A stretch of DNA of 64,000 bases, taken from the IMG/VR virus record IMGVR_UViG_3300030012_002620. One strand, written 5' to 3'. The notes beneath the pieces were generated by a model. That model ran no database searches. It was not told where the DNA came from and saw only the letters and a list, made by a program, of their open reading frames with translations. Below, in pieces: positions 1 through 64,000 of this stretch; the first letter of the stretch is position 1, and the number at the start of each line of letters is the position of its first letter. Origin of the DNA: an uncultured virus (IMG/VR IMGVR_UViG_3300030012_002620). Taxonomy: Duplodnaviria > Heunggongvirae > Uroviricota > Caudoviricetes > Crassvirales. A program made the translations under genes and the position numbers.

Positions 1-2
1 AG

Positions 3-332
3 TCATATGGTTACACAGGTCGTATGTACGGTGGTCACTTTCACAATCATACACCTCGTATAAATCCTTACTATGCAGATGACATAGAAGAAACAGCAGA
101 ACCAATGTACTTTGACGATGACTTGTATGAAGAGCATGTAATATCATCATTACCAGACGACTGTCCTATGTGTAATCAAACAGAACTTGAATACGATGAG
201 ATGACAGGCGAGGTATGGTGTTATTCATGCGGTGCATATTTACAAGCAGAAAACTTAAACTCTTTTCAAAATGAACAAAATCAATCAAATCAAAACAACG
301 AACAGCAGGGGACTTTCACCTTTGAGTCGTAA
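3..332 (+). CDS. 5'-truncated protein with acidic C-terminus and Zn-ribbon
   Basis: Frame is open from the window edge (SYGYTGRMYGG...). CPMC-x16-CYSC ribbon near the end. Confidence 0.65.
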   Translation, partial: SYGYTGRMYGGHFHNHTPRINPYYADDIEETAEPMYFDDDLYEEHVISSLPDDCPMCNQTELEYDEMTGEVWCYSCGAYLQAENLNSFQNEQNQSNQNNEQQGTFTFES

Positions 333-2529
333 CACTAAATTTTTATATCATGTCTGGCACAGATTATTGAACAACAATATATCTGGTCTATCATATACAC
401 AAAAAAAGTTTTTAGAACACATAATGAAACAATGTGTAATAAGCAATACTATTGATGTGAACTCAGTTGGATTATCTGTAATGCAAATACAAAAAGATAT
501 AAGCAATTACATTTATAACTTGCATTGCCTTGCAAATCTCAAATTTGGCAACATATTACCCTTTGCTACATATGAGAATTTCAATTATAAAATGGTAAAT
601 CCTGCAACAAATACACTTCGTATTCAAAAATTTATCCGTATTGCATGCCAACATATTCTAACTGAACGTGAAATCAGAAAAGAAACCAAACATTGGGAAT
701 CAGCAGTTGGTGAACAAATCAAAAACACAGACATTGACAGAGGTTTTTGTCGCTATTGGTCAAAAAAGATATTAATATTTCAATATCGACTATACAAAAC
801 ATTGACTAAAAATGCACAACAAATTGTTCATCTTGCAGAACCAAAAACATACTTTCAATCAAGACGTGCAAGACTTGACAATGATTTCTATATGTATCGA
901 ACAAAATCCAGAAACGTAACAATACACGAACAACCTTTATATGTTGGAGAACAATGCACCGCTATTCTAGGTTATGACACATATATGCAGAATCATCTAT
1001 CATGGTCAAATATATTCCATCAACAACCAACAATCAACAGACTAATATCTGAAACATTGCTACAAGATATCACAAACGCACTTAAAGGTGCGATAGACAG
1101 CTGTCCAGAAAAAATCAAAAAAGACAAAAAGAGGTTTGAAATATACAAATTCAATGCGAGTCTAATGCAAGAGTTTGCAATGCACAGCTCAAGATTACCT
1201 GCTGACCAATCACTTGACAGACACTTCACAATCAACAAAGAAGGTCAAATGTCATACAGTCCAGCAAAAAAACCTACATACATGACATCAAATGGTAACT
1301 GGCTATCTGGTGCAGAACGTATGATAACTAAATTTGGCAAAGGTGTAAGAAAATTATTTGCAACATACCCAGATACAATTGAAGAAAGTATCATTGAACA
1401 TATATGCAATCAACTAAAAGCTAAACATACGTTTGCAGCTGAAATGGTTGTTGTATCTGGTGAAGATATACGTCATTGGTATCATGAAAACAATACAAAT
1501 TATACAGTCAATACAGGTACACTTGCTGGTTCATGTATGCGTTATGATAGATGTCAACCATACCTTGATATATATGTAGAAAATCCTGACAAAATAAAAA
1601 TGCTAATATGTCGTGATAATGATAAAATTATTGGCAGAGCATTACTATGGCATGATGATAACGGTGACAAAGCTTTCATGGACAGAATATACGGTGCTGA
1701 CAAAACAATTGCTGCTTGTAAATCGTGGGCTAGTAAAAATGGTTATCTATACAAAAACAATCAATCATACAGAGATAAATCAGAATTCATAACAACAACA
1801 GGTCAACTTGTTGACAGACAATTTATAATAACACTAAACAAACCAACATCAGCACAGTTCCCATACGCTGATACTATGGCACGTATGATTATTGACGGAG
1901 ACTTTCTCAAAGTTACAAATCAACCTCACGACGCTTTTGACAACTGCTTTATTCTTGATATAACTGGTGGCAGGTTATATGGATATGGTGGCAATACACC
2001 TCCACCACGCAGAACAAATCTGAGTCATCCAGATATGGGTTGGCAAAGCGAAGATGATGAAGATACAATAATATTTCACAATGGTGAATATCATATGGAC
2101 GAATGTGGTTATTGCGAACACTACGACGGTTGGTTTCATGAAGATGACTTATGCTATGTAGAATCAGACAATTGCTACTATCACTCTGACCAATGCTACT
2201 GGGTTGGTGATTACGCATTTTACAACGACGGTAGTTACGACTGTCACGTTTGGTCAGAATGTGAAGATGAAAACTTATGGACTGATGACGCATACAGTAT
2301 TGCAGATTCAAATTATGAGCACATGGACTATTGTAGTGCAGAAAATTGTTTCTACTCTGACTATCATGGTGTATCATTCCACGAAGAAGACGCATTCTAT
2401 TGTCCAGTCACAGAAGATTACGAACACGTAGACAACACAAAAGAAATAGAAATTGACGGTACAACATACGAGGTTGCAGACTTCTGTAGCTATGATGACG
2501 TAGAAGAGTATCACTATAATAATAACTAA
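271..2529 (+). CDS. Large early protein with a conserved phage domain (possibly GNAT/PcfJ-like) and C-terminal Cys/His/Asp/Tyr-rich repeats
   Basis: 752 aa ORF. SCMRY..YLDIYVENP..IIGRALLW..FMDRIYG motif, then repeats such as YCEHYDGWFHEDD, YSDYHGVSFHEED, YCPVTEDYEHVDN. The ORF is solid; the function is a guess. Confidence 0.55.
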   Translation: MNKINQIKTTNSRGLSPLSRNTKFLYHVWHRLLNNNISGLSYTQKKFLEHIMKQCVISNTIDVNSVGLSVMQIQKDISNYIYNLHCLANLKFGNILPFATYENFNYKMVNPATNTLRIQKFIRIACQHILTEREIRKETKHWESAVGEQIKNTDIDRGFCRYWSKKILIFQYRLYKTLTKNAQQIVHLAEPKTYFQSRRARLDNDFYMYRTKSRNVTIHEQPLYVGEQCTAILGYDTYMQNHLSWSNIFHQQPTINRLISETLLQDITNALKGAIDSCPEKIKKDKKRFEIYKFNASLMQEFAMHSSRLPADQSLDRHFTINKEGQMSYSPAKKPTYMTSNGNWLSGAERMITKFGKGVRKLFATYPDTIEESIIEHICNQLKAKHTFAAEMVVVSGEDIRHWYHENNTNYTVNTGTLAGSCMRYDRCQPYLDIYVENPDKIKMLICRDNDKIIGRALLWHDDNGDKAFMDRIYGADKTIAACKSWASKNGYLYKNNQSYRDKSEFITTTGQLVDRQFIITLNKPTSAQFPYADTMARMIIDGDFLKVTNQPHDAFDNCFILDITGGRLYGYGGNTPPPRRTNLSHPDMGWQSEDDEDTIIFHNGEYHMDECGYCEHYDGWFHEDDLCYVESDNCYYHSDQCYWVGDYAFYNDGSYDCHVWSECEDENLWTDDAYSIADSNYEHMDYCSAENCFYSDYHGVSFHEEDAFYCPVTEDYEHVDNTKEIEIDGTTYEVADFCSYDDVEEYHYNNN

Positions 2530-2530
2530 T

Positions 2531-2617
2531 ATGTCAAAATTCAGAATATTTTTATCACGATTACTCCAAGTTCTTTGGATATTATTAATACTTTTAATAA
2601 TGTTATATGCAAAATAA
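2531..2617 (+). CDS. 28-aa hydrophobic membrane peptide
   Basis: Manual translation MSKFRIFLSRLLQVLWILLILLIMLYAK*, starting 1 nt after the upstream stop. Confidence 0.45.
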   Translation: MSKFRIFLSRLLQVLWILLILLIMLYAK

Positions 2618-2716
2618 AGACAACAAATACGAAAACAAAATGCGTATGCTTGCTATTTCTTATATAGGAATTCTTTTGTGTGTTCTTTATTTAATTATCA
2701 AAACACATTTATTGTA

Positions 2717-3109
2717 ATGTCAAATAAAAAAACAACATCACAATCATTACATGCGACGCGCAAAAATGCGACAGGCGACAAGCAACATTATGCGACAGGC
2801 GACAATATGCGAAATCAAAATTCGCGTGTGCATCCAGAATGCACGGATCCCGATCACCAGTCTTCAAAAAACGCGACATTCAAAAGCGAAAAGGTTATTA
2901 TGTCGGTAAAACAAGCCTTGAATCCGCCATCTGAGCTGGAAACTCCAGGCAAACCTGAAGAGCAAACAGCAAAGTTCGCGACATACATTATACTGCTTTG
3001 TTTATTGTCGTTTCTTTTCCTGTGTCTGATGGGGTGTGCAGGTCAAAAGGCATATATAGAACCACAATACTTTAACCAACCTCCTAAAAATATTACTTAC
3101 ATAACTTGA
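2717..3109 (+). CDS. Hypothetical protein, possibly membrane/lipoprotein; start uncertain
   Basis: Hydrophobic stretch ending in a lipobox-like LMGC. The 5' half overlies the GCGACA repeats and may be non-coding. Confidence 0.35.
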   Translation: MSNKKTTSQSLHATRKNATGDKQHYATGDNMRNQNSRVHPECTDPDHQSSKNATFKSEKVIMSVKQALNPPSELETPGKPEEQTAKFATYIILLCLLSFLFLCLMGCAGQKAYIEPQYFNQPPKNITYIT

Positions 3110-3346
3110 TTAATAAACAATAATTTTTTAAATTTGTTAAAAATGAATATACCCGATTATTTACATAGTGAACTATTACACAAAAGGAAAAACGACAAAG
3201 TTTTCCAAAAAACTTACAACACAATCAATGATTTGACAGACGCAATCACAATCATGGAGATGCGACAAGCTGGGGTGGATGCGACAATGCGACGCGATAA
3301 TGCGACAAAAAAGCTCTTCTCCGATCTGACTCACCACAATGCGACA
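2751..3346 (+). repeat. ATGCGACA direct-repeat cluster (iteron-like)
   Basis: ATGCGACAGGCGACAA at 2766 and 2790. ATGCGACA at 3260, 3279, 3300, 3339. Variants at 2751, 2807, 2871, 2976, 3287. Confidence 0.9.
3129..3136 (+). promoter_or_regulatory. Bacteroidota housekeeping-sigma -7 element
   Basis: TAAATTTG matches TAnnTTTG, 6 nt before ATG 3143. Confidence 0.55.
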
Positions 3347-3406
3347 ATTATCAGTAGACATATAATAGATATAGTAAACTATACAATACATAATTTTGAA
3401 AAATAG
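3143..3406 (+). CDS. Hypothetical protein
   Basis: ORF; ATG 3143 preferred over TTG 3134, which lies inside the promoter motif. Confidence 0.55.
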   Translation: MNIPDYLHSELLHKRKNDKVFQKTYNTINDLTDAITIMEMRQAGVDATMRRDNATKKLFSDLTHHNATIISRHIIDIVNYTIHNFEK

Positions 3407-3788
3407 AAAGAAACTTTTGCTACAAGCATGGGAACTAATACAGAAGAAAAAGTCAAAAGAACTTGTTTTTGAAGATACTTCTTACTTTTATAAAAGTATA
3501 TGTATGAGTAAACTCGACAACCGAATGGAAATATTCGATATAGCGACTGACATATACAGACCACTATCCGACAAAGAACTTGAAACCTTAATAAAGATAG
3601 GATTCGACAAGTTTGCTACCCAACTACAAATCAAAAACACACTTGATGCAATTGCATTAAATAGAAATATGTTTCATATTGCAATCGCAAAAGGAAGTCA
3701 AAAAGAAAAAGAATTTTTCTTCCGTAAAACTATGAGAAGAATAAAAAAATTACGCAAGTTATTAGGATATAAACAAATATTTGCGTAA
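3396..3788 (+). CDS. Hypothetical protein
   Basis: 130 aa ORF with TTG start, packed in the operon. Confidence 0.65.
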   Translation: MKNRKKLLLQAWELIQKKKSKELVFEDTSYFYKSICMSKLDNRMEIFDIATDIYRPLSDKELETLIKIGFDKFATQLQIKNTLDAIALNRNMFHIAIAKGSQKEKEFFFRKTMRRIKKLRKLLGYKQIFA

Positions 3789-3817
3789 ATTCGTTAATAA
3801 CCTTTAATTTTATTTTT

Positions 3818-4225
3818 ATGAAAACAGATAAACTAAGAGTTTTATACAAGAAGTATGAACTAGAAAAAGATGATGTCTTTAAACATCAGCACTACATTAT
3901 TATCACACGAAGTGGTATTGACAAAATTCAGGCGAAGGAGGCAATAACCATCAATTATGACGTCATAGAATGCCAACCTAACTTCTGTGTCGTTAAAGCT
4001 TCAGCCGCAGCAGGTTCTAATAATATACAGACATTTGGTTCAGCACTCAAAGGCACGTCGCACAGAGATGGTAACTGTAACACTTGGTATGTTATGGAAA
4101 TGGCAGAGAAACGCGCCATGAGTAGAGCAGTACTAAAGCTAACAGGTTTCTATGAGTTAGGAGTATTTGGAGAAGATGAAAGCGAAGATTTTAAAAGAGG
4201 TAATGAGGTATGGAAAAAACAATAA
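3818..4225 (+). CDS. Putative ssDNA-annealing recombinase (Rad52/Sak-like)
   Basis: MEMAEKRAMSRAVLKLTG...EDE motif; sits directly upstream of the exonuclease and SSB genes. Confidence 0.55.
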   Translation: MKTDKLRVLYKKYELEKDDVFKHQHYIIITRSGIDKIQAKEAITINYDVIECQPNFCVVKASAAAGSNNIQTFGSALKGTSHRDGNCNTWYVMEMAEKRAMSRAVLKLTGFYELGVFGEDESEDFKRGNEVWKKQ

Positions 4226-4935
4226 AAAAGTTAAAGTCCGACAAACATTATTACGGCAAGTTTGGTAAACAGTTTTTATCAAACTCTGACATATACGACT
4301 TACTACATAATCCAAAAGAGTTTCAACAACCCAAGGAGGCGAATGTCAATTTTGAATTTGGCAAAGCTTTCCATGAAATGATTATGTTTGGTACAGTACC
4401 AACTTACGTTGAAGCTAGTTCTAGGCGGACTAACATATATAAAAATGCTTGTGCAGACAACAAAGTAGATATGATGCTCCTGGACAGTGAAGTAGAAGAG
4501 CTAACAAATGCAGTCGCCAAAGCTAAAGACAATGAGTTTGTCGCGAAATTACTAGCCCGTGCTGATCTGAACTTTGAAGTCCCCAATGTTGCAGAACTTA
4601 CAGACAACAAGATCCAGTGGAAGTGTAAAGCCGACATAGTAACTGATGATTGCTTGTATGACATCAAAACATCCAGTAACCTCAAGGGTTTCAAAGCTTC
4701 AAGCCGTGCATATAATTACGACTCACAAGCTTACATTTATTCGACAATGTTCCAGAAGCCAATGCGTTTTCTGGTTGTAGAAAAGAAGACAGGTTGTGTA
4801 GGACTATTCGATGTGTCGGATGAATCATACTTAGCAGGTCAGGAAAAAGTAGAAAGAGCAGAACAAAACTACATAACATATCACCTTAAAAAGACTGATA
4901 AGTTAGATAACTTTATGGTGTATGGCGAGATATAA
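4210..4935 (+). CDS. RecE/exonuclease VIII-like PD-(D/E)XK nuclease
   Basis: LSNSDI, FGKAFH, KCKAD..DIKTS, YDSQAYIY motifs. Confidence 0.8.
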   Translation: MEKTIKKLKSDKHYYGKFGKQFLSNSDIYDLLHNPKEFQQPKEANVNFEFGKAFHEMIMFGTVPTYVEASSRRTNIYKNACADNKVDMMLLDSEVEELTNAVAKAKDNEFVAKLLARADLNFEVPNVAELTDNKIQWKCKADIVTDDCLYDIKTSSNLKGFKASSRAYNYDSQAYIYSTMFQKPMRFLVVEKKTGCVGLFDVSDESYLAGQEKVERAEQNYITYHLKKTDKLDNFMVYGEI

Positions 4936-4936
4936 A

Positions 4937-4996
4937 AGGGATAACGATGAGGGCCCTATTTTTTTAATCACATGTATTATCATCGTTTGGTACATG
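4937..4996 (+). promoter_or_regulatory. Structured RNA leader (kissing loop/pseudoknot) upstream of SSB
   Basis: Hairpin 4971-4979/4988-4996; its loop TCATCGTT is the exact complement of AACGATGA at 4943-4950. Confidence 0.55.
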
Positions 4997-5015
4997 ACTT
5001 TAATTTTATTTTAAT

Positions 5016-5348
5016 ATGAGTACATTAATTTCAGCGTCAATTAAAGCTTCAGAGTTGAAGAAGATTGACCAAACAAAAATCATTAAGGGAGAAAAGGATA
5101 ATTATATACCTATTACAATTTCTGTTAATGATGAAAGTAAATTCGGTAAGAATGTTTCTATCACAATTGCACAAAGCAAGGAAGAAAGAGACGCCCAAAC
5201 GGCAAAGCATTATTTAGGTAATGGCTCGGTCATTTGGACAGACGGCAATATTGTCAAAGGTCAAAAAGATGATTCACAATCACCAATGCCAAATGCGACA
5301 AAAACCGCTGATGCGACAAGCTTGGGTGTTGATGACTTGCCTTTCTGA
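5016..5348 (+). CDS. Putative single-stranded DNA-binding protein
   Basis: Small beta-rich core, flexible linker, acidic DDLPF C-terminus. Confidence 0.75.
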   Translation: MSTLISASIKASELKKIDQTKIIKGEKDNYIPITISVNDESKFGKNVSITIAQSKEERDAQTAKHYLGNGSVIWTDGNIVKGQKDDSQSPMPNATKTADATSLGVDDLPF

Positions 5349-5357
5349 AAGTTCAAT

Positions 5358-5378
5358 GCCCCTCGCAAGAGGGGTTTT
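5358..5378 (+). terminator. Intrinsic terminator
   Basis: GCCCCTC-GCAA-GAGGGGT followed by a short T run. Confidence 0.7.
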
Positions 5379-5391
5379 AAACCTAAATGCA

Positions 5392-5631
5392 ATGGAAAAT
5401 ATCTTAAAGCTTATGAAAACCTTTTTGGCTATAGGCAAAATGACAGAAACAGACGATACCCCTATAGAAGAAAAAGTAAAGTATCGTCAGAGAATAGTCT
5501 TCGCTACTATGAAGAAACTTATACCAGAATGGAGACAACCTCCTGATTGGTATATGCTTAGTGATGAAGAAAAATTAAGAAGACTTGATTACTTAGAAAA
5601 AGTCTCAACACCTAAAAAACATGAAAAATAG
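5392..5631 (+). CDS. Hypothetical protein
   Basis: ATG 5392 after the terminator; the track's longer 5221 start overlaps SSB. Confidence 0.65.
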   Translation: MENILKLMKTFLAIGKMTETDDTPIEEKVKYRQRIVFATMKKLIPEWRQPPDWYMLSDEEKLRRLDYLEKVSTPKKHEK

Positions 5632-6166
5632 TATATTATATAAAATAGCAAAAATAGTCGCTGATCGTTTTGAAGTGGATCCAGAGTTCATTTTTCAAGA
5701 CACACGGCGACATGCTGTAACGGATGTCAGAGCAATTTATCATTTTATGTGTAACAAATACACTAAAGAAAGATTGCGAGTGATAGGGCAGTTTAGTCAA
5801 AAAATGGGGAGAAGTGAACCTCATCACCATGCAAGTATTGTTTATGCAATTAAAAAAGTAAAAAGCTTGTATGAAGTAGATAAAAAATTCAAAGAACATG
5901 TTGATACTATTTCAGAAGTTATTGAAAAGCAATTGACTTATGATAAGTTTGTTTCAAGAAAAAATGCGACAACTATATCAAACATAATCGAAAGGATTTT
6001 CTATGAAGATGATTACGAGTTTTTAACTTACCTAGATTTATTGGTAGATATGCTTTACGAACATAAAGACAAAGAGATAATTGAAAACTTAATAAAGACT
6101 CTGAAGAAAAATAATGAAGGGCTACATAAAGCTACACAGGACGATTCTAGACTGGGAGTGGTATAA
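5621..6166 (+). CDS. DnaA domain IV (C-terminal HTH)-like DNA-binding protein
   Basis: IVADRFEV..IFQDTRRHAVTDVRAI..LRVIG..HASIVYAIKKV follows the DnaA_C pattern. Confidence 0.7.
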   Translation: MKNSILYKIAKIVADRFEVDPEFIFQDTRRHAVTDVRAIYHFMCNKYTKERLRVIGQFSQKMGRSEPHHHASIVYAIKKVKSLYEVDKKFKEHVDTISEVIEKQLTYDKFVSRKNATTISNIIERIFYEDDYEFLTYLDLLVDMLYEHKDKEIIENLIKTLKKNNEGLHKATQDDSRLGVV

Positions 6167-6803
6167 AGACACAAACACAAAAATACTTTTCATACACTTA
6201 CTATTAAACGCTTGTTTTGATAGGTGTAAGTTTATGGGTGTTTATATGTTGCGTGGTCAATACATCACCTCAATGTCAAGACTGTCTAATGAACTTGGGT
6301 TGACAAGCAGACAATTACGTACCGCAATATCGCGATTAAAGAAAACAAAAGAGATTAATGTAAAAACTACAAATAAGTTTACTTTGTTTACTGTATGTAA
6401 TTATGAAAACTATCAATTTGAAGAGCAAAGAAACAATGCGACAATACTAACTGAATCACACAACGATTCATATTATAACGCATGTATAAAAAATGCTATT
6501 TGGTTAGAACAAGTTTGTGTCAATCAAAAATTAAATAAAGAACAATTAGAAAAAGCTTTAGAAAAGTTTAATAATTATTTGAACTTAACAAATGATTTTA
6601 AATCGAATTTAAAACAATACAAAAGTCATTTTATAAATTGGACTAAATACAATATAAAAACTATAGCGAAAAGTTCTGGAACATACCAATGGAAATGGAA
6701 AGGGCAAGCTATAAAACATGGAACTAAAACTGATTTAGAAAAAGATAAAAGTATATTTGATAAGCCTGGTTTTGAATTTAAAATTTTAAAGAATGGAAAT
6801 TAA
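6114..6803 (+). CDS. Phage replication initiator / replisome organiser (wHTH)
   Basis: GYIKLHR.ILDWEWY.D..TKILFIHLLL..RGQYITS...L N-terminus; directly upstream of the primase-helicase. Confidence 0.75.
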   Translation: MKGYIKLHRTILDWEWYKDTNTKILFIHLLLNACFDRCKFMGVYMLRGQYITSMSRLSNELGLTSRQLRTAISRLKKTKEINVKTTNKFTLFTVCNYENYQFEEQRNNATILTESHNDSYYNACIKNAIWLEQVCVNQKLNKEQLEKALEKFNNYLNLTNDFKSNLKQYKSHFINWTKYNIKTIAKSSGTYQWKWKGQAIKHGTKTDLEKDKSIFDKPGFEFKILKNGN

Positions 6804-8577
6804 CGGATACGAAATAGACACTTATAATATATATGGGCTAGACACAAGGGCAAATAAATCGACATGCCCAAAGTGTTCGCACACACGAAAAAAGAAAACC
6901 CAAAAGTGTTTAATGTTAGACTGGAAACGAGGTCTAGGAACTTGTCAGCATTGTGGAGTTGTGTTACAATTACACAGTTACAAAAATAGACTAGAGCCAA
7001 AAGTTTATATAAAACCACAACCTATAAAAAAAATCACAATCATTGACAAAGTCGTCAAATGGTTTAATGGCAGAGGTATTTCTAAAAAAACTTTAGATGA
7101 TTTAAAAATATCAAATGGCAAAGAGTTTATGCCACAAGAAGGCAAAGAAATGAATGTAATTCAATTCAATTATTACATTGACAACGAACTCATAAATGTA
7201 AAATATAGAGATTCGAAAAAGAACTTTAAATTATATAAAGGAGCACAAAAAACCTTTTATAACATTGATTCAATTAAAGACAAAGATACTTGTGTTATTG
7301 TAGAGGGGGAAATAGATGTAGCATCTTATCATGAAGCAGGTGTTACAAATGTAATAAGTGTACCAAATGGTTTTGTCGCGACAGGGCAGGTAAACCTAGA
7401 CTACTTGACGGATTTTTATAGTTATTTCGAGGGTATGGACAAGATCTATTTAGCCTTGGATAATGATCAAGCAGGCGAAAATGGAAAGAAAGAACTTGTA
7501 AGGAGATTAGGTTCTGACAAAGTATATATAGTTGATTTACAAGAATGTAAAGACGCAAATGAATTTTTATTAGAATATGGTAAAGAAAAATTAAAAGAAA
7601 CGATTATAAACGCAAAGCCATGCCCAATAGAAAATGTAGTAAGAGTTTCTGACATACTAGGTAAACTAGATAATTTTTATAAAAACGGAATCAAGAATGG
7701 GTACAAAATTGGTCTGGATGGGTTTGATAATATTTTCTCGACATACACAAAACAATTCCTTGTTGTGACGGGGTTTCCATCAAGTGGTAAATCAGACTTT
7801 GTAGATCAAATGACTATTGGATACAACATGATGTATGGATGGAAGACAGCATATGCTTCAACAGAAAACTTCCCACAATATTTACATGTAGATAAACTAG
7901 TACGGAAGCTTTATGGTAGAACACCAGACTATGATGACACTAAAAAGAAAGATTGGATAAATTGTGTAGAACATATAAACAAAAACTTTTTCTTTATTGA
8001 TTATGAAGAGGGTTTTGATTTAGATAAAGTACTTACCAAAGGAGAAGAGTTAGTCAAAAGATTAGGAATAAGGTGCTTAGTTATTGACCCATATAATAAA
8101 GTAAGAGATAAACAAAATTTAAATTTAAGTATAACAGACTACACAAATATATATTTAAATAAAATAGATAACTTTTGTAAAAAAAATGACGTAGTTTGCA
8201 TCTTGGTTGCACATCCAACAAAGCCGCAGTCAGATAAAGGTAAACTTATTGAACCCACATTTTACGACGTAAAGGGTGGTGGTGAGTTCTATGACATGAG
8301 TCCACATGGTATTCTAGTTCATAGAGATTATGACCAGGGGCTTGTAAAGGTTAAAGTTTTAAAAGTAAAATTTTCTAACTTAGGTGAAAATCAAGCTCAT
8401 GTAAATTACGGGTGGAACGTAAACAACGGCAGGTATACTAAAATAAAAGAAGGTAATCCTACTTGGGACAACTCTAATTGGCTTGATTCAAAAAACAACC
8501 CTTTTGAAATTACAAAAAGTTTAGATATAGAGTTTGAAAAATTATCACAATCATCGGAAGAAAAGTTACAATTTTAA
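6793..8577 (+). CDS. Bifunctional primase-helicase (T7 gp4/Twinkle-like)
   Basis: Zn finger CPKC..CQHC, Toprim IVEGEID and DND, Walker A GFPSSGKS, Walker B LVIDP. Confidence 0.93.
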   Translation: MEINGYEIDTYNIYGLDTRANKSTCPKCSHTRKKKTQKCLMLDWKRGLGTCQHCGVVLQLHSYKNRLEPKVYIKPQPIKKITIIDKVVKWFNGRGISKKTLDDLKISNGKEFMPQEGKEMNVIQFNYYIDNELINVKYRDSKKNFKLYKGAQKTFYNIDSIKDKDTCVIVEGEIDVASYHEAGVTNVISVPNGFVATGQVNLDYLTDFYSYFEGMDKIYLALDNDQAGENGKKELVRRLGSDKVYIVDLQECKDANEFLLEYGKEKLKETIINAKPCPIENVVRVSDILGKLDNFYKNGIKNGYKIGLDGFDNIFSTYTKQFLVVTGFPSSGKSDFVDQMTIGYNMMYGWKTAYASTENFPQYLHVDKLVRKLYGRTPDYDDTKKKDWINCVEHINKNFFFIDYEEGFDLDKVLTKGEELVKRLGIRCLVIDPYNKVRDKQNLNLSITDYTNIYLNKIDNFCKKNDVVCILVAHPTKPQSDKGKLIEPTFYDVKGGGEFYDMSPHGILVHRDYDQGLVKVKVLKVKFSNLGENQAHVNYGWNVNNGRYTKIKEGNPTWDNSNWLDSKNNPFEITKSLDIEFEKLSQSSEEKLQF

Positions 8578-8794
8578 AGATATCTCAGAGATTATGAGCA
8601 AAGTATTTGAACACAATATTAAAATTTACCCGAAAGTTTATGATAAAAAACATTTTAAAATTGAAATAGATTTTAATGGAAGAAAAAAACTAGGTGATAT
8701 TATTTATAATTGGAAAACAGAACAGAAAGAAATGCAAGAAAAAATTAGGGAACTATATTTAGAAATTTATGAAAGAATACAAACGAGGAAATAA
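8534..8794 (+). CDS. Hypothetical protein
   Basis: ORF in operon; alternative ATG at 8594. Confidence 0.6.
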   Translation: MKNYHNHRKKSYNFKDISEIMSKVFEHNIKIYPKVYDKKHFKIEIDFNGRKKLGDIIYNWKTEQKEMQEKIRELYLEIYERIQTRK

Positions 8795-9080
8795 AACATA
8801 CGTATACGACGCAGACTTATTAGAGTTTCAGTATAACACATTTAAAAAAATGTCTAACGAAGAATTTGTAGAAAATATTATAGATGCTTTACACTATGCT
8901 TGTTATGTTTCTTGGCTAAACAAGTTAAATACAGATCAAACACTAGCAGATAACGGGATTATACATGAATTGGTACATTTAACAAAAAAAAGCACTAGGC
9001 AATACCAAAATGTATCTGAAACAAGAAAAAAATTTAACAAAATGTTAAAAGTGTCAAAAAAAAACTATAATTTTAGTTAA
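8769..9080 (+). CDS. Hypothetical protein
   Basis: 103 aa ORF in operon. Confidence 0.65.
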   Translation: MKEYKRGNKTYVYDADLLEFQYNTFKKMSNEEFVENIIDALHYACYVSWLNKLNTDQTLADNGIIHELVHLTKKSTRQYQNVSETRKKFNKMLKVSKKNYNFS

Positions 9081-9092
9081 CTTAGTAGTAGA

Positions 9093-9470
9093 ATGTCAGA
9101 CAAACCAAAAAAAATAATACAATTCAATAAAGCTTTTGACATTCCTATTAATAAAAAACCAACTTTACTCGACAGTAAAGAATATAATTTAAAATATAAT
9201 CTACTTAAAGAAGAACTAGACGAATACTATGAAGCTTGTGTAAATGGCGACATGGTAGGGGTTAGTGATGCGATTGTCGACATGCTGTACGTTTTGTACG
9301 GGTTTGTTGTACATCATGGTTTGTCAAACGTCATTGACGAAATGTTCGATGAAGTTCACAAATCTAATATGAGTAAACTTGAAAACGGAAAGGTTTTAAG
9401 ACGGACAGACGGAAAGATTTTGAAAGGTTCAGAGTTCTTTAAACCAAACTTAAAACAATATATGGATTAA
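9093..9470 (+). CDS. MazG-like nucleoside triphosphate pyrophosphohydrolase
   Basis: LLKEELDEY..DAIVDMLYV..EVHKSNMSK..DGKILKG motifs. Confidence 0.88.
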   Translation: MSDKPKKIIQFNKAFDIPINKKPTLLDSKEYNLKYNLLKEELDEYYEACVNGDMVGVSDAIVDMLYVLYGFVVHHGLSNVIDEMFDEVHKSNMSKLENGKVLRRTDGKILKGSEFFKPNLKQYMD

Positions 9471-9471
9471 T

Positions 9472-9642
9472 ATGGCAATTACATCACGTGAGCGGTACAT
9501 TACCAACGCATTTAACAAAATGCACGGTAAACTCGACTCCGCTTTCGAAGATGTTTTTGATGGAGAATTTGAAGAGTGTAAGAATACCATTAATTCATTG
9601 ATTTATGATTTAAAAGATTTCAAAAAATCAATGGAGACATGA
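9472..9642 (+). CDS. 56-aa hypothetical protein (absent from the ORF track)
   Basis: MAITSRERYITNAF...KKSMET*; fills the gap with an ATGA overlap into the next gene. Confidence 0.65.
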   Translation: MAITSRERYITNAFNKMHGKLDSAFEDVFDGEFEECKNTINSLIYDLKDFKKSMET

Positions 9643-10736
9643 AGAAAAGAGTACGTATTACACCAGAAGAAGCGCAGGCACTTGGCATAAAATCAAAGCC
9701 AATTGAGAAAGGTAGAAGAACTTTCAGAACCTACCTAACATCAGACCAAAGAACTCAACTAAAAGAAATAAAACACAAAGGAGTCGTTGTTTTTTGTGAA
9801 GAAAGAGGCATAGATTTCAATAGTGTAAAAGAATATTGGGATAAGACAAAAGAATATTCTATAAGGGTAAGACCAGAAGTTCTTTCTTATTCTGACATAT
9901 GTGAGGATATAATTAAGGAAATGGATAAACATTCTCCTAATTATAAAACCATAAAAAGAAAAAAACTTAAGAGCCCACACTTATTAGTATTGGATCCCGC
10001 AGACATACACATAGGTAAGCTTGCTACAAGTTTTGAAACAGGTGAAGCTTATGATCAGGAGATAGCGGTACAAAGAGTGAGAGAAGGAGTTGAGGGAATA
10101 CTAAACAAGTGTTACGGATTTGATTTAGAAAAAATAGTTTTAGTTATAGGAAACGATATATTACATATAGACACACCAAAAAGACAAACAACGTCAGGAA
10201 CTCCACAGGATACAGATGGTATGTGGTATGAAAACTTTATGAAAGCAAAGTCTTTATACGTAGAAATTATAGATAAGCTTATGGCTATTTGTGATGTGCA
10301 TGTAATGTATAACCCTTCTAATCATGACTATACAAACGGATTCTTTTTAGCTGACGTTATAAAGTCTTGGTTTAGAAAAACAAAAAATGTTACGTTTGAT
10401 ACAGCAATTACACATAGAAAATATTACAGGTACGGTATGAATTTAATTGGCACAACGCATGGTGATGGTGCGCGTGTCGCGAATTTACCATTGTTGATGG
10501 CAGTAGAATCTAAAGAATACTGGGCAGAATGTCGACATAGATACATATATACTCATCACGTACACCATAAAAACGCAAAAGATTATACTGGGGTGACAGT
10601 AGAAAGCCTAAGAAGTCCGTCATCAGCTGACTCATGGCATCATAGAAATGGATATCAACATAACCCAAAAGCTATTGAAGGTTTTGTTCATCACCCTGAA
10701 CACGGTCAAATAGCTCGATTAACACACATATTTTAA
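9639..10736 (+). CDS. Calcineurin-like metallophosphoesterase
   Basis: DIHIG, GNDILH, SNHD, HGD, HHVHH metal motifs. Confidence 0.85.
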   Translation: MKKRVRITPEEAQALGIKSKPIEKGRRTFRTYLTSDQRTQLKEIKHKGVVVFCEERGIDFNSVKEYWDKTKEYSIRVRPEVLSYSDICEDIIKEMDKHSPNYKTIKRKKLKSPHLLVLDPADIHIGKLATSFETGEAYDQEIAVQRVREGVEGILNKCYGFDLEKIVLVIGNDILHIDTPKRQTTSGTPQDTDGMWYENFMKAKSLYVEIIDKLMAICDVHVMYNPSNHDYTNGFFLADVIKSWFRKTKNVTFDTAITHRKYYRYGMNLIGTTHGDGARVANLPLLMAVESKEYWAECRHRYIYTHHVHHKNAKDYTGVTVESLRSPSSADSWHHRNGYQHNPKAIEGFVHHPEHGQIARLTHIF

Positions 10737-10912
10737 TGGAAGAAGAATGGACACAAATATCATTTTCTTTCTTTTGGCCTTATGAGGCGATGCTGGTAGG
10801 ATATGAAATGGTAGAGCCAAATGAAACACAACATTGGTATAGTTTTATGTTGCATTGTTTTTTTTGCACATTTAGATACGAATGGGGCTTCGGAGATAGG
10901 CCTTATTCATAA
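10736..10912 (+). CDS. 58-aa aromatic-rich hypothetical protein (absent from the ORF track)
   Basis: MEEEWTQISFSFFWPYE...GDRPYS*; TAATG overlap with the upstream gene. Confidence 0.6.
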   Translation: MEEEWTQISFSFFWPYEAMLVGYEMVEPNETQHWYSFMLHCFFCTFRYEWGFGDRPYS

Positions 10913-10919
10913 TTTTTTG

Positions 10920-10927
10920 TATATTTG
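10920..10927 (+). promoter_or_regulatory. TAnnTTTG promoter element
   Basis: TATATTTG just after the upstream stop. Confidence 0.6.
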
Positions 10928-10929
10928 TA

Positions 10930-11019
10930 AAGAGTTTATCATCTAGAGTTCTTATTAGTCGTATCGCTCTAGACAAGTTTTCATTGTAAAAACCCTTGCT
11001 AAACAGTGGGGGTTTTTTT
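10930..11019 (+). ncRNA. Candidate small RNA
   Basis: About 90 nt without an ORF between a promoter and a terminator; internal stem TCTAGAG/CTCTAGA. Confidence 0.45.
10988..11019 (+). terminator. Intrinsic terminator, possibly bidirectional
   Basis: AAAAACCCTTGCT-AAAC-AGTGGGGGTTTTTTT. Confidence 0.75.
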
Positions 11020-11033
11020 ATTATTTTTACATT

Positions 11034-11522
11034 ATGAACATCGAGGATAAATTTTATTGCAGTAGGGAGCCAGACGATACAGAAATCATAGTCATCAAAA
11101 ACTTATTAAAAAAAATAGATTTAAAAGGTTATTTAAATGACAACTTTATTTATGTGTTGTTGGAAGAAAATGAAGGAGGATTCGAAATATTATCTTTTGA
11201 AAATGATTATGTGTTTATAGCATCAAAAGAATTGAATGTTCCTAATAAAATGGCTATAGAGTATTTGATTGACAAAGTAGAGATTGATCAAGCGTATAAC
11301 GAGCTTTTGTTTGATACGAAAATTGGATCATTAAAAAAATATAAAACAGTAACCAAAGAAAAACTAACCAGAAAAGGTGTAGTAAAAAAGTATTCTTCCT
11401 ATGACATATTTGCTTCTACCAAAAAAGAAGCTGGTCAAATCTTAAACAAGATAGGTATTTTTGACTACCTTAGCATTGAAGATGTATCGAAGAAGAAAAA
11501 AAAGACAGATAACGAGACATAA
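11034..11522 (+). CDS. Hypothetical protein
   Basis: 162 aa ORF. Confidence 0.65.
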   Translation: MNIEDKFYCSREPDDTEIIVIKNLLKKIDLKGYLNDNFIYVLLEENEGGFEILSFENDYVFIASKELNVPNKMAIEYLIDKVEIDQAYNELLFDTKIGSLKKYKTVTKEKLTRKGVVKKYSSYDIFASTKKEAGQILNKIGIFDYLSIEDVSKKKKKTDNET

Positions 11523-11937
11523 GAAAACAAAGATTGACGGCATAGAGTTTCAGTCTAAGTTAGAGTCGCACATGTATCTGCTCCTAAAATCTCACAAAAT
11601 TCCAAACGAATACGAAGGAACAAAATTCACAATCATTGACGGGTTTGAACTGCCTTTCAGTTCTTATGAAAAAACTCCTAAGAAAAAATTCTTACACGAT
11701 AAAGGTCATAAAAAAATATTACCCATAACATACACTCCAGATTTCGTTGATACTCAAAACCCACCAAGATATATTATTGAATGTAAAGGAAATCCTAACG
11801 AGAGATTTCCAATGGTGTGGAAGCTTTTTAAACGCTATCTAACAGTAAATAATATACACCCAGACCTCTTTGTACCAAGGAACCAAAAAGACTGCTTAGA
11901 AGTCGTTAAAATTATTAAGGATAAATATTTTACTTAG
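11482..11937 (+). CDS. PD-(D/E)XK endonuclease (DUF1064 / T7 endonuclease I-like resolvase)
   Basis: DGIEFQSKLE, ITYTPDF, IIECKG motifs; ATG 11482 preferred. Confidence 0.8.
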   Translation: MYRRRKKRQITRHKKTKIDGIEFQSKLESHMYLLLKSHKIPNEYEGTKFTIIDGFELPFSSYEKTPKKKFLHDKGHKKILPITYTPDFVDTQNPPRYIIECKGNPNERFPMVWKLFKRYLTVNNIHPDLFVPRNQKDCLEVVKIIKDKYFT

Positions 11938-14900
11938 GAACTTTTCCTTTTTCTTTTTGCTCCTCTAAAGTTTCCCAGTATCTAGACATTTCAACTTTCA
12001 TTAATGGATCAGGCTGATCACCAGGCGTTCCACTCACAGGAGATTTTGCAGTTGTAATATATCTTTCTATTCCTCTTTCCATTCTATCTAAATATCTAGT
12101 TATTTCTGCTGCAGGACCTGTTGGAACTGCTCCAGTTGCTACTAAAACTCTCAGCATAGCAAGCATTCCTATGCTATTATCTAACTTTTGATTAATTAAT
12201 TCGTGACCGTATCCCGCGTACTGTGTTACGTTAATACCAGGAGGAACAGTTTTTAGTATCTTGTTTTCTTCTAATAAATTGAGCGCGTCTATAACTTTTT
12301 CTGATTGATCTAACGCTATACCAAATAACCCTAAATTTTCTCTAATAAAAGCACCTGCTTTTTGAGTAGTGGTTAATTTATCATTAAACAAATCTTCAGA
12401 TAAATATTCTAAAAATATTGGCTCATCAGTTAAACCTGCTTCTTGCGACACATAATTTATAAGAGAATAAACTCCAGAATTTACAGCACCTGGGGTTGGT
12501 AAAGGGTTAAATGTAGAAATCATATCTTGCACTACAGCCTGCATTACATTGTTATTTTTTGGTGTTAGATTTACTTTATTAGTATATGTCTTACCAAACT
12601 CTATAATATCATCAATAGCCATAACTGCGTCATCTCCCACCATACCTCTCATAGATGCTTTAACATATGCATTTAAAGCTTCTACAGACTCCATGTTTGC
12701 TGCAGTCACTCCTTCTTTATCTAATTCTTCTCTAAAGTTTTTCATAAACTCAGCGTCTGATAAAGGAAGCATGACTTCAGATATCATCATATTCAAACCT
12801 CCGTATCTTTCTATTTCTTCTTCGCTGAACCCAAATAAAACTTCAGGTAGTGTGCCATATAAAGTTGCAGCCATAGTAACTTTTAAAGCTTGGAATGTTC
12901 CTACCTCTAACATTAATCCCTGCATTTTTCTATTAGCTTCCTCTCTTTGTTCTTGTGGAACATTAGGATCATTTGCTATAGTATATTGAGTCCAGAAATT
13001 GGTTTTAGCATTTAATCCAAACTTAGCATAAGGGAATATAGTTCTTATGGTATTTTTTACAAGACCTGATTGGCTTTGCTTGTATATACCAGCTTCAGAT
13101 AGTTCGTTTGACGGTCTCATAACTTCTTTTATAATGCCATCTGCATAATTAATAGCCCCTATGTCGGGATTTTCATTTTCTTTTTTCCACCACTCCATTC
13201 TTCCTTTAGCATCTCCAGGATACTTGGAACCATTTTTAATTTTGTAATCTAAATAATGTGCTTCAAATGATGCATTAGCAGCAGCTTTATCCGCTCTTGC
13301 TAAAAATACTTCTAATGCAAGCTCAGAGTTTTGTTGCATTCTGTTTAGAATTGCATCAAATGTATACGAGCCACTTATACCAAACTTAATAAATGTAGTT
13401 TCAGGTATACCAAAAGTGTTTGCATAATATGAAACATCTCTTTTAGTTGTTTTATCTAAAGGTAACTCTGCTGTAATAGCATTTCTTAATGAAGTTTGTG
13501 ATTTAGCATATATGTTTGACTTATCACCTTGACCGAATAAATCTTGTATAAACTTAGTTGCGTAACTTTTTGCTTTAGTTCCATTACTAGCTTGAGATAA
13601 ACCAAAGATAAACAACCCACTTTTACCTTGTAAAAAAGCTCTTGCTTCAGGAGAGTTTACTCTCATCATATTGTTTCCTATTGCACTGTAATACTGTTGT
13701 GTTGGCTGAGTTAAACTTGCTAAAGCTGTAGCAGAACCAACTGATAGTATAGTACTTGCTGTTTCATTGAACTTTTTACCAAAAGTTGTTTGTTTACCAA
13801 AGAAATTATTATCTCCATAATCAGTATATGGGTTTCTTCCTTTGTTAACTTCTCCATTAAATGTTTTCAAGAACTCATCACCAAATAAACTTTTAAAAGT
13901 ATTAAAATCATTTTCATTACTGAATTGCTTTTTAAACAGTGGATTGTTAAACAAATTATATAATGTCATTACATCCTGTCTTGCTGTTGCATCTAAATCT
14001 GAACCTTTAAGTGAGTGAAAAGAATTTTTCATGTAATCACCAAGGTTTAATCTCATACCTTCAGCTATATAACTATCAGGAACAGTAGCATATTGTAAAG
14101 AACCAGCTGTTGACCATCTTCCAGCCTTGTTAGCCGTAGGGTCTTCATATTGCATTTCATCTAATACACTAGCGTCTAAATCATTAGGTATTACAAACAA
14201 AGGCATGTAGTTGTCAAAGTTTTTCCACTTTTGTCCAAAACCTCTAACTCTAGCACGAGCAGCATCTTCTCTTTCTGCATAAATGCTTCTAATTCTTTCA
14301 ACCACATCTACGTTATGCTGACTAGCATTAGGTAGTATGTCTGAATAATTAGCAGCTTCTACTAATTTTAGTTTGTCGACAACAGCTTGTAAAGCTTCAT
14401 ATCTACCCTTATAAGTTCTTTTATCTTTACCAGAACTATTTTCGTACTCTTTTTTTCTTAGTTCTAATTCTTCTAAAATATTTCTTTTGTATCTATTAAA
14501 TTCACCATTAGGGTCTGGCGCATCTCTATCTATTCTACCAAGTCCTGAAATAATAGACATTTCATAATCATCTTGTAGCGTTACTGGTCTACGTTCTGGA
14601 ATTAGTTTAAAACTAAAAATTGATCTCCTTGTAGTGCTCTTACCTCTACCTACGTTATAAATGTCTAAGAGCTCATTATATAGACCTTGGTTTCTTAAGT
14701 TAACTTCTGCTTCTTTCTGTAGTATATTTTCATATAAATTAATAAATGGAGCTGCAATTCTTTTATCTCTAATCAAAAGGTTTTTAAGGATATCTAAAGT
14801 TGCAATATTCTTTTTACTTACATTGCCTTTATTAAATATTTTAAATCCAGTATAGTCACCAGCGTACATTTTTAATATAGGATTCATGGCTCCACTTGGG

Positions 14901-17900
14901 AATATATCTATAGGAGCAGATAATTGACTTGATATATCTACTGCAATTCCATACGCATCTATTATAGCATTTACTCTTTGTATAGGGAACCTTCCTTTAT
15001 CAATAGTAAGTATATTTTCTTGTGTTGTATTTAATGTTTCAAAAAACTTAATTAAAACTTGCTTGTCGCCTAGAGGTAAGTTTGCTAAAAGCTCATTGTT
15101 GCCAAGCTCATTGTATTTAGAAATCTTACTAAGTATAGACTCAATATCTTTTTTCAAATCTAAATCTACATTGTCTATGGTAATTTTACCTGTGTCTTGG
15201 TCTACTTCACCTGACGTAGCTTCCAAACTAGAAACAGCATCTAATAACCTGTCTGCTCCTAACTTCATTTGTTCATTTAAATCAAACTCTCTGCTAAAAT
15301 TAGGATCTATTTCCATATCATAAACATCTTTTGGATTTTGGTTTCCAAACCCTGGAGCAGGTATGATGTCTAATGGTATGTTCTCTATATTCTCATTTTT
15401 TAAAAGCTCAATGTCGTTTAAATATAACTCAATAGCTTTATCTTCTATTTTTTGTGCAAATTCTTCAGTATTTGTTTCGTTTCCAGACTTATCTGTTACT
15501 ATTAAAGGTCCCCCCATTTCTGTTTCTTTTACCTGAAACTCATCATCATTCATAACTTCTCTATAAGCAGCGTCTATGTATTTAGCTTTATCATCAAATG
15601 GTAAAAATTCAAAAGCGCCTTTTGAACCAACACCATTCACTATTTTTGTTAGTTCGCCTTTCATTCTAGCTATGTTTTCAAACGCAGCTTGTTTTGATGC
15701 TTGCGGGAGCCCATCATTGTTTACTACAGCTTCTGCTTCGGATATATCTCTAAGCAAATCAACAAACCTAATCTTATCTTCTTTGCTTAAATTAGCTACT
15801 AAATCAGCTCTGTTTGTTTCTATGGTTTCTATTTCTGTTTTTAAACCAGCTGTGTAGTCTGTAGCCCACTTGAAAAAATTACTTGACTCTATTTCTTTGT
15901 CTGTTTTTCCTTCTTCTTTTTGATTTTTAACATACGTTGCTAAAGCCTGGTCTATATTTATTTTTTGGTCTACTAAAGTATAATAGTTGCCATTACCTAT
16001 ATTGTTTTCAATAGTTAAATTAACATGAGCATCTAAAACAGAATTTCCTTTTAACCTTACTGCAGCAGCCATACCTGTCGAAGAAAATGCTGTAGTGTAT
16101 GTAGTGTTTTTTAATTTGTTTGCTAATTCTTGTCGATCAAACTCTCTGATACCCATAGCTGATTCGAATACATACTGCCATAAAGCTATACCATTCTCTT
16201 CTAAATTTTCATAAACTAAAGCCTTTCCTTCTATACCCCACAACCTATTCAATTGATTATGGAATCCTTTATCAAACCTAAATCTAAAATCACTTGCTAA
16301 TTTTTTTATACTTTCTTGTGTTTTTAATTCTGGATTTATTTTACCTCTTTTTAAAAAGTCAAAGCTTTTAAAATACCTCATGGTAAACAAAGCAGTAAGC
16401 GCAGTTTCAATACTTGCGTTACCACCAGCTAAAGCTCTAAGCTTCCAATCAGAAGAATCCATCATGTTAACTTCTGCTTGAGTCATAGATATACCAGCAT
16501 TTTCCATATTGACTAAAGACTCTCTTTGCCTTCTAAAATCATACAAGTTTTCACCATAAGAATTCAAACCAACCATAGCAACACCTAATTTAGGATTTGC
16601 CATGAAAGCTGCAATATATGGTGTTGATGAAGCAAAAGGCTCGTTAGCTAAAAATAAAAACTCACCTAAATCATCAGCGTTACGTATTTCTGTAGACCAC
16701 TCTGGTAAATATTGTTTTCTTAGTCTTTCTGCATTTCTTTTATCAAAAACAGAACCTAAACTTAACATAGGTAAGCCTCCATAACTAAAAATACTTGGGG
16801 TGCTTAAAAAAGGTTCTGGAACACCTATTGTTCTTAATACATCATTACCTATTTCTTTTACACTACCACCTATATCAAGTAACTCTATACCTACACCTTG
16901 TAAAAAGTTTTCTCCCCACTCATAGCTTAAGTCCAGGTAGTTTGTAAATTTATTTTTATAACCAAACAAACCTTTAAAATTTGTTTCGTTTCTTTCTAAT
17001 AAAGCCTGGGCTCTTTCTATAACAGGTTTTAAAACACCATAATCATCTGGATTACCTACTTTAATATCGATTTCTCCTAACCTAGCTTCACTGTTTAATG
17101 ATGGGTCTGTAACTATATTATATAATTCGTTATATGTAGAAGGTCTTCCATCTATTGTTATACCTTCTGAAGGGTAATGATCTTGAACGTTCATTCCCAT
17201 TTGCTCTAGAAATTGAAAACTCATTAAAGCAAGCTCACCTTCCAAAGGAATGCTTTTGTAATTATCATTCATTCTCAAAGCAAAACCAGTATTCTTTGAA
17301 GCTGTGTTCATAGAATTCCTAAGTTCTTCTGCATAATAATCTAATACTTTTTCTATTATTGCTCTTTTTGTTTTCTTGTTTCCTTTCCCATCTACAAACA
17401 CATCATTTAATGATGCATTTCTATTCAGTATTAAATTCAAACCATCTAAACTATTAACGCCAAAATCAAAAGCAAACTGCATTTGCTCACTTAGATTACC
17501 TCTCATTGGGTTTATGTCAATCGTAGGAATTGAATATTCATCTTCAACAGACGTATCTTCCATGTTATTCAATTTTTCTCGAATTAAATTCAAGAACTGC
17601 ATAACTTTTTTTGGATCATATAAATTTTCTTGTGCCAAACTCTTGTTCATATCAAACATATCTTCTGGATTCATATTTACTCCTAAATCCTTGGCTAGTC
17701 TCACAATCATTCTGTTGTGAGATATGTTTAATTCTGTCATTTCATAGAAATGATCTCTTAAAACAAATAATTTATTTTCTTCATTATTAGAAAACTCGTA
17801 TCCTAAATTTGTAATAGGCGAAGCGTCTGATGCAGCTGCCCCCATGTTTAATTTAAACTCAGTCAATTCTTTTGTATAAAACTCTGGTCTAATAATAGTT

Positions 17901-19042
17901 CCATAATTAGGTATGTCTGCATCAAGAGGAGTTCCGAAAGCGTCTATCATAAAATCTTTTCCAATACCCGCAAAAGCACCACCATATACATTTTGCTCAA
18001 AAAGAACATTATCGTTTTGGTCGTATATAACAATACTCTCTCTTGCGGCTGCAAAAGGAGAGGCTTTTGTAGATTTTGCTTCAGCTTTGAAACCAAAATG
18101 CCTAAACTTTTTATTAAACATATTTGCAGCTTCGTTAGATGTACTTAATATAAACTCAGAACCCAATCCTTTAATTGCATCACCTAAAGCTCCATTTATT
18201 TCAAAACTATAATCCCATTCTGGATTACTACTGTTAGATTTTGAAGAGTTTACTTTATATGCGTTTTGCCAAATCTCACTCCCATTATATAAATCAAAAT
18301 TTGTTTTTTTTATATTATATTCATTCCAATAAACAACACCTACTGCTCCGTAAGGCGATGGCTCTAAGCCATATCTTACATCACTTACTGAAGGCTTAAG
18401 CTTGTTGTCTTTTCGCCTCATAAGTCCTGGAGCATCTAAATTTGTTCCATCACCAAGCACCCATCCCAAAGACCCTGTATTTTTTAAGTTTTCTGCATAT
18501 TGTCGAGCTCTTTCGTTTGCATTTACACCACCCCCAGCATAGAATTTCTTTGGTGTTTTACCACTTGTAATGTCGTCGTCTTTTATACTTTCTAAATCAA
18601 CTTTTTCTTTTAAAGCTTCTTCTTGCTTTTGATTTAAAATATAATCTGCTTTTAATCTATTTTTTTTATCTTCCTCAGCTTCTAAATCTCTAAATGAATT
18701 ATAAAGATTATTTAAAGCATCATCTGACATTATAGGTTTGTTTGCAAAGAAAGATGTTTCTTGATGATATTCTTTAAAATCATCAAAACTACCGTTTATA
18801 ATTTTATTAATTTGGAATTCAGAATTTGATTTTATACCTGTTTCTTGCTGAAATGTATTAATAAAGCTTGATAATTTATTTCTACTTATAATAGGCTCGA
18901 CTACAATTGTATCAGGGTCAATATCAGATTTTTTGTTACTGGGAGATATTCCTACAAACTCTGGATCTTTAGATAAATCTAAATTGTTTTTCTTATTACC
19001 AGGATCTCCAGTTAAAATAATGTTTTCGTTTTCCCCTTCCAT
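11930..19042 (-). CDS. Large internal virion (ejection) protein
   Basis: 2370 aa, helical-looking, almost no Cys; last of three genes after the tail module, as in podoviruses. Confidence 0.6.
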   Translation of the reverse strand: MEGENENIILTGDPGNKKNNLDLSKDPEFVGISPSNKKSDIDPDTIVVEPIISRNKLSSFINTFQQETGIKSNSEFQINKIINGSFDDFKEYHQETSFFANKPIMSDDALNNLYNSFRDLEAEEDKKNRLKADYILNQKQEEALKEKVDLESIKDDDITSGKTPKKFYAGGGVNANERARQYAENLKNTGSLGWVLGDGTNLDAPGLMRRKDNKLKPSVSDVRYGLEPSPYGAVGVVYWNEYNIKKTNFDLYNGSEIWQNAYKVNSSKSNSSNPEWDYSFEINGALGDAIKGLGSEFILSTSNEAANMFNKKFRHFGFKAEAKSTKASPFAAARESIVIYDQNDNVLFEQNVYGGAFAGIGKDFMIDAFGTPLDADIPNYGTIIRPEFYTKELTEFKLNMGAAASDASPITNLGYEFSNNEENKLFVLRDHFYEMTELNISHNRMIVRLAKDLGVNMNPEDMFDMNKSLAQENLYDPKKVMQFLNLIREKLNNMEDTSVEDEYSIPTIDINPMRGNLSEQMQFAFDFGVNSLDGLNLILNRNASLNDVFVDGKGNKKTKRAIIEKVLDYYAEELRNSMNTASKNTGFALRMNDNYKSIPLEGELALMSFQFLEQMGMNVQDHYPSEGITIDGRPSTYNELYNIVTDPSLNSEARLGEIDIKVGNPDDYGVLKPVIERAQALLERNETNFKGLFGYKNKFTNYLDLSYEWGENFLQGVGIELLDIGGSVKEIGNDVLRTIGVPEPFLSTPSIFSYGGLPMLSLGSVFDKRNAERLRKQYLPEWSTEIRNADDLGEFLFLANEPFASSTPYIAAFMANPKLGVAMVGLNSYGENLYDFRRQRESLVNMENAGISMTQAEVNMMDSSDWKLRALAGGNASIETALTALFTMRYFKSFDFLKRGKINPELKTQESIKKLASDFRFRFDKGFHNQLNRLWGIEGKALVYENLEENGIALWQYVFESAMGIREFDRQELANKLKNTTYTTAFSSTGMAAAVRLKGNSVLDAHVNLTIENNIGNGNYYTLVDQKINIDQALATYVKNQKEEGKTDKEIESSNFFKWATDYTAGLKTEIETIETNRADLVANLSKEDKIRFVDLLRDISEAEAVVNNDGLPQASKQAAFENIARMKGELTKIVNGVGSKGAFEFLPFDDKAKYIDAAYREVMNDDEFQVKETEMGGPLIVTDKSGNETNTEEFAQKIEDKAIELYLNDIELLKNENIENIPLDIIPAPGFGNQNPKDVYDMEIDPNFSREFDLNEQMKLGADRLLDAVSSLEATSGEVDQDTGKITIDNVDLDLKKDIESILSKISKYNELGNNELLANLPLGDKQVLIKFFETLNTTQENILTIDKGRFPIQRVNAIIDAYGIAVDISSQLSAPIDIFPSGAMNPILKMYAGDYTGFKIFNKGNVSKKNIATLDILKNLLIRDKRIAAPFINLYENILQKEAEVNLRNQGLYNELLDIYNVGRGKSTTRRSIFSFKLIPERRPVTLQDDYEMSIISGLGRIDRDAPDPNGEFNRYKRNILEELELRKKEYENSSGKDKRTYKGRYEALQAVVDKLKLVEAANYSDILPNASQHNVDVVERIRSIYAEREDAARARVRGFGQKWKNFDNYMPLFVIPNDLDASVLDEMQYEDPTANKAGRWSTAGSLQYATVPDSYIAEGMRLNLGDYMKNSFHSLKGSDLDATARQDVMTLYNLFNNPLFKKQFSNENDFNTFKSLFGDEFLKTFNGEVNKGRNPYTDYGDNNFFGKQTTFGKKFNETASTILSVGSATALASLTQPTQQYYSAIGNNMMRVNSPEARAFLQGKSGLFIFGLSQASNGTKAKSYATKFIQDLFGQGDKSNIYAKSQTSLRNAITAELPLDKTTKRDVSYYANTFGIPETTFIKFGISGSYTFDAILNRMQQNSELALEVFLARADKAAANASFEAHYLDYKIKNGSKYPGDAKGRMEWWKKENENPDIGAINYADGIIKEVMRPSNELSEAGIYKQSQSGLVKNTIRTIFPYAKFGLNAKTNFWTQYTIANDPNVPQEQREEANRKMQGLMLEVGTFQALKVTMAATLYGTLPEVLFGFSEEEIERYGGLNMMISEVMLPLSDAEFMKNFREELDKEGVTAANMESVEALNAYVKASMRGMVGDDAVMAIDDIIEFGKTYTNKVNLTPKNNNVMQAVVQDMISTFNPLPTPGAVNSGVYSLINYVSQEAGLTDEPIFLEYLSEDLFNDKLTTTQKAGAFIRENLGLFGIALDQSEKVIDALNLLEENKILKTVPPGINVTQYAGYGHELINQKLDNSIGMLAMLRVLVATGAVPTGPAAEITRYLDRMERGIERYITTAKSPVSGTPGDQPDPLMKVEMSRYWETLEEQKEKGKVPK

Positions 19043-19052
19043 CTACTTAAAT

Positions 19053-21005
19053 TTAGTTGAATTGTTGAAGAATCTTCATAATAGCATATGCGTAAATATC
19101 ATTAACTTTTTTACCTGGTGGTTTTGAAGGTTGTCCGTCCCAAGTTTGATTATTTCCTTTGAATAAATCTTCAGCAACGTCTGCAAATTGAGTGTAGTTA
19201 GCTACTAGTTCATTATATACAGCTTTAGATTGACTTGCGTTTAAGTAACCCATAGTGTTAAATGTAGCATCTTCATTGTAAGATGTAGACACGCCTGAGT
19301 CAGAACCTGATTTTTTCTCAGACTGTCTTATAAACTCTGAAGTACCTGTTACCACAATAGCTATTCTCTCCAGCCCATCGTCGTCTTTATAGAATGTGTA
19401 TCCAAGGTCTCTGATGTTTTTAAAATCATTACCTTCTAAAGTTTTTATATTAAAGTTTGTTGGTTTTGATCCTGTACTACCTTGGAATATTGTTGTAAAG
19501 TTATTTGCACTATTTTGATATAAGTTTATATCGTAATTGCCTGTTTTAGAATAATCTTTTATGGTATCCCATTCATTATCACCAAGCCAATATTTTCCAA
19601 AAGCTTGCCATCCTTTTTTAGTATAACTATTTTTTTGTGTTGCGTTTCTTGATATTGGTTCATTTGGATCAAAAGTTAATTGATTGTCATATATATCAAC
19701 TAGTCTCTGTGATGAACTATTACTAATAGCATCTGCAAAACTTCCATCACCAGTTAACAAGTCCATACCCATACCTTCATGCTGTGCCATAGAATGTAAC
19801 GTACCTAATAAGTTTCTAGAGTTTCTATTATTAAGGAAATTAAATCCTGTAAATGGTGTATTTGAAGCATCAGTATCATTTTGAGCTCTACCACTTCTAT
19901 TCAGATCTCTAATATTTCTATAATCAATATCTAAAGATGTAGCAGCTGTTTTTCTTAAATAAGCTCTTGCTAATTCTCTTTGTTCGTCTGTTAAAATGTA
20001 TTCTGTCGTAGGTTGACCTGCTGCGTTTGTTTTTGTAGCTATTGTAAAGTGGTCGTTTCCTGAAGACCTAAAGTCAATAGCTTTTCCGTCTCTATCATAA
20101 TATCTTCCTACTCCATTATATACTAATAACGCGTCTAATTCTGCGTCTGTTTTTTCTCCTTCATAACTACCACTCCATTGAGCTCTTGCTCCTAATCCGT
20201 CATACAGAACACCAATCAAGTCTTTGTCGGTATATCCATCAATCATACTTTCAATAGTTTCTATAATTAAAGGGTCGTTAGCATGATCTCTAACCCATTG
20301 TTGAGTTTGACCATTTGTCATTGGTATACTTCCTGCACTTGCAGGTTGTGCTCTATCTCCGATAGCTTTTGATATATTAGATGTCCAATCAAAAACATCA
20401 AACCCTAAAATATCTGCATTGTTAGGATTTACCGAATTGTTTAATGGAGCAGCAAGAGTTGCTGTATTTATATTCCCGTTTTTATCAAAATACTGATATG
20501 TATGCACAAACTCTAAACCATTACTACCATCACTTAATAGCGTCAACCTATTTAAATCATTCATGTTTCTAGCAATGCCAAAATACCCAGACTCAAATTG
20601 GTCTAAAGCTGCTGAACTTATTTCTCCGTCTTCTACTCTCTTTTTTAAATCTTCATAATTTTGACCAATAATTTCTGTGCTGTTCACAATCATATTGGCA
20701 TCAGCAATCGCTAAATTAGTTATTCTTGTAGCATCTCCCTTTGAAATTAATCCAGCTCTGTTGTCTGCATGTGCTTTAGAGATTCTTTGTCTTAATAAAA
20801 CACCAGCCTCATTCCACATCTTATCAGCGTCTTGAAGACCCGTAAGACTTATTTGATCTAGCTGTGCGCCAAGATTTTCTAATTCAGTGTTTCTTTGTGC
20901 TGAAACATTTTGTCTTATCGTATTGACTTTTGCCTGACCCTCCAGGTACATTTGCCCAAGTCCTGCTAAGTTAGATTTTGGTGGTGTATAAATTCCGTTT
21001 GCCAT
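19053..21005 (-). CDS. Putative internal virion protein
   Basis: 650 aa; position between ejection-type genes. Confidence 0.55.
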   Translation of the reverse strand: MANGIYTPPKSNLAGLGQMYLEGQAKVNTIRQNVSAQRNTELENLGAQLDQISLTGLQDADKMWNEAGVLLRQRISKAHADNRAGLISKGDATRITNLAIADANMIVNSTEIIGQNYEDLKKRVEDGEISSAALDQFESGYFGIARNMNDLNRLTLLSDGSNGLEFVHTYQYFDKNGNINTATLAAPLNNSVNPNNADILGFDVFDWTSNISKAIGDRAQPASAGSIPMTNGQTQQWVRDHANDPLIIETIESMIDGYTDKDLIGVLYDGLGARAQWSGSYEGEKTDAELDALLVYNGVGRYYDRDGKAIDFRSSGNDHFTIATKTNAAGQPTTEYILTDEQRELARAYLRKTAATSLDIDYRNIRDLNRSGRAQNDTDASNTPFTGFNFLNNRNSRNLLGTLHSMAQHEGMGMDLLTGDGSFADAISNSSSQRLVDIYDNQLTFDPNEPISRNATQKNSYTKKGWQAFGKYWLGDNEWDTIKDYSKTGNYDINLYQNSANNFTTIFQGSTGSKPTNFNIKTLEGNDFKNIRDLGYTFYKDDDGLERIAIVVTGTSEFIRQSEKKSGSDSGVSTSYNEDATFNTMGYLNASQSKAVYNELVANYTQFADVAEDLFKGNNQTWDGQPSKPPGKKVNDIYAYAIMKILQQFN

Positions 21006-21011
21006 ATTCTT

Positions 21012-21761
21012 TTAATTAAATAAACTAGAGTTTAAAAAGTTTCCGCCAAAAGGATTGATAAATCTTAAAGCTTGTCCTACGCCTGTTCCTCCAGTTCCTG
21101 CAGTTGCTTGCGTGTTAATCAAACCTTTAATAAAACCTGGTTTTTTTCCTGAAGTATCTACCGTTCCTCCTAACCTGTTGTATCTATTAGTCAAACCTTG
21201 AGCCTTGTTATACTGACGCATTGCTTTTACAGATTCAAAACCGCCTTCTGCTGCTTCCATCTGTTGAGCTTGACCTGCAGATATGGCTAAGGATGCAGCA
21301 CCTTCTAACGCTGAGGTTTGCATTTGCTGACCTGCACTGATTTGAGATATAGCCTCTGCTCTTCTTGCTTGATTTCTTCCTTCTAATTGTTGTTGTATTC
21401 TAACTTCATCTTGTGCTCTAAGAGTGTCAGCTTGAAATTCTTTATCTAAAATACTACTTATACCTTGTAATTCCACTTCATTTAAATTTCCTTGAGTGGC
21501 ATTTATTAATCCCATAGCAGAAGCAGCATCCATTCCAGATGCAACATCAGCAACTTGACTCATTCTTCTGTTTGTTTGAGCAAACATCATTTCTTCAGCC
21601 ATCGTGCTGGGTTTTAAATTTTCATAAGCATTTTTTAAATCTACATCTCGCATTTTGTTAAGAGTTCTTTGACCAGCGTTAACCATTTGTCCACCACCCA
21701 TAAACCCTTTTATAGCAGATGCTCCGCCTAGAATCATTCCTACTGTAGTTAATAAAGGCAT
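21012..21761 (-). CDS. Putative internal virion/DNA pilot protein
   Basis: Gly/Ala/Gln/Met-rich with a hydrophobic N-terminus. Confidence 0.6.
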   Translation of the reverse strand: MPLLTTVGMILGGASAIKGFMGGGQMVNAGQRTLNKMRDVDLKNAYENLKPSTMAEEMMFAQTNRRMSQVADVASGMDAASAMGLINATQGNLNEVELQGISSILDKEFQADTLRAQDEVRIQQQLEGRNQARRAEAISQISAGQQMQTSALEGAASLAISAGQAQQMEAAEGGFESVKAMRQYNKAQGLTNRYNRLGGTVDTSGKKPGFIKGLINTQATAGTGGTGVGQALRFINPFGGNFLNSSLFN

Positions 21762-21782
21762 AATATTAAGTTTTTAATTACA

Positions 21783-21790
21783 CAAATATA
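21783..21790 (-). promoter_or_regulatory. TAnnTTTG promoter element
   Basis: TATATTTG on - strand in the intergenic gap upstream of 21761. Confidence 0.65.
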
Positions 21791-21796
21791 CAAAAT

Positions 21797-22570
21797 TTAC
21801 AGGTAGCTCTTAACAGCTTCACTGCCTACCGAGAACAGTTCTGCTACTCCTGTAGAGTCGTTACTCAAGGTAACACTAGCAAAATACCCTCTCAATCCCC
21901 TGGATTCTGGAGATAAATCTTTTGCAACAAACATAAAATTACCGACAGACGGGGTAAAAGTGCTTGAATTGTCAGGTGCACTTGTTATTCTTACGACATC
22001 CCTTGTTAGGTTATCTGTTGCGTCGCTGTCTAGTATACCGTTTATTGTTCCAACTAATCTAGTCTGTCCATCATTAAAATACAAATTATCAACACCTGTA
22101 GTTATAATTTGTTCACTAACATCTAAATTAAACCTAAATTCAGTTGTTGATACATTTTCAACCAAAGCTCCTATGCCAATAATAGAAAGCTCATTAAAAT
22201 TTAATCTTCCTGTTTGTCTAATATAACCAGAACGGTAGCTTTCGTAAGTTTCAAATTGATCTTCACTTATTGTTCCAAACTCCATATCTGTAGATATCTG
22301 AGCACTCCACCTTGTACTAGACGTTTCTAAAATTAAGTTTTTAAATAATTTAACATCTGACGGACTGCTGTTTACTGACAAAGTAATATTACATCCATCA
22401 TTTGAATTATAAAATCTAGTTCTTCCACCTGTATCATGTTCGTATAAATCACCACTTTTGAATGTAAAAAACTTTGTGCCTACACGAGTCATCCATTCAG
22501 GTGTATAGGAGTGAAACGAAGTCCATCCGCCTACTCCTTCATCATATGTTATTGTTTTTTTATCAGCCAT
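21797..22570 (-). CDS. Tail nozzle/stabilisation protein, C-terminal part
   Basis: TITYDE..GWTSFHSYTPE and LRGYF..ELFSV..S motifs, recalled as the C-terminal portion of this family. Confidence 0.55.
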   Translation of the reverse strand: MADKKTITYDEGVGGWTSFHSYTPEWMTRVGTKFFTFKSGDLYEHDTGGRTRFYNSNDGCNITLSVNSSPSDVKLFKNLILETSSTRWSAQISTDMEFGTISEDQFETYESYRSGYIRQTGRLNFNELSIIGIGALVENVSTTEFRFNLDVSEQIITTGVDNLYFNDGQTRLVGTINGILDSDATDNLTRDVVRITSAPDNSSTFTPSVGNFMFVAKDLSPESRGLRGYFASVTLSNDSTGVAELFSVGSEAVKSYL

Positions 22571-22574
22571 AATT

Positions 22575-25500
22575 CTATCCGTCGTCTTTTATTACTGGCC
22601 ACCCTAAAGTACCATTGTTGTCAAACCCTAAATTCTTTAATTCGTTTGTTACATGATATAAATAATAATATTCCCATTTATCAAACCTATCAGATGTACT
22701 ACCTGGTTTATAAGGAGCATTACTGTCGTTATTATCACTATCTTCTAAATCATAAACTACACCAAGTGTGTTGTTAGAAAATAAAGTACTTAATCCATTA
22801 CTTCCTGTATACTGTCCAGTTCCTGTAGAAACTGCAGTTAAATAACTTTTAAAGTTTGTTGAATTATTATTTTCTTTTACATTAAACACTACAGCTCTGT
22901 AAAAATTATTATTAGAACTGTTAAGCGTATTTATCCTGCTTATTAAAGTAGCAACATCTGTGTTGTGTTCTGAAGTTCTAGATTCTGCATCTGAAAATGT
23001 ACTATCATGATAACCAGTATTTGCTTCATCTTGAAATAATAAAAATACAACATTATCAGCATCATTTGGAAAGTTATTATGACCATTAGTTAAAAAATCA
23101 TTTACATCATTATCAGATAATGCAGCCCATGTTCTTTCGTTACTCCAACTGGTCGAATTATTACCGTCATCTTCGTATACAATACTTACATGACTGTCAT
23201 AGTCATCACTTCCGTTTGTCGCATTATTTGTGTTACCACTAGAAGCTGTGCCTGCAGTTGCGTATAAATCTTGTAATACAGATTTTAAAGAATTAGTCCT
23301 CATATCTCTTAATTCATTTAATGTAGTATTCATTGATCCAGACGCATCAAAATAGATATAAATGTATGTGTTTTGTGTTATAGCTAAAGCTTCTGTTGAT
23401 ACTGTACAAATAGCCTCACAAGAACCTCCTCTACTCACTTTGTATGTAAAACTATCATTTAGAGCAGCTCCTGCTGTATGAGTATATGTTATACTTGTCG
23501 TAGGACTACCACTTACTATTGTTGCAGTTCCATTTGTTGGAGCGTTTTCTATTGTTAGTGTATAAGGACTTGGTATTGTGTCATTTGCTACAACATTTAT
23601 AGTTGATGAACCTCCATTAGAAATACCTGTTATAGAGTCGTTAACAAGAACTGGTAACTGATCTCTATAGTCATATACAATGTATAGGTTTTCAGATGTG
23701 TTATTTCTATTAAAAGTAAACTGTAAACTATTTTCTTCTTGTGATGTAGTGTCTGTGTTAGTTATGGTCCCTGAAAAGTTAGCATTAGTTAAAATATCAC
23801 TAGCTGTAGGGTTTACAGAAGCTGTAACCCAATACCCTATATCATTACAAGCATTAAAATCTGCAGTATGAGCTTGTTTGACACGCAACGAAGAAATTGT
23901 TACTGTGTCGCCATTTTGCGGTATGTTTGTAGATCCCATGTCACCTGTAAAGGTTTCAAATCTTGTTTGTCCAGAAGCATCTAATGTGTCTGTTGTTTCA
24001 TTAAATATATTTACTCCAGAATGCTTATACCTATTAACAATCGTTTGATTTGCTTTGTAGCTATCATTAACAACCAAAATAGTTACACTCATTGTTTCTG
24101 GTACTGGACATTGATTTTGTATAGTAACATTACTATGACTTGGTTGCCCTGTTGCTGGGTTTGCTGTGACTGTTATAACTGCAGTAGGGTCGGTAGATGC
24201 ATTAGCAGTAAAAGTAATATTACCACTTCCACTTAGATTATTGTTATTAGTTACACTACCATTATAATCTATAGAAATATTTGCATTTGCATTTGCTATA
24301 CTATAAGCTAAAGTATGCGTTCCTGCAGTAGGACCTATGTTTAAAATGTAAGTATAACTACCACTAACTCTTACAGATATCTCAGAGCTACATGTTGTTT
24401 CAGGTGTAACTAAGTCTTTCTGTGATTCACCAGGTGTTAATACATATTGATTATGTTTTGGATCATATCCTCCTGGATTGAAATGATTTCTGTTTGCATA
24501 TAAATTACTCTTGAAATAAGATTTCATTCCTTGTGCAGATATAGGTGTAATTCCTTGTTGTCCTAATCTCAATACAGCTCCTCTATTGGGGTCTGCGAAA
24601 TATAAACTGTTTTCATACGAAGCAAAACTTTCTGGCGAAAGACCTATTCCGTATTCTCCTGTAAATGGTACATCTTGACCTAAAACCTGTTCTATCTGTG
24701 TCAAACTACCTGTTCCATCAGGTGCATTTAATATTGATTTACCAAATAAAACTTTTGATACTCTATCTTCTTGAAATACTATCAAATCATCTTCTCTACT
24801 ATGTATTCTTTGAACAGAACCATATTTCATGTCCATAAACTTCGTTATACCTCTGCTAGCATTAAATTCATTCAAACTATTATATGCGTTATTTTCGTTA
24901 AAAGAACCGCTATATATAAGTTTGTTTTTACTATCTAAAGCTTCATAACCCTCTAACAACGTAACATTTGGTCTTGTATCTATATCTAAAAATGGTTCAA
25001 ATCTATCATCTCTAATAGAAATACTTTCAACACCATTTCCAAAAGAATAACAATTACCAAAGTTTAATTGTGTTATTGCAGGTTGAGAACCTGTCTGGTT
25101 TTGCTCTGAACCTTGATGAAAACCACTTTCAATAGCAAATGTTTCATCTGTTTCGTAATATATGTCACTATTTAGTTCTTGTGGGTCTGTTTCAAATACC
25201 AAAGTTCCTGACAACAAAATCATATCTATTTTACAGGTTAATCTGCCCTTTTCCCAAAAAGCAGTATGTTCTGTAGGCTTTATAACCATTACCCATCTAG
25301 TTGTCCAAGGAGTTCCTTGTGAGCTGTTTGTGTCTTTATACATATACCACTTAAAAGCTTCTTGATCATCATCTTGTGATTCTACTGTCCACTCATTTAC
25401 AGTATAATTGTTACTTGTGCCGCTAAAAGCTGTAATTGTTGTTGATGTTTTTGTCCATGTTGTTTCTGCATCAGCCCATAATTCAAATGCATTTTTTGTA

Positions 25501-27929
25501 TTTGTAGATGTATAAGTGTTTTGTACAGTAAAAGTTTTTTTGTAGGTGAAAGATGGGTCTGAACCATACCCATTAAAAAACCAATCAATTTCTATTTTAG
25601 CTCCAGGCTGTAATTCTAAATCATCATATGCGGTTCCTGCTGCATTTCTAACTTGTAAAAAACCTAACTCCTCTGTTCCTCCTGCATTTAATATTCCTAA
25701 AAAGGGTATAGAATTATGCCCAGGCAATACATTTGCTACTTTAAAATCATCAAATGTATCAGCAAAAGAACTGTCTTCGTATGCAATAAAGTTATTTGGG
25801 TTAAAATCCATATTGAACCCAGTAGGTTTTATTTTCATGTAGACACCAGATCTTTCTATTATAGGATTTCCTGAAGGATCATCATTATCTTCTATCCACC
25901 CTTGATCTGCATTTAAAGCGTCTTGCGCTGTTTTATTTACTACTTCTAAAACTTTTATTTTTACTAGACTATTCAAAGGTCCATTGTCATCAGATTTCAC
26001 AATCAACATTGTACCAGCCTCTACTTTACCTATATTGTTGCCCTCTAAAGAAACCCATCTATATATATTATCTTGATAAAAAACAGTTGCAAATATATTG
26101 TAGTATACTTCTTTGTTCTGTTTAACAAAAAACTTATATCTATCTGCCCAATAAGGAGGCCTGCTATTTATGGTAATTTTAGCTCTATTCTGATTTTCTG
26201 AATCACTTACTGGTATAAATATTTCTGAATTTCCTGAAGATTCACTTTCTTTTGGTAATAAAACAGAAGAATACCTTCCAAATTGATCTAAATAAACAAT
26301 ACCAAACTCATAACTTCTATTGCTTTTTAAAGATAAAGCGCTATTAAGCTTTGTCCATCTAGCTTGTACTGTAGACTGCCAGGTAAATTGTGATTCTCTA
26401 GTTGTGGTTACATTATCAGTACTGTCAGAAGGTGTAGTATCTATAGTAAATGTAATTTTGGGCGCTTTTAAAACAACTGTAGTAGACGTGCTTGTATATG
26501 TAAAATCACCATAAGCTGTAGATACATGGTTAGTTGGTACTGTTATAGTTGTTACACCAGCAAAATTAGCAGATAGCGTTGCTATAAATGTTGCCCAATC
26601 ATTAGAGGCTAAAAAAGTATCTAAACCACTATATGTTTCTGTTAAAACAATTCCTGCAGTAAATTTAGCAACACCATTTCCAAAAGCATTGGATAAGTAC
26701 GTTCCTTCTGGAGAAATTAAATCTATATTTATTATAAGTTCACTGTTTTCTTGAAAAACTATATTTGTAAATGTTATAGTAAATTCTGTACTATCTCCAC
26801 TTGTATTTATAGATGTTGTTAAAAAGTCACCTGCAAAAGAAGTAGATACTGCCTCTACATTGTAATCTAATTTTAAAGGAAGTTCATCCGTAGAGTTTTG
26901 TAGCATATCATATTGAGATGTTGTGTTTCCAAAAACAACTCTATCTTTAATAAAATCTTGAGTTTTGGCTGTTAGAGGAACATCATCAAATATTCTGAAA
27001 ACTTCATCTTGCGGTAATGCTTTGAAAATCATTCTGTTTTTAAACTCATAATTTTTAGTCATGTCATCACCAAAATCACTTTCTTTTTTATTTATAGTGT
27101 CAATAACGTATACAGTGTTCTGTTTTGCGGTTTTAAAACATATATCAATATCTGTAACTCTTTTATCTCCTGTATTATATTGTATATTATAACCATTGTA
27201 CAATCCAAGCATGCCTTTATTTTCCATAGTACCATAATCTAAGCTGAAGTTTCCAGGATTAAATTGATAATTAGAAAAAGAAGACAAAGCAGAGTATTGT
27301 CCGTCTAAATACTTGTATCTGTAAGCAAAAGCAAAAAATTGCTCTTGTATCTGATTTTCTTTTTTAGTAACTGTGAAGAAAGGTCTAACTGATGGAGCTT
27401 TTCTAGGTGGTTTCCTATATAAAGATATATCATCTTCAAAAAAACCATTTTCTCCATAACCTATAGCTCTTTCTATATTTACAAGCTTAGGGCTATTTTT
27501 TCCATCTGTGAATAATAATATGTTTTGTTTTTTTGGAATATTGTAAATAACATTTCCATATACTTTATATTGTGCATCAAAACTTAAAACATTAGTAGCT
27601 GCTGATCTAGTATCTTTTAATATTGTTCTAGTTACTTGCGTTCTAATATCATACTCAAACACATACCCATGACCTGCGTTATTAACTACAAACCAATATA
27701 TTCTTTCATTTGATTCATCTGGTACTGCTCCTATACATCGAGCTCCTGTTCCAGCATTGATGTTAGATACTATTGTGTTACCTTCTTCGTTTTGTATAGC
27801 GCCTGCATCTCCACTTCCAGTGTTTACAACTCTTATGTTCAGAGCATCAGTGTATTCACCCTCTGGGATTAATCTTTCGTCGAAATCTTTATTCATTCGA
27901 CCTTTAGAAAATACGTTTTTTAATTTCAT
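22575..27929 (-). CDS. Tail nozzle/stabilisation protein with Ig/cadherin-like and vWA-like C-terminal domains
   Basis: F.KGRMNKD.DERL.P.GEY.DALN N-terminus; VNDS..INVVAND..PTNGTA..DSFTY Ig-like unit; YIYFDASGSM MIDAS motif. Confidence 0.7.
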   Translation of the reverse strand: MKLKNVFSKGRMNKDFDERLIPEGEYTDALNIRVVNTGSGDAGAIQNEEGNTIVSNINAGTGARCIGAVPDESNERIYWFVVNNAGHGYVFEYDIRTQVTRTILKDTRSAATNVLSFDAQYKVYGNVIYNIPKKQNILLFTDGKNSPKLVNIERAIGYGENGFFEDDISLYRKPPRKAPSVRPFFTVTKKENQIQEQFFAFAYRYKYLDGQYSALSSFSNYQFNPGNFSLDYGTMENKGMLGLYNGYNIQYNTGDKRVTDIDICFKTAKQNTVYVIDTINKKESDFGDDMTKNYEFKNRMIFKALPQDEVFRIFDDVPLTAKTQDFIKDRVVFGNTTSQYDMLQNSTDELPLKLDYNVEAVSTSFAGDFLTTSINTSGDSTEFTITFTNIVFQENSELIINIDLISPEGTYLSNAFGNGVAKFTAGIVLTETYSGLDTFLASNDWATFIATLSANFAGVTTITVPTNHVSTAYGDFTYTSTSTTVVLKAPKITFTIDTTPSDSTDNVTTTRESQFTWQSTVQARWTKLNSALSLKSNRSYEFGIVYLDQFGRYSSVLLPKESESSGNSEIFIPVSDSENQNRAKITINSRPPYWADRYKFFVKQNKEVYYNIFATVFYQDNIYRWVSLEGNNIGKVEAGTMLIVKSDDNGPLNSLVKIKVLEVVNKTAQDALNADQGWIEDNDDPSGNPIIERSGVYMKIKPTGFNMDFNPNNFIAYEDSSFADTFDDFKVANVLPGHNSIPFLGILNAGGTEELGFLQVRNAAGTAYDDLELQPGAKIEIDWFFNGYGSDPSFTYKKTFTVQNTYTSTNTKNAFELWADAETTWTKTSTTITAFSGTSNNYTVNEWTVESQDDDQEAFKWYMYKDTNSSQGTPWTTRWVMVIKPTEHTAFWEKGRLTCKIDMILLSGTLVFETDPQELNSDIYYETDETFAIESGFHQGSEQNQTGSQPAITQLNFGNCYSFGNGVESISIRDDRFEPFLDIDTRPNVTLLEGYEALDSKNKLIYSGSFNENNAYNSLNEFNASRGITKFMDMKYGSVQRIHSREDDLIVFQEDRVSKVLFGKSILNAPDGTGSLTQIEQVLGQDVPFTGEYGIGLSPESFASYENSLYFADPNRGAVLRLGQQGITPISAQGMKSYFKSNLYANRNHFNPGGYDPKHNQYVLTPGESQKDLVTPETTCSSEISVRVSGSYTYILNIGPTAGTHTLAYSIANANANISIDYNGSVTNNNNLSGSGNITFTANASTDPTAVITVTANPATGQPSHSNVTIQNQCPVPETMSVTILVVNDSYKANQTIVNRYKHSGVNIFNETTDTLDASGQTRFETFTGDMGSTNIPQNGDTVTISSLRVKQAHTADFNACNDIGYWVTASVNPTASDILTNANFSGTITNTDTTSQEENSLQFTFNRNNTSENLYIVYDYRDQLPVLVNDSITGISNGGSSTINVVANDTIPSPYTLTIENAPTNGTATIVSGSPTTSITYTHTAGAALNDSFTYKVSRGGSCEAICTVSTEALAITQNTYIYIYFDASGSMNTTLNELRDMRTNSLKSVLQDLYATAGTASSGNTNNATNGSDDYDSHVSIVYEDDGNNSTSWSNERTWAALSDNDVNDFLTNGHNNFPNDADNVVFLLFQDEANTGYHDSTFSDAESRTSEHNTDVATLISRINTLNSSNNNFYRAVVFNVKENNNSTNFKSYLTAVSTGTGQYTGSNGLSTLFSNNTLGVVYDLEDSDNNDSNAPYKPGSTSDRFDKWEYYYLYHVTNELKNLGFDNNGTLGWPVIKDDG

Positions 27930-27930
27930 G

Positions 27931-28818
27931 CTACTTTATCCACTTATTTCTACCTTTCAGTAATTGAGTTAATTCACCCAATTTTATAGAATTTAGTCTG
28001 ATTTTAGCATTTCTTAATGAAGCAGAAGCTTGTTTTTGAGCTCTTCTTACAATGAACTCTTGTACGCCAAATTTACCCTTTAATATTGTAGACTGTAAGT
28101 AGTCATACATAAAAGTTTCTGCTAGTTTGTGTATTTTAATTTCTGTTTCAGCATATCCATACAATCCATCAGATACATATTCTATAATAATATTTTTTCC
28201 TTTTAAATTAGAACTAAATAATATAAACCCTTGGTTTTTATCAATTAAATAACTTCCGTTATGATTCGCAGAGCCTGTATCCATTCCGTATCTTTTCCCT
28301 ACTATCTGTCCTGTTGGCTCGTCTACCTTACCTTCTGTACCCTCTCTCCATTTATCCTCTATTACAGGCGTTCCTGTTAAAGCATTACCATCTCCATCAA
28401 AAAGAATATCTGCTGTTTCTGTTCCTTCCTGTAAATAAGATTTTGGTGTAGATGAATTAAAGTTTTGATTTATATTATGAACCATTCCATCTGAACTAAC
28501 ATAACCCACCTTTACTAAACTTACAAAATCATGTGGTAAAGGAATCTTTAATGTATCAGGTATTTCCAATTCAAAACCTTCTATTTCTCTTAGCGCATCA
28601 TAATGTAACTCTTGTATTGCTCTTTTTGCATGAAATATAACTTCATGTCTTTCCACTTTATTAATTACTTTGTCGTCTCCAACATACGTTAATAAAAAGT
28701 TGTTTATAATATCATCTAACAACATGTATTGATATGTTCCCCAATTGTCATTAGTTGGGTTATCACCGCTATTAGTGTAATATTCTCTCTGTGTTATATG
28801 TTGTCCTATCGTTGGCAT
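27931..28818 (-). CDS. Tail ring/adaptor structural protein
   Basis: LPHDFVSLVKV motif; position between capsid and nozzle genes. Confidence 0.6.
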   Translation of the reverse strand: MPTIGQHITQREYYTNSGDNPTNDNWGTYQYMLLDDIINNFLLTYVGDDKVINKVERHEVIFHAKRAIQELHYDALREIEGFELEIPDTLKIPLPHDFVSLVKVGYVSSDGMVHNINQNFNSSTPKSYLQEGTETADILFDGDGNALTGTPVIEDKWREGTEGKVDEPTGQIVGKRYGMDTGSANHNGSYLIDKNQGFILFSSNLKGKNIIIEYVSDGLYGYAETEIKIHKLAETFMYDYLQSTILKGKFGVQEFIVRRAQKQASASLRNAKIRLNSIKLGELTQLLKGRNKWIK

Positions 28819-28820
28819 AA

Positions 28821-29585
28821 TTATGTATTATCTGTTTGTAGTTCTAACGATTCTTTACTTGTCATAGCTGTAACTACATCAGCTTCTCGTATAGCTAATC
28901 CAGCATACTTACATATCTTTATAATTAAATCTACCTCATCATTTTCTGATATTTCGAAATTAGTTGATGCTGCTTGATTATAAACAGGATCCCCACTTAC
29001 TGTAGTATAAGCCCAAATAGGGTCTGCAGGTTTTCTTAAATAATTACAAATCAATGCAGTCTCTACAACATTATTAACTGTTTGCGGTGTAGTTCCTGTA
29101 TAATAAATACTTAAAGGTCTAGCGTATACTTGATTCCCTTCTCTGTAAAAAACAGGATATGTTACAGAAGGAACATTCAAATTACTATTCATAATCATAT
29201 CAAACTTACCTTTTGGTATTTCTTCCAAAACTCTTCCGTTGTATGTTAAGTTAATTAACTTGTAATAGTTTGATGGTAGTGTAAAATAATCTCTAGCTTC
29301 TCCGACACTCACAACACCTCCGTCTTGTACGTCGGTATATTCCAAAGTAGCTGAGGTAGAAAAAACATCTATCTTATTTCTTACTTGTAGAGCCATATCA
29401 CCATAACCTAAACTTCTTTTTCTTGTATTCTGAAGTTGTGTTTGTCTTGCAAACTCACTAAAATACGACTCAAAAATCTCTAACTGAGCTAATTTTGCGT
29501 AATGGTTGTACTCTAATGGTGATATATACCCTCTGTTGTCCTTGTTTAATAAAAACAACACTGTATTTCTTACACTGTTAATCAT
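28821..29585 (-). CDS. Tail ring/adaptor structural protein
   Basis: LNKDNRGYISP.EYN..AQLEIF, LPSNYY, YLRKP motifs. Confidence 0.6.
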   Translation of the reverse strand: MINSVRNTVLFLLNKDNRGYISPLEYNHYAKLAQLEIFESYFSEFARQTQLQNTRKRSLGYGDMALQVRNKIDVFSTSATLEYTDVQDGGVVSVGEARDYFTLPSNYYKLINLTYNGRVLEEIPKGKFDMIMNSNLNVPSVTYPVFYREGNQVYARPLSIYYTGTTPQTVNNVVETALICNYLRKPADPIWAYTTVSGDPVYNQAASTNFEISENDEVDLIIKICKYAGLAIREADVVTAMTSKESLELQTDNT

Positions 29586-29599
29586 GAGTATATTTTTTA

Positions 29600-29607
29600 C
29601 AAAAATA
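29600..29607 (-). promoter_or_regulatory. TAnnTTTG promoter element
   Basis: TATTTTTG on - strand, immediately after a terminator. Confidence 0.5.
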
Positions 29608-29609
29608 AT

Positions 29610-29639
29610 AAAAAAAGGGGCTCAATATATGAGACCCCT
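29610..29639 (-). terminator. Intrinsic terminator
   Basis: AGGGGTCTCA-loop-TGAGCCCCT followed by a T run on the - strand. Confidence 0.75.
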
Positions 29640-29667
29640 CTTTCCCCTTTCACAGTTTCTTCTAGTT

Positions 29668-30450
29668 TTATAACTTATTTACTAAATTTTGCATTACATC
29701 TAGCCCTACGTCTGTTTTAAAGAACATTCCTAGTGCGGAGTATGTGTTTTCTCCATAAGGAACAACTAAAACTTTTTCGCTTGGCTTATCTGCCCAAACA
29801 ACTGTTCTTCCGTCATCTTTAATAGATAACAAACCTTCTTCAACAGCTCTTACTGCTAAATTTCTAAGTTTCAAGTTTTCATCATTCAATAAATCTAAAA
29901 ACTCTTTTGGATTTTGTCTAGCATAAATAATCATATCTCTTCTTAATTCAGAAGATGTCATGTTACTTACATTTTTACCTTTGTTTACAACCCTAGCAAT
30001 AGCTTCTAAATCTGTGATATCTAAATCTTTTGCCGCTACCTGTGCGTCCAATGAAGAAGTAAGTGTTTCAACCTCTTCTCCTGCTGTCTTCTCAGCATCA
30101 AACTCATAAAACTTACCATTAAACTCTGGATGTAGATATAAAAATTTAGCAAGGTTTGTATTATATTCTTCTACGATTAATTTACCATTTTCAAATATAA
30201 TTGGTTCAACTGTTGCTAAACCATCTTGCTCATCCACAAATGGAGATATTTGATTAGTAGCCCACCTAAGAGCTCTATTCATTTGTCCATCAAAATGTGT
30301 TAACGGTTTTGTATTAGAGTGTTTTACTGGTAACATATACCTTAACGGTGTTCTGTTTCCACTTAAAATAAATATTCTAGTTTTTACTTCTAGTTGCGGA
30401 AATACAGATTCGTATCCGCTTTTACGTGTAGTAGTTTTACTTTTTGCCAT
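29668..30450 (-). CDS. Hypothetical protein downstream of the major capsid gene
   Basis: 260 aa ORF flanked by terminators. Confidence 0.75.
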   Translation of the reverse strand: MAKSKTTTRKSGYESVFPQLEVKTRIFILSGNRTPLRYMLPVKHSNTKPLTHFDGQMNRALRWATNQISPFVDEQDGLATVEPIIFENGKLIVEEYNTNLAKFLYLHPEFNGKFYEFDAEKTAGEEVETLTSSLDAQVAAKDLDITDLEAIARVVNKGKNVSNMTSSELRRDMIIYARQNPKEFLDLLNDENLKLRNLAVRAVEEGLLSIKDDGRTVVWADKPSEKVLVVPYGENTYSALGMFFKTDVGLDVMQNLVNKL

Positions 30451-30472
30451 TTTATTAAAATTAAATTAAATT

Positions 30473-30510
30473 AAAAAAAAGAGAATAGGGAGCCGTAGCT
30501 CCCTTCTCTC
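30473..30510 (-). terminator. Intrinsic terminator after the capsid gene
   Basis: AGGGAGC-loop-GCTCCCT stem with extension, then T8 on the - strand. Confidence 0.8.
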
Positions 30511-30518
30511 ATTAAATA

Positions 30519-31907
30519 TTACTGCATTAAGATGAAGTTATTAGCTCCCATAACGCATAATGCTCTTTCTGATAAGAAATGAACTTGCATTGCATCAAGA
30601 TCACTGCTCATACCAGCTGAACCAGCTGAACCTGTTACCCAAGACTTATACTTTCTATCTTCAGATGCAGATTGTCTGTATCTTACGTGTAAGAAAGGTC
30701 TTTGAGCGTTTTGACCAAGAACTTGATCATAAACAGTCATAGTACCTGCAGGGACAATGATACCATCAACACCACCTAGTTTTCCTCTAGTTGTAGCGTC
30801 GTTTAAGTATTTCCAGTCACTCTTATAGAAATCATATCCTATTCTAAAGCCAGTAAATCCAAGATTTAATGCCATGTCTTCGTCGTTGTCAAATAGACCG
30901 TAAGAACTAGTTGAAGCTCCACTATTGTTTTGAGCTGCTAATACTTTGTCAATATCGAATCCAGTTGATCTGTTTACGAAGATTACATTTTCTTGAATTG
31001 CACCTTCTTTGTCTAAAACTTTTGCAATGTCCTCTAGGTCTTGTCTTGCGTCAATTGTACCTGAAGAAACGTTACCGTTGTTTTCTACTTCATAGAAAAG
31101 ACCTTTAGTACCTTTGAAAAGACTAGATGCAGCAGCTGAACCTGACGCAGCAGGAACACCTTCTACCATAGATAATTCTAGGTAATCTTCAAATCTTAAT
31201 CTACTTTCATGCTCTGATTTTAAATACCAAAGGTATCCAGAAGCTCCATTTTCTGTAGTTACTTCAACCCAGCCAATGTGAGCCATTTCAGAACCTGATA
31301 CTTCATATTTTTCTTTGATAATGATAGGGTTGTTTTCTTTCGCAACGAAATCAGCCTCATAAGAACCTGACATTCCGTTTGTACCCTTTTTGAATTCAGA
31401 ACCATAAACAAACATACTTACTGCATCACTAGCAGAAAATCCACCAGATGCAACAAGAGTTGCTAAATTAAAACATTTAACATCAATAGCATCAGCTGCA
31501 GAAGCATCAGTTACAATTGCATGTAACGTAGGTCCTGTACCGTCTGTTTTTTTGATGATAATAGTTTGATTGTTTCTAAACTGATGTCCAGTTACAGCGA
31601 TAGTATCACCATCTGTGATAGTACCTGAAGCTTGGATATGCAGTCTTCCTTGCTCACTCCACTTAATTAAGTCAGAAGTACAAGGGATCTCAGCTGATAC
31701 CATTCTTAAGAAAGAAGCTACAGATCTATTTCCGTATTTTTCAAACTCCTTTTCATAAAGGTCTGGTAAGTACTGCTGAGCAAATGTGTAATCACTACTG
31801 CCTAGGTAAGAGGTGTTTTGCAACGCCTTGCCTGGTGCAGGAGTTAATGAAGTAGATCCGCCAACTCCTGAGGATCCACCTGCGTCAAAATTAATACTTT
31901 GTGCCAT
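30519..31907 (-). CDS. Major capsid protein
   Basis: 462 aa after portal and scaffold; QQYLPDLYEKE..YGNR..WSEQGRLH motif; strong terminator downstream. Confidence 0.85.
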   Translation of the reverse strand: MAQSINFDAGGSSGVGGSTSLTPAPGKALQNTSYLGSSDYTFAQQYLPDLYEKEFEKYGNRSVASFLRMVSAEIPCTSDLIKWSEQGRLHIQASGTITDGDTIAVTGHQFRNNQTIIIKKTDGTGPTLHAIVTDASAADAIDVKCFNLATLVASGGFSASDAVSMFVYGSEFKKGTNGMSGSYEADFVAKENNPIIIKEKYEVSGSEMAHIGWVEVTTENGASGYLWYLKSEHESRLRFEDYLELSMVEGVPAASGSAAASSLFKGTKGLFYEVENNGNVSSGTIDARQDLEDIAKVLDKEGAIQENVIFVNRSTGFDIDKVLAAQNNSGASTSSYGLFDNDEDMALNLGFTGFRIGYDFYKSDWKYLNDATTRGKLGGVDGIIVPAGTMTVYDQVLGQNAQRPFLHVRYRQSASEDRKYKSWVTGSAGSAGMSSDLDAMQVHFLSERALCVMGANNFILMQ

Positions 31908-31932
31908 TTTTAATAATTTTTAAAATTTAAAC

Positions 31933-33102
31933 TTACTTTTTACTTTTTATTTTCAATCCACGACCAAAATCATTTGTGTCTTGCAACACTCTAAACTTGG
32001 GTCCTGGGGTAGATGTGTCTACATTAGTACGAACATTCATGTTGACGTTTTTTCCATCTCTAACTACATCATTCACCGCATCTGCTTTGCCTTGCTCGTA
32101 AAAGAACTTAGCATAACCTAACGGGTTCATAGCCATAGATAAAGCAGTATGATAGTCTTTTGCATTTACTAAGTTGCCATCGTCATCAAGATACTTGTTT
32201 ATAAAGTTTCCTAAGTCTGATTGAGCATTAACAGTTTCTTCAACATTTTTTGGTTTGTAAGTTAATTTTTTGTCACCTACATTGAATTCAAAACCTTTGA
32301 ACTCTTCGTTGAAATACTTTTTAGTATTGTTTGTAAAAAACTCTCTACGCTTATCGTCAATCGCTTGCGCTTTTGTCGACTCATCATTGTATTGCTTATA
32401 AAAATCTAAAGCTTTCTTATAATCCTCAGGAACATTCTCGGCACTTGACTCAAGAGGAGTATGGTATTTTTCCCTTATATTACTAAAGTAATCTTTAGCC
32501 TTCTGCAATTCTTTTTTCATCGCTAGAGCTTTACTCTTTTTAGACCTATCCTCTTCATCTTCAGATACACCATAAGTGTCCTCAAGATAAAATTCAATGT
32601 CCTCATCAGAGTATTCAGGATTTGTCTGAGCAAGATAATTTCCTATTAAAGAAATATCATCCATTTCATCAAAATTCTGTTGCGCTGCTACGAAGTCTGC
32701 TAAACCTCTTTTTGTATCTTTATTATACTCAAGATATTTAATAACCTCTTCAGGCAACTCTAACTGGTTCTCATTATTTTTAAGAACGTCTTTTAATTGA
32801 CTTTCGTCAATATTATAAGTGGACGCTAAATAGTCCTTTATAATACTTTCTTTATCAGTTAGCTCATCAGATTTTTCACTGATTTCTGGAGCTTCCTGCT
32901 TCTCTTGAACAACCTCTTCTTTTTCTTCTTTCTTTTCCTCTTTAGGCTCTTCAACAATTTCTTTTTCCTCTACTACAGCTTCTTCTTTTTCAGCGACTTC
33001 TTCTTTAGCTGCAGTTTTCTTTTCTTGATGCTCCTTTTGAATTTCTTCAGGAGACTTACTCATGTCTACTTTGAAGTCTACTTCTTCTTTGTTTTTATTC
33101 AT
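31933..33102 (-). CDS. Putative capsid scaffolding protein
   Basis: Acidic E/K-rich coiled-coil protein between portal and capsid genes. Confidence 0.7.
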   Translation of the reverse strand: MNKNKEEVDFKVDMSKSPEEIQKEHQEKKTAAKEEVAEKEEAVVEEKEIVEEPKEEKKEEKEEVVQEKQEAPEISEKSDELTDKESIIKDYLASTYNIDESQLKDVLKNNENQLELPEEVIKYLEYNKDTKRGLADFVAAQQNFDEMDDISLIGNYLAQTNPEYSDEDIEFYLEDTYGVSEDEEDRSKKSKALAMKKELQKAKDYFSNIREKYHTPLESSAENVPEDYKKALDFYKQYNDESTKAQAIDDKRREFFTNNTKKYFNEEFKGFEFNVGDKKLTYKPKNVEETVNAQSDLGNFINKYLDDDGNLVNAKDYHTALSMAMNPLGYAKFFYEQGKADAVNDVVRDGKNVNMNVRTNVDTSTPGPKFRVLQDTNDFGRGLKIKSKK

Positions 33103-33126
33103 AATTGATTAAATTAAATTTTTATA

Positions 33127-33134
33127 CAAATTTA
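33127..33134 (-). promoter_or_regulatory. TAnnTTTG promoter element
   Basis: TAAATTTG upstream of scaffold/capsid. Confidence 0.65.
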
Positions 33135-33144
33135 TATAAAATTT

Positions 33145-35760
33145 TTACACGTTTTTGCCACCCTGCATTTTAGACATTATTGCATCTAGCATTCCTGCAT
33201 CTTGTTGAGGTGATGCTGGTGCCTGAGGCATAGGGGGTTGTCCTGGCATGGCTTGTGGATTTTGTATTGGAAGTTGTGGTTGTTGTGGTTGCATCATAGC
33301 TGGCATAGACGCAGGACTTTCTGGTTGTCTACCAAAGAATCCTCCTCCTGCGCTTTTCATTTGATCATATTGTGTTTTCGCAGATGAATCAAATTTACGT
33401 GGAGCTGTATTGCCTTTTCTTTGTGCTATTAACTGACTCTGTTGAGTAGCTTGCAATTCTGTTCTTTTATCTTTTCTATCTTCTCTAGCTGTCTCTCTAG
33501 ATTGTAAACCTTTTGACTCCATACCTTTCAACTGCATTTCGTACTCGTATTTCATCTTCATCATTTCTGCATCTATTTCTTTTTGTGCTTGAAGTTTTTG
33601 CATGTCTAACTGAGCTTTCAATTGTAGTAATTCAGCCTCTCCTTTTGTTTTAACTTGCTCTTCTTGCATTTTACTCTGTGATGCAGCTTGTGCCGCTTGT
33701 TGGTTTGCTTGAGATTGTAGTTTAATGTTGTTTGCTTTTTTCTTTTCGTCAGATTGTTCTTTTCTCTTTTTTCTAATTTTTAAAAGTTGATTAGCTAAAG
33801 TTGCATTTTTAACCTCTCTGACATCTATAGCGTCTGATAAATCTATCATTTTTGCAGCAATAGCTTGCTGTATATTTTGTTCTAGTTTAGCTTTTTCTTC
33901 TTCATCTGGTTCTAATTCTATAAATATTCCAAAATCATGTAAATGCATTTCAGCTAATTCCTGCATCATTTCAAAATTGTTTTTACCTATCATCTGTGCA
34001 AAATCATTTGAAAAATCAGAATACATTAATATATCAGATACTCTATATGAAATAGCTTCACATAATCTTTTGGTTAATTGAACTCCAGATAATAACACAT
34101 GTCTTGTAGCAGTATTACTGTTCAGCGCAGCTAGTTTTTGTAAACCAACTAAAGCATTAGAGTCTGGCATACTTCCATCTCTTGCTTCATTAATACCAGT
34201 TACTGAACGTATCATATTAAGCTGATAATTATACATAGATATCAAGCTTTGTATTTTTGCATTTGAACCACTACTAGTTAGTTCTTGTATAGGTACTCTT
34301 GCATTATTAAACTCTCCATCTTCTGTAAAGCTTCTACCTATAACAGAACCCGTTTGGAAATACATTGATAAAGCTTCTGATGGATTGTATGATGCTCCAT
34401 TACCTAAATCTACACTATTTAAACCATCTGCATCTATAAATACACCATCTGGTATCATTTTAGAAACAACTTGTTGTAGTTTTAAATGAACTAATTGTAT
34501 TTGATCTGCAAAAGGAATCATTCTTTTAACTAAAGAATCAATATGTCCTTTATCCATTTTAATAGCAGATACTAAGTATGGTGGCAATGAACGTTGAAAA
34601 GCAGACTTTGGTCTAACTTGGTTTTGCATTAATTCCCATTTTAAGAGTCTATTGGTTCCTAAAACCATAACACCTTCATACCATACATCAATACGTCTTG
34701 CTACTTTCTGGAATCTTGCTTTCTCTGTAGCTGGTGGATTAAATCCAGATTCTTTTTTAAGTGCTTTTTCTCCACCATTGACTGTAGATTTAACTTTATA
34801 TATAATCTCTTTATCTGTCTTATAACAGAAATACAATAAAGAAACATTTGATTTATCTAAACCACTATTAGTCTGTAAGTTAATTGTACTTCTATATCCA
34901 TCATGTCTTCCAGCTAACTTTGTAATTTCCTCTATTTCTTCTTGTGTAAGATTAGGATTTATCTTTTTTATTTCTCCTATGTGTACAGATTTTACTTCTC
35001 CAAAATAATAACAATCTCTAAAGCTTGGGTCTTCCGTCTGTGAGTAAACTAAATTTATTGGGTCTACATACTCTACCTTAACACCTTCATTACTGTTGAA
35101 TGAGTGTTTTACTGCTGATATTCCTAAGACAACATTATCTTCATCTACTCTTCTTTTTATCTCATCGTAATTATTAATTTCCAATAAAGTTTCTAATGCT
35201 GTTTCTTGCGCTACTTCAACTCCTTGCTTGTAACTCAACTGCATATATATGTTTAATTCTTCTGGCGTTTGAGGTACTTCATCCTGAGGAAAGTTATATG
35301 CGTCCACACCAGTTCCTTCTTTTATAATATCTAAAACAGGAGCAGCTAACATATCTGCTTCTAAATCTCTTCTAAAACTTTCTCTTTGGATACTTGAAAC
35401 TTGATCTACAGCTTCTACATCTACTTTGAATAATCTGTTAGATATACCATTAACAACTATATCCACAAACTTTGGAATAATAGGAACAGGAGTCCAATCT
35501 AAATTAAGATATGATAAGTCTCCATTAATTGCTAATTCATTTTTATACTTTTCTATTGGTTGTTTACCTCTAGCGTATAATCTCCTATTTAAATATTCAG
35601 AGCGTATTTCACCGTATAGTGAACTTCCGTATTCTCTTGAAAACCATTCTGACTCAATAGCTTGTCCTACTCTCAACCCATATTCGTAGGTTGATTTTTC
35701 TTCATCTGGTACAAATTGATTAGGGAAACCGCCTCCTCCACTATATTTGTTTTTTGCCAT
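33145..35760 (-). CDS. Portal protein
   Basis: 871 aa after TerL; SYLNLDWTPVPIIPKFVDIVVNG motif; long Q/K-rich coiled-coil C-terminus. Confidence 0.88.
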   Translation of the reverse strand: MAKNKYSGGGGFPNQFVPDEEKSTYEYGLRVGQAIESEWFSREYGSSLYGEIRSEYLNRRLYARGKQPIEKYKNELAINGDLSYLNLDWTPVPIIPKFVDIVVNGISNRLFKVDVEAVDQVSSIQRESFRRDLEADMLAAPVLDIIKEGTGVDAYNFPQDEVPQTPEELNIYMQLSYKQGVEVAQETALETLLEINNYDEIKRRVDEDNVVLGISAVKHSFNSNEGVKVEYVDPINLVYSQTEDPSFRDCYYFGEVKSVHIGEIKKINPNLTQEEIEEITKLAGRHDGYRSTINLQTNSGLDKSNVSLLYFCYKTDKEIIYKVKSTVNGGEKALKKESGFNPPATEKARFQKVARRIDVWYEGVMVLGTNRLLKWELMQNQVRPKSAFQRSLPPYLVSAIKMDKGHIDSLVKRMIPFADQIQLVHLKLQQVVSKMIPDGVFIDADGLNSVDLGNGASYNPSEALSMYFQTGSVIGRSFTEDGEFNNARVPIQELTSSGSNAKIQSLISMYNYQLNMIRSVTGINEARDGSMPDSNALVGLQKLAALNSNTATRHVLLSGVQLTKRLCEAISYRVSDILMYSDFSNDFAQMIGKNNFEMMQELAEMHLHDFGIFIELEPDEEEKAKLEQNIQQAIAAKMIDLSDAIDVREVKNATLANQLLKIRKKRKEQSDEKKKANNIKLQSQANQQAAQAASQSKMQEEQVKTKGEAELLQLKAQLDMQKLQAQKEIDAEMMKMKYEYEMQLKGMESKGLQSRETAREDRKDKRTELQATQQSQLIAQRKGNTAPRKFDSSAKTQYDQMKSAGGGFFGRQPESPASMPAMMQPQQPQLPIQNPQAMPGQPPMPQAPASPQQDAGMLDAIMSKMQGGKNV

Positions 35761-35765
35761 AGTGT

Positions 35766-37991
35766 TTATGATATAATTTTACTAACAAATCCTTTATTGT
35801 TATATCTTGCAAAGTTAAGATTTATTTGATTATCTTTTTTGTGAACAACTTTTTGTGTAGAAAAGTTAGCCATAATAGCAAAACCTGAACTTACAGTAGC
35901 ATCGAAGCGTGTTCTATTATTAATATCGTAATTAGACCAATCTAAAAGAGTTCGATTAAAAAACATATTTCCACAAGACCCAAAATCAATATCATCATCA
36001 TTTGTTACAACTCCTACGTGGTTCTGAATATATGCTTCTATATACTCTGCATGAGCTGAAATTACAGCAGATGATGACGGAATACCACCTAATTCTTTTT
36101 CTGCCTTAGAAAGCACGTTTTTGTGTTTATCTGGCCTGTTTAATGAGAATGCTCTATATCCTCTTTCTTTTAAATAATATAAAAGTCTTGGTTTGTTATT
36201 TTCCACTAATATTGGCATACCATAAAAATGTAAAGCCATTAAAACATCCTCGTAGAAAATTTCTGCTGTTGGAGGTCTTGATATGTATTCTAAGAAAAAA
36301 GAGTTTGTAGGCCCTTCTTCTAAATGAAACTTAGTCATACCATGTAAAGAACCTTTAGAACCACTACCTTGTACAGTTCCAGATATATCATAAGAGTCAC
36401 ATCCAAAGCTTCCCAGGTGTGCATTGCCTGGTATTTTTCTAACTCCTTTATGTATTACGTTGTTAGCAAGCGATAAAGGCGGAGTCCAGCTAGTAAGAAA
36501 CCTACCATTATTATCAGGAACCCAAATAACTTCAGAATCTCTGACGCCGTTTTTCCAAACAAACGAACCTTTTGTAAGGTTTGTTTTGATAGCAAAAGAA
36601 TCATTGTAATCAATTTGTTCGTATATTTTTGTTAAGTTAAATATAGTGTTTTTAGATTCATCACGAAATGCATGTGACTCTGTTCTAGGGAATTGTCTAT
36701 AAAATTCATTTAAACCATCCTGGTCTTTTTTTAAACCTTCGACTTCATTTTCCCAATGGTTTATTACACCATTTTCTATTATGTCTCCATAAGGCCCATA
36801 AATTTCTTTTTCAGGATTGTCAAAAACAGGCATTCCATATTCATCTATAAAACCTTCATAGTTCCACTCCATAGGTATAAAAAACGAATATAATCCTGAG
36901 TTTGTTTGTCCATTTTTATTTCTTTCTAAAACATTAGAGTTTTCATAAAGCTTTTTAAAATTATCTCCTCCTTTGTCTAAAGCATTAGATGTAGAACCCA
37001 TCATACATTTACCTATGATTCTACTACCTAGTCTTAGTGTTGTTTTTGTAACTCTCCAGTTGTTTAATATATTGTCAGGTCTTTCCCATTTACCTGATTC
37101 ATCATGAACTAGTAGTTTTAATTTTTCTCCATCATAAGAGTTGTCTCCTGTGTTTTTCCAATCTATAGTGGTATCGAGTCCCGTGAGTTCCTCGGGTTTA
37201 TCGGTTGTGCTCGTGAGCTTCCTCCTTGTGAGTTTGGATGCTGGAACTCTATAGGCAAGTTCGGTCTTGGGTCTATCCATTCCATCCTGTATCGGTTTAA
37301 AAAAGAACGGATAATTGACCGATATTGGTACGACCTTATCTGTGAACATTTTTTTGGCATCAGCTCCAGATTTGGACAATATTCCGAATCGTGAATCGGA
37401 ACTAATTGTTGCTTGATTAACAACTTCTCCTGAGGCCATAAACGAAAATCCTGATCTACGGTTTTTAAGATAGCACATACCATAAGACCTTTCGTCAGCC
37501 TTACAGGCTTCCCAGAAAATGAAGAATAATCTATTTGCTTCCCTAAAGTCTGGGTTCCCGACATCAATCTTACTCCACTGCAAGTACATATAGTGAGTGC
37601 CAGTAATATAAGTAGCAACACCTTTATTATAAAACCAAAACCCCTGCTCTCTTTTAATAAATTCATCTTCTATATAATCTATATATTTATTTTTAAAATC
37701 TTCTGGATAGTCTCTCCAGTCAAATATTGTTTTTATTCTATTTAGTTCCTTTGGGTATGGAGTAACTTCCCATTTATTCTTTTCAAATCTATGTATTTTT
37801 TTTGGTTGTTTTGGTAAAGCTATCCTTAGGTTCTGTATTTGATATATATCACCAATCATGCCTGTTTTAGATATAACTACAACATCATACTCTTTATTAT
37901 ATCCGTATTTCCACTTTTTAGACTTGTTTAGTTTTTTAATAACATCAAAATCTATTGGAGTTACTTTAGCAAATAAACTTTGTTCATACAT
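35766..37991 (-). CDS. terL: Terminase large subunit
   Basis: Walker A-like KNRRSGFS, Walker B LLVHDESGK, MMGST coupling motif, nuclease GCDSYD, ENNK, FDA. Confidence 0.92.
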   Translation of the reverse strand: MYEQSLFAKVTPIDFDVIKKLNKSKKWKYGYNKEYDVVVISKTGMIGDIYQIQNLRIALPKQPKKIHRFEKNKWEVTPYPKELNRIKTIFDWRDYPEDFKNKYIDYIEDEFIKREQGFWFYNKGVATYITGTHYMYLQWSKIDVGNPDFREANRLFFIFWEACKADERSYGMCYLKNRRSGFSFMASGEVVNQATISSDSRFGILSKSGADAKKMFTDKVVPISVNYPFFFKPIQDGMDRPKTELAYRVPASKLTRRKLTSTTDKPEELTGLDTTIDWKNTGDNSYDGEKLKLLVHDESGKWERPDNILNNWRVTKTTLRLGSRIIGKCMMGSTSNALDKGGDNFKKLYENSNVLERNKNGQTNSGLYSFFIPMEWNYEGFIDEYGMPVFDNPEKEIYGPYGDIIENGVINHWENEVEGLKKDQDGLNEFYRQFPRTESHAFRDESKNTIFNLTKIYEQIDYNDSFAIKTNLTKGSFVWKNGVRDSEVIWVPDNNGRFLTSWTPPLSLANNVIHKGVRKIPGNAHLGSFGCDSYDISGTVQGSGSKGSLHGMTKFHLEEGPTNSFFLEYISRPPTAEIFYEDVLMALHFYGMPILVENNKPRLLYYLKERGYRAFSLNRPDKHKNVLSKAEKELGGIPSSSAVISAHAEYIEAYIQNHVGVVTNDDDIDFGSCGNMFFNRTLLDWSNYDINNRTRFDATVSSGFAIMANFSTQKVVHKKDNQINLNFARYNNKGFVSKIIS
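35810..35817 (-). promoter_or_regulatory. TAnnTTTG promoter element inside the 3' end of terL
   Basis: TAACTTTG about 50 nt upstream of the portal start. Confidence 0.4.
37163..37666 (-). CDS. Putative lipoprotein overprinted in the +1 frame of terL
   Basis: ATG start, signal peptide MNLLKESRGFGFIIKVLLLILLALTICTC-S, 167 open codons, local terL codon shift that avoids +1 stops. Confidence 0.6.
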   Translation of the reverse strand: MNLLKESRGFGFIIKVLLLILLALTICTCSGVRLMSGTQTLGKQIDYSSFSGKPVRLTKGLMVCAILKTVDQDFRLWPQEKLLIKQQLVPIHDSEYCPNLELMPKKCSQIRSYQYRSIIRSFLNRYRMEWIDPRPNLPIEFQHPNSQGGSSRAQPINPRNSRDSIPL

Positions 37992-38272
37992 TATTTTGAT
38001 CTTCTTTCTGCAAACCCTGAAAAAGCTTTTTTCTTTTCTTCTTTCGGCTTTCCTTCTATCATAGCTTTTTCTTCTTCAATACGATTTAGTATTTCAAACG
38101 CATCAAATATTGCAAGTTTTTTTGTTGCAGCTGCATTCTTTAATCTATCTGCTGCTAATTCATCATCAGGGTCTGGTTTTATTATTTCTTCCTCAGCAAC
38201 CTTAATAAGTTCTTTTACAGCTTCATGACCAGCCTTTATAATTCTTTCTTTAATTTCATTTACGCTTTTCAT
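37991..38272 (-). CDS. Probable terminase small subunit
   Basis: 93 aa helical protein with a TAATG overlap onto terL. Confidence 0.55.
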   Translation of the reverse strand: MKSVNEIKERIIKAGHEAVKELIKVAEEEIIKPDPDDELAADRLKNAAATKKLAIFDAFEILNRIEEEKAMIEGKPKEEKKKAFSGFAERRSK

Positions 38273-38610
38273 TTTATATGGTCTTTTGGATCTCTGTTCC
38301 TATTATATTGTTCTTTAAACCAATTGTCATTATCTCTTTCTAATTCTTTTTGTAGGTTGGCTAAGGCGCGCCACGCAACCTTTGCGGAATGGCGCTGTCC
38401 ATCATCGTCTATCTTTCCAGCGTCTATCAAATGCCTAGCCAATGCATCTAATTCATCTGTTGATTTTTTTCTATCCCAATGTAAAGGTTTGTCTGGATGA
38501 TGCTGTTGATTACCCGCTAAAGATACTCTTGCTACCTCCATTATTGCATCAGGAAAATATTTTAAAACACCTGTATACACTGGTGTATCTTTTCTTTCTT
38601 TTGCTTTCAT
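38269..38610 (-). CDS. dATP/dGTP diphosphohydrolase-like protein (DUF5664)
   Basis: FPDAIMEVARVS..G..H..W..S..DALARHL..D.DG..H.AKVAWRAL pattern. Confidence 0.7.
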   Translation of the reverse strand: MKAKERKDTPVYTGVLKYFPDAIMEVARVSLAGNQQHHPDKPLHWDRKKSTDELDALARHLIDAGKIDDDGQRHSAKVAWRALANLQKELERDNDNWFKEQYNRNRDPKDHIK

Positions 38611-38614
38611 AAAG

Positions 38615-39175
38615 TTAATTTAAAATTGTACATATATCTCTTGTCATCATTCTGTATAGTTTTTCATTATTAATTTCAAACTCATACTCACTGTCTTTTC
38701 TAAAATTAACCTTACTTCCTTCTTCTACTCCAAGCTCCTTTAGTTTTTTGTTTGAATATATAACTACACCTGTATTTTCTTCTAAACCCTCTTGGTGTAA
38801 ATATTTGTTTTCTAATTCCATAGGTTTTACAAAACAATAATTATCTACTGAACGCCACTTATTTCCATCGTGATATAAATAAAATTGATATGGATCTATT
38901 ATGTATATGTCCCCTTTAAAATAATTAGGAGACTTCCTTGGTCTACCTTTCATGTCATAATATATTCTAAATACATTATGATGAACAACCAACGTGTCTC
39001 CTTTCTTTATTTCTCCTTTGTAGTGTGATGGGGTTTCTATAACCTCTGCAAACCTATTGACATGCATATGGTTTGATAAATCGCTGTTCACAATCATTTT
39101 CTGACCAGCAAGCTCTATTTCGTTATTGTAATGTGTTCCTTTGGCTTTTATTAAAAAATAAAAAGGGGATTTCAT
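38615..39175 (-). CDS. Tandem GroES-like domain protein
   Basis: Two GroES-like halves: AEVIETP..IKKGDTLVV and FVKP..TGVVIY..VEEGSKVNF..EFEINNEKLYRM..DI. Confidence 0.6.
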   Translation of the reverse strand: MKSPFYFLIKAKGTHYNNEIELAGQKMIVNSDLSNHMHVNRFAEVIETPSHYKGEIKKGDTLVVHHNVFRIYYDMKGRPRKSPNYFKGDIYIIDPYQFYLYHDGNKWRSVDNYCFVKPMELENKYLHQEGLEENTGVVIYSNKKLKELGVEEGSKVNFRKDSEYEFEINNEKLYRMMTRDICTILN

Positions 39176-39399
39176 TAGAAGTCTATATTAAACTCTATAG
39201 ACGCGGGCATGTTTTTGTTAAACTCTTTCCATTGCTTCACTTCATCACCTCTTTGAATATATATAACATAAGACTCTTTCTTTTTGTCAAATTCAATTAA
39301 ATGAATAACATAAGTAGAATTCAATACACTTTGTCCTACAATATAATGCATTGAACTACCCTTATAGTCCGCTCCTATGGATATTTTACGAATTAACAT
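39175..39399 (-). CDS. Hypothetical protein
   Basis: 74 aa, coupled to both neighbours. Confidence 0.7.
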   Translation of the reverse strand: MLIRKISIGADYKGSSMHYIVGQSVLNSTYVIHLIEFDKKKESYVIYIQRGDEVKQWKEFNKNMPASIEFNIDF

Positions 39400-39679
39400 T
39401 TTCCTCTGGGTTTTCTGGCAGAGGAGTTATAATACCAGTTTCTAAGCTTAAATTACCCTTACCGTATTTTTCTTCAAGAGTTTTCATTTTTTCTTTAAGG
39501 GTTTCGGTTAATTTAAAAAGCTCTGTAATTAAACTAGTTTTGTGAGCTTCCATCCCACCTATTTCAACTTGTAATTGCTGTTGAGAGTTACGAATAGTTC
39601 TAAGTTCTACAAGAACTTCTTCGTCTATCTTGATAGTGTGTGTAGCTTCTGCAGCTACTTCATTTGATTTTTCCGCCAT
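39386..39679 (-). CDS. Small coiled-coil protein
   Basis: 97 aa ending LEEKYGKGNLSLETGII. Confidence 0.7.
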   Translation of the reverse strand: MAEKSNEVAAEATHTIKIDEEVLVELRTIRNSQQQLQVEIGGMEAHKTSLITELFKLTETLKEKMKTLEEKYGKGNLSLETGIITPLPENPEENVNS

Positions 39680-39705
39680 TTTATTAAATTTAAATTAAAA
39701 ATATT

Positions 39706-40032
39706 TTATACGTCTGTGTAATCTTTATAAGCGTCCTTTGCTTTTAACGCATTATAAGCTTGTACTACAGGGTTTTTAGCTGTTGCATTAACTGCCATTG
39801 TAAACGTCCCTTGTATTTTTTCTAATACATTAAAAGGGTCTGCATTTCTTGCTGCTTGATCCTTATACACATCAGCTGTATAAATAGCGGCTAATCCTTT
39901 TTGCCATACGATACTATCTTCTTCTGTATTTACGATAGACTCGTGAGCTACTTCAAAATTAACACTGTTTACAGCTATATAAGCATTAGGTGCTTCAAAA
40001 CCCTTAAAACTATAATTTCCTTGTATCGCCAT
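39706..40032 (-). CDS. Tail-associated hypothetical protein
   Basis: 108 aa ending QAYNALK..Y.DY.DV, next to the fibre cluster; TATATTTG at 40049-40056 upstream. Confidence 0.55.
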   Translation of the reverse strand: MAIQGNYSFKGFEAPNAYIAVNSVNFEVAHESIVNTEEDSIVWQKGLAAIYTADVYKDQAARNADPFNVLEKIQGTFTMAVNATAKNPVVQAYNALKAKDAYKDYTDV

Positions 40033-40094
40033 AGCTTTTTATTTTTTACAAATATAAGGATTTTTTTAATAACTAGGAGTGATAGATATAATAC

Positions 40095-40616
40095 TTACTT
40101 TTTAAAACTTTTAAATAACATAGGAATTATTATTTTACCATCCTCTTCTAAATGATTTTTGTAGTTGTTTTCTAAATCAGATACTATTTCATCTGTAATA
40201 TCTTCATGCCCCCACCATAAATCTATTAATATAAGATCATATTTTTTACTAGGTGTATAACTGTATGCATCATGTTTTATTACATTTATAGAATCATCTA
40301 TAAAATCTATATAATCAATTAATTCTTGATTATTCTCTACTACATCTACTACACTACATTCTTTTTCTACTTTTAAAGTTTCTGGTACTAACCCTAAACC
40401 TAAACCTAATACTAAAACTTTATCATAAGTAAAATCTTTATAAAGGTCTTTTATTTTTTTACAATTAGTACAATCTCCTAATATTATAGTTGCATATTCT
40501 TCTGTGTTGCTAATAATTGATTGTTCGTTGAATTGTAACACACTAACATCCTCTTCTTTTGTTATGCTAAAAGAAGTGCCAGTATGTTCTTGTATTTTGT
40601 TTTCTTGTATTTTCAT
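40095..40616 (-). CDS. Class I SAM-dependent methyltransferase-like protein (spermidine-synthase-like fold)
   Basis: KVLVLGLGLG, VDVVE, HDAY, YDLILIDLW motifs. Confidence 0.75.
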   Translation of the reverse strand: MKIQENKIQEHTGTSFSITKEEDVSVLQFNEQSIISNTEEYATIILGDCTNCKKIKDLYKDFTYDKVLVLGLGLGLVPETLKVEKECSVVDVVENNQELIDYIDFIDDSINVIKHDAYSYTPSKKYDLILIDLWWGHEDITDEIVSDLENNYKNHLEEDGKIIIPMLFKSFKK

Positions 40617-40617
40617 A

Positions 40618-42219
40618 TTAACATCCTAAAGGTGAGAAATTGGACACGTATCCACTACTATTTACAAAGTAGAAACCAGCACTTGTAGCACCACTACTAC
40701 TAGCAGGTGGACCAGCATACCAACCAGAGTTTGTTATTACATTTAAATTATTATCATATATTCTTGTTCCATTACCAAATGTTCCTGTAAATCTAATAAT
40801 AGTATTCATTGTTTGGAAACATGCAAAGAAACCTTTTGAATAAGGTCCAGCAGCATATCTAGTTACATATGATGTGCTAGTAGCTTGTGTTATAGTAGAT
40901 CCATAAGAAGTTCCAACACTGTTTGTAGCAAAAGCTCTATAATAGTATGTTGTTGATGAAGATAAACCAGTAACAGCCCTACTGTAACTACCTGTTGTGT
41001 TAAATGTTCCTGGGTGTTGAGATACTTTTGTAACATTAAACTCACCTATTGTAGGTGTGCTATCACTACTTGAATACACAAATCCTTTGTCAGTTATAGT
41101 AGCATTTCCAGTACTAGTCATATTACCATTCATTGTCATACCATTAGAACTTACACTTGTAGCTGAAAGACTAACAATACCTGGAGCTGTAGATGAGGAT
41201 AATGTTGTGACTTGTTCGTTAGCACCATATGTAGTTCCAGCTGAATTAGTAGCGTACGCTCTGTATGTGTATGTAGTTGAACTGCTTAATGCACTAATAG
41301 CTTTACTAAAGGTCCCTGTAGCGTTTGTGTTATCAGCAAGCTGCACACCAACTCCACTTTCACCTGCAATAAAATCATCTGTTATAGCACCTGTTTTAGT
41401 AACAAAACCTCTATGCGTAATAGTTCCATCACTGCTAAAATCTGAAGCAAGTCCTTTACTATTAACAGTACCATTCATTGTAAAACCACTTTGACTAACG
41501 CTAGACTCTGTGTTTGTAACAACTGTTGGGGCTACACCAGTACCTCCACCAATAACTTGATTGCCTGGGCAACTAACACTAAACCACCAACCTGTACCAC
41601 TAAGAGGAGCAGATACTCGCATATTAGAAGAACTAACGGAGCTATTTTTATTAAACGTTATAGTACCTCTACCACCACTTTGAGTGTTTAAGTTATCTGT
41701 ACCATAATCAGTTGTTAGTGTTGTTATTTCTAAATTAGAATCACCAGTAGCTGCTCTTAAATTAGCTAAACTACTTTGTGCACCAACGTAGCCATCGTAA
41801 TTACCACTAGTAGTACCACTCGTATAAGTATTACCATTCCATGTAAACACAAATTTATCAGGAATACCAAAAGCTTGAAACTCTATAGTAACAGTACCAG
41901 TATTACTTCCTAAGTTTATAGGATAATCAAAGGTACCTTGACCTCCATCATGATAAGCTAAGTTACAAGCTGGTGCCGCGGCATCATGATCATAACTATA
42001 AAATTCACTCATTGCAAAAGGAGCAGCATTGTTTGGATGTGATGCGCTAAGACCATTTGTTGGATCAGCTACAAAATGATTACCATTAGCATTACCACCA
42101 ATAGTTAAATCTTTTAAACTTAAGACATCATCATAGTCAGCATCAGTGTAGTCATCTACATCTTTTTCTGCCGCTAAACCAGCTAAACTTATACTATTAC
42201 CGCTTGCAGGAACTGCCAT
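40618..42219 (-). CDS. Tail-tip/adhesin protein with two FN3-like repeats
   Basis: LSSSTTYTYRAYATNSAGTTYG and LSSSTTYYYRAFATNSVGTSYG repeats. Confidence 0.7.
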   Translation of the reverse strand: MAVPASGNSISLAGLAAEKDVDDYTDADYDDVLSLKDLTIGGNANGNHFVADPTNGLSASHPNNAAPFAMSEFYSYDHDAAAPACNLAYHDGGQGTFDYPINLGSNTGTVTIEFQAFGIPDKFVFTWNGNTYTSGTTSGNYDGYVGAQSSLANLRAATGDSNLEITTLTTDYGTDNLNTQSGGRGTITFNKNSSVSSSNMRVSAPLSGTGWWFSVSCPGNQVIGGGTGVAPTVVTNTESSVSQSGFTMNGTVNSKGLASDFSSDGTITHRGFVTKTGAITDDFIAGESGVGVQLADNTNATGTFSKAISALSSSTTYTYRAYATNSAGTTYGANEQVTTLSSSTAPGIVSLSATSVSSNGMTMNGNMTSTGNATITDKGFVYSSSDSTPTIGEFNVTKVSQHPGTFNTTGSYSRAVTGLSSSTTYYYRAFATNSVGTSYGSTITQATSTSYVTRYAAGPYSKGFFACFQTMNTIIRFTGTFGNGTRIYDNNLNVITNSGWYAGPPASSSGATSAGFYFVNSSGYVSNFSPLGC

Positions 42220-45200
42220 TATTTTATTTGTTTTTTAAGTTCTTCTATTTCAGCTTTTAAATCTTTTATAGCTTCAATTAGATAACCTGTTATATTACCA
42301 TATGCTACAGATTTATATTCACTTTCATTATTAACTAATTCAGGTGCAACTTTTTCTAGTTCTTGCGCTATTACTCCACTACCTTGTTTGTCGTCTTTAG
42401 TAAAGCTTACTCCTCTCATTTCATAAACTTTAGAACCATCTAGTGTTTCTATATTAGACTTTAGTCTTTCATCAGAGAACGCTACAACATCTGCACTTGC
42501 TGTTAAAGTGCCTGTTACGCTAACTCCTGCGCTTGTCGTTTCTAGTCTATTACTGTTATCATAATATAGACTTACGCCTCCATTTCCTACAGCTTGAATC
42601 ATAATTTCAGTTGACCCATGTCTATATACTTGAAAAGCTGAACTAGCAAATATTTTTAAGTTTCCAGTGCCTGTATCTTCAATATAACTATGAGTACCAT
42701 CATGATATAATTGAAGATCACCAGAGTCTCCTAGTTTAATTTTTTTATCATCTGGATAACTTGCATCACCATTATAGCTTATAGTATAATCTCTTGCCAC
42801 AGAAGCCGCTTGAGCACCAGCACCATAACTTGCAAACATACCTAAACTACCCATAGATATTTCAGTAGTTTGTCCTGATGCCCAAGTAGGTGTAAATCTT
42901 ATTCTCATATAATCATTAGCAGAACCACCAACTTGTTGATATATTTTGTCTATCGTCCAACCAGGCCACGAACCAATGTTAGCATTAATATGAGTTGAAA
43001 CAGTCCAACCTGTAGAACCTCCTACATTTTCATATCTTTTTGCAACTGTATCGGGATTTGTATTTGTTGTTTCAATTTTTATTTGAAAACTATTGTGATG
43101 CGCAGAGTGTGTTAATACTAACCAACCAATAAAACAATAACCTGTTTGATTACTCATATACATGAGATAATCAGACTTAGTTCTTTTTAAATTTGTACCA
43201 CCCCAATTGTGTGAGAAATCACCTCCTAATAAATTATTAAAGTCTGTTTCACTACTACAATCTGCCCAACTAGATCCATCATAAGCGTATGATTCAGCTA
43301 TCTTGTGTCTAACGACACAGAAGTTAATACCAGTATTAAATGGATTCATTGAACCATTAACTAAATCACCAGCTGGTGTTGGATATAAGTTTTGAGCTGA
43401 TCTATGATCACCAGTGCCATAATTAAGCATGTTCTCATGCCCAGGATCTAATAAAAAGCTTGTTGACTGTTTACCGTCTAATACATCAGCATCTAAACCA
43501 CTACCTGAACCATCATTACCTGCATGCCAGTATTTGCTACCGCTATTATCACCAGCACCTTTCCATAAATCACCATCTGATCCCATCCAAGCAACAACAC
43601 TGTTAGCTCCATTACCGAAAGCTGTACCACCACCTGCGTAATAATTTAAATAAGTAGCATTACCAGAAGAGTCTGCATCTATATGAAGATTACCATTACT
43701 ACAAAATAGTCTTGCTCTTTTGTTAGCAGTAGTACCATTAAGATATAAATACCCACCATCGGTAGTAGTATAAACACCTATTTCTACATCACCATCTAAT
43801 CTAGTATTACCATATACTTCAAAATTTTGCGTGTTATTTGAATAAGGTCCAAACCTTGCGATTGTTGTAAAAGAGTTTGCGGTACCTGCAGCATAATCTA
43901 AATAAAGAGGTACACCTCCACCTGGATCTTGTTTTCTCCATCTATGTCTATATTGACCGTTGGTGTAGTTTCCATCCATTATAAGACCACGAGTACCAGC
44001 ATCAGTGCTACCAAGACTACCAGTTCTAACTCTAACAAATCCTGTGGTTGTTGCTAAATCAGCAGCGCCATAAGTACTAAGCCCATAGTTAGGAGCACCT
44101 TGTCCAGCCCAACCAGAAGGATAACCAATATTAACCCTGTTGTATAAATGTATAAGCTCATTTGCAAATCTACCTCTTATACCACCCACTTTTAGATCTT
44201 CTCCATTATCTCCCGTTGCACCACCTAAATTTAAATGATCAAACGTTGCTTTTGTGTTAGTGTCTACAATATTATTAGAACCAATATATAATGATGTAAA
44301 TATTCCGTCACCGACTGTATTTATTCTACTTACACCATTAATTAGTAAAGCACCAGTTAGTAAATTTAAATCACCATCACCTTGTATTTCTACATTACAT
44401 GTACCGTCTACACCACCATCATAAAAACCTATTGTTTCGCCTGATGAAGTAGCTATTCTTAAATGAGGATTTGTGTCATAAACTTTTAAAAATCCTCTTG
44501 CATTATTATTTGTTGTTGTGTGAAGTTGTAGAAGACCTCCGTTGTATATATAATGACTACCAGTTTGATAAAAATTTCTAAACCTATGCGCACTAGTGCT
44601 AAATCCTAAATCAGAACTATTGTCAGTTTGTGGATAAATTTTACCGTTTAAATCTATATTTAAAATATGATTACCACCAGCATGAAGTTTCATGTTACTA
44701 TCTGTTGCTTTAAAGTGGGCTGGCACAGAAAATTCTGTAGTTGCTATGATTTTCTTTTCAGAAACTATATCTTCACTACCGTGTATAGATTTTCTCATAT
44801 TATCTGTAGCTGCGGTAGGTCCTGATATATCATTTATCTGCGAGATAACAATATGACCAGTTCCATCTTTTACATCTGTTGTTGCTGATGATAAGAAATC
44901 AAAACCACCATTTATATTGTCGTAACCACCACCCCAAGCTTTACAATACCAAGTAAAATTTGCGTGAGTTGAAGTTCTGTACATTCTTACATTTACGCCA
45001 TAAGTAGAACTAGTACCTCCTGATCCATTATCTTCTCTTATAATTCTTATACCTCTTAAATTAGGATATGAAGAGTTTCTATTATACACAGCATTAGTAC
45101 AAGTAATAGTTGCTACATTAGATCCCCAATATCCTCTTGATATAGTAAAAGAAAAGGTTGAATGTGCGTCACATTTTATATTAAGATATGTTACACCTTC

Positions 45201-45848
45201 AGCTTCACCAATGGTTCCTATTTTAACCCAATCATCAAATGTACTTCCAGATGTACTATAACCAGTAATATTACTCTGTGAATAGTTTTTATGAGTAAAG
45301 TTAAATGGAAAAGAACTAGTGAAGTCTAAAACTCCAACATTGTTAATAGCGTTATCATTTAAATCTAAATCACCACCAAAACTATGATTACCAGTAAAAT
45401 CAGGAATTGATACTTTACCATTAGAACCACTTATAGTAATTCTAGGAGTATAACTACCACCACCCATAATTTCAACATTACCTCCATAACTCCAACCATA
45501 TTGTAGTTTATTACTATTTGCTCTTGCTATAGTTCTTACAGTACCAGCAGAATCTAATGTTCGTAACTCTGCTGTATAAGGTAATTCTATGTGAGCATTA
45601 GGTATTATTTTATCAGAAAAAGTAACACCAGAAGTCGTAAATTGAACTCTATTTGTACTAGCACCATTTGGTCTCAAATATATATTACCATTACTTTTTA
45701 AGTAAACAGTACTAGAGTCACTTTCTAAATCTAAATACTTAGAACCAGTTGGTCTAAGTCTTAAACTAGAAGTACCGTCTGTAGTTATTTCTGGATACTG
45801 ATGACTCCCAGAAGAATAAAACTCTATTTTATCAAATCTTAATGCCAT
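42219..45848 (-). CDS. Tail fibre with C-terminal intramolecular chaperone (peptidase S74)
   Basis: FSDERLKSNI..GVIAQELE..VAYGNITGYLIEAIKDL; GSGLDAD.LDG motif. Confidence 0.88.
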   Translation of the reverse strand: MALRFDKIEFYSSGSHQYPEITTDGTSSLRLRPTGSKYLDLESDSSTVYLKSNGNIYLRPNGASTNRVQFTTSGVTFSDKIIPNAHIELPYTAELRTLDSAGTVRTIARANSNKLQYGWSYGGNVEIMGGGSYTPRITISGSNGKVSIPDFTGNHSFGGDLDLNDNAINNVGVLDFTSSFPFNFTHKNYSQSNITGYSTSGSTFDDWVKIGTIGEAEGVTYLNIKCDAHSTFSFTISRGYWGSNVATITCTNAVYNRNSSYPNLRGIRIIREDNGSGGTSSTYGVNVRMYRTSTHANFTWYCKAWGGGYDNINGGFDFLSSATTDVKDGTGHIVISQINDISGPTAATDNMRKSIHGSEDIVSEKKIIATTEFSVPAHFKATDSNMKLHAGGNHILNIDLNGKIYPQTDNSSDLGFSTSAHRFRNFYQTGSHYIYNGGLLQLHTTTNNNARGFLKVYDTNPHLRIATSSGETIGFYDGGVDGTCNVEIQGDGDLNLLTGALLINGVSRINTVGDGIFTSLYIGSNNIVDTNTKATFDHLNLGGATGDNGEDLKVGGIRGRFANELIHLYNRVNIGYPSGWAGQGAPNYGLSTYGAADLATTTGFVRVRTGSLGSTDAGTRGLIMDGNYTNGQYRHRWRKQDPGGGVPLYLDYAAGTANSFTTIARFGPYSNNTQNFEVYGNTRLDGDVEIGVYTTTDGGYLYLNGTTANKRARLFCSNGNLHIDADSSGNATYLNYYAGGGTAFGNGANSVVAWMGSDGDLWKGAGDNSGSKYWHAGNDGSGSGLDADVLDGKQSTSFLLDPGHENMLNYGTGDHRSAQNLYPTPAGDLVNGSMNPFNTGINFCVVRHKIAESYAYDGSSWADCSSETDFNNLLGGDFSHNWGGTNLKRTKSDYLMYMSNQTGYCFIGWLVLTHSAHHNSFQIKIETTNTNPDTVAKRYENVGGSTGWTVSTHINANIGSWPGWTIDKIYQQVGGSANDYMRIRFTPTWASGQTTEISMGSLGMFASYGAGAQAASVARDYTISYNGDASYPDDKKIKLGDSGDLQLYHDGTHSYIEDTGTGNLKIFASSAFQVYRHGSTEIMIQAVGNGGVSLYYDNSNRLETTSAGVSVTGTLTASADVVAFSDERLKSNIETLDGSKVYEMRGVSFTKDDKQGSGVIAQELEKVAPELVNNESEYKSVAYGNITGYLIEAIKDLKAEIEELKKQIK

Positions 45849-45852
45849 ATCT

Positions 45853-48800
45853 TTATATTAATCGTCTAAATTTAAATCTAAATATTTTACCACCATTAGA
45901 ATTATCTAATGCTCCATTATAACTCATATTATGTTTTACTTGCAACATTAAACTTCCACTAGGGTGTCTTTCTGTTCTAAACTGTACATCACCATTATTA
46001 GGTGCATGACCAGCTCTATGTACAGGTATTTCATCAACATGCGAACTGTTAGTATTTTGACCATACCAACTTATCGTAGCTGAATAATATTCATAATAAT
46101 GTCCGCCACCAACGTTGAAATCACTTACAAAAACTTGCATAGCATATGTACCAGTAGCAAGATCTGAACCAGCAATATCAGTGTCTGTCCATGTGTTTGC
46201 AGTTAACTGGAATGTCATTGCAAATTCTTTTATCTGATCAATATCAGTACCATCTGTTGGAGTAAGACCGTGGTGAGTTATATTACCAGCAACACTCATG
46301 TCACTACCACTAATTATAACAGCGTCTGTATCAGTACCACTACCTAGTCTTAGTACGTTTGAACCATTAGCATGAACTGCTGCATAACCAGCATCCCAAG
46401 TTAAAGTACCATAAGCTGTACTCTGTACACCAGGTCCCCAATGTGTTACAGCTGATGTTGTAGTCCATAATCCTTTACCACCAAAAGCTGCTGCTGTATA
46501 CGTTACATTACCAGTTGATGCTGGTGTTCCTGTTGTTGTACCAAATACAAACTTGTCAGCTGATTCATCCCATAAGAATGCTGCATTGTCTCCTGTACTT
46601 CCTCTTTCTATAATTAAACCTGAGTCATTTGAATTAGATGTAGCACCTCTGTTTAAACCTATAATATTATCTGATACGTCTAAGTTTGTTTGATTAACAG
46701 TTGTAGTAGTACCAGTTACTTCTAAATCTCCGTTTACTTTTACAGGTCCTTGAAACTCTGATAATAACGAATCATTAGTACCAAACTGTACAACTTCTTC
46801 TAAACTAGAAGAGTTATTCTTTTTAGCAAATATTTTTGTATAACCTGAACTACCACCACCACCTCTATAAAAGTGTACACCTGTTACTTCAACTGAGTTA
46901 TAAGCAGCTATTCTCCAAACTTCTACATTACTTAAATCTTGTCTATTATTATATAACTCTAATCTACTACCAGCGTTTTGTTGTTTTGTAAATCTAGCTC
47001 CAGTAGACGTGGTGCCTAATCTAAGATCATTATCGTGATATAATTCTACAGCACCATCTTTAATCATCTTTGCGTGATAATCATTAGTATCTGAAAGAAA
47101 CTGTATTTGAGAATTGCTTTTTAGTCTTAGTTGTCCTGTTCCTATATCTTCTATATATGAATGACTACCATCGTGATATATTTCTAAATCACCACTGTTT
47201 CCAAAAGTAGCTGGATAACCGTCTTTCCAATTAATAGCAGCATATATACTTTCATCTCTAAATTTATCAAGATAGTTTGTATCGCCTTCTAAATATTTAT
47301 AAGCAAATATGTGGTTTATTCTAGTTGAGGTTGTATTCCAGTTAGTTAATGTATATCTAATTTTATTAAATGAAACATTGTTACCACCGTGGTAAGTTCT
47401 TACCGTGGCGTGAGGTTGATTATTTTGAGAATATATATTAGTGTAGTTAGCACCATTATCTGTTGATATTTCTATATCAATATCCTTAGCTCTCCACTGA
47501 GCTGCTCCAAAAGCAATACCGTACCACTGACCATAACTAAGTGCCCATCCAGCGATTTCTATTATTATAGTATCTGTGTTAGCTGTTGATACACTATATG
47601 TTTCTTCATGCGCGAGGAAAGCAGGACCTAACGAAGCAGCAGAAATAGATGTTCCATTTTTAGTTGCAGTAACTGTAAGTCTTCTATGTGCACCAGCAAA
47701 CTCATTTGGTGAAATACCTGGTATATAACAGTGATAAGTATCTTCTAAAGCTGTGTTTATTGTAAAACCTCCTAATTGTACTTGACTGTCATTTACTGAT
47801 TTGCTATAAAATGCACCAATATTTAAGTAAAGACTACCAGCATCACTACCTGCTCTTCTAAGATTTAAATCTTCATTATAAGAAGTAACTATACCCGTAT
47901 CAACTTGTATTTGTTTGTTAAAATAAAAGTTTGTTCTATCTGTATTAATATGAGCATGTGATGTATTTTGTGGACCTATATCTATATAACCAGAATTAGT
48001 TGCTATAGTAACTGCGTTTCCAGTACCGCTTCTTCTATATAATCTTGTGTTAGTATCATCAATATATATATCACCACCTTCAACAGTTAGATCACCTCCC
48101 ATTGCTATATCACCAGCAGATGAGAAAGCAACTCTTCTTGTATTATCGTGTTGGTTGTTAGTTCCAAAATTAAAATTCAAGGAACTATCTCCAACACCAC
48201 CTGTTGTTTTTCTAGCAATACTCCATACATCAGTGTTTGCATTACTACCAGCTGCTTCTACAAAATTAATTGCAGAACCCCAAGTACCGTCAGATGTACT
48301 TAATAAATCTAATTGAGCATCTGTATCTTCTATAAGACCTTTAGAATAAACAGTAGCAATACCTGCAGTGTCAGAATATTTTACATGAAGTTTTTCTAAT
48401 GGGCTCGTTTCTCCAATTCCTAAATAACCACTACTTGTAAGAGTTAAATTGTTGGCGTGAGTTGTATCAACAGTACCCATAAATGTTGTGCCATTTGAAG
48501 TACCAAAATATGATATATCATTGTTATCTTGTATAAGAATTCTAGCTTTAGCATCTGTTGAAACAAAACTTGCAACAGTATCTGAACCTCCAGCGTTGAC
48601 ATCAAGTTTAGTGCCTGGGTTTACAGTTCCCAAACCAACATTACCTCCAGATTTTATATAAATACCTTTAGTAGATGTTGCACTTATGGTACTTAAAGTA
48701 TCTGTAACAATAGATATATTTTGCTCATTATTCCAAGCGCCTAGCTGCATTAAATCTGTACTACCACCATAAGCAAAAATACTCATAGTGTTTTGACCTG

Positions 48801-50136
48801 AGTGAGTAAATCTTGCTAATTCATTTCTAACAGATCCGTCTGATTGTGCTGGTATTGTTACATGTAGTCTTGCGCTAGGGTTTCCTCCTATACCTAGTTT
48901 ACCACCAGTTATTGATAAAGCTGAAGAAGTGGAATTATCTCCTACATAAGTATAACTACCAGTATGCCATAAAATAGCATTTCCACCCCACGTTAAATAT
49001 TTATTATCATTTAAATTAACATGATGAGGAAATGCCCATCGTCCTTCATGATTATATGTAGTTGTATTAAAACCAGATGAATTAGCTGCTCTAGTATAAA
49101 GCACCATTTCACCACCTCTAGTAGATGTGGTTCCTCCTTGTGTTCTTGTTCTTATTATACCAAGTCTATCGTCAGTACCTTCTGCAGCTGTATTATTCCA
49201 GTTTATATCACCTATAATAGTTGAATCACCTGTTGTATCAAACCTTAAAGTAAATTGTGAGTTTCCTGAGGCAGCATCAATTGCTAAAGCACCAGTTAAA
49301 ACACCACCAGTTAATGGTAGTTTTGTGTTATCAGTTGATGATATATTTGTTAAGTTACTACCATCACCGTATAATGTGTCAAAATAACCATTTGCAAATC
49401 TTGTAACACTGGTACCTATATCATGCGTTGAATCAGCACTTGCTTTTATGTCAGTGTAAAATATTGAGCTTCCAGGATTTATAACAAGTTTTGGTGAAGC
49501 ATTATGTACACCACCAACTCCTATTTGAACATTAGCAGCAGAATCTGTATTAGCATTAGTAATATATACATTACCTCTATTACCTATTATACCATAACCA
49601 CTAACTCGTAAGTTATTTGTTGATGGTGTAGGGTTTCCAGAATCTACTGCATCTGCTATAAATGTAGTTGCTGCTTTTACTGTACCTGAAAACTCTACAT
49701 TTCCTGCTCCATCAAATGCTAATTCTTCTCTGTTAGAATCAGTTTCATTAACTATTCTTAAACCCTCTGAATTACCTAAACATATTCTATATGAATCATG
49801 ACCAGACCTTGTTAGTTTATAACCATTAGTATAAGTGGTTCCTTGAACAGCAAGAAATTTAGGCGCTTGAGTCTCGCCTATAAAAGTTGCACTATTATCA
49901 GAATAATCTAAAGCAAATAAAGTTCCAGCATGAGCACCAGTTGATAAATTTCTTTTAGTAAACTGTAATTCATCATCCCAGCCATAAATTTTAAATTTTG
50001 ATGATACATTTCCGTTTATATCGTGAAGCTCTAAAGTGTCAGTTTTCGTGTTTCCGTTAACCGTTAACTCACCATCAACTAGTGTCAGATTACTACTAGA
50101 TTCTAAAGTTACATCTGATAAGAATTTTTGTGCCAT
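45853..50136 (-). CDS. Long tail fibre protein
   Basis: G/T/S/N-rich; repeated GNVGLGT.NP..KLDV-type units. Confidence 0.82.
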   Translation of the reverse strand: MAQKFLSDVTLESSSNLTLVDGELTVNGNTKTDTLELHDINGNVSSKFKIYGWDDELQFTKRNLSTGAHAGTLFALDYSDNSATFIGETQAPKFLAVQGTTYTNGYKLTRSGHDSYRICLGNSEGLRIVNETDSNREELAFDGAGNVEFSGTVKAATTFIADAVDSGNPTPSTNNLRVSGYGIIGNRGNVYITNANTDSAANVQIGVGGVHNASPKLVINPGSSIFYTDIKASADSTHDIGTSVTRFANGYFDTLYGDGSNLTNISSTDNTKLPLTGGVLTGALAIDAASGNSQFTLRFDTTGDSTIIGDINWNNTAAEGTDDRLGIIRTRTQGGTTSTRGGEMVLYTRAANSSGFNTTTYNHEGRWAFPHHVNLNDNKYLTWGGNAILWHTGSYTYVGDNSTSSALSITGGKLGIGGNPSARLHVTIPAQSDGSVRNELARFTHSGQNTMSIFAYGGSTDLMQLGAWNNEQNISIVTDTLSTISATSTKGIYIKSGGNVGLGTVNPGTKLDVNAGGSDTVASFVSTDAKARILIQDNNDISYFGTSNGTTFMGTVDTTHANNLTLTSSGYLGIGETSPLEKLHVKYSDTAGIATVYSKGLIEDTDAQLDLLSTSDGTWGSAINFVEAAGSNANTDVWSIARKTTGGVGDSSLNFNFGTNNQHDNTRRVAFSSAGDIAMGGDLTVEGGDIYIDDTNTRLYRRSGTGNAVTIATNSGYIDIGPQNTSHAHINTDRTNFYFNKQIQVDTGIVTSYNEDLNLRRAGSDAGSLYLNIGAFYSKSVNDSQVQLGGFTINTALEDTYHCYIPGISPNEFAGAHRRLTVTATKNGTSISAASLGPAFLAHEETYSVSTANTDTIIIEIAGWALSYGQWYGIAFGAAQWRAKDIDIEISTDNGANYTNIYSQNNQPHATVRTYHGGNNVSFNKIRYTLTNWNTTSTRINHIFAYKYLEGDTNYLDKFRDESIYAAINWKDGYPATFGNSGDLEIYHDGSHSYIEDIGTGQLRLKSNSQIQFLSDTNDYHAKMIKDGAVELYHDNDLRLGTTSTGARFTKQQNAGSRLELYNNRQDLSNVEVWRIAAYNSVEVTGVHFYRGGGGSSGYTKIFAKKNNSSSLEEVVQFGTNDSLLSEFQGPVKVNGDLEVTGTTTTVNQTNLDVSDNIIGLNRGATSNSNDSGLIIERGSTGDNAAFLWDESADKFVFGTTTGTPASTGNVTYTAAAFGGKGLWTTTSAVTHWGPGVQSTAYGTLTWDAGYAAVHANGSNVLRLGSGTDTDAVIISGSDMSVAGNITHHGLTPTDGTDIDQIKEFAMTFQLTANTWTDTDIAGSDLATGTYAMQVFVSDFNVGGGHYYEYYSATISWYGQNTNSSHVDEIPVHRAGHAPNNGDVQFRTERHPSGSLMLQVKHNMSYNGALDNSNGGKIFRFKFRRLI

Positions 50137-50146
50137 TTCATTTAAG

Positions 50147-51970
50147 TTACATTACTTTATGTATCAGAACTCTGTAATCATCGTCTGTTACTGAACTAGC
50201 AAATGCAACTTTAACTGTATCAACGTCGGTTCGTGTGATATCGACATGTACTGTGTCGTATGTAGGAGTTCCTGCTGAAATATCAACAACTTGAACAAGA
50301 ACATCAAATGAATTTAATTGATGGTCTACTGTATAAGTGTTACCTGATTTTGTAACAGCTGATTCTCCTGCATCTAAATCAACAGCAAAGCCTGTTGCTG
50401 CTAATGCACTATCTACATGAGCTTTAACTCCTGCTGGTGTAACAGCTCTAGCTGTATCTGTACCAGTAGTTGCTTCTGTATTTGTTGCTAATTCAAGAGC
50501 TCCTCTTTTTGTTGTTGTTCCTTGAACAACGTTAAATTCTAATTGGTTGGCAGATGGGTTTGTAATTGTAACCCCACCATGCTCTGTAGTTGTACTTAAA
50601 AATTCTACCGCTTCAGTACTTGCTACAGATGCTCCACCTGTAGTATTACTTCCGTCTAATTTTAAGTTCCATCCTATATAATTGTCAGCTCCACCTAAAT
50701 CTGCAAGAGTTAATGTTCTTGTAGTGGCTGCTGTAATTACACCATCAGTTAAAGTTATATCATCAATAACTGTTGCCCCTGATGTTGTTATATCTGTGTC
50801 TGTTCCAATTGTTGGGTTGTATTCACCTGTTATTGGAATATTGTAATATGTTGATCCGTTATTAGTAAACTGCCATCTGTCACCATCTTCTTTAAAGTTT
50901 AGTAAAACGTTGGTAGAACCACCTCTTTCAATCTCAATACCAGATAATAATGTATTTGATGGAGAACCTGTTTGATTTTTATTAAGTACTATTATATTAT
51001 CTTCAATTGTTAAATTGGTAGTATCGATAGTTGTGGTACTTCCGTTTACAGTAAGGTCTCCAGAGATTGTTATGTTCCCACTAAATGTTCTTGCTCCACC
51101 AATAGTATTTTTAAGGTTGAATATAATTTCTTCTGAACCTTCTGTTGTAACTTCTGTAATTTCAATAGCATCATCATCTCCTGTAAATGTTACTGAATCA
51201 TCATCCCCAGAACTTGCGTCTAACTTTAAAGAAGCAGAATTAGATCCTGCTGCCTCCACTCTTAAATCATATGTTGTATTATCAGATGCTGGTACTGTAA
51301 CTGTCTTTGTATTTACTCCTGTAATGTGACCTCTTGCATTTGATGTAATACTATCAATAGCTGTGAATGTAGCGCCATAAGCTGGGCTTGCACTCGAAGT
51401 TGTGTTAGTTCTTGTAACATCTGCGTGACCAATAGTTAATGTGTCTGTTGCTGAAACTGTTGCTTCAATTTCATCTGATTGACCTACAGTTAAAGTGTTA
51501 CCTGAAGCAATAGCTTGATTATTACCATTGCCATCTTCGATACTCCATCCTGAATAAGATGCAACTGAATTTGTTGTAACTCCTGTTATTCTACCTTGTC
51601 CGTCTATTGTAATAGATGGAATTGCTGTAGCTGAACCATGTGTTCCAGAAACGTTTGCTATATCTGTTAAGCCTAAAGTAACACTGAATGCACCACTTGT
51701 TGCTGATGCACTTCCTGCTTCTACTTCTAAACCTGTTCCTGCATTAACTGTTACAGATGAAATATCACCTGAACCATCTAGTGTAACCCACTGGCTTCCA
51801 TTTGATGAACTACCATTGTGGAACTTGATAGCATTATCTGACGAGTTGTATATTACTCTACCTTCATAATCCGCGCCTACGTATGTAGGATCTGAAGAAA
51901 CGACATCTAATTTTGCGTTTTTTAATTCTAGGTTTTCTAGAGAAATATTATGTAAAAATTTTATAGCCAT
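50147..51970 (-). CDS. Proximal tail fibre protein
   Basis: T/S/G-rich; ITIDGQGRITG and GALELATNTE..TGTDTARAVTP fibre motifs. Confidence 0.78.
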   Translation of the reverse strand: MAIKFLHNISLENLELKNAKLDVVSSDPTYVGADYEGRVIYNSSDNAIKFHNGSSSNGSQWVTLDGSGDISSVTVNAGTGLEVEAGSASATSGAFSVTLGLTDIANVSGTHGSATAIPSITIDGQGRITGVTTNSVASYSGWSIEDGNGNNQAIASGNTLTVGQSDEIEATVSATDTLTIGHADVTRTNTTSSASPAYGATFTAIDSITSNARGHITGVNTKTVTVPASDNTTYDLRVEAAGSNSASLKLDASSGDDDSVTFTGDDDAIEITEVTTEGSEEIIFNLKNTIGGARTFSGNITISGDLTVNGSTTTIDTTNLTIEDNIIVLNKNQTGSPSNTLLSGIEIERGGSTNVLLNFKEDGDRWQFTNNGSTYYNIPITGEYNPTIGTDTDITTSGATVIDDITLTDGVITAATTRTLTLADLGGADNYIGWNLKLDGSNTTGGASVASTEAVEFLSTTTEHGGVTITNPSANQLEFNVVQGTTTKRGALELATNTEATTGTDTARAVTPAGVKAHVDSALAATGFAVDLDAGESAVTKSGNTYTVDHQLNSFDVLVQVVDISAGTPTYDTVHVDITRTDVDTVKVAFASSVTDDDYRVLIHKVM

Positions 51971-51982
51971 CTTTCAATTTTT

Positions 51983-52690
51983 TTAGTTAAAATATGCATA
52001 ACCTGCAATGTTCTTTCCAAATCTTATTGTAACATTGTTAGCATCTACATATTCAATCTTCCCCATTATTTTATGTCCCTGGTCATCTACTATCGTTACA
52101 CTTGGTTTTTTGTTAAGTCCATGATTCATTGACCAAGTAGCTGACGGTGTTGCTTGTTCAACCGCTTTATGCTTATCCAGGTCGTCATACCTAAACAACA
52201 ACAAAGATAATAAATAATCTTCTTCATCTTGTAGGCTTCCATTTCCTCCTTTGAAGATAACACCTATATCATACAAGTCTGTATTGTTTGTGTTTTGTGT
52301 AGAAGTATTCCATTCAAACACTCCAAATTGAGTTGGGTCATTAGCTTTTTGTATTAAAACCACGCTTCTTTCTATTGTTTCATAAAACGTATTAATATCG
52401 ACATCTGCTGCTGATTTTTTATGTAATTGCAAAGTAGATATTGAAGAAAAAGCTACTGTTGCACCTTGATCTACTGGCAACCTTATATATCCATACGTTT
52501 GTTTGCTGTTAGAAGGTCTAATAAATTTAAATCTAGAGCCAGTGGTTTCTACAGAAGAACTTTTATTTAAAAAATCTGTTATATCTGATATTTTATAATT
52601 TCTTGTATGTGTTCCTGCAGAATCAGTTCCAATAACTTTATCATTCTTCGTCACATTAGAGTCTAACGCATAAGTGCTAATTCTTGCCAT
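51983..52690 (-). CDS. Virion structural/tail-fibre anchor protein
   Basis: MARISTY..DKVIGTD N-terminus; HGLNKKPSVTIVD C-terminal unit; TATCTTTG at 52709-52716 upstream. Confidence 0.6.
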   Translation of the reverse strand: MARISTYALDSNVTKNDKVIGTDSAGTHTRNYKISDITDFLNKSSSVETTGSRFKFIRPSNSKQTYGYIRLPVDQGATVAFSSISTLQLHKKSAADVDINTFYETIERSVVLIQKANDPTQFGVFEWNTSTQNTNNTDLYDIGVIFKGGNGSLQDEEDYLLSLLLFRYDDLDKHKAVEQATPSATWSMNHGLNKKPSVTIVDDQGHKIMGKIEYVDANNVTIRFGKNIAGYAYFN

Positions 52691-52734
52691 TATAATTTTT
52701 TATATATGCAAAGATAATATTTTAATCAAAGTGA

Positions 52735-52869
52735 TTATCTGCCTTGGCCTCTATATCTCTTTTGGTAGTTTTTGCTACTCACGCATTTTGAAGTCTTTGT
52801 TTTTGCGTGAACACCTGGTCTTTTCTTTTTCTGCGCTTTTACGTAAGGCTTATAAATTATCTTAGCCAT
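52735..52869 (-). CDS. 44-aa basic protein ending YRGQGR (absent from the ORF track)
   Basis: MAKIIYKPYVKAQKKKRPGVHAKTKTSKCVSSKNYQKRYRGQGR*; TAATG overlap. Confidence 0.75.
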   Translation of the reverse strand: MAKIIYKPYVKAQKKKRPGVHAKTKTSKCVSSKNYQKRYRGQGR

Positions 52870-53183
52870 TACTTTTTTAACTCATACACAACCTCTTGTA
52901 TATCACTTCTGTTTAATGCCAATTTGAAATCTAAACCTGCTTGAAAGGTTCTTACAATTTTTCCGTCTTTTTCTATTAATATTACAGGAACAGATTTAAT
53001 TTGACTTTTAAGTTTAGGACCCTGGTCTTCTAACCAAGCGTAATCATATTTACAACCTCTTAAGTCTTCAAGATATACTGTATTTTTTTGATTCCACTTA
53101 GCATTGATTTGAACTACTCTAATTTGTTGGCTATAGCTTGTATAACTAAAAAATAAGAATAGAATTATAATTAAATTTCTCAT
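52869..53183 (-). CDS. Secreted thioredoxin-like protein lacking CxxC
   Basis: Signal peptide; VVQINAKWN and IKSVPVILIEKDGK (cis-Pro motif). Confidence 0.6.
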   Translation of the reverse strand: MRNLIIILFLFFSYTSYSQQIRVVQINAKWNQKNTVYLEDLRGCKYDYAWLEDQGPKLKSQIKSVPVILIEKDGKIVRTFQAGLDFKLALNRSDIQEVVYELKK

Positions 53184-53488
53184 CTTTTATAAACTTTATC
53201 TTCTATTTTATTTATTCTTTCTTTATTATCTAAAATGTCTTCTTTAAGTACGTCTGTTGATTTTTCTATTTGTATAATAGTGCTTCTGACAAGTTCATCT
53301 TTTAATTGAAATTCCATTTTTTGTACAAACTCATCACTGCTAAAATTATCTACTTTATTATTGAGGTCTTGTATTTCACCCTGTAAAGTAAACCACATGC
53401 TGGCAATAGCTACTGTTCCTGCCACCAACATTCCTATTGTTTTTAAATCTAGTTTTACTTCTGTTTCTTCGCTAATTTTTTTTGCCAT
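53180..53488 (-). CDS. Single-TM coiled-coil protein (i-spanin/holin-like)
   Basis: One N-terminal TM plus coiled coil, inside the lysis cassette. Confidence 0.5.
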   Translation of the reverse strand: MAKKISEETEVKLDLKTIGMLVAGTVAIASMWFTLQGEIQDLNNKVDNFSSDEFVQKMEFQLKDELVRSTIIQIEKSTDVLKEDILDNKERINKIEDKVYKR

Positions 53489-53511
53489 GGTTTTTTATTT
53501 TATGTTCACAA

Positions 53512-53973
53512 TCATTGTTTTTTAAAAATACTCGTTGCTTTTTCTGTCGTCCTTCCTCCGAAATAAGCTAGAACAACGGCCATCATAACTTTTTCAAAAG
53601 TATCATTCCATGTAACACCAATATTAAAAGGTATTGACTCTACGCTATCTAATATTCCTGCTAATGAAAAAATAGTTATACACCAAACTAAAACCAAAGG
53701 ACGTACATTCTTCGAAAGCCATGAATCTGATGCGGCGTCTGCTTGCCACCTGTTGGTTATAGATTCAATCTCCTTGTTTTGTTGTTCGTAAATTAATTGT
53801 TGTAATTTTATTTTATCTTCATTACTTACATCAGATTTTCCAATTGCTGCAATTGCTTCTTTTGGACTTGTAACACCTTGTAACACGCTTCCAAGAGTTG
53901 GGTTTATCATTCCAGCAGCTCCTAGCAACAATTTACCTACAGTTGTATTTTTAAACTTTTTCTTGTCGCTCAT
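53512..53973 (-). CDS. Holin (3TM type)
   Basis: RWQAD..SDSWLSKNVRPL..AYFGGR motif; coupled to the endolysin. Confidence 0.72.
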   Translation of the reverse strand: MSDKKKFKNTTVGKLLLGAAGMINPTLGSVLQGVTSPKEAIAAIGKSDVSNEDKIKLQQLIYEQQNKEIESITNRWQADAASDSWLSKNVRPLVLVWCITIFSLAGILDSVESIPFNIGVTWNDTFEKVMMAVVLAYFGGRTTEKATSIFKKQ

Positions 53974-54431
53974 ATTACCATGTATTTAGTTTTTCCATCT
54001 TCTTTATATGCTTTCAAACACCTGTTTCTGTTTTTTTGTGCATCTACATATGATACATGAACCCAGGATGGGTTTTGATCTGTTCCAAATTCCCATATCA
54101 TTTGATCATAATCAAGATTTGCTTTGATCCAGTCAAACATAGCCGCATTTGAAGCGTGACCATAAACATCATCAATATCTATCGCTTGACCTTTACAATG
54201 CTGAGATTTTGTAGAACCTCCTATAGCTTTGTTAAGTTCTGGTGATCTATAAAAAGAATTTATCTTTATAGGTCCGCCCACCCAATCCCTCAAAGGTTGA
54301 AAAATCATTTCAGCTACAGTCATCATATTTCCAAGATGTTCATCTGTAGGCGTGTTGTCTATTCCTCTCCTCTTTGCTGTTTCAGAATGGATAGCTTCAT
54401 TGTACGATACGTTTTTTGACAATTTATCCAT
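53970..54431 (-). CDS. Endolysin, peptidase M15A
   Basis: INSFYRS.ELN.AIGG...SQHCKGQAIDID and WVHVSY motifs. Confidence 0.9.
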   Translation of the reverse strand: MDKLSKNVSYNEAIHSETAKRRGIDNTPTDEHLGNMMTVAEMIFQPLRDWVGGPIKINSFYRSPELNKAIGGSTKSQHCKGQAIDIDDVYGHASNAAMFDWIKANLDYDQMIWEFGTDQNPSWVHVSYVDAQKNRNRCLKAYKEDGKTKYMVI

Positions 54432-54813
54432 GAAATCTTTTTTGTTTCTTTTTAAATCTTCTAATAATTCCTTGTGCTCTACGCTCAGATATTTGTTTTT
54501 TTCTAGCGTCTCCTCCTCCTCTTTGAACTGTTCTATAGTAAGAATCTCCTTCTTTTGTCACACCTACATATCTGCTAGAACTTCTCTGGTCTCCTGTTAA
54601 ACTTTTTCTATCTTTTGTTTTTAGCTTGAATCCTCCTTGTCTATTTACATCCATAGCTGCATCATCAATAGAATTATAGTCAACACCAACAGTCAATGTT
54701 TTAGTTTTTGATTTTGCCACGTCAAAACAAGGCACCCCAGGAGGACACTTCATTCTCGTAGACTTATTCTGTTTAGTAAGACTAGATATGTAAGAAAATT
54801 TATCTTTATTCAT
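54424..54813 (-). CDS. Basic hypothetical protein
   Basis: ATG 54813; K/R-rich. Confidence 0.65.
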   Translation of the reverse strand: MNKDKFSYISSLTKQNKSTRMKCPPGVPCFDVAKSKTKTLTVGVDYNSIDDAAMDVNRQGGFKLKTKDRKSLTGDQRSSSRYVGVTKEGDSYYRTVQRGGGDARKKQISERRAQGIIRRFKKKQKRFHG

Positions 54814-54815
54814 AT

Positions 54816-54857
54816 TTAACAACCTTTACAAAAAGGACAATTGAAATCACAATCCAT
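54816..54857 (-). CDS. 13-aa tetra-cysteine microprotein MDCDFNCPFCKGC
   Basis: Fills the gap between two genes with 3-nt and 2-nt spacers. Confidence 0.55.
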   Translation of the reverse strand: MDCDFNCPFCKGC

Positions 54858-54860
54858 AAT

Positions 54861-55001
54861 TTATTTTTTTAGTGCTTGTTTTACTGCTTTCGCTTTTCTT
54901 TTTATTTTATTAGCTTTCGCTATAATTATGTCATCTACTGTAGTTTTACTCCATAATAAAACCCACATGTCTTTCCAATATTCTTTAGTTAATTTCCACA
55001 T
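54861..55001 (-). CDS. 46-aa amphipathic/basic protein (absent from the ORF track)
   Basis: MWKLTKEYWKDMWVLLWSKTTVDDIIIAKANKIKRKAKAVKQALKK*. Confidence 0.65.
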   Translation of the reverse strand: MWKLTKEYWKDMWVLLWSKTTVDDIIIAKANKIKRKAKAVKQALKK

Positions 55002-55002
55002 A

Positions 55003-55308
55003 TTATTTTTTTTCAGTTAATTTATATAGCCTTTCATCCATTTTTAACAATCGTTCTTTTATTTCACCAACATCTTCTTTAACAGAATTTACATCTAATT
55101 GTATTTTTTCTACCGTGCTTCTAACTAATTCGTCTTTGTATTGCAACTCTATTGAGCTGACTTCTGGTTCTGGCAACTCTTTAGCCTCTTGTATTTGAGC
55201 TTGAAGACTAAAATATGTTCCTGCAAACATTATTGTTCCAAATATCATAATACCTATTGTTCCTAAATCTAATTGCACTTTAGTGTTTTGACCTATTTTC
55301 GTCGCCAT
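55003..55308 (-). CDS. Single-TM coiled-coil protein, paralogue of 53180-53488
   Basis: Shared LDL.TIG, LQ..IQ and KDELVRST motifs. Confidence 0.65.
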   Translation of the reverse strand: MATKIGQNTKVQLDLGTIGIMIFGTIMFAGTYFSLQAQIQEAKELPEPEVSSIELQYKDELVRSTVEKIQLDVNSVKEDVGEIKERLLKMDERLYKLTEKK

Positions 55309-55309
55309 T

Positions 55310-55555
55310 TTATTTCTTTTTGCCTCCGCCCCTAGCTCTGTTGGATTTTTGTTTTTCTAATACCAACCTTCCGCTTCGGTGCGAACAATCTAACTTATCA
55401 CCTTTACGTGATTTTTTATTTTTTCTATTGAATAAATTACATTCGACTCTTTTTCGCACAGCTTCTTTTTTCTTCTGCGCTTTAGCACTTGATTTTCTGT
55501 GCTTTTTTCGAGCTTCAGGGTTGTCTCTGTAATATTTTGCAGTTCTACTTAACAT
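55310..55555 (-). CDS. Small basic protein, possibly degenerate HNH-like
   Basis: K/R-rich; DCSH..NRAR motif. Confidence 0.6.
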   Translation of the reverse strand: MLSRTAKYYRDNPEARKKHRKSSAKAQKKKEAVRKRVECNLFNRKNKKSRKGDKLDCSHRSGRLVLEKQKSNRARGGGKKK

Positions 55556-55563
55556 CGCTTCCT

Positions 55564-55716
55564 TTATTTATAAGGAAACATCCTGTTAAGTGAATCTCTA
55601 CGTTCCGAGCAGCCACAGTCTTTTCCCATTTTTTTTGAAATAGTATCTACAACTTTCTTAACTCCAGTTGCAGTTGTAACCTTTTCAATAGTGTCTCCTA
55701 AACCTCTACTTTTCAT
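55564..55716 (-). CDS. 50-aa protein with CGC motif (absent from the ORF track)
   Basis: MKSRGLGDTIEKVTTATGVKKVVDTISKKMGKDCGCSERRDSLNRMFPYK*; TAAATTTG at 55721-55728 just upstream. Confidence 0.75.
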   Translation of the reverse strand: MKSRGLGDTIEKVTTATGVKKVVDTISKKMGKDCGCSERRDSLNRMFPYK

Positions 55717-55742
55717 TTTACAAATTTAATAAAAATATGATA

Positions 55743-56033
55743 TTAATATTTACCCTGTCTACTCTTAGGAGAGGACTGTGTAGAGCCTCCTTTTCCAGCC
55801 CATAATTTTTTACAAGCCCAGTACCTGGCGGTTAGCTTGTTAGTAGCAGAGGAGCATTTGTGTCTTGCTTTGAATGACTTTCTTGCTTTATCTGAATAAT
55901 TGTGCCCGTAGCCTTTTGCTCCGAAATGAATTATCTTTTCTTTTCCATTTGCACAGGCTTTAACCATCTTTTTTTTGCCCGCTCTATCACTAGCACGAAC
56001 AACGTTGCACTTCATTTTTGCCTTGTCTGCCAT
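55743..56033 (-). CDS. Small basic phage protein
   Basis: IIHFGAKGY..RKSFKARHKC..TARYWAC motif. Confidence 0.75.
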   Translation of the reverse strand: MADKAKMKCNVVRASDRAGKKKMVKACANGKEKIIHFGAKGYGHNYSDKARKSFKARHKCSSATNKLTARYWACKKLWAGKGGSTQSSPKSRQGKY

Positions 56034-56290
56034 TACGATACTCTTATTTTAACTACGCTTCCTGTTCTGTATAAACCATTTACTGGTACATTTCCTGCAG
56101 CAGCAGCTGAATCATCAGCATAATCAGCTAATCCAGTTATAGATGGTGAAGCAAACATAAAAGACTCTAAAGCTGCAACGGTATAGTTTTTTGTTTTACC
56201 GCCATCAGCACCAGATGATCCGTCTGTTCCAATCAGCTTATCTGCCGCTTCTACAGTTCCGTCGTTATTGTATGTACTAATTTTTGCCAT
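56033..56290 (-). CDS. Small structural protein; N-terminus paralogous to 51983-52690
   Basis: MAKISTY..DKLIGTD..TKNY; YADDSAAAAG.VP..GLYR C-terminus. Confidence 0.65.
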   Translation of the reverse strand: MAKISTYNNDGTVEAADKLIGTDGSSGADGGKTKNYTVAALESFMFASPSITGLADYADDSAAAAGNVPVNGLYRTGSVVKIRVS

Positions 56291-56296
56291 AGTTAT

Positions 56297-56548
56297 CTAT
56301 TTAGTATAATTTTTTGTTACTTTTCCAGCTTTAGTATTACTAACAACTGTTTTTCCTTTCCTGCCTTCTCTTTTCTTTTTTCTGGCAGTTTTAGCTCTTT
56401 CTGCTTTAGACATTGACCTAGCTTTTGCTAAGGGTAAACATCTATCAGGGTTTTTTTTATCTTTACTAGTTCCGCAGGCTCCTTTAATAGAACCATCTGA
56501 ACCTATACGCACCCATTTTTGTTCACGCCATTTTTTTAACTCACCCAT
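56297..56548 (-). CDS. Small basic phage protein
   Basis: LKKW..QKWV..CG..RCLP..KKR motif. Confidence 0.75.
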   Translation of the reverse strand: MGELKKWREQKWVRIGSDGSIKGACGTSKDKKNPDRCLPLAKARSMSKAERAKTARKKKREGRKGKTVVSNTKAGKVTKNYTK

Positions 56549-56664
56549 TATCCTTTTCTATTTTTCCTGAGCTTTTTAAAATCAGCTCCAGTGATCTTGT
56601 CAAAAGGAGGTGCAAGCTTTGCAATTTTCATTTGCGCAGGTGTCAGTTTCTTTTTTTTATTCAT
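56548..56664 (-). CDS. 38-aa basic protein (absent from the ORF track)
   Basis: MNKKKKLTPAQMKIAKLAPPFDKITGADFKKLRKNRKG*; overlaps both neighbours. Confidence 0.7.
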   Translation of the reverse strand: MNKKKKLTPAQMKIAKLAPPFDKITGADFKKLRKNRKG

Positions 56665-56810
56665 TTTTTGTGAACTTTTTGTATTTCAAAATTAAAAGAC
56701 TGACTTCCGCCTTTATGTGGTTTGTATCCGCCTTTTGGGTCTTTCATCAATTTTGGAGCTCCCTTTCCTGATTTCATCCAGTGGTAGCCTTTAGGTGCTT
56801 TTACTTTCAT
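56661..56810 (-). CDS. 49-aa basic protein (absent from the ORF track)
   Basis: MKVKAPKGYHWMKSGKGAPKLMKDPKGGYKPHKGGSQSFNFEIQKVHKK*. Confidence 0.72.
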   Translation of the reverse strand: MKVKAPKGYHWMKSGKGAPKLMKDPKGGYKPHKGGSQSFNFEIQKVHKK

Positions 56811-56890
56811 TATTTTTTCTTTTTCTTTTTCTTTTTTTTCTTCACGACCTTTTTCTTTTTAGGTCCATATGTTGCGCTTCCGTATGGCAT
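56810..56890 (-). CDS. 26-aa poly-lysine peptide
   Basis: MPYGSATYGPKKKKVVKKKKKKKKKK*; mixed AAA/AAG codons; TAATG overlap. Confidence 0.6.
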   Translation of the reverse strand: MPYGSATYGPKKKKVVKKKKKKKKKK

Positions 56891-56913
56891 AATTTCTAAT
56901 TTTAATATTAAAC

Positions 56914-57075
56914 TTACTTTTTCTTTTTACTACCCTTAGCGTAATTAGGGTCTTTACAATATTTACTAGCCGCCATGTTTGCATACGCAGACGGATATGT
57001 GTCAAAAGTTCTTTTTGCCCAGGCTATACCAGCTGCACAAATTTTATTACTTTTTTTCTTTTTTTCCTTTGCCAT
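56914..57075 (-). CDS. 53-aa basic protein (absent from the ORF track)
   Basis: MAKEKKKKSNKICAAGIAWAKRTFDTYPSAYANMAASKYCKDPNYAKGSKKKK*. Confidence 0.75.
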   Translation of the reverse strand: MAKEKKKKSNKICAAGIAWAKRTFDTYPSAYANMAASKYCKDPNYAKGSKKKK

Positions 57076-57077
57076 AA

Positions 57078-57977
57078 TTAAAATGTTGTTTTTACTCTAT
57101 CAGGATATGCTTTTCCGTAAGCAGTATTAAACCTGTTTTGGAATTTTTTATAATTCGTGTTCTGACCTCCAGATACAACACTTCTAGTTTTCATGAAAGA
57201 AACATTTCTTGCATTATACAAACCTCCTGTGTTTTGGTTGCCAATTGTTATATTAGCTCTTTTATTAGACTGATTTGCTTTTGCTTGTTTGTCAAAGTTT
57301 TTATAAGAAGCATATATAGGATTTGCAAAAGTTGTAGGTTGTCCTGCAGCATTCATTAATCCTGTTCCTATCTTTCTATTACTCTTTCTGTTTTGCACAG
57401 CACCTTTAAAATAAGCCTTTTGTCTAACGTCAGTAGCTTTACCACCTATTCTGCTTGCTATCTTTTCTACTTTCTGTGTGTATTTGTTTCCTACGTTAGT
57501 AGCTCTCTTTTGTAGTTTTTTTAGTTTCTTTTCACTTACTGAACCTGGATTCATCACAGCAGATAAGTATTTGCCATAAGCTTTTTGTACTCTAGGTGAA
57601 AATCTTTTACTTACCTTGTCTATCTTTTTTTCTCCTTTAGATATAAGTTTTTCAGATTTTACGTATCCTTTTTGAATTGTTCTAAAACTTTTACCGTAAG
57701 ACTTTAATCCTTTATTAACTGTTGATGCGTGAGATTGATTCATTACAACCCCCCTGTCAGTGCTTCTTCTTGATGTTTGAGAAGTTTGTACGTTTCTTCT
57801 ATAATATCCTCCTCGGCCAGTAGCAAAGTTTCTTGTATATCCTCCTCCTCCTTCATTATATCTTACGCTTTGGTTGTGAAAGCTGACAGGCATTGCTGGG
57901 TTTATAAAAGCTTGATTTCTTTTTATAAAACCTTTTGATAGGCCAGTATTTCTAAATGGTTTGTTTCCGTTTGACAT
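57078..57977 (-). CDS. Highly basic low-complexity protein
   Basis: K/R/N/G-rich with few acidic residues; ATG 57977 lies downstream of TATCTTTG at 58008-58015. Confidence 0.7.
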   Translation of the reverse strand: MSNGNKPFRNTGLSKGFIKRNQAFINPAMPVSFHNQSVRYNEGGGGYTRNFATGRGGYYRRNVQTSQTSRRSTDRGVVMNQSHASTVNKGLKSYGKSFRTIQKGYVKSEKLISKGEKKIDKVSKRFSPRVQKAYGKYLSAVMNPGSVSEKKLKKLQKRATNVGNKYTQKVEKIASRIGGKATDVRQKAYFKGAVQNRKSNRKIGTGLMNAAGQPTTFANPIYASYKNFDKQAKANQSNKRANITIGNQNTGGLYNARNVSFMKTRSVVSGGQNTNYKKFQNRFNTAYGKAYPDRVKTTF

Positions 57978-58028
57978 ACCTTTAAATTTTTTTCGTTTAT
58001 TTTGTAACAAAGATAAATAAAAATAACA

Positions 58029-58508
58029 TTGAATATTTTGGATAAAAAAGATGTAAATCTAAACAAACGCAGAAAGCCACGATTACAGCCAAGAGAAAGA
58101 AAATATAACTTTTTAAAGTATTTAAGGGTGGTAAAATACTATGTCCGTAAAAAATATAACATTACTTCTTCTGAATTAGATATGCTTCTTTATTTGTATG
58201 ATGTTCCTTTTTTCAGAAAAGATGAATTCAATTACTATGAAAACTCTATGTCCTGGGATAAAAGAAGGTTTTATAGAATGGTGCAAGAAGGTTACATCAA
58301 AGAGTGGAGGTCTGGAGGCACCAAACTTGGAAAAAGTAAATTATATGAATTGACACAAAAATCTAAAACGATTTGTTCTAATATGTATAAAAAACTTATG
58401 AAAGAAGAATTAATATCCGAAGATCCACGATCTAACCCTATATTTAAAAAACAAACCTATACTGATAAAGTCTATAAAAATATTATAGAAAAAATGAATT
58501 CTAGATAG
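58029..58508 (+). CDS. Winged-helix (MarR-like) DNA-binding protein
   Basis: YNITSSELDMLLYL..MVQEGYI..YELTQKS pattern; the only + strand gene in this arm; start uncertain. Confidence 0.6.
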   Translation: MNILDKKDVNLNKRRKPRLQPRERKYNFLKYLRVVKYYVRKKYNITSSELDMLLYLYDVPFFRKDEFNYYENSMSWDKRRFYRMVQEGYIKEWRSGGTKLGKSKLYELTQKSKTICSNMYKKLMKEELISEDPRSNPIFKKQTYTDKVYKNIIEKMNSR

Positions 58509-59247
58509 CGTCTTCGTATTTTTTTACTGCTTTCTTTAAAATACTATAATCTCTAATTGATGTTATTTGTTTGAGCTGTCTCATTTTAAGTCTATTACCA
58601 CCTTCTGTCAATTCATCTATAGCTTCAATAGCTTTGGATATTAGGTTGGTTTCTTTTATAATTTCGTTGAGGTCTTTAATTTTTTGGGTTACTCTTTCAT
58701 CAAAATACCACTTAACCATGTATCTTGATGTTCTTGCCACCTCAGCGACTTTACTTATAGTAATTTTAATATTATCCTGCCATAGCTCTTGTACTATGTT
58801 GTCCAGGTATTGTTTTGCTGGTCTTTGTTTGCTACTTATTAGGTTTCCGACTATTTTCATTTTTTCCTTTCTATCTATCCTTTTGGACGGATTGAATATC
58901 ACTTTTCTTTTTCTTGCACAATAAGGAACTTTATTTTGCTCTGATACCACTAATACCATATTTTCAACTCTAGTTTGACCATAGGTTCTTATAATATGCC
59001 CATTACTTCTATCTGATAAATCTAAAAATAGTTTTATCATCAGTGGTATATCAAAGTCTGGGTTAAGGTATATAAACTTTTCAGCTATATATTGCAGCTC
59101 TTTAAACGAATTTATCTTTCGCGTAGTTCTGTATAGCCTGTAATAATTAACACCTTTTGGAAAAAACAAGTAGTCTTTACCGTCAAAACGGAAATAAGAC
59201 TCCATGATAATCCTGTGTTTGTTATAATCAAATAACGGAATTAACAT
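58501..59247 (-). CDS. Hypothetical protein with C-terminal HTH-like segment
   Basis: KITISKVAEVARTSRYMVKWYF. Confidence 0.55.
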   Translation of the reverse strand: MLIPLFDYNKHRIIMESYFRFDGKDYLFFPKGVNYYRLYRTTRKINSFKELQYIAEKFIYLNPDFDIPLMIKLFLDLSDRSNGHIIRTYGQTRVENMVLVVSEQNKVPYCARKRKVIFNPSKRIDRKEKMKIVGNLISSKQRPAKQYLDNIVQELWQDNIKITISKVAEVARTSRYMVKWYFDERVTQKIKDLNEIIKETNLISKAIEAIDELTEGGNRLKMRQLKQITSIRDYSILKKAVKKYEDAI

Positions 59248-59506
59248 CTTTCATGGTTACTACAACGTCTTGTTCTCGTATAGCTTTATATTTCTCCCCT
59301 TTTACTCTCAGGTCAGAACCAGCAACCTTATCGAAATAAACAAAACTTCCTGGCTCTACTTCTTTAACCAAGTCGCCTACAGTTATTACTTCACCTATTA
59401 TATATCTGATGTTTAAATCTGATTGTTCTGTAATAATAAGTCCTAATTCATTCTTTTGAACGACCTCGTCGTCTTTAACAATTATAAAATTTCCTACTGC
59501 TTTCAT
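59228..59506 (-). CDS. groES: Co-chaperonin GroES
   Basis: NELGLII..GEVITVGD.VKEVEPG..VYF..GEKYKAIREQDVV. Confidence 0.85.
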   Translation of the reverse strand: MKAVGNFIIVKDDEVVQKNELGLIITEQSDLNIRYIIGEVITVGDLVKEVEPGSFVYFDKVAGSDLRVKGEKYKAIREQDVVVTMKDVNSVI

Positions 59507-59718
59507 TGAGTTTGTGGTAATTTCGGTGCCCTTTTATAATTTATATTGGGCTTTTTATCATCATCAACATTCCACTTTGTAATTACCTGTCCTTCCAAGT
59601 CTATTACAGTATAGCCTTGTCTAGCTAGAAGCTTTATAGCTCCGTTTACTTGTTTTGCTTGCTCCCTAAAATGAGTAAAAATTTGATTCTCAAAAGGGTG
59701 GTGATCGTGTTTTGCCAT
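59503..59718 (-). CDS. Hypothetical protein between groEL and groES
   Basis: 71 aa ORF, ATGA-coupled to groES. Confidence 0.65.
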   Translation of the reverse strand: MAKHDHHPFENQIFTHFREQAKQVNGAIKLLARQGYTVIDLEGQVITKWNVDDDKKPNINYKRAPKLPQTQ

Positions 59719-59721
59719 AAT

Positions 59722-61329
59722 TTAATTTTTATTTATTTCTTCTTTTTTTATTCTTTTATTTGATACAACGCAAGATGTAGTTAAAATTACACCAGCAACA
59801 GAGGCAGCATTCAAAACTGCGTTCTTTGTTACTTTAAATGGATCAATAATTCCAGCTTTATACATATCGCTGAATTTTTTGTTTTTTACATCATACCCAT
59901 AGTTCAATCTACCTGCCATACAAATTTTATAAACAGGCTCTGAGCTTTCTCCTGAATTTTCAACTATCTTCCTGAATACATCAGAAAGCGCATCAAATAC
60001 TATATTATAGCCTACCTTGAAAGAATCGGAAGAGCTTCGAGGGGCTTTTTTGCGATTTTTTTTCTTGGTGGCGTTTAATAGAGCTGCTCCTCCACCAGCA
60101 ACTATACCTTCTTCTAAGGCTGCTTTAGTTGCATGGATGGAATCATCTACCCTATCTTTCTTTTCTTTAAGTTCTACATCAGAGTTACCTGCTAATTTTA
60201 TAGTAGCTACACCTCCAGCTAGTTTTGATAATCTATCTTTCAGATGCCACTTATCAGATTTATTCTTTGTAAGCTTAATTTCATTGGTTAGCCATTCTAT
60301 TGTTTCTAGCTTTTTTGGGTTTTCTTCTCCTTCGAACACCAAAATTGTCTCATTTATGTCTGAAATCATGGTTTTACACGTTCCAAGGTAGCTAGAATCT
60401 ATATTTTGTGCTGAATCACCAGATAATTCTGAAATTATACGAGCTCCTGTCATCAAACACAGGTCTTCAAGTAATTCAAACCTCTTAATTCCTATTCCTT
60501 CTGGTGTAATAAAGTTTGCAGTTAAGTTTTTCTTGTTAATATTCTGTGTAATGAACAATTTTACCCTATCATCAAGCTCAGAAATGATTAAAAGTGGTCT
60601 TTTTTGCTTAATTGACTGTTCAAAAGCAAAATGTAGTCTTTCGTGCATGTCAATTTTAGTGTCACTTATAACAATTAGAGGATTTTGAAACTCAACTGTA
60701 CGTTTTCTAAGATTATTGACGGAAAAAGGAGTGCCATACCCTCTTTTTATACGTGTTCCATTAGTTATTTCGGTATAATCCTCGTTTGTGGAGGACTCAT
60801 CCATAGTAACTACCCCATCTTTACCTACTTTATTGTAAGCGTCTGCTATCATATTACCTAAATACGTGTCTCCATTTGCTGAAATCGTCGCTACTTCTAC
60901 TAGACTAGCTTCGGTGACGTCTTTTTTGTTTTTTTCCAAAATTGACACCACATCTTTTGCAGCTTGTTCTATACCTTCTTTAGCTTGAGTAACATTATCT
61001 ATTGTTTCAACTTGGTCAAAACACCTATCTATGATCGCTTTTGCTAAAACACACGACGTAGTTGTACCATCTCCAGCTTCTGTCGCTGTTTTTTGAGAGG
61101 CCTGACGTAAAATACTAACCCCTAAGTTTTCTACAGGGTCTGATAATACTATACTGTTTGCAACAGTTACTCCATCTTTAGTTACATGGGGGGTTCCAAA
61201 TTGGTCTTCGATAATTACTGTTCTACCAGAAGCTCCAAGAGTGGAGGCCACAGCTTCAGCTAATATATCAATACCTTTTTTTAGGTTATACCTACCTTCA
61301 GAACCGAAGGATATGTTCTTTTCTATCAT
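59722..61329 (-). CDS. groEL: Chaperonin GroEL
   Basis: VTKDGVTVA, AGDGTTT, ATISANGD, EEGIVAGGG, GIIDP.KV motifs. Confidence 0.96.
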   Translation of the reverse strand: MIEKNISFGSEGRYNLKKGIDILAEAVASTLGASGRTVIIEDQFGTPHVTKDGVTVANSIVLSDPVENLGVSILRQASQKTATEAGDGTTTSCVLAKAIIDRCFDQVETIDNVTQAKEGIEQAAKDVVSILEKNKKDVTEASLVEVATISANGDTYLGNMIADAYNKVGKDGVVTMDESSTNEDYTEITNGTRIKRGYGTPFSVNNLRKRTVEFQNPLIVISDTKIDMHERLHFAFEQSIKQKRPLLIISELDDRVKLFITQNINKKNLTANFITPEGIGIKRFELLEDLCLMTGARIISELSGDSAQNIDSSYLGTCKTMISDINETILVFEGEENPKKLETIEWLTNEIKLTKNKSDKWHLKDRLSKLAGGVATIKLAGNSDVELKEKKDRVDDSIHATKAALEEGIVAGGGAALLNATKKKNRKKAPRSSSDSFKVGYNIVFDALSDVFRKIVENSGESSEPVYKICMAGRLNYGYDVKNKKFSDMYKAGIIDPFKVTKNAVLNAASVAGVILTTSCVVSNKRIKKEEINKN

Positions 61330-61488
61330 AAAAAATCAATTTAATTATATTTTTCTTTTTATTCTTTTTAATATATCTATATATAGAATATATTTATGTT
61401 TGTCGTTTTTTTACACAACAGAAGACTATGTTCCAAAAAAGCGCTGTAAGTGTCTTATAATCAGTCATTTGTGTTTGACACCTGTTTG

Positions 61489-61635
61489 TCACTTGCTTGT
61501 CGCGTCATCTTGTCCAGTTTTTGTTGGAGTAATTGTATATATAATCTTGGTGCGTTCTCCAATTTCATACGAACAATTTCTCGCATCAGGGCTAAACTCA
61601 ACTTGTCCATAGCTATCTGTTGTATAGTTAAACAT
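61489..61635 (-). CDS. 48-aa hypothetical protein
   Basis: MFNYTTDSYGQVEF...; TATATTTG at 61640-61647 just upstream. Confidence 0.4.
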   Translation of the reverse strand: MFNYTTDSYGQVEFSPDARNCSYEIGERTKIIYTITPTKTGQDDATSK

Positions 61636-62232
61636 ACTACAAATATAAGGAAAAAGATTTAATGTGGCGGATTCCTGTAAATAGTTATACACTAATTATA
61701 TTAGTTAGATCTATTTTACTTTTTAGGCCACCAGATATACGTAGCATTTGGGCAATACATTATTTTACACACACTACCTTTTATACAAAGTCATTTTATT
61801 TTACCCCACCCCCTTTTGCTAACTTATTTACATTTTCTAATTTTTTAGCTTTTTTACTAGCTCATTTTCAGATTCTCAAATCTCATGTAAGCGGACTCGG
61901 GGTCAAGCCCCTCGAGGTTTTATGTTTTCTTTCAGATTCACAATCATTCGATAGCCACCCCTATCCCCTTGTTATTATCAAACAAACTATCACCGTTGGG
62001 CTCGCGTCTTCTTGGAATATGGTCAACGTGTCAATGTCAACACAACTGTTAACCGTTCATTTGTATTCCGTTCTTTCATATATTTTTTCTCTTAAACAAT
62101 TCAAAACTAAATAATATTCATTCTTCCTCAAAAGCATTTAGTTCAGAAAATCGTAGATTTTCAGACATTCCTTTTGTTCCAGTATGAATTTTATTTATCC
62201 ACCACGATATGTTTAATTTAAAAAATAATTAT

Positions 62233-62859
62233 ATGAAAACTTCTTACAAATCGGTTCCAGTTGTTTGTTCAATCATTGGTACCAAAACTCGTAAATCTAT
62301 GTACATCTACAATGTTAAATCATTAAATGGAGATACTGTCTATCAAGATAGATATGTACCTGTCAAATGGGGTAACAACGTAACTATTGAATGGGAACGC
62401 ACTACTGATGAGTTCGTTCAGTTTCCACTATCAATGGCTCGTCCAATTATGATAATTCCAAAGTTCAATGAAATTGGTGTATCTAACATATCACAATCAC
62501 GTGTCAATGGTAAAGTTCAATCTTACTACGAGATGACTGATAGATACATTGTCTACATACCTATGTGGTTATTTCTTCCACAAAAAGATGACAATGGTAA
62601 CAACAAACCAAATACTGGTTTCAAAACTAAATACACTAAAGTATTACCTAAAGCAGATGATGATTTATTTATCAATGATGATTCACCTTATACAATTGCA
62701 GAAGATATTGCTTACAAATCAGAGCAAGATTTAGCATTTGATTACAGACCATCTGCTGATAAAATGTTATCTGGTTTAGAATTCGAAAATGATTCTCTAG
62801 CCCAATGGGAAATCGAGAATCCAGAATATGCTAATGACGATAACTTACTGTTTAATTAA
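62233..62859 (+). CDS. Hypothetical early protein
   Basis: First ORF of the rightward unit; ATG 62233 preceded by an A-rich leader. Confidence 0.7.
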   Translation: MKTSYKSVPVVCSIIGTKTRKSMYIYNVKSLNGDTVYQDRYVPVKWGNNVTIEWERTTDEFVQFPLSMARPIMIIPKFNEIGVSNISQSRVNGKVQSYYEMTDRYIVYIPMWLFLPQKDDNGNNKPNTGFKTKYTKVLPKADDDLFINDDSPYTIAEDIAYKSEQDLAFDYRPSADKMLSGLEFENDSLAQWEIENPEYANDDNLLFN

Positions 62860-62991
62860 TTCAACCCTTCGGGTTTATTATTTTATGAATCTTTTGATTC
62901 TTTACAAAAAACTATCGAGTAACAAACAGCTTGGGTTTTGATAGTTTCCCAAGTTTAACCAACCACAGTAGTGGTTCTAAATTTTATTATT

Positions 62992-63297
62992 ATGAGTAAA
63001 TCATTACAGTCGCCAGTAAGCGTGACATTCAAAATCAAAATGGAAACCGATAAGGCTTTCATAGTAGAAGACTTGCAAATCAACAGCAAGCCATACATCT
63101 CAAGTACTAACCTACCTAAGATGTACGTCGACAATGCTAAGACTAACAAGGATGACGTTACATCAGCTTCCGTTGAGTCTTGGATTATCGAACAGAGATA
63201 CGATGAATTGTATTCTGAAGACGCTAAAATCAATGCTCAAAAATTACTGAGCAAAAAGTTTAGTACTGCCGAGGTCGAACAAATGCCTTGGGATTAG
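62992..63297 (+). CDS. Hypothetical early protein
   Basis: MSKSLQ...QMPWD; ATG after an AT-rich leader. Confidence 0.7.
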   Translation: MSKSLQSPVSVTFKIKMETDKAFIVEDLQINSKPYISSTNLPKMYVDNAKTNKDDVTSASVESWIIEQRYDELYSEDAKINAQKLLSKKFSTAEVEQMPWD

Positions 63298-63377
63298 TTA
63301 ACAAATACGAGTTGAATCTGACTAAGTTTCGTAATTGTAGCAGCGCGTCGCTACTCCTCGTTTTTATTTTCACAATC

Positions 63378-63551
63378 ATGACAATGTCAAAATACATAAT
63401 CAAAAATATGGTTGATAGTCTAACAATGACAAAAGACGACAACGCTGAATCTCTAGCAAAGCTAGACAAGTTCGATGAACAAGTAAGAGTTGTAAGAAGG
63501 TTTCTTATAAATCAGCGTAAGTTTTATATCAACCGATCACAGGATGATTAG
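63378..63551 (+). CDS. Small hypothetical early protein
   Basis: ATG at 63378 or 63384. Confidence 0.5.
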   Translation: MTMSKYIIKNMVDSLTMTKDDNAESLAKLDKFDEQVRVVRRFLINQRKFYINRSQDD

Positions 63552-63578
63552 GGACAATGTGCCGATGTCATCCTACTT

Positions 63579-63650
63579 GGCCCTTTCGTCTAATGGTTAG
63601 GACGTTACCCTTTCACGGTAAAAATAGTGGTTCGATTCCACTAGGGGCTA
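63579..63650 (+). tRNA. trnE: tRNA-Glu (TTC)
   Basis: Acceptor GGCCCTT/AGGGGCT, D arm GTCTAATGGTTAGGAC, anticodon arm TTACC-CTTTCAC-GGTAA, T arm AGTGG-TTCGATT-CCACT; CCA not encoded. Confidence 0.93.
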
Positions 63651-63798
63651 CAATGCGTAATCACCTTGAGTTCAATTACGTATAGTCAATAATTTAGGCA
63701 ACACCAATTAAGAACGTTGTTGATTGGAAAAGGTCAGATTGAGGGTATCAGTTGCCTTTATTATTGCATTTAACTAACAAATTGTTTATATTTATATT

Positions 63799-64000
63799 AT
63801 GAAAACTAAAACTCTACCAACAGGTATCGTTACTACTCAACGCAAAGTAGGTAAAAAAATTATTATTGACGTCAAACGTCCAACAAAATCAAAGACTGTA
63901 ACACGCTTACAAAAACTAGTGGTTGGTTTTTTGTTTAGTTTGGCTTATCTCGGAATATGTGGTGCGATGTATTTCACCTACATGGACCTCTTTTCAAGAG
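63799..64000 (+). CDS. 3'-truncated membrane protein
   Basis: MKTKTLPTGIV...LVVGFLFSLAYLGICGAMYF, running off the window. Confidence 0.6.
   Translation, partial: MKTKTLPTGIVTTQRKVGKKIIIDVKRPTKSKTVTRLQKLVVGFLFSLAYLGICGAMYFTYMDLFSR

What the first reader, a model, noticed from the sequence alone, without database searches (positions are those of the whole stretch)
2751..6443. Polarised ATGCGACA repeat system at a GC-skew switch: candidate origin
Seen: ten exact ATGCGACA copies, all on + (2766, 2790, 3260, 3279, 3300, 3339, 5293, 5311, 5964, 6436), a duplicated 16-mer ATGCGACAGGCGACAA with 24-nt spacing, several variants, and a palindromic TGTCGCGACA near 7374. A rough composition estimate predicts under one copy per strand in the whole window. 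The motif sits in several unrelated genes and in more than one frame (NAT/DAT and MRQ), so selection acts on the nucleic acid. Spot counts show + strand C>G left of about 2.6 kb and G>C by 4.4 kb although both sides code on +. Inference: iterons of a replication origin bound by the initiator (6114) or DnaA-IV-like protein (5621). Alternatives are primase sites (GTC core on - strand) or antitermination signals.
Basis: partly seen in the sequence, partly recalled or inferred. Interest (0 to 1): 0.75.

Follow-up and report, generated by a model that had tools for sequence, protein, structure and literature searches.

The report
Origin-type repeats beside a phage nick site
The ATGCGACA copies are real DNA-level repeats of the kind that mark a phage replication origin, and each cluster sits just after a second, strictly one-stranded 9-base motif at which the DNA of this uncultured marine phage group appears to be cut on one strand.

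Summary
Observation confirmed: ATGCGACA occurs 10 times on + between 2766 and 6443 and once on - (0.85 expected). The window is most of a ~66 kb marine Flavobacteriia-type podovirus, and the copies lie in its recombination/replication module.

Relatives change the picture in two ways.

1. The core (G)CGACA is an iteron. In 43 of 51 distinct relatives the initiator gene carries 3-6 tandem 11-bp units NCGACANGCAA, all on one strand and read in three frames, followed by an AT-rich run. That is lambda-ori-like. This phage keeps one copy there (6436).

2. All three clusters here, and the syntenic array in relatives, start 11-23 nt after a second motif, TCACAATCA. That motif is strictly strand-specific genome-wide: 16/0 here, 287/0 in 80 loci.

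17 of 77 contigs from many samples begin exactly at TCACA^ATCA and none ends there. This is the signature of a fixed 5' end (nick) on the + strand, as in Pseudomonas phage tf.

Best reading (about 0.5): initiator-binding repeats placed beside a programmed nick, forming a nick-linked origin. Protein binding, the nick itself and replication start are inferred, not shown. The GC-skew argument is weak. Rivals are packaging signal, operator, and primase sites.

The parts
2738..2814 (+). Cluster 1: TCACAATCA (2738-2746), then ATGCGACG 2751, ATGCGACA 2766, AGGCGACA 2773, ATGCGACA 2790, AGGCGACA 2797, ATGCGAAA 2807. Syntenic with the nick-linked array of relatives. It overlaps the 5' part of the small ORF 2717-3109.
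   Evidence: A contig of a related strain from another run starts exactly at 2743 (X4 record 24).
2871..2983 (+). Two degenerate copies: ACGCGACA at 2871-2878 and TCGCGACA at 2976-2983.
3100..3142 (+). AT-rich, promoter-like stretch (TTG at 3106, TAAATTTG at 3129-3136) upstream of ORF 3143-3406. In relatives the equivalent element follows the array directly.
   Evidence: Sequence; AT-rich window; relatives. The Bacteroidetes promoter consensus is recalled, not tested.
3246..3346 (+). Cluster 2: TCACAATCA (3246-3254), then ATGCGACA 3260, 3279, ATGCGACG 3287, ATGCGACA 3300, 3339. Lies inside ORF 3143-3406.
5274..5318 (+). Cluster 3: TCACAATCA (5274-5282), then ATGCGACA 5293 and 5311. Lies in the tail-coding end of the SSB-like ORF 5016-5348, which ends in DDLPF.
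   Evidence: The equivalent site in L001, L004, L020, L021 and L023 also carries the composite.
5964..5971 (+). Single ATGCGACA inside the DnaA-domain-IV-like gene, with no TCACAATCA beside it.
6436..6443 (+). Single ATGCGACA(A) in the linker-coding part of the initiator gene. This is the place where 43 of 51 relatives carry 3-6 tandem 11-bp NCGACANGCAA units.
6520..6665 (+). Stretch of 85% A+T or more inside the initiator gene, downstream of the 6436 copy. Candidate unwinding region.
   Evidence: Relatives have an A+T-rich run right after their 11-bp array.
6114..6803 (+). Initiator / helicase-loader gene (229 aa). Candidate binder of the repeats.
   Evidence: PHROG DnaD-like helicase loader 1.6e-23 and replication initiation protein 6.8e-6; Pfam DUF7833; no PDB sequence match.
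5621..6166 (+). DnaA-domain-IV-like helix-turn-helix protein (181 aa). Second candidate binder.
   Evidence: Pfam Bac_DnaA_C 4.6e-9; weak match to Aquifex DnaA domain IV, E 0.018.
6793..8577 (+). T7 gp4-type primase-helicase (594 aa).
   Evidence: PHROG DNA primase/helicase 1.7e-85; Toprim and DnaB_C/KaiC hits.
41..63378 (+). The 16 copies of TCACAATCA, all on +: 41, 1226, 2738, 3246, 5274, 7034, 8545, 11627, 17701, 20684, 25997, 39088, 53506, 61938, 62491, 63370. Inferred + strand break between A5 and A6 (TCACA^ATCA).
7374..7383 (.). Palindromic TGTCGCGACA inside the primase-helicase gene. Single occurrence; significance unknown.

Best explanation
The ATGCGACA copies are iterons: short direct repeats with the core (G)CGACA that serve as binding sites for the phage's replication initiator. 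The most likely binder is the DnaD-like replisome organiser at 6114-6803. The DnaA-domain-IV-like protein at 5621-6166 is the other candidate.

In most relatives two arrays exist. One is a tandem 11-bp array plus an A+T-rich run inside the initiator gene, laid out like lambda ori. The other is an intergenic ATGCGAC array that always begins 11-23 nt downstream of one copy of TCACAATCA. In this phage the internal array has shrunk to one copy (6436), and three TCACAATCA-linked clusters (2738-2814, 3246-3346, 5274-5318) carry the repeats.

TCACAATCA is itself a genome-wide, strictly + strand motif at which the + strand has a fixed 5' end (TCACA^ATCA). The most likely cause is a programmed nick like those of phages T5, phiKMV and tf.

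Proposed mechanism: the initiator bound to the repeats just 3' of the nick opens the duplex there. It loads the gp4-type primase-helicase onto the 5' tail of the + strand, which moves 5'->3', i.e. rightward. The 3'-OH at ...TCACA then primes rightward strand-displacement or rolling-circle synthesis.

Shown: excess, polarity, conservation, synteny, reading in several frames, 11-bp phasing in relatives, and contig starts at the motif.

Inferred: protein binding, the chemical nature of the break, and any role in replication.
For: 1. Excess and polarity. 10 + and 1 - copies against 0.85 expected. ATGCGAC occurs 12 + and 1 -.

2. Iteron identity. In 51 distinct 240-nt segments of the initiator gene of relatives, 43 hold 3 or more CGACA on +. 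The totals are 192 on + and 2 on -. The commonest spacing is 11 nt (74 instances) and the next is 22 nt (17). An 11-nt period cannot keep a reading frame. An A+T-rich run follows the array. Window units GCGACAAGCAA (2775) and ATGCGACAAGCT (3260, 5311) match the relatives' unit GCGACAAGCAA.

3. Second array. The window, L001-L080 and L084 hold 26 distinct arrays of 3 or more GCGAC, all on the primase strand. 17 have TCACAATCA 11-23 nt upstream. 6 open a contig that begins ATCA. 3 (L052-L054) are the initiator-internal kind. The array is syntenic, 3.7-5.1 kb upstream of the primase gene (my subtraction of positions). It is intergenic in L022 and L033.

4. TCACAATCA.
   - Counts: 16/0 in the window; 287/0 in 80 loci; 19/0, 11/0, 16/0, 6/0 and 11/0 in five whole records with reversed-pattern controls of 0-1; 15/0 on a 64.6 kb phage contig, against 34 on both strands in about 4 Mb of the MAG it was binned with.
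   - Placement: sites lie mostly inside ORFs in all three frames (74/76/34) and are not tied to ORF starts.
   - Contig ends: 17 of 77 left contig ends start exactly at TCACA^ATCA, where 0.5 is expected (P about 1e-21). 0 of 61 right ends stop at TCACA, but 4 stop 7-15 nt past the break.
   - Homologous internal sites in other contigs are mostly preceded by TCACA: 16/16, 9/9, 6/6 and 10/14, but 2/6 for L031.
   - A Logan contig from another run starts at 2743.
   - The array-linked site is a contig start more often than other sites (6 starts vs 17 read-throughs, against 11 vs 206; Fisher p 0.0025).

5. Geometry. All arrays lie 3' of the motif on the same strand, which is where a 5'->3' helicase would need to load on the displaced strand (inference).

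6. Context. The module encodes exonuclease, SSB-like protein, DnaA_C protein, initiator and primase-helicase.

7. Precedent. Phage tf has a 9-nt nick motif at 14 sites, top strand only, denser in one half (PMC3517423, passages read). The motif is conserved over 61 phages (PMC11780129, passages read).
Against: - No binding, nick or replication data exist. Everything physical rests on where assemblies end.
- In the window the repeats are not regularly phased (spacings 15, 7, 17, 7, 10; 19, 8, 13, 39; 18). Three clusters within 2.6 kb is odd for one origin.
- In relatives the nick-linked unit (ATGCGAC followed by T or C) differs from the initiator-internal unit (NCGACANGCAA). Two different proteins may read them.
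- In relatives the nick-linked array sits directly upstream of a conserved promoter-like element. That fits an operator or activator site equally well.
- GC3 skew shows no origin-like switch.
- 9 of 10 exact copies share one reading frame.
- A plain nick leaves the other strand intact, so breaks in assemblies need an added assumption: breakage opposite the nick, followed by end polishing.
- The motif is absent from 80 loci of phages with 67-74% identical terminase (3 vs 5 in 900 kb) and from G006-G010. It is a trait of one clade only.
Confidence: 0.5

Rival explanations
1. Packaging signal. TCACA^ATCA next to the array is the terminase cut or nick that creates the left genome end. The ATGCGAC repeats are binding sites for a small terminase subunit, as cosB lies beside cosN in lambda. 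Packaging proceeds rightward from there.
For: - 6 IMG/VR contigs and 1 Logan contig begin exactly at the array-linked site.
- That site is a contig start more often than other motif sites (p 0.0025).
- Repeats beside a defined end are known from lambda cos and the T7 ends (recalled).
Against: - There are 16 motif copies per genome, and contigs also start at at least five other sites without arrays.
- No right end stops at the cut, so no double-strand end is evident.
- The window has three array-linked sites within 2.6 kb.
- The same core forms arrays inside the initiator gene.
- G006 has a 73% identical terminase but lacks the motif, the arrays and the initiator. This is one genome only.
- No small terminase subunit was identified.
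Confidence: 0.15
2. Transcription operator. The ATGCGAC repeats bind a phage regulator, for example the DnaA_C-like helix-turn-helix protein, which switches the recombination/replication operon on or off. Their closeness to TCACAATCA is incidental or regulatory.
For: - In relatives the array lies between a terminator-like T-run and a conserved promoter-like element directly upstream of the first gene of the operon.
- Direct repeats about one helical turn apart suit a regulator.
- A more distant relative, MW202828, has a 16-bp palindrome with CGACAC half-sites about 30 nt upstream of many early genes.
Against: - In the window two of the three clusters lie inside ORFs, away from any promoter-like sequence.
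- Every array follows a TCACAATCA, not a promoter.
- The related 11-bp arrays sit in the middle of the initiator gene next to an A+T-rich run.
Confidence: 0.15
3. Priming sites. The - strand of every copy reads GTCGCAT and contains 5'-GTC-3', the core recognised by T7-type primases. The arrays would be hot spots where the gp4-like primase starts + strand synthesis. In a variant of this idea, TCACAATCA is itself a primase start: the primer would begin AUCA on template 5'-TGAT-3', with TGTGA as the uncopied part of the site.
For: - A gp4-type primase-helicase with a zinc-ribbon N-terminus lies next door.
- GAC is invariant in all units, while the following base varies (T, C or A) as a copied position would.
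- A fixed + strand 5' end starting with A, and a 4-nt conserved part after the break, fit a primer start. This point is inference.
Against: - T7-type sites need only 3-5 nt (recalled), whereas 7-9 conserved nt are seen here.
- The conserved ATGC would lie on the uncopied side.
- RNA-primed ends should not give DNA contigs that include the first four bases.
- G006 has a 53% identical primase-helicase but neither motif. This is one genome only.
Confidence: 0.1
4. Protein-level or chance repeat. The copies reflect a recurrent N/D-A-T peptide or recent local duplication, with no DNA function.
For: - 9 of 10 exact copies are read x-A-T.
- The 16-mer at 2766 and 2790 looks like a local duplication.
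Against: - The copies lie in five unrelated ORFs.
- The rare GCG codon is always used.
- One exact copy and one variant are read in another frame.
- In relatives the arrays are intergenic, or have an 11-nt period read in three frames.
- The motif is conserved across contigs whose primase is only 68-87% identical.
Confidence: 0.03

Closest known systems
Lambda-type origin inside the initiator gene (lambda ori in gene O; origins in replisome-organiser genes of SPP1-like and lactococcal phages). Recalled, not read here.
   Same: Several direct repeats in one orientation lie in the part of the initiator gene that codes for the linker after the N-terminal DNA-binding domain. An A+T-rich stretch follows directly. 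The repeats are maintained at the DNA level within a coding region.
   Different: - Units are 11 bp, against about 19 bp in lambda.
- In this window only one copy remains at that place.
- The initiator is DnaD-like by PHROG only.
- A second array type is tied to a nick-like motif, which lambda ori lacks.
Nick-associated motifs of nicked phages: 5'-TACT/RTGMC-3' of Pseudomonas phage tf and relatives, WACTRTGAC of phage Rembedalsseter, and the T5 and phiKMV nicks (PMC3517423 and PMC11780129, passages read).
   Same: - A 9-nt motif found only on one strand.
- About 14-19 copies per genome where under 1 is expected.
- Conserved across a clade whose DNA has otherwise diverged.
- Denser in one part of a genome built from two opposed gene blocks.
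- Sites lie inside genes.
   Different: - Different sequence and host phylum; the clade is uncultured.
- The break is inferred only from contig ends, not shown by ligase-sensitive bands or primer extension.
- In the passages I read, no repeat array beside a nick site is described for those phages.
Double-strand origin of rolling-circle plasmids (nic locus plus bind locus of direct repeats, e.g. pMV158 RepB). Recalled.
   Same: A specific single-strand break lies next to direct repeats bound by the initiator. The 3'-OH primes synthesis in one direction.
   Different: - No HUH-type Rep was found in the window.
- The nick motif has 16 copies, not one.
- The element is a 66 kb tailed phage with its own primase-helicase.
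Lambda cosN/cosB. Recalled.
   Same: A nick site with protein-binding repeats immediately to one side, and a defined 5' end.
   Different: - The motif is multi-copy.
- No matching right ends are seen.
- The repeats share their core with arrays inside the initiator gene.
T7 gp4 primase recognition sites (5'-GTC-3' core). Recalled.
   Same: GTC is present on the - strand of every copy, next to a gp4-type enzyme.
   Different: The conserved part is 7-8 nt and extends to the uncopied side. The sites are clustered, not dispersed.

Membership tests
Origin iterons of phages and plasmids | Three or more direct repeats of one short unit, all in one orientation | tested here: met
   Window: 10 exact copies and 7 variants on + within 2751-6443. 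Relatives: 26 arrays, all on the primase strand; initiator-internal CGACA 192 on + and 2 on -.
Origin iterons of phages and plasmids | Regular spacing in phase with the DNA helix | tested here: inconclusive
   Relatives: the 11-nt spacing dominates (74 instances) and 22 nt is next (17). Window clusters are irregular, with spacings from 7 to 39 nt.
Origin iterons of phages and plasmids | Adjacent A+T-rich unwinding region | tested here: inconclusive
   Relatives: an A+T-rich run directly follows the internal array. Window: 85% A+T or more at 6520-6665, about 80 nt after the single copy at 6436, and at 3081-3140 between clusters 1 and 2.
Origin iterons of phages and plasmids | Located in or next to the initiator gene | tested here: inconclusive
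   Met in 43 of 51 relatives. In the window only 1 copy lies in the initiator gene, and the clusters lie 0.8-3.4 kb upstream of it.
Origin iterons of phages and plasmids | Bound by the cognate initiator; replication starts there | not testable with these tools
   No protein-DNA tool is available, and no raw reads or infected-cell data were found (one search lists contigs only).
Programmed single-strand nicks of phage genomes (T5, phiKMV, tf type) | Motif confined to one strand and far above chance | tested here: met
   16/0 in the window, with exact-copy expectation of about 0.45 on +. 287/0 in 80 loci. 63/0 in five records. 15/0 on contig C66 of G011.
Programmed single-strand nicks of phage genomes (T5, phiKMV, tf type) | Motif conserved through a clade of related phages and absent outside it | tested here: met
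   Present in contigs with 68-99% identical primase. Absent or at chance level in MW202828 and the first 50 kb of elemoE, in G006-G010, in 80 terminase-related loci and in unrelated phages carrying a P0001-like gene.
Programmed single-strand nicks of phage genomes (T5, phiKMV, tf type) | A physical interruption of that strand at a fixed base | tested here: inconclusive
   Indirect. 17 of 77 left contig ends begin at TCACA^ATCA, and 0 of 61 right ends stop there. One Logan contig starts at 2743. Assemblies cannot tell a nick from another kind of fixed 5' end or a polymerase block.
Programmed single-strand nicks of phage genomes (T5, phiKMV, tf type) | Ligatable 3'-OH/5'-P ends present in most virion DNA molecules | not testable with these tools
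   Needs virion DNA.
DnaA boxes | 9-mer matching TTATNCACA (recalled consensus) | tested here: not met
   Neither ATGCGACA nor (T)TCACAATCA(T/C) (logo of 239 sites) fits the consensus. Only TCACA resembles its 3' half.
Chi-like recombination hot spots | Over-represented and strand-skewed in the host chromosome | not testable with these tools
   The host is unknown and no Flavobacteriia genome could be reached. One search used the only genome-contig scan and returned a phage contig.

The most novel reading that the evidence does not exclude
The nicks of nicked phage genomes have had no known function since their discovery in T5. Here they would be origins. A genome-wide, strand-specific nick motif (TCACA^ATCA) would supply 3'-OH primers. 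At selected copies, arrays of initiator-binding iterons placed immediately 3' of the nick would load the primase-helicase on the displaced strand. That would be a nick-primed, iteron-licensed origin in a tailed dsDNA phage, a hybrid of the lambda-type and rolling-circle-type origins.
Probability: 0.25. Interest if true: 0.85.

Novelty: new variant of a known kind. Interest (0 to 1): 0.66.

Why it matters
Iterons in a phage replication module are ordinary. Three things here are not.

- Abundance without a culture. The clade is abundant in the sea: at least 86 IMG/VR stretches by primase, and holders in 11 sequencing studies. The nearest cultured relative shares 41% terminase identity.
- A nick-type motif in a new group. 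The clade carries a strictly one-stranded 9-mer with a physical 5' end visible in public assemblies. I found no paper reporting this for Flavobacteriia phages (searches, which cover only the held library).
- The repeats are welded to that motif. This gives the old question 'what are phage genome nicks for?' a concrete, testable answer: replication start, with packaging start as the rival.

There is also a practical point. Contigs of this clade break at the motif, which matters for judging completeness and ends of viral metagenome assemblies.

Tried and rejected
- Whole genome of the window: none is held.
- Literature search by motif strings: only primer hits, nothing relevant (listing and abstract starts seen).
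- Sequencing runs: 20 holders, all kept as Logan contigs. No RNA holder is listed and there are no raw reads, so read-start pile-ups, transcription starts and expression could not be examined. Laying four runs gave contig pieces only, and 'places where many molecules begin or end' returned none.
- Promoter reading of TCACAATCA: rejected. 184 of 236 distinct sites lie inside + ORFs in all frames. Only 10 of 197 lie within 40 nt upstream of an ORF start. There is no flanking conservation. The ORF caller was crude: ATG starts only, 50 aa or longer.
- Chi-like reading: the host-genome test was not possible. The single genome-contig scan (GroEL query) returned one locus, a phage contig binned in a Maricaulis MAG.
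- Search for direct terminal repeats or contigs ending after the array:
Only 11 of the 80 fetched loci had 2 or more GCGAC.
  - A search with the upstream protein found nothing.
  - A search with its alignment returned mostly distant phages.
- Ends of records G001-G005: only G002 starts at a motif site. No terminal repeats were evident.
- Sister-clade motif search: no comparable polar motif in G006. In the 80 terminase-based loci, conserved coding words swamp the analysis.
- Covariation of proteins with repeat type: not possible. P0002 and P0003 have no detectable homologues in MW202828, elemoE or G006 by tblastn.
- Candidate nicking enzyme: none identified. The 752-aa protein upstream of the array has no Pfam, PHROG or PDB match, only a faint PcfJ lead in the Atlas.
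- Rfam: no family in 1-12000.
- Earlier findings of this scan: none.

Full report
**1. Observation**

Shuffles that keep dinucleotide content give a mean of 0.85 and a maximum of 3.

The shorter core ATGCGAC occurs 12 times on + and once on -. GCGACA occurs 18 times on + (15 of them between 2768 and 6438) and 10 times on -. One-mismatch variants cluster in the same stretch. The duplicated 16-mer and the palindrome at 7374-7383 are as described.

The extended consensus is roughly A-ATGCGACA-A.

**2. Setting**

The window is most of a ~66 kb tailed phage. It has portal, large terminase, virion proteins, GroEL/GroES and tail fibres on the - strand from 11.9 to 61.3 kb.

A + strand block runs from 61.3 kb through the window start to 11.9 kb. 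In that block:
- PDDEXK exonuclease, 4210-4935.
- SSB-like ORF ending in DDLPF, 5016-5348.
- DnaA-domain-IV-like protein, 5621-6166.
- DnaD-like initiator/loader, 6114-6803.
- gp4-type primase-helicase, 6793-8577.
- MazG-like protein, a second exonuclease and a DUF1064 nuclease.

The nearest cultured relatives are distant:
- Flavobacterium phage elemo, 41% terminase identity.
- Cellulophaga phage phi10:1, 44% primase identity.
- An uncultured freshwater podovirus, MW202828, 63% terminase identity.

Twenty public runs from 11 studies hold part of the stretch, almost all labelled marine or seawater metagenome.

**3. A second motif**

A k-mer screen of the window turned up TCACAATCA: 16 exact copies, all on +, spread over the whole 64 kb. 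Eleven lie in the 14.6 kb of + strand genes, where 0.10 is expected. Five lie in the 49.4 kb of - strand genes, where 0.35 is expected (P = 3e-5). None lies on the - strand.

Three copies sit 13, 14 and 19 nt before the first repeat of the three ATGCGACA clusters: 2738 before 2751, 3246 before 3260, and 5274 before 5293.

**4. Relatives carrying TCACAATCA**

A search of IMG/VR with the primase-helicase returned 80 loci with 68-99% identity.

| Source | Primase strand | Other strand |
|---|---|---|
| 80 loci | 287 | 0 |
| Five whole records | 19, 11, 16, 6, 11 | 0 in each |
| 64.6 kb phage contig (GroEL 81% identical), binned in a Maricaulis MAG | 15 | 0 |
| Remaining ~4 Mb of that MAG | 34 on both strands together | |

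The reversed-pattern control in the five records gave 0-1.

A logo of 239 distinct sites shows (T)TCACAATCA(T/C) and nothing conserved outside it.

With a crude ORF caller, 184 of 236 distinct sites lie inside + ORFs in all three frames (74/76/34). 34 are intergenic and 18 lie inside - ORFs. Only 10 of 197 lie within 40 nt upstream of an ORF start. The motif is therefore not a promoter or a gene-start signal.

**5. Where TCACAATCA is absent**

The motif is at chance level or absent in:
- MW202828 and the first 50 kb of elemoE.
- 68 loci of unrelated phages that carry a homologue of the 752-aa protein.
- 80 loci found with the terminase, 67-74% identity, 900 kb in all: 3 on one strand and 5 on the other.
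- Five long records from that terminase set.

One of those records, G006, is complete at 68.7 kb. It has a 73% identical terminase and a 53% identical primase-helicase. It has no detectable homologue of the initiator, the DnaA_C-like protein or the 752-aa protein, no GCGAC or CGACA arrays, and no comparable polar motif. This is one genome, so the association of motif and arrays with the initiator module rather than the terminase is only a hint.

**6. Contig ends**

Seventy-seven loci have a left end, in primase orientation, that is a true contig end. Eighteen begin with ATCA, and the next most common 4-mer occurs 4 times. One of the eighteen, L059, begins one base before a whole motif and is set aside. 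That leaves 17, where 0.5 is expected (P about 1e-21).

For 12 of the 18, homologous internal sites exist in other contigs. Those are mostly preceded by TCACA: for example 16 of 16, 9 of 9, 6 of 6, 10 of 14 and 15 of 23. For L031 it was only 2 of 6. The starts fall at at least six different motif sites.

None of the 61 right ends stops at ...TCACA. Four stop 7, 7, 14 and 15 nt past the break, all at one homologous site that I judged equivalent to window 11627.

In Logan contigs of four runs laid on 1-20000:
- One record of a related strain starts exactly at 2743.
- One ends 12 nt past the motif at 7034.
- One ends 2 nt before the motif at 5274.
- One, from the probable source run, starts 2 nt after the motif at 41-49.
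- Only the longest 32 of 519 pieces were listed.

The whole 9-mer is invariant, so strain variation cannot make contigs start in its middle.

A sharp left boundary with ragged right boundaries is what end polishing gives for a fixed 5' end on the + strand. Overhangs are trimmed or filled to that 5' end. The other fragment ends wherever the - strand broke. That step is my inference.

I read this as a site-specific + strand interruption at TCACA^ATCA. A polymerase-blocking lesion or a primer start would give a similar picture.

The closest precedent is phage tf. It has 14 nicks at 5'-TACT/RTGMC-3', all on the top strand and denser in one half of a genome with two convergent gene sets. The same motif is conserved in 61 Pseudomonas phages (PMC3517423 and PMC11780129, passages read). 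Both papers state that the function of such nicks is unknown.

**7. The repeats in relatives: two array types**

*First type, linked to the motif.* Across the window, L001-L080 and L084 there are 26 distinct arrays of 3 or more GCGAC with spacing of 40 nt or less. All are on the primase strand.
- 17 have TCACAATCA 11-23 nt before the first GCGAC.
- 6 open a contig that starts ATCA.
- 3 (L052-L054) have no such motif.

The units are GATGCGACT, TATGCGACC, ATGCGACA or GACGCGAC, depending on the lineage, usually 10-12 nt apart.

The array is syntenic. It lies 3.7-5.1 kb upstream of the primase gene and just downstream of the homologue of the 752-aa protein (30-40% identity). In L022 and L033 it is intergenic, between a hairpin plus T-run and an A+T-rich promoter-like element. 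That element precedes the homologue of window ORF 3143-3406.

In the window and its near twin L001 a small ORF (2717-3109) overlaps cluster 1 and stays open in both. It ends in a hydrophobic segment. The repeat region has diverged much faster than its flanks.

The array-linked site is a contig start more often than other motif sites: 6 starts vs 17 read-throughs, against 11 vs 206 (Fisher p = 0.0025).

*Second type, inside the initiator gene.* This array lies 280-520 nt upstream of the primase start. 43 of 51 distinct relatives hold 3-6 units NCGACANGCAA there. CGACA totals 192 on + and 2 on -. The spacing is 11 nt in 74 cases and 22 nt in 17. A run such as ATAAATAAGAATATAATAAA follows.

An 11-nt period forces successive units into different reading frames, so the repeat is kept at the DNA level. 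The three 'motif-less' arrays are of this kind.

The eight segments with fewer than three CGACA are the window, L001, L004, L017, L020, L021, L039 and L059. L039 and L059 carry a variant unit, AGACAAAC.

In the window the only copy at this place is ATGCGACAA at 6436. A stretch of 85% A+T or more follows at 6520-6665.

Window units GCGACAAGCAA (2775) and ATGCGACAAGCT (3260, 5311) match the relatives' internal unit. Cluster 1 alternates ATGCGACA with GGCGACAA.

**8. Interpretation**

Repeats in one orientation, one helical turn apart, in the linker-coding part of an initiator gene and next to an A+T-rich run: that is the layout of lambda ori and of origins in replisome-organiser genes (recalled). 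On that basis I file the (G)CGACA repeats as iterons, with the initiator at 6114-6803 as the most likely reader.

What is new is the second array. It is always welded to the 3' side of one copy of a nick-type motif.

The geometry suits a nick-primed origin. The initiator on the repeats opens the DNA beside the break. The gp4-type helicase moves 5'->3' and is loaded on the + strand 5' tail. The 3'-OH at ...TCACA is extended rightward.

In this phage's lineage the internal array is reduced to one copy and three nick-linked clusters exist. The origin function may therefore have shifted to them. All of this is inference.

**9. Results that cut against this reading**

- The window's repeats are irregularly spaced.
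- Nine of the ten exact copies share one frame.
- The nick-linked unit in relatives (GCGAC followed by T or C) is not the internal unit (CGACA followed by NGCA), so two proteins may be involved.
- The array's place just upstream of a conserved promoter-like element fits an operator.
- The array-linked site's excess of contig starts fits a packaging start.
- GC skew gives little. The change of sign near 3.8 kb is real but small and is not seen at third codon positions. The big switch at 11.9 kb follows gene orientation.
- MW202828 is a distant relative without TCACAATCA. It has a non-coding region at 42.7-43.3 kb with AATCGACATAA x4 and ACGCGACG x7, and a palindrome with CGACAC half-sites before 14 early genes. 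The CGAC core is therefore older than the nick motif and may serve regulators too.

**10. Verdict**

The origin-iteron reading is the best supported, at about 0.5. The finding as a whole is a new variant of known kinds: lambda-type iterons joined to a tf-type strand-specific nick motif, in an abundant, uncultured marine phage clade.

Noticed in passing
window 41..63378 (16 sites); L001-L080; G001-G005; G011 contig C66: TCACAATCA is strictly one-stranded genome-wide (16/0 here, 287/0 in 80 loci). 17 of 77 contigs begin exactly at TCACA^ATCA. It became part of the finding but deserves a report of its own as a candidate nick motif of a marine phage clade.
   Followed up: yes
L033, L066, L074, L080 right ends; judged equivalent to window 11627: Four contigs from different samples end 7, 7, 14 and 15 nt after the inferred break at one homologous TCACAATCA site in the DUF1064 nuclease gene. 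No other site shows this. Two ending at exactly +7 could hint at a staggered cut there.
   Followed up: partly
L081/L083 (MW202828) 43747-55156: The freshwater relative has 14 copies of the palindrome GTGTCGTTAACGACAC with asymmetric flanks. Most lie about 30 nt upstream of + strand early gene starts. This is a per-gene early promoter/operator-like or hairpin element.
   Followed up: partly
L081 (MW202828) 42700-43300: A large non-coding region between the divergent gene blocks carries AATCGACATAA x4 and a GC-rich stretch with ACGCGACG x7. It is a candidate origin or control region, annotated as small hypothetical ORFs.
   Followed up: no
window 271-2529 (+): A 752-aa protein with no Pfam, PHROG or PDB match. 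It is conserved in synteny just upstream of the array (30-40% identity) and has homologues in many unrelated and jumbo phages. Its C-terminus is rich in D, E, C, H and Y. There is a faint PcfJ lead only.
   Followed up: partly
window 11930-19042 (-): A 2370-aa ORF directly after the replication block with no Pfam or PHROG match. MW202828 has a 3859-aa ORF at the same place. Possibly an ejected internal virion protein.
   Followed up: no
window 59722-61329, 59228-59506, 38615-39175 (-): The phage encodes GroEL, a Cpn10 and a second GroES-like protein, as do the elemo phages and MW202828.
   Followed up: no
window 63579-63651 (+): tRNA-Glu (anticodon TTC), the only tRNA gene in the window.
   Followed up: no
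L084 / G011 contig C66: A 64.6 kb contig of this phage clade (GroEL 81% identical, 15 one-stranded motif sites) is filed inside a Maricaulis MAG. This is most likely a binning error, not a host link.
   Followed up: partly
window 5016-5348 (+): This ORF has no Pfam hit but ends in ...GVDDLPF, the acidic tail typical of bacterial SSB (recalled). The nick motif and cluster 3 sit in the part coding for its flexible tail, just as the internal iterons sit in the initiator's linker.
   Followed up: no
window 38269-38610 (-): A dATP/dGTP diphosphohydrolase N-terminal domain (Pfam PF18909, 3e-11) lies near the terminase gene. It could point to a modified-base pathway. Not examined.
   Followed up: no

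Follow-up and report, generated by a model that had tools for sequence, protein, structure and literature searches.

The terminase large subunit gene, terL, in the 64,000-nucleotide stretch of DNA analysed here (the window) is probably host to a second gene, overprinted in its +1 reading frame. Sequence comparisons indicate that this nested ORF is a genuine accessory gene, and that its product is most likely directed to the cell envelope. The overlap is laid out as follows:

35766–37991, minus strand: terL (terminase large subunit), host gene of the overlap; a 741-residue ORF, PHROG 6681
37163–37666, minus strand: nested ORF in the +1 frame of terL; 167 codons, ATG start, TAG stop
37664–37666, minus strand: ATG of the nested ORF, formed from the terL codons GAT GAA
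37574–37621, minus strand: residues 16–31 of the nested protein, with the core VLLLILLALTI and then C-T-C-S-G; signal peptide or membrane anchor
37166–37573, minus strand: residues 32–167, a hydrophilic tail rich in P, Q, R, S and T; predicted disordered, fast-evolving
37137–37631, minus strand: patch of raised GC3 and CpG in terL (codons about 121–285); second-frame footprint

The +1 frame of terL holds a long ORF that avoids stops

The host gene matches PHROG 6681, 'terminase large subunit', with an E-value of 3e-169 over residues 22–738, and has more than 600 relatives in IMG/VR. The initial annotation had reported a 167-codon ORF with an ATG start in the +1 frame of this gene. The ORF listing contains it, on the minus strand and 325 nt from the terL start, an offset that corresponds to the +1 frame. 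It lies wholly within terL, in the part encoding the ATPase, and in the window a +1-frame TAG stands two codons upstream of its ATG. Over all 741 codons the +1 frame contains 45 stops, yet one run of 168 codons has none; the second-longest open run is 58.

We considered whether a long alternative-frame ORF could arise by pure chance in a 64-kb AT-rich genome. The window does hold other alternative-frame ORFs, of 104–148 residues, all on the strand opposite to their host genes, but the one in terL is the only same-strand nested ORF of at least 100 residues. Its span contains 16 Leu, Ile or Val codons that are risky because the next codon begins with A or G, and all 16 are stop-proof: ATT and CTC four times each, GTT and GTC three times each, and CTT twice. 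The pairs that had drawn attention to this region (GTC GTA, GTC AAT, CTC ACA, CTC ACG twice, and CTC GAT) are all found in the span. The codons described as rare are indeed so: across 21 other genes of the window, CTC accounts for 1.1% of Leu positions and GTC for 5.1% of Val positions. T or C comes after each NTA codon of the span until ATA GAT ends the frame. Under the codon usage of the window, the analytic probability that 16 risky sites stay stop-free is 5.1e-8. When the span's own synonymous codons are permuted, 3.9 stops are expected and none is observed, and 0 of 1000 permutations reach zero; rest-of-gene codon usage predicts 8.9. The permutation test is calibrated, giving P ≤ 0.05 in 5.0% of 159 control terL windows.

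The same pattern is present in relatives. The +1 frame is open for 146–259 codons in 37 of 103 related terL genes, so that it recurs in 36 sequences besides that of the window. These are diverged: codon identity at conserved residues is about 0.5 across carriers, indicating that synonymous sites are largely randomised. The depletion of +1-frame stops that had been suggested as a check was found in the 31 carriers tested (among 81 rows), whose own ORF spans are expected to hold 127.9 stops and hold none (per-row P at most 0.018). Homologues with at least 7 stops in the +1 frame fit the null. The nested gene is missing in 66 of the 103 relatives, indicating that it is dispensable. By the analytic probability, the permutations and the 31-carrier test, pure chance is excluded as far as sequence statistics allow, and we give it negligible probability.

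The nested span also differs in composition, as the initial annotation had seen near 37160–37440. GC at 37100–37399 is 0.435, compared with about 0.30 around it; 17 CpG occur in the 507 nt of the span versus 19 in the 1719 nt of the rest of terL, and GC3 is 0.39 versus 0.19. A local rise in GC3 is present in every zero-stop homologue and in none of the closed ones, and the number of stops correlates with regional GC3 at −0.75. In closed rows, regional GC3 equals that of the rest of the gene, also in closed sisters of carriers (L007 versus L005). The patch is the footprint of a second reading frame.

Could the frame be open but untranslated, its openness reflecting selection on terL itself, on the DNA or on the RNA? 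Rare-codon slowing for ATPase folding, a packaging or regulatory signal, or recombination with GC-richer phages would each fall under this explanation, which accommodates the local GC3 and CpG patch. A recombination patch would also match the divergence between the window and a 97%-identical relative, which is about twice as high here, at third positions and in amino acids (at terL third positions, 73 of 169 codons differ in the span versus 142 of 572 elsewhere, and no stop is created). Own-codon permutation, however, retains the rare-codon cluster and the composition and still yields 3–5 stops per sequence, compared with none in 31 rows. Moreover, the +1 frame is alone among five alternative frames in being open, with a mean of 0 stops compared with 11.2 in +2 and 5.3, 7.1 and 11.3 in the three antisense frames. 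Nor is the signal one of uniform codon choice or GC. Codons flip from T-ending over the helix to C-, G- or A-ending over the tail, as would suit a hydrophobic and then hydrophilic protein. An Rfam search of the whole window returned one tRNA only and no family in terL. We regard an untranslated by-product as improbable.

The window stretch occurs in marine metagenomes of 10 studies. The public runs that carry it consist of DNA contigs; one metatranscriptome (share 0.13) gave contigs only. The contigs from that RNA run are small, mostly under 95% alike and located on conserved parts of terL, so that start, strand and level are unreadable, and stretches lacking RNA coverage do not point to silence. 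One DNA contig, 98.9% identical, has four listed variants inside the ORF, none of which is a stop by hand translation, a number too small for a test.

The nested frame encodes a constrained hydrophobic helix and a loosely constrained tail

The translation contains every element described for it earlier. A basic N-terminus (K5, R8, K15) is followed by VLLLILLALTI and then C27-T-C29-S-G; three further cysteines lie at positions 64, 97 and 107, of which C64 and C107 are forced by Met codons of terL; and 7 Pro fall within the last 38 residues. A basic n-region followed by a hydrophobic h-region, as in lipoproteins, is kept in 31 of 31 carriers. The AF2 model consists of one N-terminal helix (residues 6–35, pLDDT about 70–77), with the remainder disordered and the tail at pLDDT below 45. 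The helix segment is identical in the window and its 97%-identical relative. The nested protein of the window has no match in Pfam or PHROGs; the 31 aligned copies gave single matches only, at E-values of 0.006 or weaker, when compared with families; and the best ESM Atlas hit (score 0.81, recognition 1848) is below the useful range. Forty-three database proteins, from independent assemblies, match the +1 product. Ten of the 13 entries read are pure +1-frame products of 168–253 residues.

To see what is conserved, we compared codons in 18 zero-stop rows with those in 31 rows carrying at least 7 stops. Over the helix, the terL codons of carriers are near-fixed and differ from those of non-carriers: ACT rather than ACA, ATT rather than ATA, CCT rather than CCA, TAC rather than TAT, TTG rather than TTA and CAG rather than CAA. 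Among the 18 zero-stop rows, the helix Thr codons are ACT in 16, 18 and 16, Pro is CCT in 12 and Ile is ATT in 17, and these read as Leu in the nested frame; the ACA, CCA and ATA of non-carriers give Gln, His or a stop. Likewise, TAC (18 of 18), TTG (16 of 18) and CAG (17 of 18) yield T-C-S in carriers, where non-carriers have I, Y or N. Hydropathy of the nested frame over the helix is 1.9/1.7 in carriers and 0.9 in non-carriers. Selection thus appears to act on the encoded residues of the helix and the CTCSG motif, beyond mere openness of the frame.

The tail behaves differently. Its hydropathy is about −0.5 in carriers, whereas the corresponding frame of non-carriers scores +0.3 to +0.9; Pro accounts for 6.3% of residues versus 1.4%. 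Ser codons of terL over the tail change from AGT to TCN in carriers. The frequency of T at third bases is 0.62 over the helix and 0.2–0.33 in the tail of carriers, and the reverse holds in non-carriers. Tail length varies from 115 to 190 residues across carriers, for a total of 142–226 residues. Suppressed synonymous variation over this interval had been suggested as a further test. It is seen over the N-terminal helix, where terL codon identity is 0.65–0.72 in carriers and 0.53–0.62 in non-carriers, but not over the tail, which is more variable than the remainder of terL and where pairwise codon identity is 0.39–0.49 in carriers and 0.50–0.59 in non-carriers. Most of the protein is therefore constrained only in openness and composition.

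An alternative route to the same product is a programmed ribosomal frameshift from terL, which would fuse the first 110–140 TerL residues to the helix and tail. For 15 of 31 carriers, the open +1 frame extends upstream to alignment columns 68–120, and the other three of the 13 database entries read (P0012, P0037 and P0043) are chimeras of frame 0 and frame +1. These entries, however, look like frameshift-tolerant gene calls or assembly errors. A +1 stop precedes the ATG by one or two codons in 16 of 31 carriers, including the window, and no slippery motif was seen by eye in the window sequence. An ATG lies just upstream of the helix in all 31 carriers (at alignment columns 123/124 in 22); ATGs at the start-site columns are also common in non-carriers, making start conservation alone weak evidence. 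We consider frameshifting highly improbable.

The frame was gained once and lost repeatedly, as the tree suggests

Neither the outgroups nor the 63%-identical MW202828 has an open frame. Carriers occupy basal grades of a 101-row clade, and well-supported branches force at least 8 changes. The tree and state tallies leave out the partial terL rows L179, L180 and L190, which drops records G011, G015 and G024. The frame thus appears to have a single origin, later than the divergence from the closest outgroups, and to have been lost many times. After loss, the region seems to drift back to AT-rich codons and to fill with stops. Among the cultured relatives compared, Elemovirus, Cellulophaga phi19:3 and phi38:1, Tenacibaculum Gundel_1 (32–41% identity) and MW202828 have 7–13 stops each in the +1 region. 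No carrier was found among them; consequently, published virion proteomes cannot help. The suggestion that this is a real nested gene is strongly supported by 37 of 103 frames being open where 3–5 stops are expected in each, by the fixed helix and CTCSG codons, and by the neutral decay that follows loss.

Carriers lack the canonical lipoproteins of their relatives

The lipobox of the nested protein had been called imperfect, and none of 31 copies matches the consensus [LVI][ASTVI][GAS]C (quoted in PMC6139136). The residue at −1 is I or T for the first cysteine and T for the second. Because this stretch is read from the Tyr-Met-Tyr codons of terL, only I or T is possible at −1, and a canonical lipobox is thus forbidden. 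Carriers fix Thr, the smallest residue that terL allows, at −1, followed by Cys (+1) and Ser (+2). In related phages, true lipoproteins have S, G or A at −1.

There is no gene with a canonical lipobox anywhere in the 64-kb window. Such genes occur in 0 of 8 carrier genomes of at least 50 kb, compared with 14 of 15 non-carriers (Fisher P 1.8e-5; 13 of the 14 called by pattern and one by homology, with Ala at −1), a contrast confounded by phylogeny, with four independent contrasts giving a sign-test P of 0.125. The window and G016 are also near-duplicates. An endolysin-adjacent lipoprotein family, cl62, is present in 0 of 9 carriers and 10 of 18 non-carriers (one-sided P 0.005), as tabulated from an HMM search that recovered all 7 known positives; G027–G029 and G031–G033, without the endolysin region, were left out. 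In a gene-content comparison of 22 genomes and 479 clusters, cl62 alone stands out (0 of 7 versus 7 of 15, P 0.05). In G005 and G014, two genomes with a lipoprotein, shortened +1 ORFs persist (137 and 110 codons), and these retain the complete helix. The lipoproteins of non-carriers belong to at least four unrelated families and therefore need not share one function.

The cl62 lipoproteins come from the same phage group and share the build of the nested protein: a signal, a cysteine and a low-complexity disordered tail of 90–190 residues. The full-length nested ORF and cl62 are mutually exclusive in the genomes tabulated. In sequence, however, the two are unrelated (hhalign probability 17%). 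Unlike the nested protein, cl62, which has no PHROG family, is encoded by a free-standing gene; its lipobox is canonical (LSSC, LSGC, ITSC, VTSC or the like), the motif THVLAVTxEGDTLKLPI is conserved, and its tail is rich in Tyr, Asn and Pro.

In our proposed mechanism, ribosomes would start at the ATG of the nested ORF on the late terL transcript. The N-terminal helix of the nested protein would act as a Sec signal or signal anchor, placing the tail in the periplasm or on the membrane, and the second cysteine may be lipid-modified through the best lipobox that the Tyr-Met-Tyr codons permit. The product would be a dispensable accessory protein of the cell envelope. Because canonical lipoproteins are absent from carriers and present in nearly all non-carriers, often beside the endolysin, the nested protein most likely would do the job of the relatives' lipoproteins, possibly the outer-membrane step of lysis. 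We tentatively propose that an envelope lipoprotein function may have moved into terL. A disordered protein, either lipid-anchored through the non-canonical I/T-C-T-C or signal-anchored, would replace the endolysin-side lipoprotein and act at the outer-membrane lysis step or in exclusion. Production of this protein would then be coupled gene for gene to packaging, and nested and free-standing forms would have been swapped repeatedly among relatives.

The lysis cassette and the o-spanin question

The lysis genes of the window are arranged as follows:

52869–54431, minus strand: lysis cassette, without a canonical lipoprotein
53970–54431, minus strand: endolysin, PHROG 894
53512–53973, minus strand: holin-like, PHROG 3427
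53180–53488, minus strand: TM plus coiled-coil protein (i-spanin-like) with a TM segment; paralogue at 55003–55308
52869–53183, minus strand: signal-peptide protein, overlapping the end of the i-spanin-like gene

A narrower functional reading of the nested gene is that its product is a displaced o-spanin, an outer-membrane lipoprotein that would pair with the TM plus coiled-coil protein at 53180–53488 or 55003–55308 to disrupt the outer membrane at lysis. The build is similar: an export signal, a cysteine, and then an unstructured, Pro-containing tail with more cysteines, although Pro makes up only 6.3% overall. The i-spanin-like family belongs to the core genes (21 of 22 genomes), and in the window it has no lipoprotein to pair with. 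A disordered-tail lipoprotein beside the endolysin is common in relatives that lack the nested ORF and is never seen in carriers, and the residues fixed around the second cysteine in carriers include the smallest that terL allows at −1. These points are offset by several others. The lipobox consensus is absent from all 31 copies. The nested ORF, at 37.2–37.7 kb, is 16 kb from the lysis cassette; the i-spanin-like genes are at 53.2–53.5 and 55.0–55.3 kb. In the portion of the spanin survey available (PMC6139136), all described architectures are defined relative to the i-spanin gene, and the nested ORF is neither embedded in, nor overlapping, nor adjoining such a gene. At 142–226 residues, the nested protein is also long for an o-spanin; the same portion of that survey gives the two spanins a mean combined length of at most 250 residues (PMC6139136). 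Both the nested ORF and cl62 are missing from 8 of 18 non-carriers. Finally, the partner could rather be the signal-peptide protein at 52869–53183, likewise a core family (21 of 22 genomes). An o-spanin role is, in our assessment, unlikely.

Comparison with known overprinted genes

The closest phage parallel is Rz1 of lambda, as it is described in the available portion of Kongari et al. (2018; PMC6139136). Like Rz1 in Rz, the nested ORF is a same-strand gene embedded in the +1 frame, and its product has an N-terminal export signal with a cysteine, an unstructured Pro-containing part and more cysteines. A partner family resembling the i-spanin is present in the genome, as for lambda. Unlike Rz1, the nested ORF has terL and not an i-spanin gene as its host and is distant from the lysis cassette. 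Its product is 2–4 times longer, has T or I at −1 in place of a canonical lipobox, and ends in a fast-evolving tail without a conserved proline stretch.

Lysis protein E of phiX174 is a small membrane protein whose frame is overprinted on gene D, which encodes the scaffolding protein and is essential in late morphogenesis. The conserved information of E is kept in an N-terminal transmembrane helix, which is followed by a poorly constrained basic tail. The nested protein resembles E in being a small, putative membrane protein overprinted in an essential late morphogenesis gene, with a conserved N-terminal helix and a loosely constrained tail. In contrast to E, it is about twice as long and is found in a 64-kb dsDNA phage of marine Bacteroidota-type hosts. 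That phage has its own endolysin and holin, which makes a single-gene lysis role unnecessary.

Newly overprinted proteins tend to be disordered, and the tail of the nested protein is predicted to be so. As with overprinted viral genes generally (reviews PMC8227390 and PMC6195259), a new frame of restricted range and biased composition lies in an older conserved gene; most documented overprints, unlike this one, are from small RNA or ssDNA viruses. At the level of search listings, the literature returned no gene of 500–780 nt embedded in the ATPase domain of a tailed-phage terminase.

Implications

terL is the most used marker gene of phage genomics, and an abundant marine phage lineage appears to carry a second gene of 500–780 nt inside its ATPase domain. 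Gene callers do not permit long embedded genes, which is why these are hardly ever annotated in tailed phages. The case shows that trees and codon analyses built on terL can carry a hidden second layer of selection. Sister phages that have lost the nested gene provide natural controls for measuring the costs and benefits that come with overprinting on an essential enzyme. If the nested protein does replace the lipoproteins of its relatives, it would be the first lysis or envelope function found nested in a packaging gene, and it would provide a test of how far a lipobox may deviate under the constraint of a second reading frame.

An open second frame within terL

The window, ~33% GC, is part of a phage genome and contains replication genes, giant structural proteins, a portal, terL, a lysis cassette and a GroEL/GroES pair. 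The GroEL-like chaperonin is encoded at 59722-61329 (minus strand; PHROG 5725, E 2e-132) and the 186-residue GroES-like protein (PHROG 13932) at 38615-39175 (minus strand), just upstream of the terL region. A lone tRNA-Glu (anticodon TTC), detected by both Rfam and ARAGORN, lies near the window end (63579-63651, plus strand). The ORF flagged in the initial annotation as a lipoprotein-like gene inside the terminase gene is present:

35766-37991, minus strand: terL, large terminase, 741 residues (PHROG 6681, E 3e-169)
37163-37666, minus strand: nested ORF, 167 codons, +1 frame of terL, beginning 325 nt into terL

ORFs of 114-148 residues also lie antisense inside large genes (12549-12989, 17376-17720 and 41057-41494, plus strand; 1949-2395, minus strand). 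None is as long as the ORF nested in terL, and all occupy the strand opposite to their host genes.

The +1 frame of terL contains 45 stops, yet has one run of 168 codons; the second-longest run is 58. All 16 Leu, Ile and Val codons preceding a codon that starts with A or G use forms unable to make a +1 stop. CTC, which makes up 1.1% of the window's Leu codons, fills four of these 16 risky sites, and GTC, 5.1% of its Val codons, fills three. NTA codons in the nested span are followed by a pyrimidine in every case, until ATA GAT ends the frame. Every codon-level detail of the initial annotation, which described rare codons placed where a +1 stop would otherwise arise, is borne out by the window sequence. 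The GC- and CpG-rich patch it reported is likewise present, with GC3 of 0.39 in the nested span versus 0.19 in the remaining terL and 17 CpG in 507 nt versus 19 in 1719 nt.

Under window codon usage, the chance that all 16 risky sites avoid stops is 5.1e-8. Resampling codons from the remaining terL gives a mean of 8.9 stops in the span. When synonymous codons are shuffled within the span, so that its rare codons and GC content are preserved, the mean is 3.9 stops, and none of 1000 permutations was free of stops; the test is calibrated, with P<=0.05 in 5.0% of 159 control windows elsewhere in terL. A chance origin of the open frame is ruled out by the run length, the analytic probability and the permutations.

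The open frame among terL relatives

The comparison sample consisted of 80 IMG/VR terL homologues, the best 80 of more than 600 matches, with 67-74% amino-acid identity. In 17 of these 80, the span of the window's ORF is free of +1 stops. If the end of each ORF is left free to vary, 31 of the 81 rows (these 80 and the window) are carriers, defined by an open +1 frame over the hydrophobic segment plus at least ~115 further codons; total ORF lengths are 146-259 codons. The remaining rows are open only in the tail (7) or closed (43). Stop depletion across aligned homologues, the signature expected of a genuine nested gene, is clear: 127.9 stops are expected in the 31 carriers, summed from permutations within each carrier's own ORF span, and 0 are observed, with a worst single-row P of 0.018. 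Rows with at least seven +1 stops agree with the null expectation. Over the core, stops average 0 in +1, 11.2 in +2, and 5.3, 7.1 and 11.3 in the antisense frames; +1 is the only alternative frame cleared. A local GC3 rise is seen in all carriers and no closed rows, and stop count correlates with regional GC3 at -0.75. With 22 further terL genes, taken from longer records, the tally becomes 37 carriers in 103 ingroup rows, a non-random sample.

Public protein collections hold many pure +1-frame products of the terL region, and three database proteins (P0012, P0037, P0043) are chimeras mixing terL frame 0 with +1-frame sequence. The double coding evidently misleads gene callers. Among the papers listed by a full-text literature search, none described a gene nested within a terminase gene, which does not prove that no such paper exists.

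Selection on the encoded residues

The strongest evidence for selection on the predicted protein is a per-column codon comparison of carriers (18 zero-stop rows) with non-carriers (31 rows with at least seven stops). In alignment columns 141-160, a conserved ...TYITGTHYMYLQWSKIDVG... stretch, both groups have the same terL amino acids, but the codons differ and are almost fixed in carriers.

Codon choice in terL and its reading in the +1 frame
Pro: CCT in 12/18 carriers, CCA in non-carriers; Leu, not Gln
Thr (three sites): ACT in 16, 18 and 16 of 18 carriers, ACA in non-carriers; Leu, not Gln/His
Ile: ATT in 17/18 carriers, ATA in non-carriers; Leu, not stop
Tyr: TAC in 18/18 carriers, TAT in non-carriers; Thr, not Ile
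Leu: TTG in 16/18 carriers, TTA in non-carriers; Cys, not Tyr
Gln: CAG in 17/18 carriers, CAA in non-carriers; Ser, not Asn

Several of these codon choices have no connection with stop avoidance; they pick hydrophobic Leu residues and a C-T-C-S-G motif. In the tail the bias flips: carriers shun T-ending codons and terL Ser changes from AGT to TCN, so that the nested frame reads P/Q/R/H/S in place of V/L/I. Nested hydropathy is 1.9/1.7 over the helix in carriers versus 0.9 in closed rows, and about -0.5 over the tail versus +0.3 to +0.9; nested-frame Pro is 6.3% versus 1.4%. A signal or anchor that leads into a soluble tail predicts such a hydrophobic-then-hydrophilic pattern within a single gene and a single set of sequences. 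If a codon-rarity or GC signal were the cause of the codon pattern, no such shift within the span would be predicted.

Synonymous variation in terL, expected to be suppressed throughout the overlap, is suppressed over the helix (codon identity 0.65-0.72 in carriers versus 0.53-0.62 in non-carriers) but not over the tail (0.39-0.49 versus 0.50-0.59). The closest relative of the window, genome record G016 (TerL identity 97%), differs from it at 95 of 507 nt inside the nested span and 162 of 1716 outside, and at terL third positions in 73 of 169 codons inside and 142 of 572 outside. No change touches the helix or CTCSG, and no stop arises in the nested frame; the G016 ORF is longer, reaching 187 residues. 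The tail thus changes fast and is selected for openness and hydrophilicity, not for a specific sequence. Part of the excess divergence could also stem from a recombination patch. The nested ORF is probably a real, translated, overprinted gene, whose product would be exported or anchored in a membrane and have a disordered tail.

Features of the predicted protein

An ATG lies shortly upstream of the helix in all 31 carriers, at columns 123/124 in 22 of them; ATGs are frequent at this site in closed rows too and are weak evidence alone. AlphaFold2, given the 31-sequence alignment, predicts a single N-terminal helix at residues 6-35 (pLDDT about 70-77), with pLDDT <45 elsewhere. No family match was found in Pfam, PHROGs or the ESM Atlas. 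Met codons of terL followed by T make Cys27, Cys64 and Cys107 unavoidable, and these three residues occur in the frame of closed rows as well. Cys29 hinges on the choice of TTG for terL Leu and is selected in carriers (17/18); Cys97 likewise hinges on TTG, but is present in only 10/18.

Pro follows CSG in ~40% of aligned copies. A Pro there argues against cleavage by signal peptidase I at this site. The terL residues Tyr-Met-Tyr permit only Ile or Thr before either Cys of C-T-C; in carriers, Thr is fixed ahead of the second Cys and Ser behind it. A canonical lipobox was found in 0 of 31 carrier copies. The spanin criteria used here come from excerpts of PMC6139136. The specific o-spanin identity, one of those proposed for the nested protein in the initial annotation, is improbable.

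Lysis cassette and lipoprotein complementarity

The lysis cassette of the window comprises an endolysin, a holin-like protein, an i-spanin-like TM and coiled-coil protein and an overlapping gene for a signal-peptide protein; no lipoprotein was found in it.

53180-53488 and 55003-55308, minus strand: two paralogous i-spanin-like TM and coiled-coil proteins, flanking the endolysin-holin pair
52869-53183: 104-residue signal-peptide protein, 4-nt overlap with the 53180-53488 gene

Three families from this cassette, coiled-coil, signal-peptide and holin, belong to the core gene set (21-22 of 22 genomes), the first two being present in 21 of 22 related genomes. The TM and coiled-coil protein and the signal-peptide protein may form a lipoprotein-free envelope-spanning pair.

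In a scan of 80 relatives' lysis loci, many have a true lipoprotein gene (family cl62) adjoining the endolysin. Its products have a canonical lipobox, a conserved motif (invariant V-L-A...G-D-T) and a disordered, low-complexity Tyr/Asn/Pro-rich tail of ~90 residues ending in PRKNN (alignment A2; loci L092, L093, L096, L097, L103, L107, L108, L112, L125, L126, L143, L144, L147, L156 and L163). No PHROG family was found for cl62, which may be a lysis-cassette lipoprotein in marine Bacteroidota phages. It shares its overall build with the nested protein, but not homology.

Among records with both terL state and endolysin region known, cl62 occurs in 0/9 carriers versus 10/18 non-carriers (one-sided Fisher P 0.005). 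Canonical-lipobox genes occur in 0/8 carriers versus 14/15 non-carriers (P 1.8e-5; records of at least 50 kb, genes of at least 90 residues), 13 of the 14 by pattern and G006 by homology, with Ala at -1. In a large closed clade without cl62 (genomes G009, G020, G021, G022 and G025), the lipoprotein is a lipobox-bearing variant of cl16, a core family of about 350 residues with the motif KFSTFYAAVNGG. Outside this clade (e.g. G016), cl16 has an ordinary signal peptide, a hydrophobic N-terminus without a lipobox; no ORF was called for a cl16 homologue in the window. The lipobox in some members and not in others indicates that the family toggles its mode of membrane anchoring.

This complementarity is the best lead on the putative function, but it is confounded by phylogeny: only four independent contrasts exist (sign test P 0.125), with cl62 opposite to the nested-ORF state in 3-4 and the same way in 0. 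Moreover, G016 nearly duplicates the window, the non-carrier lipoproteins come from several unrelated families, and two lipoprotein-bearing genomes keep shortened +1 ORFs with the helix. That the nested protein substitutes for the relatives' envelope lipoprotein is conceivable, though doubtful.

Phylogenetic history of the nested frame

The outgroups, Elemovirus, Cellulophaga and Tenacibaculum phages (32-41% identity) and MW202828 (63%), lack the open frame, with 7-13 +1 stops each. In a tree built on the terL columns that do not overlap the nested ORF, and rooted on these outgroups, carriers make up the basal grades of a clade of 101 rows with SH-aLRT 96. In a derived clade of 48 rows (support 97) the frame is closed, with six tail-only rows that look like remnants. 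Further closed rows are interspersed among carriers, and well-supported branches force at least eight state changes. Closed sisters of carriers (e.g. locus L007 versus L005) already lack the GC3 patch, which shows that selection for the second frame keeps the patch in place. Loci L167 (G005) and L177 (G014) have shortened nested ORFs of 137 and 110 codons, with start, helix and CTCSG/CTCNG intact and four stops beyond; both genomes also encode canonical lipoproteins. These ORFs could be remnants or shorter functional forms, and may be intermediates of gene replacement. The simplest reading of the tree is a single origin followed by many losses, which makes the nested ORF an accessory gene.
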